Part shown: positions 1 through 64,000 of the stretch, in pieces
Layout: each line of letters begins with the position of its first letter
How positions within the stretch are numbered: position 1 is the first letter of the stretch
Assembly (NCBI GenBank): GCA_002269645.1
Contig: NIVC01000010.1
Coordinates: 1,674,001-1,738,000 of the forward strand
Origin: Macrostomum lignano
Taxonomy: Eukaryota
Length of the DNA stretch: 64,000 bases
Direction of reading: 5' to 3'
Translations under genes and position numbers: made by a program
Notes under the pieces: generated by a model
What the model was told of the DNA's origin: nothing
Database searches by the model: none
What the model saw: only the letters and a program-made list of their open reading frames with translations

Positions 1-779
1 AGTCCGAGGAAGACAAAGTACAAAGCTGCAAAGTGCAAAGAAACCAAGAAAATCGCTCAGGCAGTTCAGTTGATCTAAACTAAGTAATTAAAATAAAAAG
101 ATATTAGGCCTGACAAGTAGGGCCTAGTGAAAAATTGACTTACCAAAATTGTTATCCTCCTTGAACTTAAACTTCATTGTGTTTCAGCTGAGCGAGAAGG
201 GAAAGAACAAAGAATTTCTGTTTAAAATGAAAACTCTATGTTGATTGTTGCACAACAAAACGAAATAATTTCTCCCTTTCTACTAAAAAGATATAGAAAA
301 GATAAAGTTAAAAATAATGTAAATAATAGTACCAAACCGTACAAAAAACAAAAAATTAAAAATTATCTACTGATGTAACTGAATTTTTTTATAATTATGT
401 CGTTTTTTATTAACTAGCGCATATAAAAAGTAAACTTAGTTTTAGTCTTAGTTATACTGTACACACTAAACAAAGCCGGAACAACTAACAAGTTATAGTC
501 TCAATGTATGGATGAAGAATTTTTTTAATGAGCCATCTGCCGCACTAGTGATTATACCAAAGAACGACAATGTGGAAAGTCGGTTTCTGTGAAGTTAAAG
601 TTTTAAGTACCGTTTTACAATATGTTGATGGCAGAGAGCTGAAGAGACTATAATCGATATAAGAGTTAGAAATCTGAAGTTTTGACCCTAGGTTAGAAGA
701 TAGGTAGAAATTTAAGAAATGCCCAGGCGCAGTGAAGGGCGAAGCAGAAAAGCACAATAGAGCCTCTAGTTACTTATGA

Positions 780-910
780 GAACAGCCAACAGAAGCAGCT
801 TTAAGATAATTAATCAACTGTCAAGTCAATTTGAATAGCCGAATCTAATAAAGCCCCTTTTCATTCCAGTCAGTAGCGTCACTCCGCCGCAGGAACAATG
901 GCGACTAAAC
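780..910 (+). mobile_element. possible LTR 3' end plus primer-binding site remnant of a decayed LTR retrotransposon
   Basis: AATAAA at ~847, then ...GAACA(897) a TGGCGAC. This is the same CA-n-TGGCGAC junction as the intact Gypsy at 33710. No partner LTR or intact ORF was found. Confidence 0.25.
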
Positions 911-3120
911 CGGCTGGCAAAAGCAAACTGAGCAGCGGCCAGCTTAGAGAACAACGCGGCACGCGGCATCTTCTGGCGCACCCTGAGGGAGAAAACGTGA
1001 GGCCCACCTACAGACTGCCTATATTCAACCTGAAGCGGCCCAAGAAGGCGAGATCAACCCCAAGCTGCCTGACAACCGAGAGAAACAGAGGACTGTTTAA
1101 TCATCAATGGACAGAGTTAAGAGACGGAAAATTAAGCTCTTTTTCTTTATATTTCTATCCCAAATTTTATCCAACTCAACACATAGATTTGCGAAACCCC
1201 GAATAATCTCTAACCCTCACACTTAGCAACCTACTAGAACTATCTAAATCCATGTACAACTAGGGGACTGAGTCCCAGATTGTTATTGCTCAAAAAACCC
1301 CACCGTTGCTTAACAACGCGAAGACACCCCACCGGCGGCGGGGGAGGCCAAAAATGCTAATTGGTATAAATAGACGCTCATTTCAAATTGGAGCGGCGCT
1401 TTGTTTTTCCTGCGCAGTTTTCGATCTCGAATTGCTCCATTTGAATTAGTTTCTGGATTATCCAGTTGGCACGAATCTAAGTCTTCAATATAATTATTTG
1501 TCTTAATTGTCGCGCACAGCAAATCCTAGAGAGACTCAAACTCAGCTTAGATACTAGGAGATCCCGTCAGTTTATACGATTTTCTCTGACGGCCTGATTG
1601 GAGAAATTAGAGCTGTACGAACCTTAGACCGCTAGACATCTATCTTAAGAAGGTGAGAACACAAACTCAAAGGCCCCAGAGAAAAACGCGTATAATATCT
1701 AGGAGGCCATCCAACACCATTTTAAAAGGAACTTCATCTCTGTTACTACGTTATGATACATGTAAAAGCGCAACAGCTAGATACATGTACATCTTCACAA
1801 ATTAGCCTATTTCACGCCTTCTTCACGGATTCGTACATACTCGTAATTCAGGAAGGTATATCGAGCTGCATGTCCTGTCAACTGGTGTAAACTTGAATCG
1901 TTTGTACATGTAATAATCCCACGACATCGCACATCCTAGCGAAGATCGATGCAGACCTGCATTCGTTCAGCGCATCTTCATTTCAGGCCGAGCAGCCCAT
2001 CGCAAAAGCTGGTCTCTGCATGAGCGACAAGCTCTCTCCGCGAGAGATGGATCACAATTCTTTTTACAAAAAACTTACATTTAGCGTCTTTTTCCAATTC
2101 GACTTACCTTCTAGATTGCGCCCACAGAACCCACTCTGGGTACATATGAGGATCGGACCTACTACAATTCTACATGTACATGTTATACATGGGCCTGTAT
2201 CTTTTTGGTGGGCTGGCATGGTACCTGTATGCGGTCTGACGTCGAGCGCTAATGTCCAGCGCGTGGCACGTGGCCTATCTCTAATAAGACAAGCGCAACA
2301 ATGGCCCGTCTTGACGCACCATTCCAGAAACTTACATGGGACTGCAGGGCCATTTGTTTATCCGGGATCTCTACCTGGCGACGTCGACGTCCTCCATGGT
2401 TGTAAATTCATACTCCGGCTGGATTGAAACGATCCATTTGTAGAAACCGGATCTCTCTACTTCAGTTATCACCGCACTTCTCACAGTATTCACACGCTTC
2501 GGTGTTCCAGAATTGTGATCGAGTCCAATGGCCCTGTATGACGCCAGAGGCGGCCCCCACAGGCTTCCCCGATTCCTGAAAGCGCTCAAATAATATGAAC
2601 GCGTGTTCTCTGCTCTAATGTCTATGGCAATTCATTATACAGTTTAATTGGGGCCAAGTCTTGTCTTGTTAAGCTGTCAGTCGCTACGTACTAACTACTC
2701 TTGAGTCTTGTCGATAGGCGATAGAGCTCGCATTTTTTGAAATCCACTCCCTGAATTTACGTGTCACATCAAAAATGATTTGACTGCCTCGTAACATCTA
2801 TGAATGTACCTCTTAATAAAAGTATAGGCTTCAGAAACACGAATGTAAGCTACTACATGCATGTAATATAAATTACATGCACAAATTATAATTGGCATTA
2901 CACACTTTAAACTCGATACATTATGGGCTTAAATGTGTATGTAATAGCTAATAGTCAACAATGAACAAATCATTTCAGTTGGTGTATATTCTCCTTAAAT
3001 ATTTAATAGTTAGGAAACCATTTCATTAGTAACATTCATTAGTCTTACTCAGAATAGTAGCAAGTTCTGACGGCACAATTCAGTAGGTACTCATAAACTC
3101 AGAGCTTTGCTCATGCCACA

Positions 3121-6100
3121 TCAATTGGTTCCGGTGCGCACCAGGTGTCTGGCCAGCAGCGGATACTCATCTCGCGTCAGCAGCAGATCAATCTGGAACA
3201 GGTGGCTGACATCGTTGGCCAGGAAGTAGCCCAGAAATTTTCTCTTGCTGTCGCGGTCCGATTTCGGTATTTGAGACAGGCTCAGAGCCGCTGGAGGCTT
3301 GATCAGCACGTCGGCGAAGGTGTCAGCTTGGCGGGTATGAACAAGGTGGTTTGGATGGCCAAAATCTCTGCTTTATCTAATTAGTAATAATGAATCATAA
3401 CTGATTAAGTACACCTGCCCTAATGGGCAAATGTGCAACCGAAAGCTCAGCTGAAGGCTGCGTACGGCTGTTCAGTCCAAGGACTGAGGGAGGGGGGTCG
3501 CCACACACTCAATTACCCCAGCTAATGCTGGCACTTATTTTACAGGTGAACTAAAACAATGCAGAGTTAAGCGTCGTGCTCAAGGACACGAATTGTTCCG
3601 GGTTGAGTCGAGAATTGAACCCCCGGCCTTTCAGTCGGGAAACCGACGCTCTAAACCACTAGGCTGCAACACCTATTATATGTACATGTAATGACTTATT
3701 TGTCTACATTTACTATCACATTTACAAGCTCCTTAACTCACCAAAGAGTGGCAGATCAGTGTCATTCTCGGAGCTATGGGAATGCACCAGCTTCAGGAAT
3801 GTGATCAAATAGACGAACACGTTTGCATTGATCTCGGGAAGGCAGTTGTAAATCTGGAGGAAATTCATTGATATCCTAAACTGTGCAATGTGTACATTCA
3901 TTAAATACATGTCTTAGTTAGTAATTTAGCAGATCAATGCCACATTCACTCGCAGCTAAATAGGAGGCAAGGAGTCATGCCCATTCCATTCTACCTACCC
4001 GTGAGCACGTACACACAGCTAGACGGATGCATACAGTATTCAGGCAACAGGGTCGGTGTGCAGCATGTACACTTGCTGCGCCTTGGAAGTTGAACTAATG
4101 GTGCGAATCGAACACACGAAATCAAACTTCGGGGGTTACTTAACTGATCCGAGAGTGATTAAATATACAAATCAGTTTTGGCTTTTACTATGGGCGACCA
4201 AAAGTGAACATCGATCACGCACCTCAAGTGAGTTCTTGAAACTTTTTGACGCGTCCATAATAGTGGAGTAAAGCTGTGACGGAAACAGACTGTCGGGCAG
4301 GCAGTCGAAGAACAGCACAATCGCTTCCAGTATTGAGTAGGCGCTCACGCTCGAGATGCGACTCTCGGCATTCCACGACTCGACATTGTCCAACAGCCAG
4401 CGAATCTCTTGCAGATCTCGATGATAGCCGCCGCGTCTGAACAGGTCCGGCTTCTTTAAACAGCTCCTGCGCGCCGTTTCAACCAGTATTTTGAGCTCTT
4501 TGGGGATTAGGAAACGATGCATCGGGGATGTTTGAGCAGTTCTCGACGGGAGTGCGTAGAATCGGTACTTGGCGCTCAGAGCGTGGCTTGGCGAGAGGCG
4601 AAAGCTGTTGCCGCATCCGGCACCGTCGTCCATGATGCCTCCAATGGCCGGCTGACGCTGGTCGGTGGCCTTCATCGGAGCATTGTTGACAGGATTTTGT
4701 GCCTGCCGCTGTTGCTGCTGCGGTACCTGCTGATTTTCCTGCTGCTGTTTGTCTTGCTGCTGCTGCTGACTTGATGGCTGAGCTTGTTGCTGAACCGATT
4801 GGCCTTGATGCTTGTTCGGCGACTGTTGATGCACCTGCTGTTGCTGCTGCTGTTGCAGCAATTGTTGCAGGGTGTCGGCCTGAGCAAATCTGCCCACTGG
4901 TTGGGCCAGCTGCACCAGCTCGTCCAGCGGCATGCCGTAGCAACTACGTCGATAGGCAATTCGAGGCTTAACAGTGTAATCGCCGCCCGTCATCACGTGA
5001 ATGACGAGATGCTGCGTCAAGCAGGATGGATCGCGCAATACCTGCACATTGACTGTCTGCTTGAGCTTGATCAGCTGCACCCCGCCAGGAGGTATGATTC
5101 CATTTTGCGGCTGAATACGCATTCCGGGCGGTCCGTAGCGCATCGTGTCGTAGCAGGGGACGAAGCACCACTCGGCCGGCAGCATTCCGGGGTTTCGGAG
5201 CACAACAACGCCGTAGGCTTTCTCTAGGAAACTAACGGAACGATCAAAGTCAACCACTTGGTTGTCAATCACAACTCGAGGCATGTAGACGTCGCGAAGC
5301 ATTACGGTTTCAAGGAGGACCTTCTCTGCTTCGGTGTCGAAGCAGATGTTGTTGCGGCCGCTGCGCTGTAATGCGTTTCGGATGCACAGGTGTCAGTTTG
5401 GTTGATATACTAATGACTAGAGAGGGCTTATTGAGGAGTAAAACCTACTTTAGAAACGTTGTATCCAAGGGTTTGTACATGTACAAGTGATTAGAGCTTC
5501 GGACTCGCGACTGAAAGGTCCGGGGTTCGATTCTCGTCCCTCTCGGAACAAGTTGTGTCCCTGAGCAAGACACCCATTTAAAATTGGTGCCAGTACTAGC
5601 TCGTGTGTTTGGCGAACCCGCCCCCAGTCCCTGGACTGAACAGCCGTACGCAACCTTCATATGCACCGCGCAATAGCTGCAGCTGAGCTGTCGAATGCAC
5701 ATCTGCCCATTAGCAATGTAGCATGTGCACAAACATGTGTTGCATTAATTCATATGTCTGAGGCATCAAATTACCAAGATATTACTGAGGGTAGTAAAGC
5801 TAAAATCCTACTGTAACCATTAAACTGTACGTAAGTCACCAAGATCAAGCCCAGCGTTCTCAGCCAATCAACAACTCACCACTATGGTGAACGCGGAAGT
5901 AAGCGACAAGTACTTCTGGGTGCAACTGTGCCTCGCGTATCTGGTCTCAAGTTTCGGATAGGGACTGTTATCAACAGAGTCAACGCGTACAAAAGCTTTA
6001 GCATTGCGTACAAATTTCGATGAATGATTTATGGCGTCCATGTTAGTGAGTTCGCGCGGCGTTTTCAGTTTCACTTCCATGAACCGTTTGTCCGACGGCA

Positions 6101-8042
6101 TGTCGTTCCGATCGGTCATGAGGCCTCGCTGCATCGTGGACTGGATAGAATGAATTAATCAGGGTAAGTACGGTGAATATAGACTGCTATTTTTTATGGC
6201 TTTGAGATGTAGCACATGCACATGTAAAAATCACATTTGCAACGGTAAGCAAGTAAGCTTTTATCATTTAATCAGGCAGGCAATCTGAATTTGAACTTCA
6301 ATCTGACACCTGAGAAGCACTCCATAATCACATTGAAAAGAACGACACATAAAAATTCATAAATTTTTGAAGGCGTCATTAAATAGCGAGAGATACTTTT
6401 CGCAAACAAACACAAACTTCGATAGTCTGCTAAAATCAGTTCGATTCAGCATAGACAAATCCCCTGAAAGGACACAGTTTTCACCCTTTTCTCTGACCTT
6501 TAATGATGTTTAGATGCAAATCTTTGCGGAAAAAATCGTGTTGAAATTATTGTCTGCTTAGCACGTTAAAGAGCTACACAAAACTACACTTCAATACACA
6601 ACTATAGAGATTAAAATTGCAGTTCAGTCCATGTAAGCCCATTACTTTTATGTAGCCAAGTAACTTACGACTAGATCCTCCATTGTCTTAGCGTAGATGT
6701 TAGACCGATTAAAGTCCTTAGCAAAAGTCTCATTAAACGCGTCCAGCGGATCGGCAATTTTCGATTGTGGTACTCGAATCTGCGACTGCGAGCGACCTAC
6801 AGAGCTAGTCTTGGCCACGTTGAAGCGACCGATGGAACTGTCGGCAAAGTCCTGATTGTCACTTGCTGCCTGAGTACCAGAGAAATCAGTGTCGTAGCTT
6901 CGCTGTCTCTGCAGCATGTAGGAGGAGTGCTCGTCCGAGAACTGGCTCCGCTGACGGACGCTGCCACCGATGCCCGTGGCCGCCCGTTCACGTTCGACAA
7001 TCTCTAGCAGGGTTGCCGTGACTGGGAACTCGCCGAACGCGAATATTATGCTGCGGGTAAATTGGCCAGTTAGTGAACTGACTCTGAATGGGAGAGTGAC
7101 TGACAGGGAGACTGACAGGAAGACTGATTAACAGGGAGACTGACTGACAGCGAGCCTGATTGACAGGGAGACTGACTGATAGGGAGACTGACAGGGAGAC
7201 TGACAGGGAGACTGACTGACAGCGAGCCTGATTGACAGGGAGACTGACTGATAGGGAGACTGATTGAGTTTAGTAACTCACTGTTGATAGCTATTCTTCT
7301 TGCTAAACAAGGTTTGGTTGTGCAACCCATTGCTGGACACCAGCTCCAAGTACTCGATATCGTCAGACCACACGGCCGAGTCGGCACCCTCCATGATCAT
7401 CAGGAAGGTGAGCACGAGTTTCTGAGTTGAGCAGCGCAGTGCAAGCATGTCGTGACTAAGATAGCTCTGCCTACCACCTTTGATGTACACAAAAGCGTCC
7501 TTCTTCGTGATCAGAGTAAACAGCAGAATGGCGCTATTGCCGCAGACGAACTCGGCCAATTGACAATAAATTGTAGAAGACGACTCGCCATTGTTAATCT
7601 CGGCCAGAGCAACTTTCTTAATCTCGTCCAATTTAGCGCTGAGCCTGGAAGTTCGCACGCCTACGGCGATTAAATCAAACATATCGTCCATAGAAAACTT
7701 CTCAGTGATGGGATCTTCTGGTTCCATTTGTTTGGCGGCGTCAGTTGTCTGGTCGAGCTTTTGCACTACTCGCCTGACAGCCATGGTCTCTAGCGGCGAT
7801 AGAATGTCCAACCTGCTGATGGAGTCGTCCTTGCACTTGCAGTAAGACAGCTTCACGTTGAGCTGCATCTGCAGTTCAATCTCTTGAAATCTGTTGGCCA
7901 GTCGTCGCTGAAAGATGGACATGAAGCGCGTGTCCAGTGGCGGGTGGGTGGACTCGAACGGGCTGGTGTTCAGCTGCAGCCGATCAAACAGCTCCCGGAT
8001 GGGGTGGTTCATTGCGTACTGCTTTCTGGATTCGTCCGCCAT
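3121..8042 (-). CDS. OCRL: OCRL/INPP5B-like protein (degenerate inositol 5-phosphatase fold + ASH + RhoGAP-like domain), ~954 aa
   Basis: Exons 8042-7282, 7050-6669, 6140-5880, 5365-4223, 3853-3742, 3326-3121 total 2865 nt, are phase-consistent and all GT-AG. ASH-like segment: MPRVVIDNQVVDF..RNPGMLPAEWCFVP..QPQNGIIPPG. The ASH/GAP junction SCYGMPLDEL resembles OCRL SCFGTSLEAL. IPKELKILVE..DLF resembles VPKEIWLLVD..DLF. NVFVYLITFL..ADTFADVLIKPP resembles NVFRYLMAFL..ATLFTSLLLRPP. The C-terminus SDRDSKRKFLGYFL resembles SDRQRAIQFLLGFL. Confidence 0.9.
3412..3664 (-). mobile_element. tRNA-derived SINE copy 1 (OCRL intron 5)
   Basis: On the minus strand: tRNA-like head (GCCTAGTGGTTTAGAGCG..GGGGGTTCAATTCTC), then GTGTCCTTGAGCACGAC..CCAGCATTAGCTG..GGACTGAACAGCCGTACGCA, shared with the copies at 5487 and 48427. 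Confidence 0.75.
5487..5712 (+). mobile_element. tRNA-derived SINE copy 2 (OCRL intron 3)
   Basis: B-box GGGGTTCGATTCT, then GTGTCCCTGAGCAAGACAC..GGACTGAACAGCCGTACGCAACC..GCACATCTGCCCATTAG. Homologous to copy 1, in inverted orientation. Confidence 0.75.
7095..7265. repeat. GACT/GACAGGGA-based minisatellite in OCRL intron 1
   Basis: Repeated GACAGGGAGACTGACT units fill most of the 231-bp intron. Confidence 0.85.
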
Positions 8043-8975
8043 GGCGCCGGTGGTGGATGCTTTGCTGTTTTACTTGAAGATTAAAGTTATTAAAATGGCA
8101 ATCGAGAAAAACTATTCGAGTCTTTCTTTAAAACTTCATAACAGATTATTCAGTGAGTCTGAACGTACGTGTAGTTTGGCGTGTCATCAAGTAAGGATTA
8201 ACCATAGATAACGGCCTTTACCCCTTTAGTTTAAACTGCAAAGCTACATATAGCTTAGAAGACGCATATCGACCGTTTTTTGCTTTAAAATTTGTCTCGT
8301 AATTAATGATTTGTGTGTTTCAAAGATTAAAAGTGCATGGTTTAGTGTGTGTGCAGAACTCTCTTCATCTTCCTTCATTCCTCACCAAATCTAATTTCTG
8401 TATCACTAGCCAAATTGAAGCAAAATTTGTCTGCTCTTTCAAAGGCTGTGCATATTTAAATGTGAGCAGACTCACCCCCCAACCACAGTAGACTTTTTAG
8501 TAACACGTCGGTAGGTTTTACACTCAGCAACATTAAGACTAAGTTTTCAACCGATTTGATGCAAGCTCGTACTGTAAATATTCGAGCCTGTTGCAGGGAC
8601 TGTGGTTAAAAGTAAATCAAACCACTATGGTGCATCAAATTAGTGACTTTTGGGAGAGAGTGTGCAGCGCTATTGGGGCATGCTTGATGAGACTGTCAAT
8701 TCGAGTCTTTGCTTATCAAGTCACAGGAAACAGGAAACGTGCCCTGCAGATTTTTCTGCTAGACTCTGCTGCAATGAGGTGCCCGGATTCGTTTTCGTTT
8801 TTTTTCACATTTTACAGGCATCAACTGTTACGAATCTAATGCAGCATCGATAATCATTAATCAACTCTATCAAAAAAAATTCAAATTTACCTTTTTGAAT
8901 TGAGTCGAAAAATCTCAAAAATAGTTTCACTGAATCTGGATTAGTAAAATTTACGAGCTTCAGATGAAATAAAGT

Positions 8976-10294
8976 TCAGAATGACTCTACAACTCCAGCT
9001 CGCAGTGACCTCAGCCCACTGAGAATCCTTGATCGACAGGTGAAAAGCGCGACAAGCACGCTGGACAGCATCAGAATGACCACCAGAGCCGTCAGTGCTG
9101 AAATCGAAACACGGGGTGGTCACTGAGCCTGGCACAAACGTGCAAATTTTAAAGCCTCAGTCAGCAAAAAGATGCGCCCACCTGGAGACTCAACCAGCTG
9201 CTCACTCTGAGCAGAGCTCTGACCGCAGCTCGAGATGGAGAGCCGAGCCCTAAAGCCGGACCTCGCTCCGCTGTACGCGAGACTCATTCCGCTGTCCACC
9301 GCTTGCAGGCTGGCCTCAACGCGGAATTTGAACTGCGAGTTCGAGCCGCAGACCTCTCGCTGACTGCGCTCGACCGACGCTGCCAGAGAGTCCCAGTGAG
9401 ACGCAGTCAGCACGAGCTGCTTGAGTCCGCACACCGTACTGAACTTGTCCAGCTTCACTTCCAGCTTCCAGCAGCTGATGTTTGACACCGTGGAGATTTC
9501 AGTAGCAGTGCTTGCAACTTTGGTGCGGTTCGCGATTCGAGCAGCAGTGAAGGCATCCAGCTGCAGTTTGCAGTCAGTCTGAGTGTTGTCGGGAGCGACT
9601 GTCACAGTGGTGAGCAGCTCTGTACCGTCTGCGCTCAGCTGCCACTGCTCACTTGAGCTGTCGATTCGCGAGCAGACTTCAACTGTGTGAATGCAATTGG
9701 GTGTGAAAAGTTTTGACATTCATTTGTGCCTGTCATATTCTTACACTTTTATACATACTCTTAGCTGCAGTTTGAGACATCAGTGAAATGCACCTTGGTC
9801 CACGATGATTGACCCAACGATACTCTCTTCGGATTGGAAGCCGTGGAATTCGGCATTTGCTACTTCCGAGTCGTTTCTGTTGGCTCCTTCAGCACCAGTT
9901 GATGGATTTTCTGGCGACGCCGAGGTTACATCGACCGTCAGCGTTTCGCCTTCGCTCACTCGGAGCCTGTCCTGCAGTCGCAGTCGGCCAGGAATGTCGT
10001 GGTCGCAGATGCTGAGCTTCGTCTCCCTCTCTCTTTGAGGTGCAGAAATGATGAAGCTGAGCTTCGGGTGATGGAGCAGTGAGCTGATTTCATAGCAGAA
10101 TCGCTCCTGATAGTCATTGGAGGCGTGCATTTTCAGCTGAACAATCGGGTCATGGCCAGGTGGCGGAGTCATCCTTATTAAACAATAGTGCGAGAGCGAC
10201 AAACCAAAAATGGGCAATATTATTGGGCTGTACAGAACCAGCCGCGATTCCCAATGTTTCTGTGGAACATATCTATGGCAAAGGCGACTGAAAT
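8976..10294 (-). CDS. 3' fragment (last 3 exons) of a CUB-family type-I membrane protein paralogue, copy A; no upstream exons found
   Basis: Exons 10294-9794, 9682-9182 and 9097-8976 are open and phase-1 linked. The last exon encodes a TM helix (ALTALVVILMLSSVLVALFTC) and a short tail. Homologous to the last 3 exons of copies B and C. Confidence 0.7.
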
Positions 10295-10574
10295 CTGAAA
10301 AAAATGAAGGAATGAGGGTCAATGGGTAAACGATCCTTAGTGAACATTCACATTTAATATTAGGCACGCCACTTTAGGTCTGTGACATTTCCTAGTCAGG
10401 AAGTAATTCAAACATTGTTCTGGACATTTTTAAAGCTGTGCGATAAAATCCATCAAGAATCAATTTGCGATATGGCATCTGATACAGTTCTCTTTTTTCT
10501 TATCAATGGCTTCCAGTCACCTGAAAGTTCATCCCCGTCATCTCCTTTGTTGCAGAAATCCGTCTTACAAACAA

Positions 10575-10706
10575 CCACCCAACAAACATCCTACTAAACA
10601 AACATCCAACTAAACAAACATCCGCATAACAAACATCCGCATAACAAACATCCGCATAACAAACATCCGCATAACAAACATCCGCATAACAAACATATGC
10701 ATAACA
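10575..10706. repeat. 15-bp tandem repeat AACAAACATCCGCAT
   Basis: About 5 near-perfect units plus degenerate flanking units. Confidence 0.85.
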
Positions 10707-10709
10707 AAG

Positions 10710-11385
10710 TGGTGAGTAGCGTTGCTACTCTGAGTTAGCGAACACGTCGGGGAGGGGCCGCCCCGGGTCTGTGTGGGCTCTCCGGTGTGCGTGCTCTGTC
10801 TGGCGGGGGGAGGGGTGGGTGCTTGAGTCCCCCCCCGGCCCTTGGGGGTTTTTTAGGCCGCGCGGGGCTGCTCTGGCCCAGCTACCCTGTCTCGCGTTTG
10901 CAAGCTCAATTTTGCAATTTCTCAATTTCGCGTTTGTCAGCCAACTTGCTAAGCATGAATCACAACAGCGAAGACACTGCTGAAAAGCGCCTAGAAAACT
11001 ATACCGCACGTGAGTTAAGGCGCATGCTGGAACAACATGGTCTGTCCAGTTCTGGAAAGAAGGCAATCCTCATAGATCGCCTACGATCGGCACGCCATGA
11101 GGACACCGATGAGACGCGAACATCTACGGCCAGCAAGAGAGCAGAGAGCGGCCCGGGAGGACGGCAGGCGGCGTCGGACCTGGATGTTCAAGCGGAAATC
11201 CAAGCTGCAGAGAGGCGCATCCGGCTGCTGGAACTCCAGGCAAAAGAGCGACAACTCAGAAGAGAGGCCCAAGCGTCGGAGGATCTCGAACCCCACCGGG
11301 CGGCACCTGAGAACCCGGAAGACCTTGGTGAGTTACTCAACGCTGTTAACAATGAGGCCACCCAGGACCAATGCTCGAAGCGAAT
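10710..11385 (+). mobile_element. truncated LTR-retrotransposon 5' portion: PBS-like TGG start, GC-rich leader and SAP-domain gag-like ORF
   Basis: TGGTGAGTAGCG at ~10711. The ORF MNHNSEDTAEKRLENYTARELRRMLEQHGLSSSGKKAILIDRLR fits the SAP consensus (LxxxELKxxLxxxGLxxSGxKxxLIxRL) and is followed by a coiled coil. It is cut off at a (GATT)n tract. Confidence 0.5.
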
Positions 11386-11428
11386 GATTGATTGATTGAA
11401 TGATTGAATGATTGATTGAATGAATGAT
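11383..11428. repeat. (GATT/GAAT)n microsatellite
   Basis: Read directly from the sequence. Confidence 0.85.
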
Positions 11429-12697
11429 GTCGATATTGGGTTTCCTAAATCAAGTTAGGAGGAAAATATTTATACCGAAATGCATGTACTGTATACGAAA
11501 TCCACAATTACGGGTTCATTTTTTGCCTCTTTCAGCAAAGCTGCAGGACCGCGACAATAAAAATAATAGTTCCTCTTCCCAGCTATCTTTGCTTTATTAG
11601 CGTGAAATGTGTGCAACAACAACCATGACAACAGTTAATGTAGGACTATATGTTCACAAAAGTGTAGAACAATGTCCACAAGTGTAGAATAATGTCTTTA
11701 AAAGCGTTGAACAATGTCCACCCATAAGTGTAGGACAATTCGGCCACAAAAGTGTGCAATACATGATGCGCACAGGATGTGCAGCGGTCCTGACTTTCTA
11801 ATCATCAGGCATGTACAATCTCTGTGCCTAAAATGTATAGGGGGTTTGCCCTCACAGGCGTGGACTACAGATCTCCATAAACTCTACTGTTTGAATACAT
11901 GTACGTGTAGTATTATCCGCCCAACTCACCAGTAACAGCAGGCTTCAGCTGGTACAAGCAAATCAAAAAAGTAGCCAGAAAATGAAGAAACGCATCTGCA
12001 TAACTCCAGATGTGTAATAATTTCAGTTACAAAAAATCGATCTGCGAAGCTAGATTTTCATTACCAAAGCTTCAGTGATAACTTTTTTTAGCTACAAGAC
12101 CTACTACACAGTCAGTATCAATTAGCTACATCTTTCGGCTTCCTTTGAAATTCTGTATAATCTGCATAATCTCTGTAAGACACAAAAATAAAACCACCAA
12201 AACAGACAGCATATCCGCCCCCACCAGCAGAGCTACATGCATATAAAATCGCGGGGCATGCATGCGGCCTTGCACTAATCAACTAAAAGTTGACATATTA
12301 TTATAGCATCATATACATGTAATGCACTTGACAGGTAGGTAGGTTACAGATCGGCGCAAATGATGGCTAATGTTATATACCAGTACGTTTAGCATGACAC
12401 ATGTAGGTACAAGTATACTAATAAAGGCTTAGTTAATGTATTAGTCTAGTTGCTTTAAATTTGTGTCCGTTGAAAGACCAGAGTTTCAGAAGAGTAAAAA
12501 ACTTTGCCGTGTACTGCAGTGCCCTCTGCTCCACATTATATATTCATGAATAGCTCTTGCCTCAATTTTGTCCATTATTTAGCAAGTGTCGACCAATCTT
12601 ACGCATCACTTCAGACATCACCCCCAATATCGTCTGACAAATACAAATATTCATTCATTGATATCATGTTTCGGCATGCAAACGTAGACTTCACACT

Positions 12698-13103
12698 CAG
12701 TTGCCTGGGAGCTCCCAGTCCCAGAACCTCAGTTGCTGGGCCACAGCGACCCCAGATCCTCAGTTGCTAGGCCAGCCTCCCAGATCCCCAGTTGCTGTGC
12801 CAGCCTCCCAGATCCTCAGTTGCTGGGCCAGCCTCTCAGATCCTCAGTTGCTGTGCCAGCCTCCCAGATCCCCAGTTGCTGTGCCAGCCTCCCAGATCCT
12901 CAGTTGCTGTGCCAGCCTCTCAGATCCTCAGTTGCTGTGCCAGCCTCCCAGATCCTCAGTTGCTGGGTCAGCCTCCAAGATCCTCAGTTGCTGTGCCAGC
13001 CTCCCAGATCCTCAGTTGCTGGGTCAGCCTCCCAGATCCCGTTGCTATGCCAGCCTCCCAGATCCTCAGTTGCTGGGTCAGCCTCCCAGATCCTCAGTTG
13101 CTA
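12698..13103. repeat. 28-bp minisatellite CCCAGATCCTCAGTTGCTGTGCCAGCCT
   Basis: About 14 variant units. It explains the overlapping repetitive ORFs at 12701-13136. Confidence 0.9.
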
Positions 13104-13355
13104 AGCCATAGCTGTCCCTCATACTGTAGCTCATAGTTGCGCACTTAAACAAAAGATAAAAGCGTAAATAACAACAAAAACAAACACTGTTAAACGTCAT
13201 GAAGTTTTCTACATTAAAAATGCTTTATTGGCATTTAGTTTAAAAGGTTTATCTGTATTTTACTTTGTGTGCAGATGCACAAATTTTTTTATCAACTCTT
13301 GAAAGAAGGGTTCGAAAATTTTATGATCTACAAAACACAGCGTTCAGAGTTAGAA

Positions 13356-15243
13356 TTAGTGATCAATGAGTCCTACTAAATGGTGAAATACAGCGCACAG
13401 CTGACTCTTCCGTCCCAGAAGCTCAGATAGGAATAGCACTCCATCTTTGCGAGACTCCACATCGATAGCCAAATTGTAGACAAACTTGCCAGATAAATAG
13501 TCCGACACGGGCGGCAGACTGACACTGGTGGGCTGGTGGGACTGGCACAGCAGACTGGCTGACAGCAGTGTGGCCTGCGGCGATAGTGTTAATTAGCTAT
13601 TAGAATTAATATTTAGCGAAGGCCCAGGTATTGTCCCAGGTATTCCGACCCCCCCCCCCCCCTATCATAGGTATTCTGACTCCCAGTTCAGGTATTCTCA
13701 GGTATTCAGACCCATCCATAGCCCCAATACCCAGGTATTCAGGCCCATCCATAGCCCCAATACCCAGGTATCCAGACCCATCCATAGCCCCAATACCCAG
13801 GTATTCAGGCCCATCCATAGCCCCAATACCCAGGTATTCAGACCCATCCATAGCCCCAATACCCAGGTATTCAGACCCATCCAGACCCCCAATACCCAGG
13901 TATTCAGGCCCATCCAGACCCCCAATACCCAGGTATTCAGGCCCATCCAGACCCCCAATACCCAGGTATTCAGGCCCATCCAGACCCCCAATACCAAACA
14001 GGCAGACAGTCGCAAACCTGAAAATGTGACAAGCAGTGCACCAGCTGCAGGTCAAAGCCGACCCGGTGGTTGATAACAGGCTGCTCAGAGTATTTAGCGA
14101 GCACGGTGGCCCGCTGTCGCCTTAACAATTCAGCTTCTTCAGACGGCAGAAAAGACTGACACAGTTTGTACAGGCAGGTGGCTAGCAGAGACAGGCAAAC
14201 TGAGCGACAGGTTGGCGATGGCACAGTTGAGTTATTGCCAACTAATAGCCGATGCGAGGCCAGGACCGAGTAAAGAACTGAAATTATTCGATATCAAGTA
14301 ATTTAATATGACAAGCTGTTGAAACCCGCGGATTTTGAACCCGGGGAATTCCAATACCCGGAACTAATTTTGCATGTATTCTGAAATCTAAGGCCATACC
14401 CCATACACAAACAAATTAATAGTTAGTAGGATAGAGGTAGACATAAAATGGAGCACATTCGTGTAAAATTAGGTTTTGAGGCAAACGTTGATATTGTTTG
14501 CTGGAATGCTGGGGTACTCCACAGAATGCCAAGCAATGTCTGTCTGACTCTAAAACATGTATTGGCAAACTCTGGTCTCTCCCTGACTCTCCCTATGTCC
14601 CTTGGATCCTTTAAAATTTCTATCGTCTCTTCTGTTTCCTTTCTTCTCTCTCATCCCTCGTCTCTCGTCTCTCCTCTCTCTTCTCCTATCTTCTTTCGTA
14701 TCTTCCCTCATCTCTCTTCTCTTTCATCTCTCTTATCTCATCTCTTCCCTATTCTTTTCTCTCACCTCTCCTCTCTCCTTTCGACTTTTCGTTTTCTCTC
14801 TGCTCTCCTCTCTCCTCTCTACTCTTTCGTTTTCTCTCTCCTCTCCTCTCTCCTCTCTCCCATCTTCTTTCGTATATTCCCTCTCATCTTTCTTCTCTTT
14901 CATATCTCTTATCTCATCTCTTCCCTCTTCTTTTCTCTCTCCTCTCCCCTCTCCTCTCTCCCCCTCTTCTCTCGTCTCTTCCTTGTCCTCTCTATTCTTT
15001 TCTCTCTTCTCTTAACTCTCTCATCTACTCTCTCATCTCTCCTCTCTATTCTTTCCTCTCTCCCCTCTTCTCTCGTCTCTTCCCCCACATCTTTCCTCTC
15101 TCTCTTTTCTTGTTTTATCTCTTCTCTCTCCCCTCGTCGCTCGTCTCTTCCTTCACCTCTCTTCTCTCTCGTCCGCTCTTTTATCTCTCCTTTCTCTTCT
15201 TTTATCTTTTCTCTCTTATCTCTTCTCGTTACTCTCTGCTCTG

Positions 15244-15332
<89 letters not shown>

Positions 15333-18300
15333 CCCATCTCTATTCTCTCTACTCTCTCCCCTCTTCATTCTCCTATTCCTCTTCTCTCTTCCTGTCTCTC
15401 CTCTCTCCTCTAGTCTCTGTAATCTCTTCTCTCTTATCTCTCCTCTGTTCTCTCTACTCTCCCATCTCTCGTCTGTTCATCTGCTCTCTCATCTGTCATC
15501 TTTACTCTCTTATACGTTCTCTCACTTATCTCCTCTGTACTCTTCTCTTTCACCTCTTCTGACTCCTCTCTTTCCTTACTCCTTTCTTCTTTTCTCTTCC
15601 CTCTTCTCTATACTCTCTCTCTTCTATTATCTTCTCTCGTCTCTCTGCACTCTCCTTTCACCTTTTCTCTCATCTCTTCTTTGATCTGTCTCATCTCTAC
15701 AATCTCATCTCTTTCCTCTCTCCTCCTCTTCCCTTTACTCTCTCATCTCTCCTTTCTCCCCTCTTCTTTCACCACTCTCTTATCTCTATCTCTTCTCTTC
15801 TCACTCCTCTCCCCCTCTTATATCCTCTCTTCTCTATCCTTTCTACTCTCTCCTCTCTAATCTCTCCTCTCCTCTTGACCCTCTGTCATCTTCTTTCTGC
15901 TCTCTCATCTCTACTCTCTTCTCAATCTTCTCTACTCTCCTCTCTCATCGATCCTCTGTCTCATCTCTCCCCTCTTCTCACCTTTACTCTTTCCTCTCCT
16001 TCCTTTCTCCCCTCCTCTCGCTTCTTCCTCCCTTCTTCTCTGCTCTCTCCTCACCACTTTTCCTTTTCACTCTCATCTGGCCCGCAGCCATGAGCTGGAT
16101 TCTTTATCTGGCCTTTGAGATAAAATCTGCCAATCCCTGCTTCGAAAGTACTATCATGGTTGTTATCATTTCTCATGCTTTGATCACGTCATTTTTCTGG
16201 CCAATTAGCAGCCCTGAGAGGAATTTGTGTATCTCCATTCTCCAGCTCCACCACCACAGTCTGCAGCAGTCTAACAACCAAGGAAATACGCATTTCTTAG
16301 GAGGCCATTTAAATTTTAAAGTTACCTTATGCGAATCTTAATGTTAAAATTTTCATGGTGTAACTAATTTAGTAGGATTGCATTGTAATCAGTTATTCAT
16401 TAATTTTTCGCTATTTTTACAAACCATCCCACATCGCCTTGATTTACCATCCTTGTTTAACTGCTGCGACTTGTCTATACAGAGGACAGTAGTTTGAATC
16501 TCTCGCTAAACTCTCTCCTCTCCACGCCTCTCCACTCGCGGGGGTACAGAGACGGCTATTAAAAAGTTATTCCAAAACACTGTACATTTGCTATGTACAT
16601 TCAGTCCTATCGCCTGACCCTTCGTCTGGGCTGGGGGAATGAGTGAGTGAGTGGCACAAACAACAGAAAAAGCAGACAAACTTCACATGCTTACAGTTTC
16701 TTTTTCGGTTGAGTTACAGAGTTGAAACTTTACATTTAGACAGAGAATGGGTCAATGAAGAATTGTGTCAAGTTTGAAGTCAATCGCTTTACGTGGAGCA
16801 AACTTATGGCAGCTGAAAGTTAGTCAATTTTGAAACCCTTTTACACATCTGGGCCCAGATCGGGAAAGAGAGGCAGGCGGGCGGAGGTTGGGGTGGCTGC
16901 CTCGCTGAAAAAAAACAGCCTAAGTTTAAAAGTGCACAGCACCGCTCAGGATTAACTTTGAGATTTAAAATTTTACACGATTGTGTCAAAATAGTTGAAA
17001 ATTGATTGTGTCAAATTTGAAGAGGATCGGTAGAAGTGGAGCAGCGCTAAGGAGGCTTTAGTAAAAAAATCGCGCATTTTGAGCAGTTTTTTGCACTTTT
17101 AGGTAGGAAGACTCAAATTTAGGAAATTAAAAGGTAGCCTAAGACATTCTCCGTAGTAAGTTTAGGGTGGGTGCAAAGTTTGGTGTCATTTGGTTGAGCG
17201 GTTTGGGAGTCCATAGCGATCAAAATTGTCCACACACAGACAGACAGAGTTTTGATTTTTATAGGTAGAGATTAGAGATAAATGATACTAACGAAAATTT
17301 ATTGAAGAAATTATTGATCAATTTATAATTCCAGAAATCATAAAGGTGAAGGCATCTTTGGCCCAAATTAAGGGCCTGACGCATGACGCATGACATTTAT
17401 GACACAACATTCATGGCACATGACATTCATGACGCATGACATTCATGACGCATGACATTCATGACGCATGACATTCATGACGCATGACATTCATGGCGCA
17501 TGACATTCATGACGCATGACATTCATGACGCATGACATTCATGACACATAACATTCATGACATTTATGACACATGACATTCATGACACATAACATTCATG
17601 ACGCATGACATTCATGACGCATGAAATTCATGACGCATGACATTCATGACGCATGACATTCATGACGCATGACATCTATGACACATGACATTCATGACAC
17701 ATGACATTCATGACACATGACACTCATGACATTCATGACACATGACATTCATGACACACGCCATGACAAAAACCTACGATTTTGCAAACTATAGCCCTTC
17801 TAAACTACCTAGAACGACTCAAAGTCATAACCTCACCAATCTTCAGCCCTGCATGCCCGACCAGGTCGCCGAGAGGGTCTCTTGGGTAGCCCAGCCGAGC
17901 TGACAGACACGAGGCCGCATCGCTGCAGCATCCGTCAGGCAGGTCCGGAATCAGCGGGAGCACAGATTTACCCAGACCGCCGCGCACTCTGCGATGCTCA
18001 ACAATCGTTGAGCAGTGCTCAAGCCGGCCAAGTCGGCTCAGTAGCAGAGAGTAGGCGGCCTGACGCAGCGGCGCCGTGTCATCGAAGGTGCACGGGTTCG
18101 ATGGATCCTCGATGCCCACGGGCAGGTAGAGCTGGCCGTGCTGGGCCACGTCTAAGAATAGCGGCGACATGCGACCTGGGAGGGTTGGTTGGCTAGTTAG
18201 TTAGTTAGTTATTTAGTTAGCTAGTTAGTTAGTCAGTTAGTTAGTTAGTTAGTTAGTTAGTCAGTTATTCAGTTAGTTGGCTAGTTAGTCAGTATTTGCA

Positions 18301-18713
18301 CGCCCGCACCTTCGAGCAGTCCAGACTCCGTCAGCCATTGTGGAATACCCAGAGAGCTGTGGAAGCTCAGTTTGAGACCAGATTGAGACGCTGCAGCTGC
18401 TGCCGCGGCATTGGCGGGCGGTTCAACCAGAGCGAGAGCGGAATGCAGTTGGTAATGCGCCATGGACTCTCGCACAGAGGCCAGGAACCTGAGGAATATA
18501 GCAAACCTAAATTGTTAAAATAATATGCATCCAAGGCAGACAGACAGACAGGCAGACAGACAGACAGACAGGCAGACAGACAGACAGGCAGACAGACAGG
18601 CAGACAGACAGACAGACAGACGGACAGACAGGCAGACAGACAGGCAGACAGACAGACAGACAGAAAGACAGACAGACAGACAGAAAGACAGACAGACAGA
18701 CAGACAGACTCTA

Positions 18714-18749
<36 letters not shown>

Positions 18750-18777
18750 TCTAAGACAGACAGACAGACAGACTCTA

Positions 18778-18814
<37 letters not shown>

Positions 18815-18853
18815 GGCAGACAGGCAGACAGGCAGACAGACAGGCAGGCAGGC

Positions 18854-18886
<33 letters not shown>

Positions 18887-18937
18887 GTCAGACAGACAGA
18901 CAGGCAGACAGACAGACAGACAGGCAGACAGACTCTA

Positions 18938-18970
<33 letters not shown>

Positions 18971-19033
18971 GGCAGGCAGACAGACAGACAGACAGGCAGA
19001 CAGGCAGACAGACAGACAGGCAGACAGACTCTA

Positions 19034-19066
<33 letters not shown>

Positions 19067-22000
19067 GTCAGACAGACAGACAGGCAGACAGACATTCAGA
19101 CAGACAGACAGACAGACAGGCAGACAGACAGACAGACAGGCAGACAGGCAGACAGACAGACAGACAGGCAGACAGACAGACTCTAAGACAGACAGACAGA
19201 CAGACAGACAGACAGTCAGACAGACAGGCAGACAGGCAGACAGACAGACAGACAGGCAGACAGACAGACTCTAAGACAGACAGACAGACAGACAGACAGT
19301 CAGACAGACAGACAGACAGACAGACAGGCAGTCAGACAGACAGACAGACAGACAGGCAGTCAGACAGACAGACAGTCAGACAGACAGCTAAGTCTGGTCA
19401 TCACCTGTGCGCCCAACGCTTGTCCTCGGTCTGCAGGTCGTCACAGTCGCCGAGCAGCAGGCGCCGCAGCGCAGCCAGGCAGTCGTCGGGGCTCGCAAAG
19501 TTCCGGTGCGTCCAGACTAGCACGCCAGCGATAAGTCGGCGACTCTTGCTCTTCAGCTGCCTGCCGCCGCCTCCGCCGCTGCTACCCCCACCAGCGGATT
19601 TCGGCAGCTGAACTCGGGAGAGAATGCAGCGCCCCACGGCACCGCGGGACAAATAGTCGTTGCCGATCAGGGTGGCGCACAGGGGCAGCAGACTGGGGTT
19701 TACCTGACGGATTATGATTGAGTTGTTGGATTCAGACGGTTCAGATTGTCGTGGCATTTTGGGCGATTCTCATGGTGGTGTAGGGGCGATTCTCATGGGA
19801 GGTGAAGGGGCGATTCTCATGGGTTGTAAAGGGGCAATTCTAATGAGTTGTGAAGGGGAGATTCTCATGGGTTGTAAAGGGGAGATTCTCATGGGTTGTG
19901 AAGGGGCGATTCTCATGGATTGTGAAGGGGCGATTCTCATGGGTTGTGAAGGGGAGATTCTCATGGGTTGTGAAGGGGAGATTCTCATGGGTTGTGAAGG
20001 GGCGATTCTCATGGGTGGTAAAGGGGCGATTCTCATGGGTGGTGAAGGGGCGATTCTCATGGGTGGTGAAGGGGCGATTCTCATGGGTGGTGAAGGGGCG
20101 ATTCTAATGGGTTGTGAAGGGGAGCTTCTCATGGGTTGTGAAGGGCGATTCTCATGGGTTGTGAAGGGCGATTCTAATGGGTGGTGTAGGGGCGATTCTC
20201 ATGGGTTGTGAAGGGGCGATTCTCATGGGTAGTGAAGGGGCGATTCTCATGGGTGGTGAAGGGCGATTCTCATGGGTTGTGAAGGGCGATTCTCATGGGT
20301 TGTGAAGGGCGATTCTCATGGGTTGTGAAGGGCGATTCTCATGGGTGGTGTAGGGGCGATTCTCTTGGGTTGTGAAGTGCGATTCTCATGGGTGGTGTAG
20401 GGGCGATTCTCATGGGTTGTGAAGGGCGATTCTCATGGGTTGTAAAGGGGCGATTCTCATGGGTAGTGAAGGGGCGATTCTCATGGGTAGTGAAGGGGCG
20501 ATTCTCATGGGTTGTGAAGGGCGATTCTCATGGGTTGTAAAGGGGCGATTCTCATGGGTTGTGAAGGGGCGATTCTCATGGGTGGTGAAGGGGCGATTCT
20601 AATGAGTTGTGAAGGGGCGATTCTCATGGGTTGTGAAGGGGCGATTCTCATGGGTGGTGAAGGGGCGATTCTAATGAGTTGTGAAGGGGAGCTTCTCATG
20701 GGTTGTGAAGGGCGATTCTCATGGGTTGTGAAGGGCGATTCTCATGGGTGGTGTAGGGGCGATTCTCATGGGTTGTGAAGGGCGATTCTCATGGGTTGTA
20801 AAGGGGCGATTCTCATGACAATGATTAAATGCTTAAAAAACAAGTCAGTCAGTGAAAAAACAAACCACCTACCTTCCTCCGCAAAGCCGGCAGGTAGAAG
20901 TCCCTAACCCGGTAGATCTGACAGTCCAGAAACGGTGCGGGCTTCGCCTCATTTTCGTCCAATAAAGCTTTGGTGAGATGCAGAGTCTTGGTGAGCACCA
21001 CCCCGCCCGGCAGGTCGTAGATAAGAAAGTCGCTGTCGTTTGTGAGCACGGGGCAGCCCAGCTGAGCAGCCAGAGAGGCCAGGTGATTATCAGCATCGCC
21101 GAATGCACTCACAATTAAATTAAACTCGAACTCGTCAACCACCGTGCTACGGAAATAAAATAGGATATATGGAATTGGATCAATCTACATTAGAAATCCC
21201 AACCAGAATGGGATCAATCTACATTAGAAATTTCAACTAGAATGGGATCAATCTACATTAGAAATCCCAACCAGAATGGGATCAATCTACAATAGAAATC
21301 CCAACCAGAATGGGATCAATCTACAATAGAAATCCCAACCAGAATGGGATCAATCTACATTAGAAATCCCAACCAGAATGGGATCAATCTACATTAGAAA
21401 TCCCAACCAGAATGGGATCAATCTACATTAGAAATCCCAACCAGAATGGGATCAATCTACATTAGAAATCCCAACCAGAATGGGATCAATCTACATTAGA
21501 AATCCCAACCAGAATGGGATCAATCTACATTAGAAATCCCAACCAGAATGGGATCAATCTACATTAGAAATCCCAACCAGAATGGGATCAATCTACATTA
21601 GAAATCCCAACCAGAATGGGATCAATCTACATTAGAAATCCCAACCAGAATGGGATCAATCTACATTAGAAATCCCAACCAGAATGGGATCAATCTACAT
21701 TAGAAATCCCAACCAGAATGGGATCAATCTACATTAGAAATCCCAACCAGAATGGGATCAATCTACATTAGAAATCCCAACCAGAATGGGATCAATCTAA
21801 ATTAGAAATCCCAACCAGAATGGGATCAATCTACATTAGAAATCCCAACCAGAATGGGATCAATCTACATTAGAAATCCCAACCAGAATGGGATCAATCT
21901 ACATTAGAAATCCCTAACTAAATGGTGAGCGCATCACTCACCTGATGAACACTTCCATAGCCATGATTGGCAGCAGCCGATTGCTATTACCCCCAGCATT

Positions 22001-22749
22001 TTTAGCTTTGGCCCCGCCGCCCCCTCGGTCCAGCTGAACGCATTTCTTTACGCGCTTTTCAATTCGAGCTCGCTGTTCGCGCAGCTTCGGCCCAGACCAG
22101 TCCTTGGCCCCGTCTAGTACGAATAGCGGCGTGATGCCGCACTCCATCATGCTGGAGAATGCTCTCCGCAGCTCTCTGTAGCGGTGATAGCCAGTTTAAG
22201 TGGCTATACATAGTTAAACATCTAAATAATGTATATTCCTACAATTACTTAACATTTTAACATACTTTCACCTACCTACACTATCAAATAACTTAAGCTA
22301 GATCCTCATATCTAACTAGCTAATCCCCTTACCTAATTACCTCAGATCCTCATATCCAAATAGCTAATCCCTACCTAAATTACTTCAAATCCTCATATCT
22401 AACCAGCTAATCCCTACCTGGATTACCTCAAATTCTCATATCTAACCAGCTATTCCCTACCTGGATTACCTCAAATCCTCATATCTAATCAGCTAATCCC
22501 TACCTGGATTACCTCAAATCATCATATCTAACCAGCTAATATCTACCTATATATGTCATTGTCAGGGCAGATTTCTTACCTGACATACTGACCATATTCT
22601 CCAGCAAAAAGATATTCAATATTGTGCAGGTGATACAAATGATGTGCTAAATTGGAGGCATCAATCACTAGATAACAGTTGCGCAGCCGATGCCTATGCA
22701 AATTATTGCTATGCTGTAGCATATATGTTTGAAGACCTTGTACACCCAT
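13356..22749 (-). CDS. ASTE1: Asteroid homolog (XPG/FEN1-like PIN-domain nuclease), ~657 aa
   Basis: Exons 22749-22580, 22175-21942, 21146-20873, 19703-19405, 18488-18310, 18175-17837, 14277-14018, 13574-13356 total 1974 nt and are phase-consistent. Motifs: [20 protein letters not shown]; [11 protein letters not shown]; [24 protein letters not shown]; [12 protein letters not shown]; [17 protein letters not shown]; [13 protein letters not shown]; [10 protein letters not shown]. All match the Asteroid family layout. Confidence 0.92.
13625..13995. repeat. 33-bp minisatellite in ASTE1 intron 7
   Basis: CCCAATACCCAGGTATTCAGGCCCATCCATAGC-type units, about 10 copies. Confidence 0.9.
14575..16078. 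repeat. ~1.5 kb pyrimidine (CT)-rich low-complexity tract with a pure (CT)n core near 15248-15328, ASTE1 intron 6
   Basis: Almost only C and T on the + strand. Confidence 0.92.
16560..17278 (+). mobile_element. probable non-autonomous Helitron/Helentron-like element in ASTE1 intron 6
   Basis: It ends ...GTGTCATTTGGTTGAGCGGTTT..CACACACAGACAGACAGAG..TTTATAGGTAGAGAT, a terminal layout typical of microsatellite-bearing non-autonomous rolling-circle elements. The 5' boundary is uncertain. Confidence 0.4.
17378..17765. repeat. 16-bp minisatellite CATGACATTCATGACG in ASTE1 intron 6
   Basis: About 20 variant units. Confidence 0.9.
18192..18292. repeat. (TTAG)n microsatellite filling ASTE1 intron 5
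   Basis: Read directly from the sequence. Confidence 0.9.
18533..19388. repeat. (AGAC/AGGC)n microsatellite with periodic TCTA interruptions, ASTE1 intron 4
   Basis: Read directly from the sequence. Confidence 0.92.
19750..20816. repeat. 23/24-bp minisatellite GGGGCGATTCTCATGGGTTGTGAA, ASTE1 intron 3
   Basis: About 44 units. The 1-bp shorter variants shift the frame of the spurious ORFs. Confidence 0.92.
21175..21915. repeat. 34-bp near-perfect minisatellite AATCCCAACCAGAATGGGATCAATCTACATTAGA, ASTE1 intron 2
   Basis: About 21 head-to-tail units with no spacers. Confidence 0.93.
22300..22548. repeat. ~43-bp minisatellite ATCCTCATATCTAACCAGCTAATCCCTACCTGGATTACCTCAA, ASTE1 intron 1
   Basis: About 6 variant units. 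Confidence 0.85.
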
Positions 22750-23320
22750 GGTTTGTCAATAATCTGAAATGTTTATTGTTCTACACTGAAAAAATGCATT
22801 ATACAAGAGGTGTCCCAAAGGTTCTTGGTATGTTTGCTCTAGCTCCTCAGTACCTTGAACAATTTTCATGTTTTAAACGTCAAATTAAAGATAATTTTGC
22901 AATAAAAAAACTTGTCATTTGAATTTCCTTTCTATCTGGTCTCAGTCAAGAGTTATACCAGGAAATGTAAGGGAAGGTCAGTACTAGTGTTACACAACTT
23001 TTAATGTCTGTGGTGTCCTGTTTCTATCATCAATTTGTTTGCCAAAATTAACTTTGAATTTGTTAGAAAGATGTGGAAATGTCTATGGATGAAACCAGTA
23101 AAATTTCTGATCAGATCTAATAGTGTTAGTGTTTGCTTATTCCATACCCAAGTGCTTGCTTTTGGCTAGAGACTTAAAGATAAGTTTTCTCTATAGCTTT
23201 GAAAGTCAGCTGCTGGTCATTCAAAGTGGACTGGCCATCCTTGAACCATTGGATTTATCTGTTAATAGCTGGTTTCTTGAAGCTATTCTCACTGTGGATT
23301 AAGAAAAGATAATGGATTGC

Positions 23321-23358
<38 letters not shown>

Positions 23359-24764
23359 CCCAGTGTAGTAGCAAGGGATAAGTTGATTTTATAGTTTTCA
23401 AAAAATACTATTTAGCACATTTCTATTTTGTTAGTATGCCACACTATTGCCAAAGCATTGCAACGCACCAAAAAGGTCCTTTATTGTTGCAATTACAAAA
23501 AAGGTATTTTATTGTGATATTCCTAGGTCCCAATGCACACTTGATAACCCCTTGATGCACCAGTCATATACCTTAGAGAATGACCCTTTGGTGCATTTTG
23601 CTGGACCCTTATTAAGGCTTCTACACATTATAAGAATTTTTTCCAATAGGGACTATAGATAGATGCTAGTCATATAAGTGAAAAGACATCCTGGCAAAAG
23701 CTAATCATTTCAGTAAAAGCCATTTTTGCAAAAGCCAAACATAGGCTGCCCTAAGCCCTGCACGCAGAGCACCAGCACCCCACCAACCCACTAAAGCAAG
23801 GCCAGGCTGGCGCAGGGGGGGGGAGTTTAAAACCAGTTAGAGTCAGATACCTACCTCAAACTGAGGTATTATTTGGCAACAAGACTATAACTATAACTAT
23901 ATTTGCATTATCCTTATAATATGCATATTGGGTTATATAATATGTATAAAATAAGCCTTTTTTAATTTGTTTAAATATAGCCTATGTAACTTTTAAAATA
24001 TTCAAAATATTATAAACTTCCTTTTGTTTTAAACAGCAGTAAGAAAAACCTATAAATATGCAGGCTAGGCACTAGGCCTACCAATAGGAAAAATCAACTT
24101 GTTTCCTTCATTTAAGATTCTATAATAGAAAGGGTTACATAACCTAGTATGCTAGTATAAACAAAAGTCTAATCAAGATCCATTTTATCAAAAGCCAATT
24201 TAGTAAAAATAATAGGCAAAACTTAATAGGTACTGTAACAATTATCTTTATATTATTAAGACTAAGATATGTACATTAAAACTCAAAAACCAAGGTCTAC
24301 TCTAAATAATTAGCTTGCTATAAATGTTACAGCCTAGTTATCAACTTTATAGGTCTGTTTAACTTACAAAACTAGACTAGATTTATTTGATATATACTAG
24401 GCCCATCAAATTCTTTACCTAAACATTTATACCTAGCTATGTTAATGTATATATTTAGCTTTCAGTTTTAACTGTTAGCAGTGCTTTAAACCAATATAAG
24501 TAAACAATTTTGTCCTTTTTTAAATAAATTTAATTAGCCTAACTATGTCTATAGAGGTTGGGGTCATTTTGGCTAAAAGACACTTTGGCAAAAGAAATTT
24601 TGGCTAAAGTTAGATACAATGAGTCATTTTGGCAAAAGGGGAATTTGAACAAGAACCTAACATATCATTGACCAAATAAATCATGTTACTTTACAATGGT
24701 AATTTTTGTATATATACTGCAATATATTTGAACTGAATATACCCCATAGTTTGGAAGGTAACAT

Positions 24765-24965
24765 GTACATACATGCGCAACAGTCGGCCGATCTGGCCGA
24801 CCAATTTGGCGGCCAATCAAGGAAGTTGCAAAAATGCCCACCCAAAAAACACCCAAGTAGTAGAACTAAGTAGCTGACGAGGCATTTGGCTTAATAAGAC
24901 AGTCATAGTTACTCCTGCCGTTTACCCAAAGTTGTGTTAGTTTGCTTTAGGATTTTTTTACATGT
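24765..24965 (+). repeat. ~200-bp dispersed direct repeat, copy 1 (probable TE fragment)
   Basis: Clearly homologous to 26400-26612 (ATACATGCGCAACAG..GATCTGGCC..ACTAAGTAGCTGACGAGGCATTT..GTTTACCCAAAGTTG). Confidence 0.8.
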
Positions 24966-26399
24966 CTTACATGTTTTACATGTAACATTGAAAGAGCATA
25001 GAACTTGATTTAGCACACTTGTTGAGCCCCCTAATAAGTTCTCTTGGTAGTTAGTGATAGCTAAGTCATTTGGGAGAATCCTTGATTACTTAGATTTTTT
25101 ATTGGCTATAATAAAAAAATTAGCTATCTCATTTCTGCAACACAGTGTATTGTATATTTTGCTAACAATTTTATAATAAAGCACTTTTCATAACAAAACA
25201 AAACTGATGTCTATTTTTATTTTCCTTTTTATAGCCGATTTAAATGATTTCTAGCTGAATATTAGAGCCAAAGTCTTGGTAATCTAGTATATTTACAGTT
25301 TAATTCTGGGTTTTTTTTCAAATGCTGTTTTGCCAAATGGCAACATGGCACCAAAATTGTTATGCCATTTTAAATTTTGACATGCCATTGGCATGATAAA
25401 ATGCAACTTGCCATTGATCATAAAGTGCAAGTTGTAAGTCATACAAATATCACAACAAAAAGGATAATATTCGATCAAATTTAAAAGCAAAATTGAAATT
25501 TGCATTTGGAATTATGGATTTAGCATTAGCAATTTGGCAATAGCATAATGGCAAAAAATGTAATGCCATTTTTAATTTTGACATATCATGGCATGCCTAT
25601 GACACAAAAAACCTAGGTTTAATTTGAATTTTTACATTTTTTATATTCACACTAATTGGATTCTAGATTTTTTGAGAGAACCAATAGAAACTGCATGTAT
25701 ATATATACGGTAATAGATCAAAAGGGCAACAGTTAAAAAGGCAATAGTCAAAGAGGCAATAGTCATAACAATTACAAGTCCATGTGTATTAGACTTGTAT
25801 TTGTTAAAATTAATTTTGTTAAAATATATGAGTAGTTATAAGCAGTTTATGGGAATGAATTTTCAGTTAAATGGACAGTTTACAAAGCATAACTAAATTA
25901 ATAACTTTGACTGCTAATATGTATAAGTCTAGTCATAAAAACTGTTATATAAGATAATTAATCACAGCTTTGAATCTGAATAAGATAATGGCAGCTAGGA
26001 ACACCCTATTAGCTAGAGCTGCTTCTTTTCTAAATTACTTCTGGCCATAAATCATAACATGAATGAAAACTACAATGGTAATTCAAACTTGAAGACAGTT
26101 ACAATGGTAATTCAACAAATTCAAACTTAAAGATAGTTATGCAAAATAAACTATAACATTGCCAAGGAGCTTTTCCCTTATGTAGGATTTTATGAATTCC
26201 AACATTATATAATTTCTATAAAGGCAAAATGCTTAGCACTAAGAAAGCTGATATTTTTTACTTATTTGAGATTAGTACAGAAGTACAGATCTGCTATTGG
26301 CAACAATATTAAGCTAGAAGTTGGATAGTATGGTAGGCAAGGCCTCCCACTTTTCTCTACCGCGTGCAAGTGTTTGTTTTCTCCTGCGGTGAATTCTGC

Positions 26400-26612
26400 G
26401 CATACATGCGCAACAGTTGGCTGAGTTGGCCGATCTGGCCAACCGATTTGGCAGCAAATCAAGGAAGTCGCAAAAATGCCCACCCAAAAAAATACCAAAG
26501 TAGTATTACTAAGTAGCTGACGAGGCATTTTGACCTAATAAGACAGTCATAGTTACTCCTGCCGTTTACCCAAAGTTGCGTTAATTTTGCTTTAGGGTTT
26601 TTATTACATGTA
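26400..26612 (+). repeat. ~200-bp dispersed direct repeat, copy 2
   Basis: Homologous to 24765-24965. Confidence 0.8.
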
Positions 26613-27481
26613 AGTGGCATTTTTGGCCAAAAACTATGTCACATTTTTGTTAAAACTAAGTCACATGGCCGACCGAATTTTGGAGGTTGTGCATGTATGA
26701 TTCTGCATCACTCTGATGTCATTTTGTTTCCCAGGCAATGTAACTCCCTTCCCACTCCCCATAATTTTGTTTTGCTACGTTGTTTTGTGTTAGGGTCCAC
26801 CCAGTGTTAATCATCACTATCTGGTGTATCCTCCCCTGTTCCACCTGGTGCTTCTCCTGTCCTACCTAGGACAATCCTTTTTCTCCCAATGGTTCATGAG
26901 AGCCCATTTAAGAGTCTGTGCCCACCTTTCCCAACCAGACTCTTGTGGTTTTGCCTGCTCTTGTAGTTTTGACCACTCTCGTGGTTTTGCCCATTCTCGT
27001 GGTTTTGCCCCTCTTGTGCGGTACTCCTTCCCCAATAGGACCCAAGTTGACTTTATTATAACCCATTACGAGAGGCCCCTACATGTAAGCCTAGCATCCT
27101 GACCCAACCAACTCCTTGCCCATCAAGTTATTAATGGTTAATAACTGATTTTAGTAACTTTGATTGCAATGTGTAACCTATTTTGTTTCAATAATAACAA
27201 TTTTATCTAGCTCTATTGGCCACTAATTATTCCCACCCAGTTGAATAGTGTATGTGAAATGGTATCATAGCCTTCGTGACCTCGGAAGCTTTATTTGACC
27301 TTGGAAGTTTTATTTGTAACCTATAAACATGTTTACTGCACTTGTTGGCCCATGTTTATGGGAGGAATCATGTGCTTTGGGGCCCTTGCCTTTGCTAAGG
27401 TAATAGGTGACTCGTGTTTCTAAAAATAGATACTAAGTCATGTGGCCCTATGCACTTTGCCTGAAAACCCTGCCTTCTCTA

Positions 27482-27885
27482 TGGGAGAGGGTGATGTAAG
27501 TTCTAAAAATAGAATAGAGTCATGAGGTCTAGAGCACACTGGTGCAGCGGGGATTCCCTGCCTATAAATACATGCCTCTCACCCTTGGTTCAATCAAGGA
27601 GTTGTCAAATTAGTCTTCTTATTGTCTTTTTCTTGTTCTTCAATATTGTTCTTATTGTTTTTCTTCTTTAGTCTAGTTTTCTAGACTTTGTTCAGTTGCC
27701 CATTGGCCTGGCTAATCTTAGATACCCAAGCCTAAGGGAGGCTAACATTGCCTTCTAAGCCACCCCTTGAGCCCAGCGGGATCTACTGACTAGGAAGCCT
27801 TGTTCATTAATCTGCAAATCTACACATTGTGCTGAGTTCATTGACTTGTTTATTTCATTCTGACGGGAAGCTCACTTCATCAAAG
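27482..27885 (+). mobile_element. possible decayed LTR
   Basis: A PPT-like GGGAGAGGG is followed by TGTAAG, then TATAAATA near 27565, a T-rich stretch and a CA end. No partner LTR was found. Confidence 0.25.
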
Positions 27886-30709
27886 GCCAAGATCTAAAGG
27901 AACTGGTGGCAGCACTACCTACACTACTAAGAGCTAATAGAAGGCTTCTAGTTAAGAAGCCAGAGAGCCCAAATCACTGTGCTAGGAGAAGCATAGGTAC
28001 AATGTTAGCCATTCTATGTTTTACTTTGGGAATCAGATTTTCAGAGTAACCTATTTGTTAAATTTTTGGCATGCATAGGGAATTTGGTGACATGCTCAAA
28101 ATCTAAAAATTCTGGGATGTTGTGAATTGAAGCTATTTTATAAGATTGGAAATAGTGATATTCTATATGGATATGGCAAGATTTGTCTAGTAATCACATT
28201 TATTCAGATTTAGACTTTCAAATATGAAATAAAAATTTATAATTAAATTTATTCCAGCCTGTATCTGTTAACCTACTTTGCTATGATGCCAACAATTTGT
28301 GCTAGAAAACACTCCATCTAAAATAAAAAGCTAATAGTTGTTTGCATGACTAGAAGCTATGGCAGACCAAAGAAAACTGTGGTAACCAGCTCCTCAACAG
28401 TACAAGCAGTTGCTCTGGGTGCTAGTGTAAATAAATAAACTCTAGCGTCGATTTTGAGGTTCCATTCTTTCTAAGCCAGCTTAACAGTAATGCTATCATT
28501 GAAAATTAGCCTAATTTTGTTAAATGGGAAGACTATGCATCAATTGTCAAAGATTATTATACTGACTGCTATAAACAATCCTTTGTCTTAGGCTGTTGTA
28601 TCTGTTGCGGCATTGAGCCTAGTGTTTTCCGGTGTGTTACCTGTCAACTTGATCTATGTAGTGGTTGCCATGACATAACACATGGAGAATTTGCACCTTA
28701 AAAATATCTCTTATGGAATGTAAGTTGCTCTAAACTTATAATTATAAGCTACTATCCCTATTGAATGTACTAGTTTTCATTTTATTAGCATATTGTCATT
28801 TTTATTTAAGGTAATTATTTTTTAATATCAATTGGAATTGTTCAATAAGATTCCAGACAAGGAAAATCTTATTGTCCTATTTGGATTAGAAAACATAATT
28901 CAAAAGACTGCAACTCTGTAATTATAAATAGGTCTAAACAAAATTAAATAAAGCAATACTCAACTATTTATAAAATTTATAAAATTTTAGGTTTAATATC
29001 TTTCAAGATTTGCAAAGTAATTTTCTATTTAAAAATAGAATAGCTATCACTAAAAGGGTATTTTTCTTGTCACCAAAATGACTTTTGCTTGTCACTGAAA
29101 GGACTGTCACCAAAACGACTATAATCCTACACTTAGGAAAGTGTAAACTATGGTGGAAAATTCTAGGCACATTAACATAAGTCACTGAAATGTATAATCT
29201 GCATATACAATGCCTAAAAGATGCTTTTAGGTTATGTTTTTTTCTAAACATATCAATTAAAAAATTGTTTCTTAGTAAGTGAAATAAATAAAAAAATTCA
29301 ATGTGGGATTTTCATTTTATTGTAAAGTTTAGGCCTAAGCTAGGGCCTAATTCTATTGACAATTTTCTACATGAGCTAAAAAAATTACAAAGTTTTGAGT
29401 TGAAAAAAGCCTTCAAAAAGTACAAAAATTTATCCATTTTTTGTTTTTGTTTTAGTTGGACTTTTACTTTGAGTTTTTTTAATACTAGGCTACGGCACAT
29501 TAGTACTCTAGCTATGTATTGGTCAATAAATGAATGTAGGCCTTGGCACACAAATTTATATTTTAGCTTTGCACATAGTGCACACTCCAAAAATATGTTA
29601 GAATATATTCCCAAACACACGCACACATGATACCTTCCTGAGTGTGGCTGTAATCTAGTGCAAATGCCATAGTAACTTATCTAGATAAGCTTGAAATATT
29701 TTATGATAAGGTTTGCACTGTAGCTTAGAAATAGGCCTATCAGATTAGGCCTATTAACCATAGGCCTAGAACCAAACCGCTTACTTAGGCTGACCATATA
29801 AACTTCTACTTAATTACTTACATTTACATGCCTTAGTTAGAATCACAGAATGTCAGTTAGGAAAAATATAATTTCAAAATATTTTTCATTAACATTATAG
29901 GCATGTAATTTAAAGAAAATTTCTAAATAATTTATTAAAATTTAACAAACAAAAGGGAATATATGCTTATCATGTCATGCTAACTTTAGATTGGCCAGTT
30001 AGCCTCAGGAGGAACACTATTAGTAGAAACTCTTGGCTTTCCTACCATGACACAATTGCCAGACTACATAGGCCTAGTAATAGTAATAGCAATAGAATAA
30101 ACTTGCATCCTGAACTGATGCCTGGCCCTGGCTACAGTGGATTGGATTGGATCCCTATATTTTTTAATATAACTGCTGCCGCCCGGCTGTACGCCAGTAG
30201 TAGTAGTAGTAGTAAATTGGCTCAGGCAAGAAGCCTGTTTGGCCAATATATTTCTGTGTATTTAATATTACTTCAGGAATAGGAGACAGTATTTTAGCAT
30301 TAGTTATTTAATTACGATTACACTTAGTACGAGTTTTGCAATATGTAAAGTATTTTTATGTATCAATTAAATCTCCGCACTTTTTATGATGTGTCCGGCA
30401 TTCTTGAATATTATTTAGTTAGTATTTATTCAGTAGTGAGTTTCTATTTCCGCGATTCTTACTGTACGTACTTTACTACTATTGTTTTACTGTATGCTAA
30501 TTCCTATCGTATTTCAAACGCGAATGCGCTGTGTTTTGGTGTTAGTTCTCCTGTGCGCCGTAGTAGTTGTAGTTGTAGGGTTGCATAGCCGTTCCAGAGT
30601 TCCAGGCGATCCAGTTTTAATTCAATAATAGATATAGACATTATTTAGAAAATTCTTAATTACCTTGACTATACATAGATTGTTCAGATACGAATACAAA
30701 TATATAAAT

Positions 30710-33577
30710 CAGGGTTTTTTTTTTGTGCGCAGAGTGTGCGTATGCACCCTAAATTTTAAAATCGCACCCTGAAATTAAAAAAGTAGGTGCGGTTTAGGTG
30801 CGGTCTTATAACCATTTTTCTTTAAAGGCTTAACCATGCTTAAGCTATTTTTTATGCACTGCCTTAAAATATGAAACAAAATAACTCTTTAAATCCTATT
30901 AAGTCATATAGGCGATATAGCCTATAGCTATAGCCTTATGTAAGATATTAAAATATACATTCCCAGTTGTCTGAAATGTGAGCAATGTGAGGGTTTCACG
31001 AGAGATATTCAGACAAAGGCTCCCTAAAACACGCCCCGCACCGGGCCCCGAACTGCTCCACATTATAACATTTTTTGTCAATGCAGTATTTGATTGCAAG
31101 GAAAAGTTAAAATAGTAATGGAATAAATATCTTTATTTATTTTTTTAAATATTTTTATTTTTTATATTCTCGTTTTCATTATTTAATTATAATATTATTA
31201 TTTTATTAATATTATTATTAATATCACTTATTGTTCACCGAATTTTATATTTCAAAGTAAAAAAACTAAATTTAATAAAAACTTGAAGCTTAACAGAAAA
31301 CGCATTCTGAAGTGTCTTTAGTTATAGTCCAATTTGTTTTAATGTGTAGCGCTGCAGGGCGGTGCGGGGCGTGTTTTAGGGAGACCCATTCAGACAGACA
31401 TTCAAAATGATTGTCTGTAACTTCAAACAAAATTGACCTGCTTCAACCATCTTTTTGGCAAATACTTACGCAAGTGTTGGGCGTCGAATAAGCTTTAATT
31501 TATTAACTGAAGTAAAAATCCTTCTGACATACATTGATTTAAAAATTGCTTAGCAACACTAGCTCTGATTAGAAATCGCTTTACTGTTGACTAAAATTGT
31601 TTTGATCGTAGCAGCCTAAAAGCAGATACTGGATTTAAAAATGCTTCGATTTACTCTATACGCATGTCTCGGCTTTGAAATGACACCTCAGGTGTCGCAA
31701 AAGACAGCTTTGATGCTGAGATATTCGACACTAAACATGCATTGCTTTGCGCAATCTCACATTCAGAAATTTCACTGATTTTTTTGTCGATATTTGTGCA
31801 GTTGCCATGTCCTTGTTTTTCATCAGAATCTTGTCAAATTCTAGTCATGTCTATACGCATGTCTCAGCTTTAAAATGACACCTCAGGCATTGCAAAGGAC
31901 AGCTTTGATGCTGAGATATTCGACACTAAACGTTGCTTTGCTCAAACTCACATTCGGAAACTTCACTGATTTTTATTCAATATTTGTTCAGATGCTTGTC
32001 TACTTCTCCATTTATTAACCATCGCATGGAGCCTTGCTAACGTACAAGTGTATGTAGTTACAGTAAATGGGGTTTTTGTGACTCACTTAAACTTGTTTAC
32101 GCATTCTGCAGCTATTCGCCGCCTTTCATTGGAGTGATTCATGGAGTCCAGTTGATAAATTTCCACAAATTGGACTGCTTCTACGTCAGATCTCAACATT
32201 TGGAACCGTCCTTGAACTATTTCAGAGTTAAGTGAGCTAATGGCATCAAATGGAAGGCTAGTGCTCGTACTTGTAAGCGAAGCAGGTTCACAATTGAAAT
32301 GGTTGTATTCATGGCCATGGGATCTAAACTGATCTGTTTTACTTTCACGATCGCTTTGGTCTCAGAAGGAGCAGCAGTTGATGGACTGAGGTGAGAAGAA
32401 GATGTGTCACGACTTGAGCTGTTTTTAGAAAATATCTTTATCCAATTAAATATTTTCATGCGGCTCCTTAGGTTGTTCCGAATTCCGAGTCTAGAAGTCA
32501 AGACAGAAAAAAAGTTAAGAACTGCTACTGTAGTCCGTAGGGATTGGAAAGCTTAGCAGTACATTAGAAATCGCCAGTTCAATCTAAAAAGTTTGAAGTA
32601 CATATAGCTATTGGGTTGCAACAACAGTAGAAAAAATTCTTCTTTTTATTTTATTCCCACCGCTTACCTCATTCCGATTTGGATAGCAGAATTGCCACGC
32701 AAAAAAAGTAAAAACATAACAATAAACTATTTGCTTCATATTAATTGCCACTGACTGTTAATAAACGCGACGTCAATTTCTCTCAATAACAGTTGGAACA
32801 TGTTTCTCGTACACTCGTATATTTATTTGAACCACAAAGCAGTGAAAAAGTCATGATTGGTTGCCATATGTACAAATGTACACTCACAGACTCATTGACT
32901 CAGGTACAATCTATGCAATATAAAGGCAGGAATCATTAAAAATCAAATACTTAAGACAGTTTAAGAGAAGTCCAGGTTTAAACTGGACATGACTAGAATT
33001 TGACAAGTTTCTGATGAAAAACAAGGACACGGCAACTGCACAAATGTCGACAAAAAATCGGTGAAATTTCTGAATGTGAGATTGCGCAAAGCAATGCATG
33101 TTTAGTGTCGAATATCTCAGCATCAAAGCTGTCTTTTGCGACGCCTGAGGTGTCATTTTAAAGCTGAGACATGCGTATGGAGTAAATCGAAGCATTTTTA
33201 AATCCAGTATCTGCTTTTAGGCTGCTACAATCAAAACAATTTTAGTCAACACTAAAGCGATTTCTAATCAGAGCTAGTGTTGCTAAGCAATTTTTAAATC
33301 AATGTATGTCAGAAGGATTTTTACTTCAGTTAATAAATTAAAGCTTATTCGACGCCCAACACTTGCGTAAGTATTTGCCAAAAAGATGGTTGAAGCGGGT
33401 CAATTTTGTTTAAAGTTACAGACGATCGTTTCGAATGTCTGTCTGAATATCTCTCGTGAAACCCTCACATTCTAAACAAGACTCAAGAGAAATTGCACTC
33501 TGAGCCTTAAAATCGCACCTTGAAATTTGGCACAAGGTGCGATTTCGCACCTTATCTCTGGCGAAAAAAAAACCCAG
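30710..33577. mobile_element. non-autonomous TIR DNA transposon (hAT/P-like ends) with ~0.5-kb internal inverted arms
   Basis: Ends CAGGGTTTTTTTTT..GCAGAG and its inverted counterpart ..CTCTGGCGAAAAAAAAACCCAG. TATAAAT is duplicated at 30703-30709 and 33578-33584. Arms ~30984-31851 and ~32986-33472 are inverted copies. No transposase ORF. Confidence 0.88.
31016..31387. mobile_element. MITE with 9-bp TSD (Mutator-like) nested in the left arm of the DNA transposon
   Basis: TIR CTCCCTAAAACACGCCCCGCACC and its inverse. ATTCAGACA at 31007-31015 and 31388-31396. Absent from the otherwise matching right arm. Confidence 0.85.
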
Positions 33578-33711
33578 TATAAATGAAATGAATTAAGGCG
33601 CATTGCATCCACAAGCCAAGAACGCATTCGGCATTCGTTCATTCATCTGTCATCACAACGAAAATAAGGCGATTCTTTGAATTCTTGGACTTCAAGAAAC
33701 TTATTTTACAT

Positions 33712-33722
33712 TGGCGACCACG
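33712..33722 (+). promoter_or_regulatory. primer binding site TGGCGACCACG (tRNA-Arg type)
   Basis: One nucleotide after the LTR end. Complementary to a tRNA 3' end ...CGTGGTCGCCA; the isoacceptor assignment is from memory of tRNA-Arg(TCG). Confidence 0.8.
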
Positions 33723-34109
33723 CCAGCAAAGAAACGCTGGATCTGCACATTTACGGCCAAGTCAATTATACTCATTAGTGCCTATTCTACTCTGCCTACT
33801 GCCTACTGTCTATGCCTAATGGATTATAAAGACAATTGACAATATTTTTGGTCAGCTATTTTCAATAATATCAATCTGCTTATTGAAGAACTGATATTCA
33901 TTTGGACCTAATTGCTATTATAAATTAATTATCTTGTTTGACTAGTTCTCATTGAAATTTAGTCCTATCAACATATTATTATTAAATGTCAACAAATAAG
34001 ACCTTTGGCATTAGCATCAAAGAATTATATTATTAACTATTCAAAGACTTCTTGAGACCAATAAGGACCTATCAGTATCATCATCATCAATTGATTAATT
34101 GCTGCCAAA

Positions 34110-35339
34110 ATGCCACCAAAGAAAGTAGTGCCTACAGGCAAATTAACAAAGACAAAAAGTGCTTCAAATACTAGCAAACCAAAGACAAGGTCTACTACTA
34201 AAAACAAGGCAAATAGTCAGCAAGTGCCATTATCATCAGTTGCTACTGAACACTTGTGTCCATCTAAAAGTGCTAATAACAGTGCTCAGCCAATCAAATC
34301 CGAGGTTGAAGCTCCTAAAATAGTAACTCAAACAAACCAAGAATGTGATTCAATTTCTGTTACAAATCCGGTAGACTATTCAAGGCCTAATCAATATCCA
34401 ATTAACTCTTTACCAGTTGCTAGTCATCTTTTGCAACCTATTGAATCTAAGTACCAAGCTATGCAAATTCAATTGTCGCCAATTCCAAAGCCAATGCCAT
34501 TTAATGGAAAAGAAAATTTTGCGGATTTCCTATGCCGGATTGAAAGCTACATCAGTAGGTTTTCAAATTTAACTGAAGCAATTAAAATTCAAACTTTATC
34601 AGCATTCTTAGGATCAGCATTTTGTACTTATCGCTCGTGGCTCTCAACTATTTATGTAACGCATGGTGTGCCTGTCAACACTCTATTAGAAAATATTCCA
34701 AATGTCACTTTCTTGGAATGCACAGAATTTCTCCGAGGCCGCCATGGTGAGAAAAGCAATGTTGTTCTACGCCGTGAACTTAGAAATCTATCTAGGAGAC
34801 CAACAGAGACATTTGAGCAATTTCTTACTGCTTTACAAAACCTGGCTATCCAGGCCTACCCAGATGCAATTGCTACTGAAGTTGTGCAAACTATGATCTT
34901 AGATCAGTTCATAACTGGCATCAATGACCTCAAGGTCATGGAGCATCTATCAAATCTCACCAACTTGGAGACAGCAGAACAGGCCTTGCAGATTGCACAA
35001 CAAGTCCGTGAGACACAGCAACTCTTGGCAAAAGCACCAGTGAGTAGTCAGCAAATCTCCTTAGTACAACCAGAAAGCCATCAAAACAAGCAATCGTTAC
35101 CACCGAAAAGTAACCAGCCACAACCAAAGTATCATCAGCAGCAAAAATCTACGCAGAACCAACCAAAGTCCAATCAGCCAGCAAATAACAACTTTCAGCA
35201 ACAACAGAAATATCCTAATCAGCAAGCAAGGTACCAACAGGTCACTTGCTTTAGATGTGGCCAACTTGGACATGTGCAAAGAGTGTGCCCAAACTTGATG
35301 CAGGCTGGATCAGGGGCCAGACCCCAGCCTCATCATTGA
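34110..35339 (+). CDS. gag: Gypsy Gag with CCHC zinc knuckle
   Basis: 409-aa ORF with PMPFNGKENFADFLCRIE capsid-like region, LDQFITGI and CFRCGQLGHVQRVCP. Confidence 0.92.
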   Translation: MPPKKVVPTGKLTKTKSASNTSKPKTRSTTKNKANSQQVPLSSVATEHLCPSKSANNSAQPIKSEVEAPKIVTQTNQECDSISVTNPVDYSRPNQYPINSLPVASHLLQPIESKYQAMQIQLSPIPKPMPFNGKENFADFLCRIESYISRFSNLTEAIKIQTLSAFLGSAFCTYRSWLSTIYVTHGVPVNTLLENIPNVTFLECTEFLRGRHGEKSNVVLRRELRNLSRRPTETFEQFLTALQNLAIQAYPDAIATEVVQTMILDQFITGINDLKVMEHLSNLTNLETAEQALQIAQQVRETQQLLAKAPVSSQQISLVQPESHQNKQSLPPKSNQPQPKYHQQQKSTQNQPKSNQPANNNFQQQQKYPNQQARYQQVTCFRCGQLGHVQRVCPNLMQAGSGARPQPHH

Positions 35340-38300
35340 GTGGCCCAATTCTGAGGAGAAAGACCAAGTGCCAGAACCAGTAACTGTAAATGTAAACTGT
35401 ATGTCAACTAATGTTATGTATGTTTCTACTAAATTCTTTGGCAAAAATATTCCATGTCTAATAGATACCGGTGCTTCAGCTACAATCATAAATTCAAGTT
35501 TAATTAACAAATCAAAGTACCAAGTAAGAGCTTCTAATGTCAAATTACAAGCTGCAAATGGTAAACAGCTTTCTGTATTAGGAGAAATGACAATCAAATT
35601 TAATTTTGGAGATATTGTCTGTCAGCAAGAAGTCATCATCTGCAAAGACATTCAGCATTCAGTCATCCTAGGATGTGATTTCTTTACTAATTTCAATGTA
35701 TCTATCCATCCAGCAGAAGGCATGATCACATTTAATAATCAGAACAGAAGTTTCCCAACTAGAAAAACAACAGAAGTTCAGAGAAGCTGCAAGATCATCG
35801 CAACTGAAACTGTCCAGCTTAAACCAGGACAAGCAGCAACTATTTCCATTGCACCAAAGATGTCAACTCAGTCAATGGCACCAGGACTAGTCCAGTCGAA
35901 CAAAAGAATCCCAGGACTCTTGGCTGCTAGAACTGTTGATTTAATAAAGAATGAAGGCATGTACATCAATATTATCAACTCGAACTCGAACAGAGACTTA
36001 ACCATCAAGAAAGGTTCGTTAGTTGGTTCCTTCACCCCTCTAGATTGCAGAGGAGAGACCTGCATTGTCGTCGAAGAAGTAGCAGATAAATCCGAGTCTG
36101 GTAGCAAAGAAGAGACTGAAGATGCAGAGAAAACATTCAAAATTTCTCCAGATCTCACAGAAGCTGAAAGGAAATCTGTTAGTGACATCCTAGATGAGTA
36201 CAGCGACATATTTTCAAGAGATGGCAAGCTTGGTCGAACTGCTTTACTGAAACACTCGATAAATACTGGCACAGCAATGCCTGTCAGAGAGACATTAAGG
36301 AGAGCAGCACTGCCAACCATCAAGGAGCAGGAGAAGTTGATTCAACAAATGCTTGATGATAAAGTCATTCAGCCGTCAACATCACCGTGGGCTGCACCTG
36401 TCATTCTGGTGAAAAAGAAGGACGGAAGCTCTCGTTTTTGCATTGATTTCAGAAAACTGAATGCTGCAACTAAACCTGATGCATTCCCTGTGCCAAGAAT
36501 CGACGACATGCTAGATGCTTTAGCAGATAACGTTTACTTTTCTGCATTAGACTTGCAAGCAGGCTACTGGCAAGTAGAAATGGAAGAAAAAGATCGCGAG
36601 AAAACCGCATTTGTCTGTCACCATGGACTCTTTGAATTTAATGTTATGCCCTTTGGCTTACGCAATGCACCATCAACTTTTCAAAGACTCATTCAGATGG
36701 TCATTCAAGGCTTAAATTGGGAAGCATGCTTAGCTTACATCGATGATGTTATTGTTATGGGTAAAACGTTAGATATTCACAACGAGAGACTCAAACAAGT
36801 TTTTGAACGATTAAGAGCAGCAAATCTTCGCCTTAAACCTAGTAAGTGCAATTTTGCTGCCAAGTCGCTTAAGATCTTAGGTCATGTGATAACGCCTCAA
36901 GGAATAGCAGTAGACGATGAGAAGATTGATTCTATTAAGAGATGGCCAACACCAACGAATCAGAAAGATGTTAGAAGTTTTCTAGGCCTGTCATCATATT
37001 ACAGACGATTCATTAAAGACTATTCAAAGATTTCCGAGCCCTTAAGAGTGCTGACAACTGATAAGAAATTTACCTGGACCGACGAGGCAGAGCAAAGTTT
37101 CATTCGCCTTAAGTCCGCCTTAACATCGGCACCTATCTTAGCATTGCCAATAATGACAGGCGAAGACTCCGAATTTGTTCTAGATACTGATGCTAGCGAC
37201 TTTGCCATAGGATGCGTTTTATCACAGCAACAGAATGGCGAAGAAAAAGTGATTGCCTATGGAAGTCGAGTGCTCAGCACCGCCGAAAAGAATTACTGCG
37301 TGACTCGCCGAGAACTACTAGCAGTAGTCGAGTTTGTTAAAAAGTTTAGGTCATATCTAGCGCCAAAGAAGTTTACAATCAGGGTAGATCACCAGGCGTT
37401 GACCTACTTACTACAGTTCAAAGAACCTAATGGCCAATTAGCTCGATGGATCGAATCTCTTCAGGAGTTTAACTTCGAGATACTCTACCGGCCAGGTAAA
37501 CTGCATTCCAACGCAGACGCTTTATCACGCAGGTGTACAAGACCGTGCGAATCTTGTCGACCTAGCAAAGCAATTTCAGATGCAGAATGTCAAACTGACG
37601 AAGATCAGACTGTCGCAGCTGTTTTGTCTAGAAGGAAACAAACGCTGGTTCCAAGGAAATCCGAAAGCGAGGACGAAAGTGAGTTAATAGACGAAGCTGA
37701 GCAGAGTGAGACTGAAGAGGAGCCGAGTATGCGTGCACTGCAGTTACAGGATCCAGGAATTGGACCAGTATTTCGGAAGCTAGCCAATGGAAAAACAGCG
37801 TTTGAAACTGGAGAACGAGATAGAATGTCACCAGAAAGTTTGAGCCGCCTTATGTCCAAAGCCGACGAATTGTGCTTCGTTAACGGTGTAATGCATTATT
37901 TATTCAAGACTAAGCCTGTTCTAGTACTGCCGCAGTGTAAACGAGAAAGCTTCATTAAAGAAATTCATGAGTTAGGTCACTTTAGTGTCGAAAAGACAAG
38001 AACATCTGTCAAGAAGCGTGCCTACTGGCCAAAATTAGCCCTGGATGTTGAACTATTTGTCAGGTCATGCATTCCGTGTCAAAGATCTAGGCCAACATCA
38101 ATCACTCGAGGCCCTCTGCAGCCGATAGCTACAGGATTTCCTATGCATCGCATTGGAATCGACATAGTAAAAGTGGCTACCTCGAGGCAAGGCAATAATC
38201 GATTGCTTACGATAGTCGACTACTTCACTAAGTGGGCCGAATTAATACCAATTCCTGACGAACGAGCGAACACCGTTGCGAAGGCAATATTCGACGTGTG

Positions 38301-39090
38301 GATATCGAGATGGGGAGCACCGCATATCATTCACTCCGATCGGGGTAGCAACGTGGACGGCAAAGTCATCAAGAGTCTCTGCAAAATATTTGACATTCAA
38401 AAAACTCGCACTACCTATTTCCATCCTCAGTGTGACGGTCTTGTAGAAAGATTCCATAGAACATTGCATAGCGTGCTACGATGCTACCTGCAAACGGTGG
38501 AACCCGAAGACTGGCAAGATGTTATTCCTCATTGCCTTCTGGCCTATCGAAGCACCGTCCACAGCAGCACCGGCTTTACGCCTCATTTCCTGATGACTGG
38601 GCGAGAAGTTACGCTTCCTCTTGATATTGTATATCGACTGGCTGAACCGGCCAGCACTGCTGTAACTTTCGCCAGCTCCACAAAAGAGTCTCTACTGAAA
38701 GCATTTGAAGCTGTGAGAGAGTCTGTTGATTTAGCACAGCGCCGCCAGAAGAGATATTATGATAGAAAGTCCAAGAAAAAAGGGTTCAAGGTTGGATCAT
38801 TGGTCTGGATTTTTATCCCACCATCTGTCCTACGGCAGCGTGAACCTCGCTGGTCTGTCAAACACCACGCTCCATGGACTGGACCTTTCCGTGTCACCCG
38901 GAAGTTGACCAGCCTGACCTATGAAGTGAAGTCGATTGACGAACATCAGAAAGTAAAGATCGTAAATGTAGAGAAGATGAAACGCTACATTGAGCCGCGT
39001 AGACAACAAGGGTTGTGGCAAGACGAAGAGGCTGACGAAAGAGAACAAGAACCAGAAGAAAGCGTCGAAGAGGAATGGGTCATTGTGTAG
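35299..39090 (+). CDS. pol: Gypsy Pol (protease, RT, RNase H, integrase); frame open from 35299
   Basis: LIDTGA (PR); SPWAAPVILVKKKDG..FCIDFRKLN and YIDDV (RT); LDTDASD (RH); H-H-C-C, GIDIV..IHSDRG..VERFHRTL (IN); C-terminal GPF-like motif. Confidence 0.96.
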   Translation, partial: CRLDQGPDPSLIIEWPNSEEKDQVPEPVTVNVNCMSTNVMYVSTKFFGKNIPCLIDTGASATIINSSLINKSKYQVRASNVKLQAANGKQLSVLGEMTIKFNFGDIVCQQEVIICKDIQHSVILGCDFFTNFNVSIHPAEGMITFNNQNRSFPTRKTTEVQRSCKIIATETVQLKPGQAATISIAPKMSTQSMAPGLVQSNKRIPGLLAARTVDLIKNEGMYINIINSNSNRDLTIKKGSLVGSFTPLDCRGETCIVVEEVADKSESGSKEETEDAEKTFKISPDLTEAERKSVSDILDEYSDIFSRDGKLGRTALLKHSINTGTAMPVRETLRRAALPTIKEQEKLIQQMLDDKVIQPSTSPWAAPVILVKKKDGSSRFCIDFRKLNAATKPDAFPVPRIDDMLDALADNVYFSALDLQAGYWQVEMEEKDREKTAFVCHHGLFEFNVMPFGLRNAPSTFQRLIQMVIQGLNWEACLAYIDDVIVMGKTLDIHNERLKQVFERLRAANLRLKPSKCNFAAKSLKILGHVITPQGIAVDDEKIDSIKRWPTPTNQKDVRSFLGLSSYYRRFIKDYSKISEPLRVLTTDKKFTWTDEAEQSFIRLKSALTSAPILALPIMTGEDSEFVLDTDASDFAIGCVLSQQQNGEEKVIAYGSRVLSTAEKNYCVTRRELLAVVEFVKKFRSYLAPKKFTIRVDHQALTYLLQFKEPNGQLARWIESLQEFNFEILYRPGKLHSNADALSRRCTRPCESCRPSKAISDAECQTDEDQTVAAVLSRRKQTLVPRKSESEDESELIDEAEQSETEEEPSMRALQLQDPGIGPVFRKLANGKTAFETGERDRMSPESLSRLMSKADELCFVNGVMHYLFKTKPVLVLPQCKRESFIKEIHELGHFSVEKTRTSVKKRAYWPKLALDVELFVRSCIPCQRSRPTSITRGPLQPIATGFPMHRIGIDIVKVATSRQGNNRLLTIVDYFTKWAELIPIPDERANTVAKAIFDVWISRWGAPHIIHSDRGSNVDGKVIKSLCKIFDIQKTRTTYFHPQCDGLVERFHRTLHSVLRCYLQTVEPEDWQDVIPHCLLAYRSTVHSSTGFTPHFLMTGREVTLPLDIVYRLAEPASTAVTFASSTKESLLKAFEAVRESVDLAQRRQKRYYDRKSKKKGFKVGSLVWIFIPPSVLRQREPRWSVKHHAPWTGPFRVTRKLTSLTYEVKSIDEHQKVKIVNVEKMKRYIEPRRQQGLWQDEEADEREQEPEESVEEEWVIV

Positions 39091-40468
39091 AACCGACTGT
39101 CATTAAGAAACAGATCTCGCGCGTAATTGCACCAATCACTACTTTGTGGCCACTTCATGGTGAATTCCTGGAACTAATCATGGTTAATCTACTAATAACT
39201 ATTGGATTTGATTTGATTGGATTGGATTTGATCCGTTGGACTAACTAGAACTATCATCTGATTATGATGGACTACTGGTAACTGGACTGACTAATTACTG
39301 TCTGATGGACTACTGGTAACTGGACTGACTAATTACTGCTTGATGGACTGACGGATAACTACCTAAGGGACTGATGGACTACTACACTTAACTACCGTGC
39401 AATAATTGTGCTGGAGACAGACTGTGAGCATTTTAACACTGATATTAATAAAGCCATGCTAAACACTATTAGATTCGCAACTTGATTCAAATACTGACTG
39501 GTTGTTTCCTAATAATGCAATTTTCGTATTTGGTAAATAGTAAATTTTGCGTGTTATTACACTGTTCCTATTGTTCAATTGCAGGGTGCTCGATTGCTTG
39601 AATTTTTTTTGCTTCGCGCATTTGTGAAATCGTTTTATCCGTCGAACTTTTAGTTGTTCATATTTTTTCAAAAAAAATACAGAAATATTATTTTGTTATT
39701 GCATTTTAATTTTCCCCAATATTGTGACAAAACATTAAAAAAATATCTGTTGCATATGCTTTCGCTATCGAATTGTTGTCGCGGAGGTGTACTGTAATTT
39801 TCGATCGTTCACGTCTTTCTGCAACTGTAATGGTCTGAAACTGTTATTTCGTTCGAAACATTCATCATTTCATTGTTCGTAATTTAGGCATAATTTAAGT
39901 CGTTGACAAGTACCGTAATAATTTGCTTCTCTTAAACATTTCATCTGTCAGTATTAGAATTTTGTCGTCTGTGCATTCGTTTCGGCGTTCTGTTGCATAC
40001 GTTCGAATTGATGTTCTCGTGACAGTTTCGGTTTGTTGTGCTATCATGCATAATCATCAGCTTTAATACATTTTTTGAAGTGGTTTAAAGTTTTTCCTGC
40101 TCTTTTTGCCGGCATTCTTGTTGTGCAAATCGATGTTCAGAATCAACGCTCGCGCCGTGTCCAATGTACCTCTGCTTTCCGTGCGGTCGTGCTGGTGGCT
40201 CTGTCAGTAAGATTATAACTGTATTAGTATTGCAAGCATGGCGACCTTGCGTCTCTAGGAATTTTTTTTCTTCCTTCAGGGTACACTCGGTATGCATGTC
40301 TCCTCAACTTTTAATGTAAAATTATCACTGTTTTTCTGTACCCACTTTCATACCGTACGAGTATTAGCGACAAAGCACATCGAAATTTTCAATGTTCTAC
40401 TGACGCAGATTTTTGAAGTAGTATGTATAGAGTTTTCTTAACGGTAACAATGAGGGCATTGTTTTTCT

Positions 40469-40478
40469 GGAGGGGGGG
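40469..40478 (+). promoter_or_regulatory. polypurine tract GGAGGGGGGG
   Basis: Three nucleotides upstream of the 3' LTR TG. Confidence 0.85.
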
Positions 40479-40481
40479 TAA

Positions 40482-40973
40482 TGTAAAGTATTTTTATGTA
40501 TCAATTAAATCTCCGCACTTTTTATGATGTGTCCGGCATTCTTGAATATTATTTAGTTAGTATTTATTCAGTAGTGAGTTTCTATTTCCGCGATTCTTAC
40601 TGTACGTACTTTACTACTATTGTTTTACTGTATGCTAATTCCTATCGTATTTCAAACGCGAATGCGCTGTGTTTTGGTGTTAGTTCTCCTGTGCGCCGTA
40701 GTAGTTGTAGTTGTAGGGTTGCATAGCCGTTCCAGAGTTCCAGGCGATCCAGTTTTAATTCAAAAATAGATATAGACATTATTTAGAAAATTCTTAATTA
40801 CCTTGACTATACATAGATTGTTCAGATACGAATACAAATATATAAATGAAATGAATTAAGGCGCATTGCATCCACAAGCCAAGAACGCATTCGGCATTCG
40901 TTCATTCATCTGTCATCACAACGAAAATAAGGCGATTCTTTGAATTCTTGGACTTCAAGAAACTTATTTTACA
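40482..40973 (+). repeat. 3' LTR (492 bp)
   Basis: TGTAAAG...TTTTACA, containing TATAAAT. Confidence 0.96.
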
Positions 40974-41817
40974 AATATGGTATTTGAAAAAACGCGGAAA
41001 TGTTATTAACGAAACTTGAACGATTAACGAAGCGAAAGAAAAAGCAAGGAGTTAAAAAAAGTATTGCGTGAAATTTATGTATGTAGTTGGCGGTATTGCA
41101 CAACTGTGAATTTTGCAAGTACGCTTTCTATTTGGTAAATTGATTTGCCTAGCGCAATCAGCGGTGAATAAATTGGGATCGAGACGTTTGACAACACATA
41201 ATAATGTATAATATGCGATAACAGTAAACAATGACTATAGCAATCTACGCCCCTGTTTGGGAGGCAAAAAAGATAGTAATACATTTTTTAGTTAACTGCG
41301 TGTACCATTTGACCTCGCATATTACATGTACGTCACTAAAATTGTTATTTTCTAAGGAAAAAGATGTCTAAAGCAAAAAAGCATCAGCCCTGAAAGCCTA
41401 AGATATGTATGATCCCTTATGAGCCTTTTCATCAAAGCCTCCTTTTATGCCATGGCTTAACCCTACTCTTACTCTCCATTTGATGCTTGGCTTGCCAACA
41501 AGCCGAGTGGATTTTCAGTTGATATACTTTTGGCATCCCAGCAAATTTCCCAGCTCCCAGGCCATATGAGTGAGCCTACATGTAATTTACTTTTTTATAC
41601 TGGTGGTTTCTTCACACGTTTCTGAATCAACAATCGCATTTCCATGTGTATTGTGTATATTCTGTGGTAAAAGCTATGGGGGAGACATAAATCAATGCTT
41701 GTCCTCCCCCCCCCCATCACCTTAACTTGTGACCCGGTATGGAAATCAAAAATTTTGCTTCAGATCACCTGTCTGCGGCGCCAAAATGAATGCCTACGGG
41801 GCCAAAAGTAGTATTTC

Positions 41818-42030
41818 TTTCAATCAATCAATCAATCAATCAACAATCAACCAAGCAATCAATTAATCAATCAACCAAGCAATCAATTAATCAATAATTC
41901 AATCAATTAATCAATCAAGCAATCAATAAATCAATCAAGCAATCAAGCAATCAATAATTCAATCAATCAATCAACCAAGCAAGCAATCAATTAATCGATC
42001 AAATCAATCAATCAATCAATCAACCAATCA

Positions 42031-42073
<43 letters not shown>

Positions 42074-42150
42074 AGTCTATCAGTCTATCAATCAATCAAT
42101 CAATCAGTTAATAAACCAATCAATCAACCAATCAACCGACCAATCAATTC
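41818..42150. repeat. (ATCA)n/(ATCT)n compound microsatellite
   Basis: Read directly from the sequence. Confidence 0.9.
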
Positions 42151-42258
42151 CTCAAACAACCAATCAGAATGCTAGGGTAACCCAAGTAAATATCTGTAAC
42201 CGTATTGCTTAACTTCTGTTTTGCGTGACAGCGTACTAGGTTTGAGATAGGTTTGGCC

Positions 42259-44558
42259 ATGCTCGTATTGCTGAGACGACATGGTTGGCTCTTACTGGTT
42301 TTTATCGGTAAAAGCCGCAAGTCTTAGTCATAGTTAGTGCAACAGAAAACTCATCTTACGAGTATTTAAACAAAAAAGAATTCTAAAAAGAGCCCAGTAG
42401 AATGCGCTTAGTTCGAATTTTCACCAGGTTGTTCTTCAACGGTTCGCATGCAGCAACTGCACCAGTCCTGTGAGAGTTGTTGATCGGCTTGACAAGCCAG
42501 GCCTCTCTGGATGGGACCTGACTTCACAGAATACTTCGATAACAATGCATCCAAGTATGAGCCAACTTGAACCGGGACAGCTCCAGACTTTGGGTCGCGA
42601 ATACACTAATCAGCTTGGGACCCGCGAGCATAAAACTTAAATTCAGTCGCCAAGTGACGATGGATCTTAAATACGCAATCGATATTATTCAGCACTTCCC
42701 AATTGCAAAGCCTGGATCCCAAGGTAAATTGGCTCAATCAAAAAATGTCAATAAGAATCTGCAGTTTGCTCAGCTAAACCAGCTGTCTCAACGAAGAGTA
42801 TCATAATAAAAAATAAAAAGATCGGTCGTTTGATGTCGGTTAGACAGTTGACGCTAAAATCAAGTGTTGATTGCATCGCTGATCAAAGCATTCTTTAACC
42901 TGTAAGCATGAAATTCCACTGTTTTGTTTTGAAGGTGACAAAAACCGGGTTCATAACAAGAATTTCATTTCGTTTTCAGTTGGCAAAAGGCATTGGAGTC
43001 CAGATTTCTGCCAACTGCTCACAGAATCTTCCAGTCGCTGTGGAGGCGGAGAGAACCGGGGGCTTTACAGTTTTGTTAGAAAAACTGGACTTCTTGTTTG
43101 GTACGTACGAGTACTTGTATTGGATGCTTACCACTGTAATGGAGCGCTTTTTTAACATAGGAGCTCGCATATATTTCTACATTGAAAAATCGCACAAACT
43201 ATTCTCTATCTTGACAAATCGCAGATTTAGATCCAGTTTGCCCCAGATACACGAAAGAAAGGCATTGGGAAATGCAGCTCTTTCTGTATAGCCCAACTCG
43301 TTTTCGCCGCTTCGGTCACATACACGTGTTCTTCTGCGAAACGCCAATTGCTTCCTCACCTGGCCATGACCTGATTGTTCAGCTGAAAATGCACGCCTCC
43401 AATGACTATCAGGAGCGATTCTGCTATGAAATCAGCTCACTGCTCCATCACCCGAAGCTCAGCTTCATCATTTCTGCACCTCAAAGAGAGAGGGAGACGA
43501 AGCTCAGCATCTGCGACCACGACATTCCTGGCCGACTGCGACTGCAGGACAGGCTCCGAGTGAGCGAAGGCGAAACGCTTACGGTCGATGTAACCTCGGC
43601 GTCGCCAGAAAATCCATCAACTGGTGCCGAAGGAGCCAACAGAAACGACTCGGAAGTAGCAAATGCCGAATTCCACGGCTTCCAATCCGAAGAGAGTATC
43701 GTTGGGTCAATCATCGTGGACCAAGGTGCATTTCACTGATGTCTCAAACTGCAGCTAAGAGTATGTATAAAAGTGTAAGAATATGACAGGCACAAATGAA
43801 TGTCAAAACTTTTCACACCCAATTGCATTCACACAGTTGAAGTCTGCTCGCGAATCGACAGCTCAAGTGAGCAGTGGCAGCTGAGCGCAGACGGTACAGA
43901 GCTGCTCACCACTGTGACAGTCGCTCCCGACAACACTCAGACTGACTGCAAACTGCAGCTGGATGCCTTCACTGCTGCTCGAATCGCGAACCGCACCAAA
44001 GTTGCAAGCACTGCTACTGAAATCTCCAAGGTGTCAAACATCAGCTGCTGGAAGCTGGAAGTGAAGCTGGACAAGTTCAGTACGGTGTGCGGACTCAAGC
44101 AGCTCGTGCTGACTGCGTCTCACTGGGACTCTCTGGCAGCGTCGGTCGAGCGCAGTCAGCGAGAGGTCTGCGGCTCGAACTCGCAGTTCAAATTCCGCGT
44201 TGAGGCCAGCCTGCAAGCGGTGGACAGCGGAATGGGTCTCGCGTATAGCGGAGTGAGGTCCGGCTTTAGGGCTCGGCTCTCCATCTCGAGCTGCGGTCAG
44301 AGCTCTGCTCAGAGTGAGCAGCTGGTTGAGTCTCCAGGTGGGCGCATCTTTTTGCTGACTGAGGCTTTAAAATTTGCACGTTTGTGCCAGGCTCAGTGAC
44401 CACCCCGTGTTTCGATTTCAGCAACCTCGGGCTCCGTGTCACCTACACTGATTTCTGTACTGGTCATTCTGATTCTGTGCAACGCTCTTGTTGCATTGTT
44501 TGTTTGTCGGACAAAGCTTTTCAGTGCTCTGAGGTCGCTTCGAGCTCCACAACCGTAG
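42259..44558 (+). pseudogene. CUB-family membrane receptor paralogue B, internally collapsed, frameshifted, with a nonsense codon
   Basis: Signal-peptide-like MLVLLRRHGWLLLVF. Exon-2 relic SNCTSPVRVV..GLSGWDLTS matches C exon 2 and has two frameshifts, then joins LISLGPASIKL..QHFP (matches C exon 8). Exon 42765-42901 has TAA at 42896-42898. Exons 42980-43100, 43225-43725, 43837-44337 and 44422-44558 (TM) are open. Confidence 0.75.
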
Positions 44559-44594
44559 TGATCTCCAAAACTGATTTGCGCACCTGCGCGTGGA

Positions 44595-44872
44595 GGTCAA
44601 TCACTCTAAGGTGGTCAATCACTCTCACGCGGTCAATCACTCTCACGCGGTCAATCACTCTCACGCGGTCAATCACTCTCACGCGGTCAATCACTCTCAC
44701 GCGGTCAATCACTCTCACGCGGTCAATCACTCTCACGCGGTCAATCACTCTCACGCGGTCAATCACTCTCACGCGGTCAATCACTCTCACGCGGTCAATC
44801 ACTCTCACGCGGTCAATCACTCTCACGCGGTCAATCACTCTCACGCGGTCAATCACTCTCACGCGGTCAATA
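44595..44872. repeat. 18-bp perfect minisatellite GCGGTCAATCACTCTCAC
   Basis: About 15 units, starting just after the gene B stop codon. Confidence 0.92.
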
Positions 44873-45171
44873 CAATTTAAAGACGGCACATTACTCGCAA
44901 TGGCCTTGATTACCAATATATACCGGAATATTTAGGACAAAAACGAACGTGATTTGATTTGATTAAAGTCGCATAAAAATACAAACATTACGACGCTTAT
45001 GGTTACCTTGTAATCTTGATAAAGATTCACCATTAAAAAATGTTTTTATGAAGCCTACTTGCTACTATAAGCAATATCTAAAGATTCGTTCTTTTTTCGT
45101 TAAAAATTCTCTTTCCGGTTAAGCGATGCTGCATATCTGAGACTTATCGACTCAACGATTAAAAGGAGATA

Positions 45172-45737
45172 AAAGTGCCAGATACAGAGGGTGTGCCAGA
45201 TACAGAGGGTGTGCCAGATACAGAGGGTGTGCCAGATACAGAGGTGTGCCAGATACAGAGAGTGTGCCAGATACAGAGGGTGTGCCAGATACAGAGCGGG
45301 TGCCAGATACAGAGCGAGTGCCAGATACAGAGGGTGTGCCAGATACAGAGGGTGTGCCAGATACAGAGGGTGTTCCAGATACAGAGAGTGTGCCAGATAC
45401 AGAGGGTGTGCCAGATACAGAGGGTGTGCCGGATACAGAGGGTGTGCCAGATACAGAGGGTGTGCCAGATACAGAGAGTGTGCCAGATACAGAGCGGGTG
45501 CCAAATACAGAGGGTATGCCAGATACAGAGGGTGTGCCAGATATAGAGGGTGTGCCAGATACAGAGCGGGTGCCAGATACAGAGCGTGTGCCAGATACAG
45601 AGGGTGTGCCAGATACAGAGAGTGTGCCAGATACAGAGCGGGTGCCAGATACAGAGCGTGTGCCAGATACAGAGGGTGTGCCAGATTTAGAGGGTGTGCC
45701 AGATACAGAGGGTGTGCCAGATACAGAGAGTGTGCCA
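45172..45737. repeat. 18-bp minisatellite GTGCCAGATACAGAGGGT
   Basis: About 31 variant units. Confidence 0.92.
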
Positions 45738-46485
45738 GGATTTTCCTGTTTATTTTTTCGAACGCCAAGATAATGACCTCCAGTTAGTGAACTTTCGAAC
45801 AATGGTGAATTGTTCAGGATGTTCTAGGATTGTTCTAAGATGCATACGAGCTATGTACGTGTGCAGTTTCTTGGCTTAACATTTCACTCTGTGTTTAAAA
45901 CTCAGTAGTGCCAGGATTCATGCACGACTTAAGAACGATTTACTAATCCGCAGTTGCTTCAGTGTAAACTAAAAAAGATCTCGACAAAGTTAGAACTTAG
46001 CTTAATGGTCTTTACAGGCTCTGTAACTCTTATCAATGTACATGCAATGATGTAAAAGCAGCAAAGATAACCGGGCGTGAATGCTGCGGGCCAGCGACCG
46101 CAAGACATCAATCTGGCTATTATATGCAAGTGTCAGTTTTTATCAGATTGATACTGAGATACATTGACTACAGTGATACATTTCGCAACACGCCCGTACA
46201 CTTAAATCAGAACGCATTAGACCAAGCATTGCTGAAATTCTACCTGACCTATAGATTCGCGAGATTCAACCCCTTTGCCTTTGGTTCAAAGATTTAATCA
46301 ATGCCAATTTTCTTGTGCAACTTTGTAAAGCCAATGCTGGATACCTGCGATGCAATCAGATTAAAAGTAAACAGAACGAGCTAAACACGCTGCCAATTCT
46401 CGCGCTGTATGAAATGCGCCTACGCAAACGAGTCCGCTCTGACGGAAAAATTTCGCTTCTGTTGGCATCGAAGCGCCATTCTTCC

Positions 46486-49400
46486 ATGGCCTTGTGTTTC
46501 ATGGCACTGTATTCGAAATATCCTATTGTTGTGCGGCTGCTGCTGCATGTACTACTACTGAGTCCAACCATCTCTGGTGAGTTGAATCGGTTCGAACTTG
46601 GGACTTCGACTGTATAATTTTAGCGATTTAAAATAGGTTTTAGCATTAATACTTTTTCTCACACAAACGTAAAATTGCGTTTGCAATTAAAAAATGTAGA
46701 TAAATTATCACTAGTAGGAACAAGATGTAAATGTTGTTCCTAAATGTAACAGTTAGGAACAAGATCGAAACTGTTGAGCTTAATTTATTTGAAGGCCCCA
46801 TTGACCTGTCAGTGAAATATTGAGACAATTCCAATTCCAATTTCAAACAATACTGAAAACTTCTGACTTTATGAAAACGCATAATCTGTTGTTTTGAATA
46901 TTATCATTTCATTTCAAAAATTGCCTGTTAAATAAAAATATACGAGGTAAAAGTGACCTTGCCAGTAAAATTGAAAGCATAAGTGGTCTTGTCATTAAAC
47001 TATTTCCTCTCAAAACCAAAGATCCACGAGTCAGACATGAAAAAAAATTACGAATGCCGTTCTATACAAAAAGCGATAGAAGCTGGCTTCGAGTACGGTT
47101 TCGAGTATGTACGTAAATTTGATTCAGTATGCAATTCTTTATACTCGTAATTAATGGCAATCCAACAGACTATGAAATAACATCAAAGTGTGCGCATAGT
47201 ACTTAACAATAGAAGCTTGTGTTTTAATTGCTTTTATGTTTCTAAAAGGAAACAAACTATATATCTAAGTATTGAGTATTTAGATGCGCCTAAAAATGTT
47301 TAACCTCAGAATGCTTCTCCATATTAAATTCAGCCTCTAACGAGAGGACGCCAGAAGAAACGAATGCTGCGCCATCTAATTCGGTTCGACGATCAACGCA
47401 GATGTTGCAGACAGGATCTGCTCATCAGATACCAACGAGTGCTAGCGTCCGAACTACGACTCGGCCGACTGCTCAAACAACAACTGCGATCTTGGTGACT
47501 CCGAACAACTGCACTAGGCCAACTCGTGTGGCCAACCAATTTGGAATTTCGGGCCTCTCCGGGTGGGACCTGACTTCTCACGCCGACTATTTCAATAATA
47601 GCGCCTCTGAGCACGAGCACAATTTGAACTGTCAGTGGATAATCGCCGGCCGGGACGGCCTCATCACTCTGATCCGCATTACGAATTTGATTCTGGAGTC
47701 GTCGCCAACCTGCGATTACGATGCCTTGATTTTCGACTTTGTAGATTTAAAAACAGACTATTCAAGCAGTCAGAATTTTTGCGGCTCAGTAGAAAGCAAA
47801 GTATTACTTTCCGCGTCTGGAATTAACATCACGTTCAAGACCGATTCGAGTGTGAACTACCGAGGTTTTCACCTGCAATGGGCGTACGTCAATGAGTCGC
47901 TTGCACTAGAGATAAGAAACACAACTCGTGAGTCCTCAATTAAATATTATTGGCATAGTCTGTGGCACAAAATTGTTATTAATGACTACAACCATCTCTT
48001 ATGAGTTCTATTCCCTAACGTAGTCACACATGTATGACCGTATATCGCATACATTGCTGGGCAAGAATTTTTGAGATCACATCCCCTTAGATAGAATAAT
48101 GGGAAAAACCTAATGTATTGAACCATCCGATTATATTTAAGATCTTGAGTTAGTATATAATCCCATTTTCCTTCTTTATCCCAAGTAGAGTAAGCCTCTC
48201 GATACAGGGTGGTCAAAAAAGGCCTTTCTTACAGCTTTGTTTGTCACAGCAGCAGGTTTTTGTCATTTCTATAATTACAAAATGCATTTAAATCAACAAA
48301 AAGACTTGCTTGGCTTGCTATCATACCTGCTCAAAATTAGACAATTTCGCTGTCTGGCTTTCACACCGCTCCCACCCGGGCCCTGCTAAATCAAAAGCAT
48401 CATGATATCGTATTCTATACAAGGGCCTGTAGCTTAATGGTAACCTTTCTCGACTCCTGTGCTCGATTCTCGAATCACTCGGAACAATCTGTGTCCTTGA
48501 GCAAGACACAAAATTTGATCTACATCGCTTCAGCTGGTTCACCCATCTCTAAACTGGGTACCAGCATTAGCTGAGGTAATTGAGAGTGTGCGTATGTGTG
48601 TGGCGACCCTACAGTCCTGGGTCTGTACAGGGGTAAATTTTATTTTACGCTCGGATTTATTGTTTACGAGCGTACTGGGGGGGGGGGGGCGTCACAAACC
48701 CAAAATATAATAACTCCGAAAACCAAAATAGCATTGCCCATCATAAACCCGAAAAATCACAGACCCGAAATATCATGACTCCGAATGAGTAAGGTCAATT
48801 TTAAAGGACTCAAAAGCTGCAGTATGTTATTATTTTAGCACGTAGATAGTTATCACATAGATAGATGGAGAGTCACACACAAACAAACCATTTTTAGTAT
48901 ACTGGCATGCATTTCAATAAATATAATCCACTGTACCATCCGCAGGCTACTCTCGATGCACCAAGCCGGAGGAGATGCGAGCAATAACCATCGCTGGTAT
49001 CTCTGCTCCGGGTGAAAGGCTGGTGTCGCACGAAGGCTTTTCCATGGAATACGCGGGGTCAGCTCGATATAAAAACAATCAAAACTGCCAATGGAATCTA
49101 ACAAGAAAGAGCCAATACATTATGTTATGGGTCAGGCTGGTTCATCTCGAGTATTTGGCAAGCACTGACGGTTCTCAGTTATGCAACTATGACAACTTGA
49201 CCTTGCACTTCACGGACGCCTCAACAGGCCAGCCAGTAAGAAGTACCTTGTGCGCCATGACGCGGGACCGGACATTCCTGGCCAATTCCAGCATCGAAGT
49301 GACGTTCCGAACAGACTCATCGGTCAGTTCGAGGGGATTCGCCATCGAATGGATGCACCTAAATGAGACGCAGGCTGACCTGTTCCGACAGTCCTGGGAA

Positions 49401-52400
49401 AGGTTTAGTAAGAAGAAATCCGGAATATTTTACTTTGAACGGTGTATGCGCTCGTATCAAATCGAAATAATTTTTTTCACAAAAGGGGTGGGTTTCACAA
49501 GCACGAAATTTCATTATCACCAAAAGTCACTTGCTTTCATAAACGTGAAAATTCACAGACGAAAAACTTCACAACCGCTAAATCACCTACTTTCATAAGC
49601 GCTAAATTTCATAAACGCAAAAATTTATAAAAGAAAACTTCACAAACGCGAAACTTCGCAACCGCTAAATTTTTTTCACTTAATTTCATGAGCGACAGTG
49701 TTTTTAGCGGTTGCGAAGTTTCGCGTTTGTGAAAGTAGGTGATTAAGCGGTTGTGAAATTTTACATTTGTGAAAGCAACCCCTTTAAAGACTTTAAAGAG
49801 AATAATCTGTAAAGCACCAATGCAGAAATAGGAAGATATGTAATCTTTCTAAAGTACATATGCTACAATTTAGCTTAGTCTTTAATTTCTTGTATCCATG
49901 GCTGCGTAGAATTTATGCACAACACAAACTTAAGTCCTCTTACTACCTGAGGTCGTAAATATCTGCAGCAAGAGCGCAAAATATCTTGATTTAACATTTA
50001 GTAAAATATTTCTGAATCAAAATTTTCTTAAAAAATCAGATAGTTACACGCGGCTGTACTGGTGTTCACATACTCGCACGCAGTTATATGTGTACCCGTA
50101 TTTATGTATCAGGTGCGCCAGTGCATTGAATAAATTCTTTATTGATGCAAAATTAATAGTTTCTGGGAGGGAGCGATTAGTTCAGCGATTGACGTGCCAA
50201 AATACACATGCAGGCTCGATTCTAAGTTTCGGCCACATGTGTTAAATTTTTCAATTGTCACAAAATTGCAAGCCTTATTAAACACCCATGTATATTTTCC
50301 AGCAAACACTACTCAATCAGGCTGCACGGTGCAGATGCCGCTGTCAAATCTTACTCTGAACTCAGCTGGACCATTTAGCGGTGGCCAGCTAATGTCCCAT
50401 GTGGAATACCTGACCATTGTCAACTCAAGCTACCAGCCGAACATGAATTGCAACTGGACTATTCCGGTGCCGGACAACTTCACTCTGATCCACTTTAGGA
50501 TTGTGTCCCTGGATCTAGAGACCAGCAGCGTTCAAAATTCGGAGTGCAGATTTGACAATGTTACATTTGTGTACAAGAATGTCATAACTGACCGATGGGC
50601 TTCCAAGGTAGCTTGCAAAAGTTTACACCTGTCGTACTTTACTAGCAAGAGCGACGTGGTTGTGAAGTTTGTAACAGATCGCTCCGTGTCCAGGCGTGGT
50701 TTCCACTTGAGATGGTATTTTGTACCACTGCATGATGCCTACGAGCTGCCAGGACTAGAAGACATGCAATGTAAGCTCAGGGGAACCAATAAGTATTGTT
50801 AATACCGATCTTGAAAAATTGTAAATGCGCCTACAACTCTTTCTAAAACCAATCGAATTTGCAGCATTCAACTGTCCGGAGTTCGCAGCTACCCTTCAGC
50901 TGAAAGCTCTCACACTCGAGTTAAACCAACCAAGTCTTAACTGCATGTGGCGGCTGACAGTCCAAGGGGGAAAGATATTGCGAATAAATGCAATTTTCAG
51001 GGATATGAATGATGATACGGAGATCTTTCTCAGTACCGGTTCACACGGTACGTTTCAAATTTACTACTTTTGAACATTACTGTCAATTATTACACGCAAT
51101 CGGCTGTTTCACTTTGGAGCATTTTACTAGTGCATTTTCATTGCGTGACAAAGACAATAGATACGCTCGTATACTCGTACATAGGTACCGCTTGGAAAAA
51201 ATAATCTATTTACATACAGAAGCAAACAGTTGACAGGATAATTTAAATACCTGTACCTTTATTAGTGCTAGCTAGGAGTGTTTCTTCTAAAAATAGCTTG
51301 ACAACCCAAATCTCTTCAATCCCAGGTGAAATATTGACTTCTGTTACGTCACGACTAAGACTTACTAAATCACGGGGATAAATACTCTCAAATGCCCGCT
51401 TTGAAAATGTGATGCGTATTCCTCGTTAAAATCACCCTGTTAGCAGCCAATCAAGGTATGTCAGAAGACATTTGTAGTTAAGTAGGAAGACGGAATTAAA
51501 TAATAGTATAATTTACTGAGCATCGTGGAAGTTTAACATTTATACCCGAATTATCTACTGCGGTTAGTAGCGCGCCAAAGTTTTTTCAGTAGCTAGTATA
51601 AATAATCCAAATGGGGAATTCGACGTTTTAGCAGTTTAGTACGATTTAAGGTAATTAATAATTTTTGCTACAAAAATATCCTTAGAAATAGTAGGAATTG
51701 ATCCTTATCTTATTCCTAGTTTAACCGTGAATATTCTCAGTTATACATTATAACTTACACATTAACAGTTTAACTAGTACAAAACCAGAATCGCCGATTC
51801 TACATGTAGATCCGCGGCCCTTTGATATCCATGTCGGCCGTGTTCCAGCCCTTGCTATACATTTCTAGCTATACAAAAGTTAAAATCAACATAGATTATA
51901 ATAAATTCTTTCTTCCGACGCGTTTCGGTCCAACAATGACCATCTTCAGGGTCTGGTGTATTTTTAACTCACACAACAACTTTATAAGTGAACAAATGTT
52001 AACTGTACAGTCCAAAGGGCATGTCATGGGCAGAATTTTCCAAAAAATGTTAAGCATAGATTGCAAGTACATTGTTCAGACTAGTGCCTTTACTTAGAAT
52101 ACCTTGAGCAAATGGCCCGCACCACTATGGGAGAGCTGAATATTCAGATTAGGTTTTTGGTCTTTAATGTACATGGATTCAAGTTGAGCCTAAAATCAGT
52201 TCTACACCGATCAATAATTTTAAACTGCTGAGTTTGCTCAATTTCGCAACAACTGTTGCAACAGAGCAGGTGGTCTTGGATAGCGACCTTTTCAATCAAT
52301 GCTCTCTGACTCTGGTGTACAGGTGCCTTTTAGTTTTACCTATATAGGTAATGTTCTGGTCAACAGAACAAGAGAACTTATACACAACACCTGCCGCCAG

Positions 52401-55400
52401 AGCAAGAGGAACATGGGATTTCAGTCTACTAACGTATTGGCCAACCTTAGTACACTGAAATCCTTAGTAGACTGAAATCCTATCCTATCCTATCTATGTT
52501 GATTTTAACTTTTGTATTTCTCTGCCTGCTAAAGCGTGCTACCTTACCTCAATTTCTAGCTATAGTTTCGGATTTTTTTCGATCGTTTGCTTCTGTCATT
52601 ATTTATTGTTGAAAAACTTCATAATTAAACGAAAAGCTTCTGAAAAAAGCTATAAATATGGCTTTCATGAAGAAAATGTCTAATGCAGATTCGTTATCAA
52701 TTAATTCCAACACAAAAGGCTGAAATTCCACACTCCTACAAAAGCTTTACTATATAATGTTTTCTTTTTCAGGGCCGTGTTGTTTATCATCCACAAAGAT
52801 ACTGTCCGCATCCGGCAGTGGACTGAGAGGTGGCATTGAAAAGCATTGCCTCTGCAAAAATAGCACTAACGGTTTCGATTTTGTTGCATACCCGGGTTCG
52901 GTAACGATTCGACTTCGCAACAGAATTTCCTTGCCTAACAGAAAGATTACTATATTCTGCACGACGCTACCGGGTAAAGTCTAGAGTTTTTTCTGCCTAG
53001 CTCTAAGAAATAACTTTTATACACGTCCAATCAACCAAAAAAGCAATTAGGCAACAAGAAATAGAAGCGCCAATCAATTTATTCGTGTATAACCATTCTA
53101 TAGATTGTTCAACCTCTTGGCAATCTACTTAATTTCAGAGCCAGTGCACACGAACTGCTCATCAGTACGGAGAATAAACAAATATCAAAGTAAGATTTCC
53201 GATCGTTTAACCCGGCTCAAGAGGATCAATTGTGAATGGACTATTCGACCACTGGACGAAAATCATGCAGTTAAAGTAAAGGTGATTCAGCTCGAATCGC
53301 GTGGGTACGTACACCTACCATTTATAGAGCTTAGTGTCCTTTCTGATTCTAGCTGCATTGCCGATAGCACAGTGCTGAGCACTAGAGTAATATAGTATTG
53401 TAACTAAATTAAATTGTAAAGTTGACTTTGAGACATGCAAACTTTGCTTACATTGCAGCCGACTCTACCATCTTGGTTTACGAAATCGTTGGCGCCGTGC
53501 CACTGCAATGTTCTCCTCGCCACTGCTTCCACCGCTACCCGGAAGCGCTGACTGCTCGTGCATGATGCAAATCTCTACCGCTAAAGGTTTTTACCTGAAT
53601 ACCATTAGCAACTGGACAAAGGCGATTCATTCAGATGCGCCAGTAAATAGTGACAGTAGAGGAACCAGCAACATTGAGTTCAGAAGATGCTGTGGACGTG
53701 ATCAAAGATATTTTACACCCGCGCATTCGATACTGCACCCCGATTTTCTGGACTTGAGTAACGAAGTGCTAAGTTTAGGACCTGTTAGCATAAAGCTCAA
53801 TATGAGTCGTCAACCTCTGCATGAAGTCATCTACGAAATTGATGTTCAGCACTTTCCAGTCGCATTGCCCGGATCTAGCAGACGTAAGCTGAGCTATACA
53901 AAATTTTTTTAACATAACATTTTTTCCAAATAATTTCATAATTGTGCATTATGAACTACAAAAAATCTAGCTTACTCTTTTATCATCAGTCTGAAATTAT
54001 AATTTTGATACTTAGAACCAATACTAGGCCTAGAAAGCTGCAAAGTACTCATTTTAATTAGTCCTATTCTGCGATGCAAAGCTTTACATGTATATAGTGT
54101 TTCTGGCTTGTTTGCCTTCATCAGTCGGCCATTATAGCGGCGCGCCGCCCTTCCCACCGCTCTTAGTTAGCACAGAGTGGACAGAGTGAGCATGCTGCGA
54201 CATTTTTGGACTATGGGAGATTTTACGATTCAAATCTTTACTCGTCTACTTTTCTCAGTAGTCTGTCTTTCTTTCGAATCTTTCACAATGTACGAGCGTA
54301 TGAAAACATTTCTGCCAATTAAAAACTGTTGTTTGGCAAAAAGTGTACCAAGTACCATCTAAAAAAAAGTCCTTTCGAGAGGGAATTAGAAGTTTTTTAA
54401 GGAAGCTCTTGATAATTAAATTTATTAGAGGCCAACTATGCATTTCAGTTTGTTCTGGCCCGCCAAGCATCTCAAAGAATCATGATATAGTTGATGAACG
54501 CAACGGTAGCCGCTTAGTTTCGTTAAAGCAGTTCACTCTGGCATCTAAAACTGATTGCATCAGCAGTGCTCAGTTGACTTCATCTCAGTCATTGCAAACT
54601 GTAAGTTGCAAAATTTCATGCTGATAAGGTACTTAGCTAGTATGCAATGCAGCAGTATTTATAGTGATATAAACCAAACGACACTTATATTTACAGCAAG
54701 AAGACGGACATGGAATTAGACTGTCAGTGAATTGCACCGATAACTCTGGGCATATAAATGTCGTCAAAAATGACCTGACAGTCACTAGAATGCAATGCGA
54801 CAACGGCTCATTCTTGTTTAGCTTGTTAAAACGTGTCCCAGTCACACTGGAAGCTGTGGGCACAGGTGGTTTTACTGCCGTGTTGGAACTTGTTTCCGTG
54901 GCCCTGGGTAAGAAAATTTGCCGTTTTTCTATTGTACGGCGTACGTCAATTAAATAAAACAGTTCACTTTGAGAAACCAAACATATGATGCAGTAAAAAG
55001 TAGTGGGTATCGAATAAAATACTAGCAAAGACACAGACAGAACACGCTTTGGTTGTTCATTAAAATAAAAAGTATTATTAGAATTTGCAATTTAGTACTA
55101 GAAGTTTTTCACACATGCGTATCATCTTTATTAAATACAACTTCCTATTCATGATTAATTTTTCCGATCCTATTCCAATTTAGCTCACTGTCCAATCAAA
55201 GTTCCAACTGTCTTTTTTAGAAGTGGAACACTTCTGCAGCAGATACACTCCTACTAGTGACCCATGGACAGCTAACCTACTTTTGTACACCAGACTGCCG
55301 CTCGGCTTTGCTGGGCTTCACCTACGTTTCTGTAGGATTAATATGACTACGAAACCTGGACACGACCTCATTGTGCGGCTGCAGATGCCTTTCAGCAACG

Positions 55401-56601
55401 ACTACCATGAGACATTCTGCTCGGAAGTCGGCTTGCTTCATTACAAACCAAAGCTCAGCTTTATCCTCTCCGCCCCACACACAAGCAATCAGATGAAGCT
55501 GAGTCTGTGCAATCAAGACTTACCTGGCGGGCTCCAACCGCAGGATAAAATTCGAGTTAGCGAAGGCGAGTCCCTAACTATTGACGTAACCATGGCAACG
55601 ATGTCAAATTTGCTTACGACCTTTGACCACATGCCTGAACCGGGAGATGATGATTTTGGAAGTTACGCACAGGGAAAAACTATCGACGCATTCCTTACCG
55701 CTAATCAAGGTACGCATTCTATTTTTAAATTAAACTAAAGTTCTGAAATTACATACATAATAAATACATTCGCAATTTACCCTACCTGACGGTAAAACAG
55801 TTGAGGTCTGCTCACGAATAGACAACTCAATTGAGCAGTGGCAGCTGAGCGCAGACGGTACACAGCTGCTCACCACTGTCACAGTCGCGCCTGACAACAC
55901 TCAGACTGACTGTAAAATACAGCTGGACGCCTTCACTGCTGCTAGAATCATAAATAACACCAAACCCACCAGTTCTGTGCGTGAAATTTTGAAATTATCG
56001 AAGGAAGATTGCTGGAAGCTGGAAGTGAAACTGGACAAGTTCAGTACGGTTTGCGGACTCAAGCAGCTCGTGCTGACTGCGTCTCACTGGGACTCTCTGG
56101 CAGCGTCGGTCGAGCACAGTCAGCGAGAGGTCTGCGGCTCGGACTCGCAGTTCGAATTCCGCGTCGAGGCCAGCCAGCAGGCGGCGGACAGCGGTATGAG
56201 TCTCGCGTACAGCGGAGTGAGGTCCGGCTTTAGGGCTTGGCTCTCCATCTCGGGCTGCGGTCAGAGCTCTGCTCAGAGTGAGCAGCTGGTTGAGTCTCCA
56301 GGTGAGCACGATTTGTGCATGATAAATAGATGATTTATGACGCCGCAAGATTGTGTATGAGCGCATACTCGTAGTCTTGTTCCACAAATTTTATCCTGTG
56401 TCAATTTCAGCAAACTCCAGCGTCGTCTCACCTGCACTGACCGCCTTGTTGGTAATTCTTGCGCTGTGCAATCTACTTGTTGTATTGTATATTTTTCGGG
56501 CCAAGATAATTCGGTTTGCTGCTAGCAGGAGCCAGCGATCGCGACAGCTGATTTACCAAACTGGCACCGATGGAGTGAATCTCATCCACGAAGATGACTA
56601 A
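46486..56601 (+). CDS. multi-CUB-domain type-I transmembrane protein C, ~1377 aa
   Basis: Exons 46486-46576, 47334-47927, 48946-49407, 50303-50770, 50865-51047, 52773-52973, 53139-53304, 53459-53883, 54449-54600, 54697-54907, 55221-55709, 55801-56301, 56411-56601 total 4134 nt, are phase-consistent and have no stops. Signal peptide present. Three canonical CUB exons (NxNCxWxI..C.YD.L..FC..F.TDSSV..RGF), then divergent Cys-containing CUB-like modules, a TM helix (ALTALLVILALCNLLVVLYIF) and a short tail. Exon 8 and the start ATG are the least certain parts. Confidence 0.85.
48427..48628 (+). mobile_element. tRNA-derived SINE copy 3 (gene C intron 2)
   Basis: GTAGCTTAATGGTAA head relic, GTGTCCTTGAGCAAGACAC, GGGTACCAGCATTAGCTGAGGTAATTGAG..GTGGCGACC, shared with copies 1 and 2. 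Confidence 0.65.
49482..49785. mobile_element. ~300-bp MITE with ~20-bp TIRs and palindromic subterminal repeats (gene C intron 3)
   Basis: AAAGGGGTGGGTTTCACAA ... TTGTGAAAGCAACCCCTTT, with internal inverted copies of AACTTCACAACCGCTAAA / ATCACCTACTTTCA. Confidence 0.7.
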
Positions 56602-58499
56602 AATTAGCTGCGTTTGGCACAACTGAATTCGAAACAGTTTTGTAACAGTAGAAATGCCTTGCGATAAATTTTATGTTAAAAACGTTCTTGGCACTTCTGA
56701 TGAAGACAGTAAAAAAGCATGTTATGATCTGCTTAGCAAGAATTCATTAAATAATTTTTCTGCAGAAACAGCAATATTGATCATTTTTACTATTTACTTT
56801 TTCATTTTGGATTGAATTGGCTCGCTAAAAATCATTAGATGTGCAATTGCTTTAGTTTATTATGCCTTCAGTGAGGTTTGCTTATTTGATGTGTAAGTAG
56901 ACTATGCTACACTCGCTGTATTGCGATGTTACGTAATCATGCCATGTGCCATTTTATTCTATTGCAGTGTATTAAAACATTGAATGTGAGATATTAATTC
57001 AAATTAACTACTTGCTTCGTCCTGAATCAAATTGAAGTTAAATGAAAATGAGATATTTTAATGTTTTTTGACCTATGCGCAACAGTATCAACAATAGTCT
57101 GTTGTTTGTTTGTTTTTTTAGATTTACCAACTACTTGATTGCTAGAAACTGCCAGTAAATTCCCCAATATTAAAATTGGATTGATTTCACCCCATCAAGA
57201 TGGCCTATTTTCAAATATCTGTGTCACAATAGCCGAACGGTTTTGAGAATTCTGTAACACTATACGCACGTAATCTATAAAATTAACTATTTAGCTCGAA
57301 TTTACATGTGCTATTTTTACTTCTCTTGCTCAGCTGAACTGCGATTTTTTTATAATCCTACGCGAATTTAGAGTGAATACTCTTATGCTCCAATCAGTCT
57401 AATGAATATCCTTGTGTAATCATGCATACTGATCTTATTTGAACCTGGAATTCGTATTTTTGCTTATGTGATTCGTTTGAATCAAAATCAAAGTTGCTAT
57501 TACAATAAACAACATGAAACATATTTGACTTCAAGGTAAAAAGTTCTTTAATTGGTGACTAGGTAAGAATTTCGCCTAATCCCCTATTGTAGTTGGAGTG
57601 ACATCTTTGTCTAAAATCCTCAGAAAAATGTTTCTGTTCTATTGGTAGAAAGTAACTCCTCATCTGTGTTCTCAGGTACTTTGAATCCCAAGTCTTTTAC
57701 CAATTGTTCACTGGTTGCGGAATTGTGTAGAAATTTTTATAAACTTTGAGAAAAGGTGTAGATAGCGTTTTGCTATATAGACATTTCTATATTCACAATT
57801 TACCACAAGAGCGATAGGCAGCGCTGTATTAATGTCAAGATTATTCATAGTTCGTATTATTCCCCACAATATATATTGAATGAGGAATGGGGAATGGAGT
57901 GGGGGCAACACGATACGATTCGTATCACAAATAAGGTTGTCTATGCGCAACATTACAAATAATGATTGAATATCTAACAGCTGGCAATAAAAACCTGACA
58001 ACTGCTTCGGCACTAGAAAGCCATGAAGTTTTTTGCACCATATCATTTAGGTATAGTGGAAATAAAAAAATAGCAACGACTTCTTCTGTTAGTTTGTCCA
58101 TATTACGAGCAGCCTCATTCTAAGCGTGGCCTCATGAGGTAAAAGTGCCCCATAGGTCCATAAGCGTCCGGGTTCGCGGACATATAAAATGAAACAAGCG
58201 GGAAAAAACATATTCTTACTTATATAGATTAAAGTGCATCAAGTCGTACAGCGCAGCTGTACTACCATTTACAGTTTTAGTAGTTGCCAGCTCAGCCGCG
58301 TTGATTAGTTTGGTTCAGCTGCGATTTTTTTGTTTGTTCAACGCTTTGAACTCATTGTTCAAAGTTACTAAAACACTTTCATGAGACAATTTTGCAAATG
58401 TTTTTTACATAAATGGTTAATTTGTGATAAATAGGAGCCCATTTTGAGCCCTGAGAGGAAACTCCCGACGCGAATTTTACCCTCCCTCTCTCTATCTTT

Positions 58500-59025
58500 C
58501 ACGGCCTGGTCGAACTATACTCAGCAACAGTCAAAAGTTCCACCCTCCAAGCGAGATGAATTTTTTTCACTATTGCGAGTGACGCAACTTTACTATTCAC
58601 GCGCAAAGCTTATTGCCACTTGGGGGTGGTTTGGGTCTGCTTAATTGTCCAAGATAACAACGCGCCGCCACACCGAGCCGATGCTGTTAGTCAACTGAAA
58701 GAACAGCTTCCCCAGGACTTTCTGCGGCCGCCTCATCCTGGGGATGCACCGCAGTGTCGCCGCACTTCTGCGTGCGAGGGGATCCGACACGCGTTATTAA
58801 GCATGGCGATTCTAACAGCATATTGCATAAATATAAATTGTCAAGAATTTGTCCGACTGACGTTTATTATCGATTCAATCAATTTTCCCTTCCTCGCGGC
58901 TGCTTAGTTGCGTAACTGGAGGGTTGAATTGTGTGTGAGAAGTTGTCGCAATAAGTGAGAAAATGTTCATCTCGCTTGAAGGGTGGAACTTTTGACTGTT
59001 GCTGAGGATAACTACGAGCTAGATG
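58500..59025. repeat. ~80-bp inverted repeat pair around a ~370-bp spacer (MITE/foldback-like)
   Basis: CTCAGCAACAGTCAAAAGTTCCACCC..AAGCGAGATGAA at ~58512-58562 is inverted at ~58962-59010. Confidence 0.7.
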
Positions 59026-60069
59026 GACTCTCCCAACAGTCGGGCACGAGACTGCTTCCGTGCGCTGGCCGAACTGACTTAGATGACTGAGCTTAAGGTC
59101 ACCTCTCTAGTATTGATCAGTCCGTCCCTAATCCCCTCAGTTTCAGCGCCCACAGTGGCAGTCTCCCACGGAAGAAACAGAGAATACTCACTAATTGTTT
59201 CGTCTGATACTCCGGCAATACTCTGGGCAGTGCGAGGCGGAGCGGGTGGGCTACCTTTAATAACGTGAATTTGAAACTCTAGTTGGCGGTGTCGTCGAAA
59301 CAAAACTTAAAAGTGCGCTCTCCTTCCCCCACCGCCAACTCTCAGACAACTTTAAGGGCCAAAGATTGGGGTTAAAAAATTCCTTCTGACTGCCGATTGG
59401 CCAATACATACTAGCAAATCAAATTTGGGCACGGAGGCTAGAAGTAGTTGGGGGAGCGCGGGGCGGGCAGTCTAGCCAATCAGAGCTGGATGTGCGATAA
59501 CTGTGGCGGACAGAATGGGGTGGGTTATGCGAACGCGGCGAGTGCAGTTCCCGGCCCACCCGACCGACAGCCAGGGGTTTCTTATTCGTACAAATGCACC
59601 GGGGCACAACATATCGAAAATTTTAACTTTGTTTAAAACGACGCACTGGATTAACGCAAAAACCTTAGTTACAGCCATTTATATCGTCCTTGTCTGTTTA
59701 TTTCTTCGAGCCAGTCATCTAAAAACTTTCAGACAACTTTTGACGACCTTTGACGACTGATACATGAAAGTGTAATGCACAGAAGGGTCTATATTTTCTC
59801 TGCGGCAGACCCTGTTGCATGACTATCACCGACTAATATCTCTAGGCTCTCCATTTCACACGTGATTGAAACCACCCTATCTACTGGAAAATCTTAGTCG
59901 CTAGATATATTTAAATCGTTTCTACAGAAAATTTATAAAATTAATAAACACACGATTTCACGTGTTCGTATTTTATTACAGCACAATACAGTCAGCCTAT
60001 AAGGTTTCAGACCACATATATAAGAATACGCGCTTTTAAACAAGCAGCAATTCAACGGTGTCATTAGCC

Positions 60070-63000
60070 ATGGACAGGAGGATTTTCTCTGCTGCTGTGC
60101 TACTGCAAATCGTGACTGCAACCTATTTCGGTAGGAGTTATGCTATAATAGTTGTAGTGACATTTACGAGTATATCGATTCATGAAACTGCCTTTGATTG
60201 CCTTCTTTTAATCTGTAATTATAATAAAGTTGACGCAACAGCATAGCACTAGATTAGCACTAGATTCGCAACAGATTAGCACTGCCTGTTATTCCCTTCT
60301 CCTCCGACACCTCTTGTATGCTACAGCTTCAATGCAGATTAAAAAATCAATTCTATGTTTCTTTCTATTCTATTCTATGTCTATGAGGACTATGTTTCGC
60401 GCAATTTATTTTTCTGAATTTACAAAAAACAAACCAAAATTTACCTTCAGGTGGTGCGTTTGGGCAAAAGCAATGCACGAGCCTCAAGCATATGTCGAAT
60501 CTCCGTCTTACTAATGTTGGAGTCTTTCCAGGCGGAAGTTTGGTATCCCACAATGGATTCTCTGACGGCACTGGCAGCTATGAACACAATATGACGTGTC
60601 GCTGGACATTACAACTACCAAATACTATGACACTAATTCACGTCAATATATTAAGACTAGACCTGAAAGTTCGACACCATCATTTTTTTGCCGATTGCCC
60701 CTACGATCGTCTCACAGTAGAATTTAAAAACGCCATGACTCTTTACTGGGAAACAAAAGTGGCATGTGCAAGGTTGCACCTACCCTATTTTACTAGCGCA
60801 AGTGATGTTTATATATCGTTTTATACGGACAGCTCAATAGCTAAACGAGGCCTTCACTTGGTTTGGTACTTTGTTCCGGAATCGGTCGCCTACCGACTGC
60901 CATTGCCTGAGGATTGGTCTGGCAAGTAAACCGCGGATCACCTGTTTTACGCATCTATACTTAGCAACATTGCAAATTTGCCACCCCTTGCGCTAGTAAA
61001 TGGCCGGTCAACGCGGGTCAAAACCAAAAATAAAACTTAACATTATTTTTTTGAAAAACCTAAATTGAGGGTAACAGATTGCTCAAATCTAATTTACAAC
61101 GGGCTTTAACCAATTAAAAATTGATTTGAGCAATCTTGGACCCACAGAGCTAGCTACTGGAGGTAATGTGAATGGGCCCTAAGCAACCTCCTATTGAGAG
61201 TTCAAGAGCCTGGGACTTTATGTAGCGTACAATGGAGCTGGAGAGTCCGCCACAAAATGTCATGCAACTACGCCAAGTCATTGTAGAGATGCCTGGCAGA
61301 GTCTTCAGTGTAGAAATATTTCCCACTACCAGTATTTATTATCCCTGCAAGATTTACCGGTACTCTTCATAATCCTGATTTCGGTGACAAACGTTTTCGT
61401 AAGTAAAATAGTGTAGTACAGCCAAACAGCAAGAATTTTATAGTCACGATATTAACAGTGATTGTAACTTTTTGCTTTAGTTTTGAGGGTGCTTTTCTAC
61501 TCAAAAGATGAGTTTTTGCATAGGTAGATACACTTGCGTTTGGAAGTTTTCCGCCGGTTATCCTGGTTCAATTTATTACCTGTAGTGGATAACATAATTC
61601 CCAAAGCTTTTTGTACGAACCCCGCTCAAGCGAAGCTTTTTGTGTATTCTGATAAAATGTTACAAATGATTCTTTGGTGTATATAGTCGAATCAGTGTCC
61701 CCAGCGAGGGTTGCAATTAGACTAAACCGCATTCCTGACCTCGGTAGCTACTATACGAAATACGATTTCTGTGATGTGACATTTTCCTCACGTACTGTTT
61801 TAGCACCTGTGAATGATTGTCCCGAGTTTTTTCAAAACAATGGAACACTGATAGTGACCACCGATCGTTCCAACTACGACTGTACCTGGCGCTGGGAGCT
61901 CGGTGCCGAGCATGCCATGAAGATGTTTATAGAATACGTGGACTTTGGCCCCGCAGACAACTTGAGATCACACGGTACACGCTAATTCTGATTTATGATT
62001 GTTAAATAAAATTTACACGCTTGCAAATTCTAAAGCAGATGACAAATAACCAGTACTCATAAAATTGTATGCAGTTCTCGAATGCTTCTTGCAGAAAACT
62101 GCTGCAATGCACACACCGGAAGGCTTACTGTGCAGTTTACAAATAGAATTGGTCAAGGTGAAGAATTGTGCTTCTGCGGCAACAGCACAGTAAATGAAAC
62201 CATTGAAGCCTACGTCTGGATCACGGTACACTTTTATATGATCGAGACATATCAGGGCAGAGGGACTCGTGTGAATTTCCAGCGACTGAGATGTGAGTTC
62301 CTTCTAATTTTTTTACATAGTTTTAAATAGAAGCTGTACAACTCTATTTGGATCAGAAATCCATATTGGATAAATAGATTTCTAGAGACTACGGTCCTAC
62401 GTTCGCATACAGTAATTTTGCCGGACGTTGGATTTGGGTACCAAATTCTTTGTTGAGAAAAGACGTTCTTAGTTTTTTCGAATAACTTGCAATATTTCAC
62501 CTTAGCTTCAGAATCGAAAGTCGAGCAAGTTACGAGCTACTTAGCTTGGATATATTTGTGAATGAACTTGGACAAAAACATACTTTGTTAAAAAATTGCT
62601 TCATTTTTAACCCGTACCTTACGCTCAGAGATACTGTCAACGTATTGCAAAAGAACCCAATTGCAAAATTACCAATCTCGCCATAACATTTATTATTGCA
62701 ATCGGAATTTTTTGCAACAAAACTTTTTAGTACAAAAGAATTCTAACTGCTCGCAGCCTCAACTATTAGATAGATACCACATCAAGCTTTCGGATACACT
62801 GACTAGAACTGGCATCGGTTCGTGCATCTGGTCGTTCCGACCAATAGACAATGATCATTTGATAATACTTACCATCAACCGCCTCATTATGGAATCATTA
62901 AGCCGGTATAAAAATTCGTGAGTATTTAATATATCACTTATACGCTCGCATTTACATGTACACTTGTACAAGCTTGTAATTATATGTTTTATTAGAACCA

Positions 63001-64000
63001 TGGGCAACTCCAAAATACGCTCGTAGGACACTACAAAATAGACGTATTTCACCAGAATTGCACCATAATTGCTGGTGTTCGGTAGCATTTCAGCTTGATA
63101 AATTTGTGAGTTTAAATAACGAAACAAAAAATTCTGAGTACAATTTGGAGAAAAAAATTCTAGCTTCATTTGGAACTTCGAGGTCCTTATAATTTCAGAA
63201 AGCTTCTCATTTTGCTAATGCGTTTGCTGCGAAAACCGGTCACTAGGGAGATTTGGACGATTTGTGAAATTAGTCACTTATTTTAGATCAACGAACTGTA
63301 TGCTTATATTAATAAGTATTAAATGGTGGCTGAATACTGGAAAAACATTTTAGCCAAAGTACCAGGTACTGTACAGTTCTGTGACTTGTACAGTAAATTG
63401 TAAACAGGTAATACACTGCCTACTATATTAGCAAGTACAGATGTACATAATTTATCGCAACCAGTGCAACCGCAGTAATAAAAAAATCAATAACAATATA
63501 GCAAATTCTACCCCATTTTTCCATGACCTGCTGTCTTTTGTCATACAGATAAAAAAGAGAGGTTAAATTGCGTCTGAAAGAAACGTCTGAGCCTCAATTG
63601 CTGCACTTTCTGTGAACTTTTGTGGCTACTATTTGCTGCAAGTTGTAAAGTTGTTTGCTTCAATAAGTTAGCTCGTACTAAGCAATTAAAATCCACTTTG
63701 TGTATTCCGCTGCACAATCGAAAAATTTTAGGAGACTCGTCTGTCCATGCGAAATGAAGGTGCAAGGTAGACAGTTAAACCCATCGATAATGGATCAACG
63801 GACTGCAAACCCTTACAGGAATGAATCACCGAGGGTGAGCAGGTCTTACATGAGGACCAAAGTTTGTTGCAACATTCCTAACAAACGTCAATTCATGTTT
63901 TCTGGGCTCGTCGAAATCAATATTACTTTTGATGAAAACAAGGTTCTCAGCTACGATTTGGACATTCAGAATGTTCCACATGCTGGCCCTGGATCGGAAA
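60070..64000 (+). CDS. multi-CUB membrane protein paralogue D, 5' part (runs off the window)
   Basis: Signal exon 60070-60130 (MDRRIFSAAVLLQIVTATYF). CUB exon 60451-60921 is orthologous to C exon 4. Then 61804-61974, 62095-62292, 62731-62917 and ~63732-64000 match C exons 5-8 (e.g. VCCN..VEINITF..YDLDIQNVP..PGS vs RCCG..VSIKLNM..YEIDVQHFP..PGS). A possible small exon at ~63031-63107 is unresolved. Confidence 0.8.

What the first reader, a model, noticed from the sequence alone, without database searches (positions are those of the whole stretch)
5880..8042. OCRL/INPP5B paralogue with every 5-phosphatase catalytic motif replaced: candidate pseudophosphatase
The domain order and scaffold align to OCRL, but each catalytic motif is substituted. 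GTWNV becomes LSYCK; DIYCIGFQE becomes DLIAVGVRT; NKGGV is absent; NSHLAA becomes LMIMEG; WLGDLNYR becomes AFGEFPVT (7020-7034); PAWCDRIL becomes AFVRVDSV; SDHKPV becomes QKYLSL. All 6 exons stay open and in phase, which argues for a constrained dead enzyme rather than a pseudogene. No N-terminal PH domain is encoded, and an ~100-aa S/R-rich insert follows the GEFP motif. The alignments are by eye from remembered human sequences.
Basis: partly seen in the sequence, partly recalled or inferred. Interest (0 to 1): 0.78.

Follow-up and report, generated by a model that had tools for sequence, protein, structure and literature searches.

The report
OCRL-like gene without recognisable phosphatase domain
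An intact six-exon gene joins the tail of the Lowe-syndrome enzyme OCRL (ASH plus RhoGAP-like domains) to a 468-residue front half that shows no measurable resemblance to a phosphatase, so a non-catalytic OCRL relative is plausible but the claimed dead-enzyme scaffold is not shown.

Summary
A minus-strand gene runs from 8042 to 3121. It has six GT-AG exons in phase and encodes 954 aa. The finding's coordinates (5880-8042) cover only exons 1-3, aa 1-468.

The OCRL/INPP5B relationship is real, but it lies entirely in exons 4-6. These encode a linker helix, an OCRL-like ASH domain (Pfam 9.5e-8) and a RhoGAP domain (2e-15). The best PDB match is OCRL ASH-RhoGAP (1e-24).

Exons 1-3 look like genuine coding sequence: GC3 and codon usage match exons 4-6. 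They show no detectable similarity to 5-phosphatases in any test: Pfam, PDB, Smith-Waterman against shuffles, a 121-sequence family HMM with filters off (-1.7 bits), hhalign (probability 0.4%), and extension anchored on the ASH domain.

Shuffled sequences do as well in 167 of 500 trials. "Every motif replaced" therefore cannot be told apart from "unrelated sequence".

Single-sequence AlphaFold2 of exon 1 gave pLDDT 37-42, which is unusable. The spliced protein could not be submitted. No orthologues were found.

Verdict: an OCRL-family paralogue with no recognisable 5-phosphatase domain. Whether the N-terminal part is a decayed EEP fold or a replacement is unresolved.

The parts
7282..8042 (-). 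Exon 1 (aa 1-254, ATG at 8042). This is the N-terminal region of unknown fold and holds LSYCK, DLIAVGVRT and LMIMEG.
   Evidence: An open 254-codon frame, with an in-frame stop 9 codons upstream of the ATG and a GTGAGT donor. No Pfam, PDB or large-database homologue. AF2 pLDDT 41.7 and 37.0.
6669..7050 (-). Exon 2 (aa 254-381). It contains AFGEFPVT and the S/R/Q-rich, probably disordered, stretch aa 269-352 (7007-6756).
   Evidence: CCGCAG acceptor and GTAAGT donor, in phase. Composition.
5880..6140 (-). Exon 3 (aa 382-468). It contains AFVRVDSV and QKYLSL.
   Evidence: TCCAG acceptor and GTGAGT donor, phase 0. Extension anchored on the ASH domain shows no 5-phosphatase signal: real score 1.9 bits against a shuffle mean of 1.9.
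4223..5365 (-). Exon 4 (aa 469-849). It encodes the linker helix (from about aa 481), the OCRL-like ASH domain (aa 501-600 = 5269-4970), a Q-rich loop (aa 621-750 = 4909-4520) and the start of the RhoGAP-like domain (from aa 756 = 4504).
   Evidence: Pfam PF21310 at 9.5e-8 and PF00620 at 2e-15. PDB OCRL 3qis/2qv2 at 1e-24. The family HMM aligns aa 481-636. There is an in-frame stop 10 codons upstream of the acceptor and no start codon before M492.
3742..3853 (-). Exon 5 (aa 850-887), the middle of the RhoGAP-like domain.
3121..3326 (-). Exon 6 (aa 887-954 plus the TGA stop), the end of the RhoGAP-like domain (to aa 898 = 3292) and the C-terminal tail.
7090..7267 (.). A 16-bp tandem repeat that fills most of intron 1 (231 nt).
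5491..5659 (+). A tRNA-like SINE copy in intron 3. An inverted partner lies at 3452-3654 in intron 5.
   Evidence: inverted pairs I1 and I2. ARAGORN and Rfam call neither copy as a tRNA.

Best explanation
The region is part of an intact six-exon gene (8042 to 3121, minus strand, 954 aa).

The C-terminal half is a true OCRL/INPP5B-family module: linker helix, ASH domain, a Q-rich loop, and a RhoGAP-like domain.

The N-terminal 468 aa (the finding's coordinates) sit where OCRL carries its 5-phosphatase domain. They have no detectable relationship to the 5-phosphatase/EEP family or to any other described family.

Shown: the product lacks every canonical 5-phosphatase signature.

Inferred: it cannot hydrolyse phosphoinositides by the canonical mechanism. 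It most likely acts as a non-catalytic adaptor that uses the ASH/RhoGAP-like module to dock onto Rab and/or Rho-family GTPases and endocytic membranes. It could compete with, or complement, a canonical OCRL encoded elsewhere.

Unresolved: whether the N-terminal part is a decayed EEP fold (a true pseudophosphatase) or a non-homologous replacement. The sequence evidence leans against a merely motif-substituted scaffold.
For: - Gene model: five GT-AG introns, all in phase, giving a 954-aa open frame.
- Coding signal: GC3 is 0.65 in exons 1-3 and 0.657 in exons 4-6, against an overall GC content of 0.35-0.51 in the introns. The RSCU correlation between the two halves is 0.62 in frame and about 0.06 out of frame.
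- C-terminal module: OCRL-like_ASH 9.5e-8 and RhoGAP 2e-15. OCRL 3qis/2qv2 are the best PDB hits at 1e-24, with both domains aligned.
- Exon 4 is internal: the family HMM picks up the linker helix from aa 481, upstream of the first possible start codon of exon 4.
- No 5-phosphatase signal in aa 1-500: Pfam at E<=10 finds nothing. PDB at E<=10 finds nothing relevant. Smith-Waterman z-scores are -0.18 and +1.09. The 121-sequence HMM with filters off gives -1.7 bits. hhalign gives probability 0.4% and 0.1%. Anchored extension equals the shuffle mean. The motif-placement test gives 167/500.
- No canonical 5-phosphatase exon anywhere in the 64 kb.
Against: - No transcript evidence exists for any splice junction, in particular exon 3 to exon 4.
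- No orthologue was found, so constraint (dN/dS) is untested.
- The adaptor function is inferred only from what OCRL's ASH/RhoGAP-like module does (PMC4278560).
- The window protein differs from OCRL at F668 (T), W739 (K), A797 (C) and P801 (S) in the alignment. From my own recollection, not checked here, these positions matter for Rab and F&H-motif binding. OCRL's partners may therefore not be shared.
- AlphaFold2's low-confidence secondary structure for aa 140-217 is a meander of 5-6 beta strands after two helices. This is compatible with an EEP half-sheet, though not specific to one.
Confidence: 0.6

Rival explanations
1. Residues 60-468 would still adopt the EEP/5-phosphatase fold inherited from an OCRL-like ancestor. 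All catalytic and most core residues would be substituted, with an insert of about 84 aa, and the domain would be kept as a structural or binding module.
For: - Position and size fit. About 400 aa lie directly upstream of the linker helix and ASH domain, or roughly 320 aa without the S/R/Q-rich stretch, compared with about 300 aa in OCRL.
- In OCRL and INPP5B the ASH/RhoGAP-like module sits directly behind the 5-phosphatase domain (PMC4278560). That this holds in every family member is my own knowledge.
- hhalign's non-significant alignment also pairs DLIAVGVRT with DIYaIGFQE.
Against: - Every statistical test is null.
- A functionally diverged member of the fold, Cimex nitrophorin, still matches OCRL at about 1e-19.
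- The normally less conserved ASH/RhoGAP half of this same protein is still detected at 1e-24. The loss of signal is therefore strikingly one-sided.
- The spacing agreement between motifs was chosen by eye and is not independent evidence.
Confidence: 0.25
2. There are two genes. Exons 1-3 would be a separate lineage-specific gene ending at the stop four codons past the exon 3 donor (...TIVVSC*). Exons 4-6 would be a 5'-truncated OCRL-derived gene or fragment with its own upstream exon or start.
For: - Reading through the exon 3 donor meets a TGA after four codons.
- All OCRL similarity is confined to exons 4-6.
- The chance that a donor and an acceptor agree in phase is 1 in 3.
Against: - Exon 4 has no start codon upstream of M492 and has an in-frame stop 10 codons upstream of its acceptor, yet OCRL-like similarity begins at aa 481. 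It must therefore be spliced to something upstream.
- Exon 3 is the nearest upstream exon, has a consensus GTGAGT donor and is in phase.
- No AATAAA is seen in the sequence following exon 3 (read directly).
- Codon usage of the two halves matches.
Confidence: 0.15
3. The locus is a decaying, unexpressed duplicate: an OCRL-derived pseudogene whose frame happens still to be open.
For: No homologue or transcript evidence is available. The gene sits in a region rich in repeats and transposons.
Against: - A 954-codon spliced frame has no stop and five canonical introns.
- Strong third-position GC and in-frame codon bias are present in exons 1-3 as well.
- Neutral decay sufficient to erase all 5-phosphatase similarity would have introduced stops and frameshifts.
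Confidence: 0.07

Closest known systems
OCRL1 / INPP5B (inositol polyphosphate 5-phosphatases with ASH and RhoGAP-like domains)
   Same: - The order linker helix, ASH, loop, RhoGAP-like at the C-terminus is the same.
- The best PDB hits are OCRL 3qis/2qv2 (1e-24), and Pfam's OCRL-like_ASH model matches.
- G664 of OCRL is kept.
   Different: - There is no recognisable 5-phosphatase domain or motif.
- No clathrin box lies in the ASH-RhoGAP loop and there is no FEDNF-type AP-2 motif. The loop is replaced by a stretch of about 130 aa that is 29% Q.
- An Arg sits at the arginine-finger position (DLFRRGG), where OCRL has Gln.
- F668, W739, A797 and P801 are substituted.
Myotubularin-related pseudophosphatases (e.g. 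MTMR5/9/13)
   Same: The proposed logic is the same: a phosphoinositide phosphatase paralogue without catalytic residues that acts as an adaptor or regulator. This rests on my own knowledge. The papers that mention both OCRL and 'pseudophosphatase' concern mainly this family, judging from titles and abstracts.
   Different: MTMR pseudophosphatases belong to a different fold (PTP). To my knowledge they keep clearly detectable homology to their active relatives, whereas here homology of the N-terminal part to the enzyme is not detectable.
Cimex nitrophorin (a 5-phosphatase/EEP-fold protein re-used as a haem/NO carrier)
   Same: It is an example of a 5-phosphatase-fold protein that has left phosphatase function.
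   Different: It is still found by OCRL's catalytic domain at about 1e-19, whereas the window's N-terminal region scores below zero bits. It also has no ASH/RhoGAP module.

Membership tests
Inositol polyphosphate 5-phosphatase (IPPc; EEP superfamily; Pfam PF22669/PF03372) | Significant match of the sequence to the family profile | tested here: not met
   Pfam finds nothing at E<=10. My own HMM of 121 OCRL/INPP5B/synaptojanin sequences, with filters off, gives -1.7 bits. hhalign gives probability 0.4%.
Inositol polyphosphate 5-phosphatase (IPPc; EEP superfamily; Pfam PF22669/PF03372) | Signature motif 1, WxGDxN(F/Y)R | tested here: not met
   A regex search of the 954-aa product finds neither the full motif nor the relaxed GDxN[FY]R.
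Inositol polyphosphate 5-phosphatase (IPPc; EEP superfamily; Pfam PF22669/PF03372) | Signature motif 2, P(A/S)W(C/T)DR(I/V)L, and the SDHxP histidine | tested here: not met
Inositol polyphosphate 5-phosphatase (IPPc; EEP superfamily; Pfam PF22669/PF03372) | EEP alpha/beta-sandwich fold | tested here: inconclusive
   Only exon 1 could be submitted. It gave pLDDT 41.7 and 37.0, and Foldseek against the PDB gave no hit with E<=0.001.
Inositol polyphosphate 5-phosphatase (IPPc; EEP superfamily; Pfam PF22669/PF03372) | 5-phosphatase activity on PI(4,5)P2 or inositol phosphates | not testable with these tools
   This needs recombinant protein and an enzyme assay.
OCRL/INPP5B subfamily | ASH domain directly after a linker helix | tested here: met
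   PF21310 at 9.5e-8, aa 501-600. OCRL 3qis/3qbt alignments. The family HMM aligns aa 481-636.
OCRL/INPP5B subfamily | C-terminal RhoGAP-like domain | tested here: met
   PF00620 at 2e-15, aa 756-898. The OCRL RhoGAP-like domain aligns to aa 753-924.
OCRL/INPP5B subfamily | Central 5-phosphatase domain between the N-terminus and ASH | tested here: not met
   No such exon is present anywhere in the window.
OCRL/INPP5B subfamily | N-terminal PH domain | tested here: inconclusive
   There is no Pfam hit (PF16726/PF16776) in aa 1-280. [quoted passage not shown]
Pseudoenzyme (pseudophosphatase) | Demonstrable homology of the dead domain to the active enzyme's catalytic domain | tested here: not met
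   All sequence tests are null. The structural test is inconclusive.
Pseudoenzyme (pseudophosphatase) | Purifying selection on the dead domain | not testable with these tools
   No orthologue was retrievable. The only indirect support is the intact frame and gene-like codon bias.

The most novel reading that the evidence does not exclude
The N-terminal 468 aa are an EEP/5-phosphatase domain diverged beyond sequence recognition and kept under selection. That would make this a natural OCRL-family pseudophosphatase; my two literature searches found none described. It would dock through its ASH/RhoGAP-like module, possibly with a restored arginine finger, and would modulate canonical OCRL signalling without catalysis.
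Probability: 0.25. Interest if true: 0.65.

Novelty: new variant of a known kind. Interest (0 to 1): 0.4.

Why it matters
OCRL and INPP5B are defined as 5-phosphatases that carry an ASH/RhoGAP-like targeting module. A review states that D. discoideum, Drosophila melanogaster and C. elegans each have a single homologue with a RhoGAP-like domain (PMC4278560).

A second family member that keeps the targeting module but has no recognisable catalytic domain would be a natural separation-of-function allele. It could show what the ASH/RhoGAP module does without lipid hydrolysis, a question relevant to how non-catalytic OCRL mutations act in Lowe and Dent-2 disease.

At present this is only an un-transcribed, orthologue-less gene model from an unidentified animal genome. 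The practical value is a lead, not a result.

Tried and rejected
Exon 1 alone gave 0 hits.
2. Word-indexed protein searches with aa 1-538 and with ASH plus RhoGAP gave no hits. All 120 listed hits of the control search with OCRL catalytic domains were 522 aa or shorter. That database therefore seems to lack long proteins, and 'no homologue' is weak evidence.
3. Metagenome contig scans with exon 1 and with exon 4 found nothing.
4. Exact-sequence contig look-ups for four window ORFs, intended to identify the organism, found nothing. Rfam and ARAGORN found nothing. The species remains unidentified. The ASH domain's best match among the retrieved proteins is an Artemia franciscana OCRL-like protein (43 bits), which is too distant to place the organism.
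5. AlphaFold2 on exon 1 (253 aa) and on aa 56-253 gave pLDDT 41.7 and 37.0. Foldseek matches were meaningless.
6. I considered feeding AlphaFold2 an alignment of exon 1 with OCRL catalytic domains. I rejected this as circular, because the alignment would impose the fold.
7. A weak blastp match of aa 348-392 to the DIFAIGFQE-plus-helix region of synaptojanin fragments (E 1.2 in a 120-sequence database) was rejected.
8. Two literature searches for a described OCRL-family pseudophosphatase found none.
Full report
**What is at the coordinates**

The window is animal-like nuclear DNA. It has spliced genes, a Ty3/gypsy element, CUB-domain ORFs and many satellites.

On the minus strand an ATG at 8042 opens a 254-codon frame. 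An in-frame stop lies nine codons upstream of it.

Reading the sequence directly and assembling it by script gives six exons:
- 8042-7282
- 7050-6669
- 6140-5880
- 5365-4223
- 3853-3742
- 3326-3121

The donors are GTGAGT, GTAAGT, GTGAGT, GTGCGT and GTGAGT, and every intron ends in AG. All junctions are in phase. The product is 954 aa and ends at a TGA.

The finding's range (5880-8042) is exons 1-3 only, aa 1-468. The stretch after GEFP is indeed S/R/Q-rich (aa 269-352).

**Is it coding?**

GC at third codon positions is 0.65 in exons 1-3 and 0.657 in exons 4-6. Overall GC content of the introns is 0.35-0.51. Relative synonymous codon usage of exons 1-3 correlates with that of exons 4-6 at r = 0.62 in frame and about 0.06 in the other two frames.

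Exons 1-3 are therefore real coding sequence with the same bias as the recognisable half of the gene. They are not open by chance.

**The part that really is OCRL-like**

- Pfam finds OCRL-like_ASH (aa 501-600, 9.5e-8) and RhoGAP (aa 756-898, 2e-15).
- Against all PDB sequences, the best hits are the OCRL ASH-RhoGAP crystal constructs 3qis and 2qv2 (1e-24), aligned over both domains.
- tblastn with human OCRL touches only exons 4 and 6. I recalled the OCRL sequence from memory. Its catalytic domain and ASH-domain start were checked directly against 4cmn, 3qis and 3qbt, and the RhoGAP-like part agrees with the 3qis alignment printed.
- A family HMM that I built from 121 OCRL/INPP5B/synaptojanin sequences aligns from the linker helix (aa 481) through ASH.

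All this similarity lies outside the finding's coordinates.

Exon 4 has no start codon before M492 and has an in-frame stop 10 codons upstream of its acceptor. The similarity nevertheless starts at aa 481. Exon 4 is therefore an internal exon, and exon 3 is the nearest in-phase partner with a consensus donor. This is inference; no transcript data were available.

**The part claimed to be a dead 5-phosphatase**

- Pfam at E<=10, on three different cuts including one with the insert removed: nothing.
- phmmer against the PDB at E<=10: only a nanobody at E 0.84.
- Smith-Waterman against the crystal sequences of the OCRL and INPP5B catalytic domains, with 300 shuffles: z = -0.18 and +1.09.
- The 121-sequence family HMM with all filters off: -1.7 bits, while the same HMM finds the ASH region.
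- hhalign of the N-terminus, with and without the insert, against the catalytic alignment: probability 0.4% and 0.1%, P = 0.15 and 0.46.
- Extension anchored on the ASH domain, shuffling only aa 400-468 or 380-468: the real score equals the shuffle mean.
- Six-frame scan of the whole window with the catalytic HMM: nothing below E = 0.3.
- Regex for the two classical signatures WxGDxN(F/Y)R and P(A/S)W(C/T)DR(I/V)L, and for SDHxP: absent.

This totals -12 in BLOSUM62, with 3 identities in 42 positions. If the six OCRL motifs are placed in the best collinear way on the real sequence the score is 63. Shuffled sequences average 59.6, and 167 of 500 reach 63.

'Every motif replaced' is thus exactly what an unrelated sequence would show. 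The agreement in motif spacing follows from choosing the counterparts by eye at the expected distances.

**Structure**

The spliced protein could not be handed to the structure or large HMMER tools. Exon 1 alone, without any alignment, gave mean pLDDT 41.7. Residues 56-253 gave 37.0. Foldseek against the PDB returned no match with E<=0.001.

The only consistent feature of these poor models is two helices followed by a meander of five or six beta strands at aa 140-217. An EEP half-sheet would look like this, but so would many other folds. The fold question is open.

**Relatives**

No homologue of exon 1, of aa 1-538 or of the C-terminal half was retrieved from the protein collections or from metagenome contigs. 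Exact look-ups of window ORFs failed too.

A control search with OCRL catalytic domains returned 4234 hits, but all 120 listed are 522 aa or shorter. Long proteins seem to be missing from that collection, so the absence of hits says little about whether orthologues exist. Constraint (dN/dS) therefore could not be measured.

**Interpretation**

What is shown:
- an intact gene of the OCRL/INPP5B family by its ASH/RhoGAP-like module;
- a 468-aa N-terminal region where the phosphatase should be;
- no 5-phosphatase signature in the gene or in the 64-kb window.

What is inferred:
- The protein is not a canonical 5-phosphatase.
- It probably works as a non-catalytic adaptor through the module that in OCRL binds Rab GTPases, Rac1/Cdc42 and F&H-motif adaptors (PMC4278560).

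Several points advise caution about shared partners.
- OCRL positions F668, W739, A797 and P801 are T, K, C and S here. That these positions matter for Rab and F&H binding is my recollection, not something checked here.
- The clathrin-box loop is replaced by a stretch of about 130 aa that is 29% Q and has no clathrin box.
- An Arg occupies the arginine-finger position that OCRL has lost (DLFRRGG against DLFQTPG, and ARHGAP5 GLYRVSG).

**Pseudophosphatase or replacement?**

For descent from a 5-phosphatase domain:
- The position and size fit.
- In OCRL and INPP5B the ASH/RhoGAP-like module follows a 5-phosphatase domain (PMC4278560). That this holds across the whole family is my own knowledge.

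Against it, the loss of signal is extreme and one-sided.
- OCRL's catalytic domain is about 50-55% identical to the OCRL-like proteins of the crustaceans Artemia and Armadillidium.
- A re-purposed member of the fold, Cimex nitrophorin, is still found at about 1e-19.
- The normally faster-evolving ASH/RhoGAP half of this very protein is still found at 1e-24.

I put the true-pseudophosphatase reading at about 0.25, the two-gene reading at about 0.15, and a decaying pseudogene at below 0.1. The statement I commit to, at about 0.6, is an OCRL-family paralogue without a recognisable or active 5-phosphatase domain, with the origin of the N-terminal part unresolved.

**Novelty**

Two full-text searches found no described OCRL-family pseudophosphatase. 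Judging by titles and abstracts, the papers that mention both OCRL and 'pseudophosphatase' mostly concern the myotubularins.

If the gene model holds, this is a new variant of a known kind. As evidence stands, it is a lead of moderate interest that needs transcript, orthologue and structure data.

Noticed in passing
window 9096-10162 and 43357-44423: An inverted repeat of 1067 nt at 99% identity, with arms 33 kb apart. Each arm carries the same 199-aa ORF and part of a second shared ORF; neither has a Pfam match. The proximal arm ends about 1 kb upstream of the OCRL-like gene's ATG.
   Followed up: partly
window 34110-39090; direct repeats at 30343-30642 and 40481-40780: An apparently intact Ty3/gypsy retrotransposon. 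It has a gag ORF with a zinc knuckle and a 1240-aa pol ORF with protease, RT, RNase H and integrase. Identical 300-nt direct repeats 10.1 kb apart may be its LTRs, which would suggest a recent insertion.
   Followed up: partly
window 47402-48004, 48975-49598, 50194-50802, 60492-60929: Four plus-strand ORFs each contain a CUB domain (Pfam 1e-8 to 1e-12). They may be exons of a multi-CUB gene or a tandem gene cluster.
   Followed up: partly
window 4442-4459 (aa 771-776, DLFRRG): The RhoGAP-like domain has an Arg at the arginine-finger position, where human OCRL has Gln. By eye, the other canonical RhoGAP catalytic positions do not look conserved. GAP activity is an open question.
   Followed up: partly
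window 5491-5659 (+) and 3452-3654 (-): Two copies of a tRNA-like SINE lie in opposite orientation in introns 3 and 5 of the gene. Neither is called as a tRNA by ARAGORN or Rfam.
   Followed up: partly
window 7090-7267: A tandem repeat with a 16-bp unit (GGGAGACTGACTGACA, about 12 copies) fills most of the 231-nt intron 1.
   Followed up: yes
window 12.7-15.5 kb, 18.4-19.1 kb, 21.0-22.0 kb, 44.4-45.8 kb: Long micro- and minisatellite blocks. Examples are an 8-nt unit around 18.5 kb and a 34-nt unit at 98% identity at 21.0-22.0 kb. They produce spurious long ORFs in several frames.
   Followed up: no
window 10787-11395: A plus-strand ORF with a SAP domain (Pfam 1e-8), lying just beyond the proximal arm of the inverted repeat.
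   Followed up: no
protein database behaviour: All 120 listed hits to the OCRL catalytic profile are 522 aa or shorter, although OCRL proteins are about 900 aa. The large protein collections seem to lack long proteins, which weakens any 'no homologue' conclusion for this 954-aa product.
   Followed up: partly

Follow-up and report, generated by a model that had tools for sequence, protein, structure and literature searches.

A 64,000-nt stretch of the genome of the flatworm Macrostomum lignano (assembly Mlig_3_7, GCA_002269645.1; contig NIVC01000010.1), referred to here as the window, carries two copies of a gene module, A on the minus strand and B on the plus strand, that share a sharply bounded tract of near-identical sequence set within strongly diverged surroundings. 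The tract very probably arose by interlocus, intrachromosomal gene conversion between A and B, which are inverted and non-functional remnants of a CUB-domain gene family. The process itself is well known, and the locus adds a further case of it without pointing to a new mechanism. Once reverse-complemented, window positions 9096-10162 align with positions 43357-44423 over 1067 nt without a gap and with 7 mismatches (99.34% identity), located at tract offsets 15, 223, 271, 672, 878, 889, and 897; the differences thus comprise 7 substitutions and 0 indels. A repeat finder recovered the same two arms as the longest inverted repeat of the window (I1), with a spacer of 33,194 nt. The first-pass annotation of this DNA had described, by eye, an inverted tract of 1067 bp and ~99% identity with ~7 substitutions between copies 33 kb apart, and the alignment reproduces that description exactly, including the two introns said to lie within the tract, both of which are present and identical in A and B. 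These introns cannot be aligned to the introns of gene C, an intact family member in the same window. It should be noted that the identity of intron 2 was counted as 82/82 on slightly different coordinates than those of the refined 84-nt intron listed in Table 1.

Both edges of the tract are abrupt. At the 5' edge, the preceding base (B 43356/A 10163) is mismatched, and matches rise from 14/33 in the 33 nt before the edge to 49/50 in the 50 nt after it, in agreement with the mid-exon start that had been noted earlier; the peptides quoted at that time for the diverged stretch before the edge, which read DFSRLCHRYVPQKHWESRLVLYSP in copy A and DLDPVCPRYTKERHWEMQLFLYSP in copy B, are likewise correct. 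The 3' edge falls 2 nt into the last, transmembrane (TM) exon, again as first described, and there coincides with a 24-nt gap that is unique to copy A. At either junction the reading frame and the alignment register are preserved. At the flank mismatch rate of 0.40, finding at most 7 mismatches among 1067 sites has a log10 probability of -220, and the distribution of mismatches over the 1310 aligned sites has a hypergeometric P of 7e-70; a chance origin of the tract is therefore excluded. All seven differences are exonic (7/7), an outcome with a chance P of about 0.25, and three of the seven lie within 20 nt of each other (P about 0.03), a clustering that the conversion does not account for. 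A patch from a third donor was considered for these three and rejected, two of them being B-derived and one A-derived.

Table 1. Features of the window and homeologous loci discussed in the text. Positions are those of the window; the position on NIVC01000010.1 is the window position + 1,674,000.
Feature	Position	Strand	Remarks
Copy A, last-exon remainder	8976..9095	-	TM helix, short tail, stop; translation ALTALVVILMLSSVLVALFTCRSRILSGLRSLRAGVVESF*
Copy A, tract arm	9096..10162	-	3' 369 nt of exon 1, intron 1, exon 2, intron 2, 2 nt of last exon
Copy A, intron 2	9098..9181	-	Equals B 44338-44421; 84 nt; identical in A and B; GT..AG
Copy A, intron 1	9683..9793	-	Equals B 43726-43836; 111 nt; 111/111 between A and B; GT..AG
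Copy A, diverged 5' part of exon 1	10163..10295	-	45 codons, open frame; 72/133 nt equal to B 43224-43356
ASTE1-like gene exons	17808..22195	-	Pfam XPG_I_2 at 20852-21184 and 17808-18200; between A and B
Gypsy-type LTR retrotransposon	30344..40973	+	Between A and B; relative-age marker
Copy B, upstream remnants	42452..43081	+	tblastn of P0002: residues 125-162 and 743-900
Copy B, diverged 5' part of exon 1	43224..43356	+	133/133 against B', 72/133 against A
Copy B, tract arm	43357..44423	+	More parsimonious donor; colinear with B' (L002) and B'' (L003)
Copy B, last-exon remainder	44424..44558	+	Includes the 24 nt missing from A
Gene C	47402..56601	+	Intact, annotated PAA94477.1, 1324 aa; CUB domains and three-exon module at ~55220-56601
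Gene D	60070..64000	+	Annotated family member, 975 aa; extends past the window end
Locus L002 (B')			NIVC01001549.1; 96-97% identity to the window
Locus L003 (B'')			NIVC01000199.1; 88-92% identity to the window

The family to which A and B belong is represented by genes C and D of the window and by the full-length protein P0002, all of which combine Pfam CUB domains with a juxtamembrane module and a TM helix. The module is encoded by three exons, of which exon 1 is variable, exon 2 is highly conserved, and the last encodes the TM helix, the short tail, and the stop. Genes C and D resemble CUB single-pass membrane proteins in their several CUB domains, TM helix, and short tail, but the juxtamembrane module that bears the tract sets the M. 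lignano family apart in that it matches no Pfam family, a Pfam search with the 374-residue module having returned no family match. Among 1.8 billion representative proteins, the ~335-residue juxtamembrane module fell into two clusters, both from M. lignano, and with no Pfam family and no further cluster the module looks lineage-specific; from these comparisons, module and family look to be specific to Macrostomum. In UniProt, the relatives from M. lignano go under "Cubilin" or "CUB domain-containing protein", and the former name is an automatic label rather than a tested orthology. An AlphaFold2 model of the module, built on a 4-sequence alignment, had a mean pLDDT of 38 with confidence in the TM helix alone, and was unusable. 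A search of positions 8800-10500 against Rfam gave only sub-threshold chance matches. The antisense strand of exon 2 carries an open reading frame in all copies, which is attributed to high identity and codon composition.

Neither A nor B is a complete gene, as had been proposed from the first reading of the sequence, where B was called a pseudogene and A an orphan fragment. Copy A consists of the three-exon C-terminal module alone, and tblastn with a full-length family protein detected no upstream exons within 7.5 kb of it. A retroelement-like open reading frame with a SAP domain adjoins its 5' end. Copy B heads the tandem array B-C-D on the plus strand and is truncated, lacking residues 1-124 and 163-742 of P0002; it keeps a CUB remnant of 26-38 residues, beyond which A and B alike hold only the module and TM exons. 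No gene is annotated at copy B in the GenBank record; with a dN/dS of 0.94 against B', the corresponding copy at a homeologous locus, copy B evolves neutrally, and B'', the copy at a second such locus, is frameshifted. In exact-protein look-ups, neither the junction-spanning open reading frames of A and B nor P0001 nor the open reading frame at 7278-8042 was on record, and no independent assembly of the junctions came to light. The array B-C-D is bracketed by inverted dead fragments, with A at one end and fragment E, just past the window, at the other.

Outside the tract, the two copies are related but far more distant. Across the 5' flank, A and B share 54% nucleotide identity (tblastn E 6e-7) and are each other's best non-self match in the window, in exact register; the same holds for the last-exon flank, where 74/110 nt (67%) are identical (tblastn E 5e-9) and the best non-self match is again in register. 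Synonymous sites are saturated in the 5' flank (dS 1.33, dN 0.58), as opposed to a dS of 0.008-0.024 in the tract. In the last exon, 24 nt (8 codons) that are present in B, B', B'', C, and D are missing in A alone; in B this segment can be placed at 44424-44447 or 44422-44445, a CA dinucleotide making the placement ambiguous. Beyond the exon ends A and B cannot be aligned (26/100 and 21/100 matches in register), as would be expected of ancient paralogues. The flank dS of about 1.3 supports the view that A and B are old paralogues, and since both flanks of A are homologous to the family in exact register, the A site must already have housed a paralogue. The first-pass annotation had set non-homologous flanks as evidence that would count against its reading; the flanks are homologous and in register on both sides, and the contrast between the flank dS of 1.33 and a tract dS of about 0.01-0.02 upholds its view of old paralogues rather than a fresh duplication.

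The relationship of the tract to its flanks could be examined further through two loci that carry the copies B' and B''; following the annotated relatives of gene C led to them, on two further contigs of Mlig_3_7. Three homeologous subgenomes have been described for the DV1 line (PMC10733133), and the two loci fit that description. The retrieved sequences of both stop short of the A side, and a homologue search from the OCRL-like exon adjoining A returned nothing. Within the tract, A differs from B at 7/1067 sites and from B' at 29/1067, while B and B' differ at 28/1067 and B and B'' at 73/963. In the 5' flank, the A-B and A-B' comparisons both give 61/133 differences and the B-B' comparison gives 0/133, B'' being without a counterpart; in the last-exon flank, the counts are 36/110 for A-B, 37/110 for A-B', 5/132 for B-B', and 10/132 for B-B''. 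A total of 25 tract sites unite A and B against B', 4 unite B and B' against A, and 3 unite A and B' against B, and with B'' as the outgroup there are 11 derived tract sites common to A and B and 0 for the other pairings. The tree is accordingly ((A,B),B'),B'' inside the tract and ((B,B'),B'') outside it, with A as a remote outgroup. A switch of this kind at both boundaries is the hallmark of interlocus gene conversion, which is therefore the conclusion drawn, and the grouping of A with B to the exclusion of B' means that the transfer postdates the split of the subgenome copies. The age of the event is about a quarter of the B-B' divergence (0.66% versus 2.6%). Polarised with B', the seven differences between A and B are 4 A-derived and 3 B-derived, a split that would be expected of two real loci diverging after the event.

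Flanks of A type lie on both sides of A, and flanks of B type, as in B' and B'', lie on both sides of B. Because each copy thus retains its own flanks on both sides, the exchange was a non-crossover or an equivalent double exchange. Of the two processes first suggested, recent gene conversion or non-allelic homologous recombination (NAHR), conversion is borne out by the flanks, the dS values, and the tree switch, while a simple NAHR crossover is not, the flanks being unswapped. As to direction, B and B' differ by 2.6% in the tract versus 1.3-3.6% in the flanks, and B and B'' by 7.6% in both; divergence is thus alike across the tract boundaries, as would be expected had B never been overwritten. 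Transfer from B to A is on these grounds the more parsimonious direction, although not proven, and the same figures would also fit A as the donor if A and B had been homogenised before the split of B and B'. One haplotype of a 63-nt exon 2 patch is confined to A, B, and B', with B'', C, D, and E being family-typical, and may hint at an older exchange.

Exon 2 behaves unlike the rest of the module across the family. The nine copies examined share 92-97% identity across its core (nt 214-504), and in gene C (56010-56307) this core is 95% identical to A and B even though the introns cannot be aligned. Between A and C, dS is 0.078 over exon 2 codons 72-168 versus about 1.9 in exon 1 (Fisher P 2e-15). 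Distances within exon 2 are reticulate, with C' closer to D (8/291) than to C (14/291), and GC3 is raised to 0.66-0.74 versus 0.44-0.56 in the other exons. The dead fragments E and B'' also retain the core, and selection is therefore not the cause of its identity. On these sequence comparisons, exon 2 is a family-wide hotspot of conversion, with exchange among live and dead copies alike.

The conversion of A and B might then be reconstructed as follows. A break or a stalled replication fork would have occurred in one copy, most parsimoniously A, after the subgenome copies had diverged, and the other copy, inverted and 33 kb away, would have served as the template for a repair that overwrote 1067 nt including both introns and left the flanks unexchanged. 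The exon 2 core probably supplied the homology for strand invasion, because the flanks are far too diverged to have done so. The 5' end of the tract is the start of a conserved PGHD-coding motif, and the event was probably resolved at this short motif. At its 3' end the tract meets the A-specific 24-nt deletion with its flanking CA dinucleotide, and this could be read in two ways: either a pre-existing heterology halted the tract, or microhomology sealed the junction, in which case A would be the repaired copy. Private substitutions, 4 in A and 3 in B, would have followed. Two features of the tract complicate this scheme. At 54-67% identity, the flanks fall short of what ordinary homologous recombination would need in order to begin or finish within them, and a single canonical double-strand break repair does not readily explain a tract that reaches out from the exon 2 core in both directions; two events, a template switch during replication, or repeated homogenisation may account for it.

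The last of these can be developed into a possible, if doubtful, alternative, in which A and B have homogenised each other in both directions since before the subgenomes split, so that 0.66% dates only the latest round, the last transfer could have run either way, and the flanks escaped conversion long ago, at what are now the sharp edges. The reticulate exon 2 core of all nine copies is in keeping with such a history, as are the 63-nt patch shared by A, B, and B' but not B'', which could record an older transfer from A to the B lineage, and the flank identity of 54-67%, too low for an event happening for the first time. It demands, however, more events than a single transfer from B to A, and the colinear copies B, B', and B'' diverge alike in tract and flanks, as if B had never been overwritten. 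That the shared tract reflects purifying selection with no transfer at all is the least probable of the explanations weighed here: the exon 2 protein is indeed highly conserved in all family members, but A and B have 100% identical introns that cannot be aligned to those of C, dS is 0.01-0.02 in the tract versus 1.3 in the adjoining sequence, B is neutral (dN/dS 0.94), and the exon 2 core persists in the dead copies E and B''. This explanation is refuted by the introns and the synonymous sites.

A fresh partial duplication of B into an unrelated site, or the product of an NAHR crossover or inversion, is only marginally more credible. The inverted arrangement of the arms 33 kb apart on one contig, and the 24-nt deletion with CA microhomology at one junction, would suit such an origin, but the flanks of A are homologous to the family in exact register, which rules out a fresh duplication, and a single crossover predicts one switch point per copy and swapped flanks, a prediction ruled out by the two switch points in A and the flanks that each copy has kept. 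An artefact of assembly or polishing, by which reads of B entered the consensus of A or the reverse and the tract exists only once, is very unlikely but calls for more discussion. The junctions of A and B were read from a single Canu/PacBio assembly, Mlig_3_7, which was assembled with Canu from PacBio reads and polished by Pilon with Illumina and RNA-seq reads (PMC5730564). That assembly is difficult and redundant, with 180 Mb in blocks of at least 95% identity, and the polishing involved reads that map to multiple places (PMC5730564). Moreover, all 7 differences between A and B are exonic. On the other hand, exons of ~55% identity and introns that cannot be aligned are beyond what polishing can turn into an identical block of 1 kb; the 7 substitutions come without indels and polarise 4:3 into A- and B-derived states; PacBio reads greatly exceed the 1-kb tract in length and span it easily, and the tract lies inside a 2.39-Mb contig; frame and register are kept across both junctions; and an exonic position for 7/7 differences is expected by chance at P about 0.25. 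Polishing may nevertheless have changed a few of the 7 differences.

Conversion between A and B can be set beside several known systems. In humans, CYP21A1P/CYP21A2, GBAP1/GBA, and RHD/RHCE are familiar cases in which a gene undergoes ectopic conversion with a pseudogene or paralogue close by. As in CYP21A1P/CYP21A2-type conversion, the event described here left a short near-identical tract (hundreds of bp to a few kb in such cases) within diverged paralogous sequence and was probably non-reciprocal, with unexchanged flanks and partners tens of kb apart on one chromosome; unlike there, both partners are non-functional and inverted, and the divergence of their flanks is far greater (dS about 1.3). 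Conversion from arm to arm is known from the palindromes of the human Y chromosome and from the X-linked inverted repeats at FLNA-EMD, which also flip their spacer. The arms of A and B are similarly inverted on one chromosome and sharply edged, with >99% identity due to intrachromosomal conversion, but measure ~1 kb rather than 10 kb to Mb and have old homologous sequence beyond them. Concerted evolution of a single exon or domain through mosaic, short-patch conversion occurs in MHC, opsin, and immunoglobulin V segments. The exon 2 core of the M. lignano family is comparable in being 92-97% identical and reticulate, with raised GC3 and low dS, next to neighbouring exons and introns that are saturated, whereas nothing in the family points to programmed or somatic use. 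No relevant paper came up in a literature search on gene conversion in M. lignano.

Two wider ideas had accompanied the first description of the tract, namely that silent copies act as a sequence reservoir for the receptor family and that the inverted pair could flip the intervening DNA. With regard to the first, copy B would qualify as a silent donor, being truncated, unannotated, and with a dN/dS of 0.94, but the recipient, A, is a three-exon orphan fragment rather than a functional gene, and the intact genes C and D lie outside this tract event. As both partners are non-functional remnants, the A/B event gives no support to a reservoir. With regard to the second, the high-identity arms (1067 nt at 99.3%) flank a 33,194-nt segment whose contents were described correctly as an ASTE1-like gene and a Gypsy element, both confirmed by Pfam domains. 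The Gypsy-type element is young: its 493-nt LTRs differ at 1 position, and its open reading frame at 35368-39090 encodes protease, reverse transcriptase, RNase H, and integrase (Pfam). Long tandem repeats also lie within this interval. The geometry of A and B allows inversion of the 33-kb spacer, which, as at FLNA-EMD, could in principle take place by crossover; unlike at FLNA-EMD, the spacer is seen in one orientation, that of the assembly, and the swapped inner flanks that an inversion would leave were not seen, each arm keeping its own flanks on both sides. It is improbable that silent fragments regularly donate patches to the expressed genes C and D and that, in addition, the A/B pair underlies a segregating 33-kb inversion. 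If true, this would describe a receptor family diversified by mosaicism and an inversion that moves ASTE1 and the upstream region of the array.

Gene conversion between A and B, which remains the preferred reading, has no visible functional consequence, and no phenotype is expected from it because both partners appear to be dead. What the locus offers is a clean natural case of ectopic gene conversion with boundaries readable to the nucleotide, in a neopolyploid flatworm whose three subgenome copies serve as built-in outgroups and allow the event to be dated after the subgenome split. It also indicates that kilobase-scale identity between paralogues in this repeat-rich genome is not necessarily due to recent duplication or to redundancy of the assembly, a point of relevance to annotation, to the design of knock-outs, and to the dating of duplicates.

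The 5' end of A, one of two inverted dead copies (A and B) of the CUB-domain membrane-protein gene, directly adjoins a GC-rich SAP-domain ORF. A distantly related SAP ORF (27% identity, E 5e-7) is present in the subgenome copy of the locus on contig NIVC01000199.1 (L003), where it is followed by a reverse-transcriptase ORF, and this suggests that the ORF beside A is ORF1 of a retroelement. Insertion of such an element may mark the site where the upstream exons of A were lost. Shortly downstream of A, and sharing its strand, is an OCRL-like gene; a 254-aa ORF (window 7278-8042) starts ~0.9 kb from the stop codon of A.

Coordinates of features at the locus and its subgenome copies (L001, retrieved locus with gene D and sequence beyond the window end; L002, NIVC01001549.1)
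Feature	Location	Strand or orientation	Remarks
OCRL-like gene	window 4172-8042	-	ASH and RhoGAP domains in ORF 4172-5302
SAP-domain ORF	window 10787-11395	+	
63-nt exon 2 patch	window 9471-9533 and 43986-44048; L002 6819-6881		encodes ANRTKVASTATEISTVSNISC
Antisense ORF across exon 2 core	A 9153-9482; B 44037-44366; C 55998-56390	+; -; -	
Gypsy-type LTR retrotransposon	window 30344-40973		
Exon 2 regions compared (C, C', D)	window 55800-56303; L002 18504-19007; L001 16669-17172		
Orphan fragment E	L001 18813-19443	inverted	~68.9-69.5 kb in window numbering, shortly beyond window end

The Gypsy element between A and B has LTRs of 493 nt each that differ at 1 position, and is probably flanked by a 4-bp target duplication, AATA. 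A 2.87-kb insertion splits its 5' LTR at 30709/33578; this insertion has a target duplication of 7 bp (TATAAAT) and contains an internal inverted pair of ~464 nt (31388-31851 and 32986-33448). Shortly upstream of the element, window 29177-29647 has an isolated inverted match (76% identity) to L003 24352-24787, downstream of C''. This match is probably a repeat fragment that both regions share, a rearrangement being a conceivable alternative. Many long tandem arrays (12.7-21.9 kb, 41.8-42.2 kb, 44541-44925, and 45156-45846; periods of 8-12, 16, 18, 24, 28, 33, and 34 nt) are present, as is typical of the repeat-rich M. lignano genome; two 18-mer arrays lie immediately 3' of B, and copy number differs among subgenome copies.

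Fragment E, a second inverted orphan arranged tail-to-tail with the intact gene D, comprises the 3' two-thirds of exon 2 and a TM-like exon, in degenerate form. In the exon 2 core E matches the other copies at 95-96% identity, while its flanks cannot be aligned. Since E is inverted beyond D, the array has inverted dead fragments at both ends.

Within exon 2, the haplotype of a 63-nt patch is restricted to A, B, and B' (the L002 copy of B). B'' (the L003 copy), C, D, and E each depart from it at 27-33 of the 63 nt; a donor was not found among the retrieved loci. The exon 2 core also carries an antisense ORF (110-131 codons) that is open in A, B, and C; high identity together with codons rich in CAG/CTG probably accounts for it. 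Among the live genes, C', the counterpart of gene C in L002, has an exon 2 core nearer D (8/291 differences) than C (14/291) and carries the D-type patches HMQ and SLQAEGSG, and UniProt A0A1I8HCJ6 has the same mosaic. This mosaic points to conversion among functional paralogues, with a different pattern from one subgenome copy to another.

Follow-up and report, generated by a model that had tools for sequence, protein, structure and literature searches.

Two multi-CUB membrane-protein genes and three decayed relatives in Macrostomum lignano: candidate lineage-specific surface receptors

In this study, we analysed a 64,000-nt stretch of Macrostomum lignano DNA (the window; Mlig_3_7 contig NIVC01000010.1), which contains a multi-CUB membrane-protein locus with two intact neighbouring genes, C and D, and three decayed relics, namely A, B and a piece of exon 12 further downstream. 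RNA-seq data underlie the Mlig_3_7 annotation (PMC5730564), and the inclusion of both C and D in this gene set indicates that they are transcribed. The original prediction for this DNA had described three tandem copies and a fragment, A, with one common architecture; this holds for C and D, but B is a decayed pseudogene rather than a working copy.

Gene C (46486-56601, + strand; RNA-seq-based GenBank gene Mlig009843.g1) is composed of 13 GT-AG exons that form a complete reading frame of 1377 aa, and our splice model equals PAA94477.1 except that the signal exon is missing from that entry. The protein is laid out as a signal peptide, an S/T/P-rich linker, three Pfam CUB domains, five divergent modules (M4 to M8), a transmembrane (TM) helix and a 34-aa tail. 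Introns are in phase 1 at every module boundary, with exons 2-6, 11 and 12 of the symmetric 1-1 type; the exon pairs 7+8 and 9+10 each have an internal intron, in phase 2 and phase 0, respectively. Exon 1 (46486-46576) carries the start codon, encodes the signal peptide MALCFMALYSKYPIVVRLLLHVLLLSPTIS and terminates in phase 1 at the donor CTG/GTGAGT (the slash marks the exon end); P0003 and P0012, both homeologue proteins, contain it too. Exon 2 (47334-47927) encodes the linker, of which 44% is S+T+P, followed by the first canonical CUB (CUB1; Pfam E=2.6e-10); CUB2 is encoded by exon 3 (48946-49407; E=3e-8), in agreement with the annotated protein P0011, and CUB3 by exon 4 (50303-50770; E=8e-12). 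Module M4 (50865-52973) is a degenerate CUB-like module encoded by exons 5 (50865-51047) and 6 (52773-52973), and M5 (53139-53883), whose boundaries were set from P0002 and P0011, is encoded by exons 7 (53139-53304) and 8 (53459-53883) and has a CUB-like first half with a CEWTI motif. Exons 9 (54449-54600) and 10 (54697-54907) form M6 (54449-54907), apparently a small beta jelly roll without a clear family assignment, exon 11 (55221-55709) forms M7, with a four-Cys spacing like that of a CUB, and exon 12 (55801-56301) forms the membrane-proximal M8, which is near-identical in all copies. Exon 13 (56411-56601) encodes the TM helix, as judged by hydropathy, the tail with a DGVNLI motif and the stop codon.

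Gene D starts at 60070 on the + strand and continues for approximately 3.5 kb beyond the window, to the window-equivalent position 67530, so that it spans 1734070-1741530 of NIVC01000010.1, the remainder being on locus L002; its 975-aa product equals the annotated protein P0015. The layout is that of C, except that D has one canonical CUB instead of three, and it is without the mucin-like linker. Exon 1 (60070-60130), with the signal peptide MDRRIFSAAVLLQIVTATYF, matches P0015 exactly, as do exons 3 (61804-61974) and 4 (62095-62292), which encode M4 (61804-62292). The sole canonical CUB (Pfam) is encoded by exon 2 (60451-60921), after which comes a GC-AG intron with the donor G/GCAAGT, and the part of M5 within the window (62731-64000) consists of exon 5 (62731-62917) plus the beginning of exon 6, from 63732. 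The D CUB is 46% identical to CUB3 of C versus 29-33% to CUB1 and CUB2, which agrees with the proposal that D retained the third of the three. Hydropathy analysis gave one strong TM helix for each protein, and N-glycosylation sequons number 25 in C and 14 in D. The spliced C model and the D annotation thus bear out the predicted combination of a signal exon, symmetric phase-1 CUB exons, a TM helix and a short tail.

Relic B (42452-44558, + strand) starts with a frameshifted CUB1 remnant of approximately 33 codons (42452-42561) fused to the last 50 or so codons of exon 8 (42594-42743), so that its CUB exons have indeed collapsed as had been proposed. These remnants are followed by sequences like exon 9 (42761-42892), exon 10 with a 30-codon deletion (42956-43102), exon 11 (43227-43727) and exon 12 (43837-44337), and by a TM segment with a truncated tail (44409-44558). 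A comparison of B with its own homeologue shows no third-position bias and reveals indels that shift the frame at 42562, 42665 and 42940, and no B-type protein is annotated among the predicted proteins; on these three grounds a working short isoform was ruled out. Relic A (8997-10367, - strand) is an inverted copy of exons 11-13 alone that is 95% identical to B. It exists as described, but lies outside the 42259-64000 stretch in which it had been counted. The exon 12 sequences of A and B differ at four sites, one synonymous and three non-synonymous. A fifth piece of the family (F), an inverted partial exon 12, is located past the window end, downstream of D. Between B and C, satellite arrays of 18-nt-based units with repetitive ORFs occupy 44590-45800 (no strand assigned), and collinear matches show that they are also present at the homeologous locus (L001).

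The canonical exons of both genes exceed the gathering cut-off of 21.4 bits for Pfam CUB (PF00431): C has three stretches with 111 bits in sum, and the one stretch of D reaches 34.4 bits. The nearest solved relatives of these domains are PCPE-1, cubilin and neuropilin. In CUB domains of the cubilin, C1r/C1s/MASP and PCPE type, a Glu/Asp/Asp triad forms a Ca2+-dependent binding site. The acidic positions of the three CUBs of C read LILES..CDYD..KTDSS, HLEY..CNYD..RTDSS and LDLE..CRFD..VTDRS, and we take the Glu/Asp/Asp residues among them to be the corresponding Ca2+-site ligands; the CUB of D has a Lys at the place of the first acidic ligand.

For the modules that follow, Pfam (E up to 10) and PDB profile searches gave chance-level matches only, in keeping with the earlier statement that the C-terminal modules match no recognised domain. 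When they were compared by hhalign with the window's own CUBs, M4 (P=0.0017, 87 collinear columns) and M5 (P=0.0035, 24 columns) were similar and M6-M8 showed no significant similarity. A fixed run of five divergent modules, encoded by exons 5-12 in C, is present as predicted. C and D have these five modules in common, and a likeness to CUB can be seen in M4 and M5 at the least. Structure prediction and Foldseek, which had been suggested as a check, gave a mixed outcome. The AF2 model of exons 5-13 has a mean pLDDT of 37.8 and that of exons 9-12 one of 35.7; locally, M4 (pLDDT 60-69) and M6 (pLDDT 40-65) were modelled as all-beta, and M7 and M8 remained below 40. With the post-CUB model (pLDDT 38, canonical CUBs excluded) the top Foldseek matches were nearly all multi-CUB proteins, but with the M6-M8 model they were cupin-type jelly rolls only, which are not specifically CUB; because of the low mean pLDDT values, both lists are merely suggestive. 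The ectodomain as a whole might be a string of beta-sandwich modules, which we consider about an even proposition as part of the receptor reading developed below, the models of M4-M8 being of low confidence.

Exon 12 stands apart from the rest of the locus. Its protein identity is approximately 92% across all copies, C versus D included, and at the nucleotide level C is 88% identical to B and A, with 90-96% as the overall figure among paralogues. The dS of this exon is 0.095-0.32, whereas neighbouring exons are saturated; exon 11 (M7) of C and B, for example, is 43% identical with a dS of 2.3. Between paralogues the flanking introns are 42-50% identical and not alignable, and the conservation has sharp boundaries at the splice sites. 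Site patterns across the copies are reticulate, in one homeologue exon 12 is closer in sequence to the D exon than to its homeologous partner, and between homeologues the exon differs by 4% and its flanking introns by 1%. Purifying selection alone was ruled out by the low dS amid saturated neighbours together with this 4% versus 1% pattern, and since Rfam gave no matches on the whole window, an embedded known RNA family does not explain the nucleotide conservation either. Low dS, unalignable introns and the D-like exon 12 of one homeologue point instead to exon-limited gene conversion, and the sequence pattern indicates such conversion together with purifying selection as what keeps the exon near-constant. 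We infer that it may be held constant because M8 contacts a partner common to both proteins, or because it is needed in folding or delivery. The pattern offers a clear-cut natural case of concerted evolution limited to one exon in the genome of a neopolyploid, and it flags M8 as the functionally critical part.

Judged by their sequences, C and D are ancient paralogues; dS between them is saturated, which argues against a recent expansion. The B-C-D order is conserved at the homeologous locus, and this identical arrangement means that there is no copy-number difference between the two. All 13 exons of C are free of indels relative to its homeologue, as are the exons of D, and gene-wide omega between homeologues is approximately 0.33 for C and 0.32 for D; exon by exon, the counts are too low to support conclusions. 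Coding divergence between homeologues is 2.1%, and the genome-wide CDS average is 1.1% (PMC10733133); this roughly twofold excess suggests a weaker constraint than in a typical housekeeping receptor. CUB cassette numbers would change through the gain or loss of symmetric phase-1 exons. The tails and TM segments of C and D are divergent, with D, N and L of the tail motif among the few invariant tail columns. Differing tails, pseudogenes, unequal CUB cassette numbers and gene conversion, all listed by the original prediction, were thus verified.

Family size was taken from an exhaustive profile search of 1.84e9 representative proteins with the approximately 800-aa post-CUB region, which returned two matches, both from M. 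lignano and corresponding to the C-type and D-type clusters only. Among predicted proteins there are no further members beyond the two intact genes, and the genome-wide count that had been proposed as a check therefore did not reveal a large family. So far, sequence searches indicate a small gene family known from M. lignano alone. No literature on Mlig009843 (C) was found, a literature search for M. lignano together with the CUB domain returned bioadhesion papers only, where both are mentioned in passing, and a search of the supplement of PMC5730564 returned no entry.

We propose that C and D are lineage-specific CUB-array cell-surface receptors, possibly endocytic, and consider this reading to have roughly as much for it as against it. 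Both would be type-I membrane glycoproteins acting as ligand-binding surface receptors, and the distal canonical CUBs of C would bind ligand via the predicted Ca2+ site. An endocytic role is possible because an acidic dileucine motif, [DE]xxxL[LI], is conserved in both tails: DGVNLI in C and DHLNLL in D are at aligned positions near the C-terminus and are the sole tail feature conserved between the two proteins. This motif would drive adaptor-mediated endocytosis or lysosomal sorting, in which case C and D would act as self-anchored scavenger or uptake receptors. However, the motif is short, and it could be coincidental or serve in basolateral sorting.

The original prediction had read the cluster as bearing the hallmarks of an immune, allorecognition or gamete-recognition system, in which the distal CUBs would track variable ligands and the relics would be conversion donors. 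Tandem paralogues with unequal cassette numbers, three relics, active gene conversion and the failure of the exhaustive search of 1.84e9 representatives to find relatives outside the species are consistent with this idea, as are the homeologue CDS divergence of about twice the genome mean (PMC10733133) and the reported fast evolution of reproduction-related Macrostomum genes (PMC7336406, PMC8662610). The tests that were run nevertheless added nothing in its favour: there are only two intact genes, the homeologous locus has the identical B-C-D layout, omega is approximately 0.33 with no indels between homeologues, the C/D split is ancient, and conversion acts to homogenise the constant exon next to the membrane, with no effect on the distal, ligand-facing modules. 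In addition, M. lignano is solitary and is not known to have allorecognition, which we also count against this reading. We regard recognition as unlikely. A narrower version, in which C and D would form a pair with a variable head and a constant stalk, is to us a long shot; here the distal CUB arrays would be free to follow species-specific ligands, such as surface molecules of mating partners or gametes, or microbes, and M8 would be held identical by conversion from the pseudo-exons of A, B and F. If true, the CUB fold would here serve as the basis of a recognition system, in place of Ig or LRR.

It is similarly improbable that C and D are auxiliary subunits like NETO1/2, SOL-1 and LEV-10. 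In that case they would accompany or gate a multi-pass receptor, such as an ion channel, and dock through the exon-12 module and the TM helix. The CUB-only ectodomain, single TM helix and short tail fit such a role, NETO2 is among the Foldseek matches (rank 28), and the strong membrane-proximal conservation would suit a fixed partner; but C and D have divergent TM segments, Pfam detects no LDLa domain in either protein, there is no sequence kinship to NETO, SOL-1 or LEV-10 past generic CUB, and those proteins are conserved across Bilateria whereas the C/D family is without a detectable relative. That the proteins are structural or adhesive glycoproteins, forming a mucin-tipped, heavily glycosylated CUB rod that would attach to matrix or mucus in the epidermis, gut or adhesive organ and have no part in signalling or cargo uptake, seems to us distinctly unlikely. 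It would agree with the S/T/P-rich N-terminal linker and 25 N-glycosylation sequons of C, and CUB domains are mentioned in work on marine bioadhesion in the anemone pedal disc and sea-star footprints (PMC6626399, PMC9382459), but the mucin-like linker is absent from D and the conserved tail sorting motif would be left unexplained. Finally, cubilin orthology has next to no probability. It is implied by the name 'Cubilin' that UniProt/UniRef assigned automatically to the homeologue proteins, and both the sequence and the fold matches include the CUB5-8 structure of cubilin; the orthology is refuted by domain content, as Pfam finds no EGF repeats and one to three canonical CUBs, not 27, and both proteins have a TM helix and tail of their own. 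In comparisons with multi-CUB proteins from other animals, identity is confined to the CUB part and amounts to 20-25%. Neither C nor D is a 1:1 orthologue of cubilin, CDCP1 or any conserved gene, so that the orthology named in the original prediction as an outcome that would overturn it was not found.

If the surface-receptor reading of C and D is correct, it would add a self-anchored, CUB-only receptor architecture. For the approximately 800 residues that follow the CUBs, no relatives are detectable among 15 billion predicted proteins, and the analysis corrects the database name 'Cubilin' for C/D-type proteins. As things stand the biological importance of the two genes is modest; as M. lignano is amenable to RNAi, in situ hybridisation and transgenesis, their function is directly testable.

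C and D can be compared with several known systems. CDCP1 (CUB-domain-containing protein 1 / Trask / CD318) is a heavily N-glycosylated type-I protein with an ectodomain made up solely of divergent CUB-like beta-sandwich modules that profiles barely detect, one TM segment and a short tail. C and D share this plan of a type-I protein with an ectodomain that is at least in part CUB-like, single TM helix and short tail, and CDCP1 was absent from the results of the PDB sequence and profile searches, the exhaustive profile search and the Foldseek lists. CDCP1 differs in being a vertebrate gene and in signalling via tail tyrosines bound by Src kinases, whereas the tail of D has no tyrosine and that of C a single one, which is not in a YxxPhi context. 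Cubilin resembles C and D in its arrays of Ca2+-binding-type CUBs, is among their best solved-structure matches and captures ligands for endocytosis, as we propose that C and D may do; however, it is a peripheral protein, has 8 EGF and 27 CUB domains, and depends on amnionless both to be anchored and to be endocytosed. NETO1/2 and the Caenorhabditis elegans proteins SOL-1 and LEV-10 are likewise single-pass, with a CUB-dominated ectodomain and a short tail, but NETO and LEV-10 contain the LDLa domain that C and D lack. The neuropilins and LRP3/10/12 are also CUB-bearing single-pass receptors, and the top matches, by fold as well as by sequence, include neuropilin a1a2. The tails of LRP3/10/12 carry acidic-cluster/dileucine sorting signals. 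When neuropilin, with its two CUB, two FA58C and one MAM domains, was compared with C and D, the CUB part alone matched; FA58C, MAM and LDLa are absent from C and D, and the modules that follow the CUBs are unique to the C/D family.

The analysis gives good support to the view that copies C and D, the two intact paralogues of the cluster, are transcribed, constrained and lineage-restricted type-I glycoproteins with CUB/CUB-like arrays of unequal length and a constant membrane-proximal module. When spliced, copy C (46486-56601) consists of 13 exons, all with GT-AG introns, and one uninterrupted 1377-codon frame. Except for exon 1, this model is GenBank PAA94477.1 (Mlig009843.g1, P0011); the deposited protein begins at an internal methionine without the signal exon (46486-46576), which is contained in the homeologue proteins P0003 and P0012. 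Exons 2, 3 and 4 each encode one whole CUB in phase 1-1, and Pfam CUB matched three single exons in copy C and one in copy D. The modules that follow in C (M4, exons 5 and 6; M5, exons 7 and 8; M6, exons 9 and 10; M7, exon 11; M8, exon 12) are each flanked by phase-1 introns, with internal splits of phase 1, 2 and 0. Copy D, encoded from 60070 onwards, is the annotated 975-aa protein P0015: its signal peptide is followed by a single CUB, then by modules M4-M8 as in C, and finally by a TM helix and tail. The window contains six D exons, and the gene runs on to window-equivalent 67530, as read from L002 (NIVC01000010.1 1724070-1751530), which is identical to window 50070-64000 and adds 13.5 kb downstream. 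The original prediction that the D CUB is nearest to the third CUB of C was borne out, with 46% identity to CUB3 versus 29-33% to CUB1 and CUB2. The Mlig_3_7 gene set was built with StringTie/TACO on RNA-seq (PMC5730564), and since it derives from RNA-seq, the multi-exon models annotated for M. lignano imply transcription.

Some details of the D models deserve mention. In the annotated transcript, D intron 2 is GC-AG (donor G|GCAAGT at window 60922), whereas the equivalent C intron has a GT donor (50771). An older UniProt model of D, P0001 (A0A1I8G3H3), starts at a wrong-frame ATG inside exon 6 (63854-64000); this M. lignano protein was the sole database match that a homology search gave for the C-terminal part of C outside the CUBs. 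Its first 23 residues are 100% encoded at 63932-64000; as D sequence we reject them as a prediction artefact, the real frame being that of P0015. The next gene downstream of D is an unrelated ankyrin-repeat gene.

The modules after the canonical CUBs matched nothing in Pfam, even at E = 10, or in a PDB sequence search. An exhaustive search of 1.84 billion cluster representatives with a HMMER profile of C and D (870 positions) returned two proteins, both from M. lignano: one C-type protein and one D-type fragment. In profile-profile comparisons with the window's own CUBs, M4 was collinear over 87 columns (P = 0.0017) and the first half of M5 also matched (P = 0.0035), while M6-M8 gave nothing significant. 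M4-M7 have four cysteines apiece in CUB-like spacing. Two AlphaFold2 models from shallow alignments had mean pLDDT of 37.8 and 35.7, with beta-sandwiches only in M4 (pLDDT 60-69), M6 (40-65) and the first half of M5. Foldseek matches of the first model were nearly all multi-CUB proteins (enteropeptidase, MASP-2, neuropilins, cubilin, PCPE-1, C1r/C1s and NETO2), with probabilities of 0.98-1.0 and low TM-scores; the second model matched generic cupin jelly rolls. We regard M4 and M5 as probable degenerate CUBs, and M6 is modelled as a small jelly roll. The database label 'Cubilin' is wrong by domain content.

Gene order at the homeologous locus L001 (NIVC01001549.1), which aligns collinearly to window 41105-63224 with 92-97% identity, is the same as in the window: B, satellite, C, D. 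This homeology and the three C-type database proteins agree with the description of M. lignano as carrying three subgenome copies (PMC10733133). All 13 exons of C are free of indels against the homeologue (dS 0.044, dN 0.0146, omega 0.33), and omega is 0.32 for D exons 1-5. Intron divergence for C is 2.5% and coding divergence between the homeologues 2.1%, about twice the genome-wide CDS value of 1.1% (PMC10733133). Together, these values indicate that C and D are constrained, although less than the average gene. The duplication that separates the two is old: dS has reached saturation in CUB3, exon 5 and exon 7, it is 2.3 for exon 11 of C versus B, and protein identity in the CUB3, exon 5, 7 and 11 comparisons is 19-46%.

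The remaining copies, B, A and F, are relics. Relic B (42452-44558, +) has about 33 codons of CUB1, frameshifted and fused directly to some 50 codons from the end of exon 8, followed by shortened exon 9/10 equivalents and open exon 11-13 equivalents. Against its homeologue, the 5' remnant has frameshifting indels of 1, 10 and 1 nt and exons 11-13 lack third-position bias; no B-type protein is annotated. Relic A (8997-10367, -) comprises inverted exons 11-13 with 95% identity to B. Fragment F (L002 19077-19424, -; window-equivalent 69146-69493) lies some 1.6 kb past the end of D and is part of an exon 12 in inverted orientation. It is D-type, with 13 differences from D in 348 nt, and its surroundings are without similarity to the family.

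Exon 12 stands apart from the divergence between the paralogues. Its protein is ~92% identical between C and D, its nucleotide sequence is 88% identical between C and B or A, and the C-D dS is 0.18, with C-B values of 0.32 in the 5' part and 0.095 in the 3' part; a few bases beyond both splice sites identity falls to 42-68%. A 70-nt island (exon-12 nt 141-212) is common to C, D and F, with a different, saturated version in B and A. Between the C homeologues exon 12 differs by 4.0% and its two flanking introns by 1.0%. The C homeologue carries D's state at 15 of the 20 differing exon-12 sites, with a cluster at nt 319-388, and over nt 213-471 it differs from C at 14 sites and from D at only 8. 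Such similarity at synonymous sites is more than purifying selection alone could maintain, and the sequence pattern points to exon-limited interlocus gene conversion plus selection. Exon 12 is also G+C-rich, and several of its reading frames, sense and antisense, are open, for example a 130-aa antisense ORF; such ORFs occur in all copies (55995-56387, -; 44037-44366, -; 9153-9482, +). This is probably a composition effect, and no Rfam family was found in the window.

An apparently intact Ty3/gypsy-type LTR retrotransposon (30343-40847) lies between relics A and B, with a zinc-knuckle gag ORF (34110-35339) and a 1240-aa pol ORF (35368-39090) encoding protease, RT, RNase H and integrase; its 367 bp flanking direct repeats are 99.7% identical, suggesting recent insertion. 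Upstream of the cluster, an exon-sized ORF (4172-5302, -) encodes OCRL-like ASH and RhoGAP domains together with a poly-Gln tract and probably belongs to the gene of an OCRL/INPP5B-like inositol-5-phosphatase; the neighbouring ORF (7278-8042, -) had no Pfam match. A SAP-domain ORF (10787-11395, +) adjoining relic A and a short ORF with an XPG-I-like match (17805-18170, -) may be gene fragments or transposon-derived. Several long satellite/low-complexity arrays (12660-15600, 18500-22600 and 44590-45800) include a strongly C/T-skewed block (GC skew of -0.58 at 14-16 kb), 12-nt 'DRQT' repeats, a nearly perfect 34-nt array (21398-21914) and, between B and C (44590-45800), 18-nt-based arrays also present at the homeologous locus.

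Based on their protein features, C and D would be ligand-binding surface receptors internalised via a conserved dileucine signal. C (1377 aa) and D (975 aa) have 25 and 14 N-glycosylation sequons, respectively, one hydrophobic 19-mer each with KD above 1.8, which is the TM helix, and cytoplasmic tails of 34 and 42 aa; C additionally has an S/T/P-rich N-terminal linker of 57 residues. Among solved structures, the canonical CUBs come closest to PCPE-1, cubilin and neuropilin (E-values 6e-12 to 6e-4). As read from the sequence, the three CUBs of C retain Glu/Asp/Asp at the positions of Ca2+-binding CUB domains; the D CUB has Lys at the first. The tails are ~25% identical and both contain an aligned [DE]xxxL[LI] motif near the C-terminus (DGVNLI in C, DHLNLL in D); YxxPhi was found in neither. 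Judged from sequence, we would give this receptor reading as a whole an even chance, and the endocytic step by itself a far smaller one.

The original prediction of an immune, allorecognition or gamete-recognition system is improbable, as only two genes are intact, copy number is the same at the homeologous loci, omega is ~0.33, the C/D duplication is ancient, and gene conversion here homogenises rather than diversifies. That C and D serve as auxiliary subunits seems to us equally improbable, and a role as adhesive glycoproteins slightly more so. Compared with these, we favour the ligand-binding receptor.

The genes were already known as deposited hypothetical proteins. This analysis adds the signal exon that corrects the C model, a map of the modules and an inventory of the relics, and it brings to light the family's lineage restriction and the concerted evolution of exon 12. 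Although the family does not show the defining features of CDCP1, of cubilin, of LRP-type CUB receptors or of the NETO/SOL-1/LEV-10 group, it is alike to each of them in working principle.
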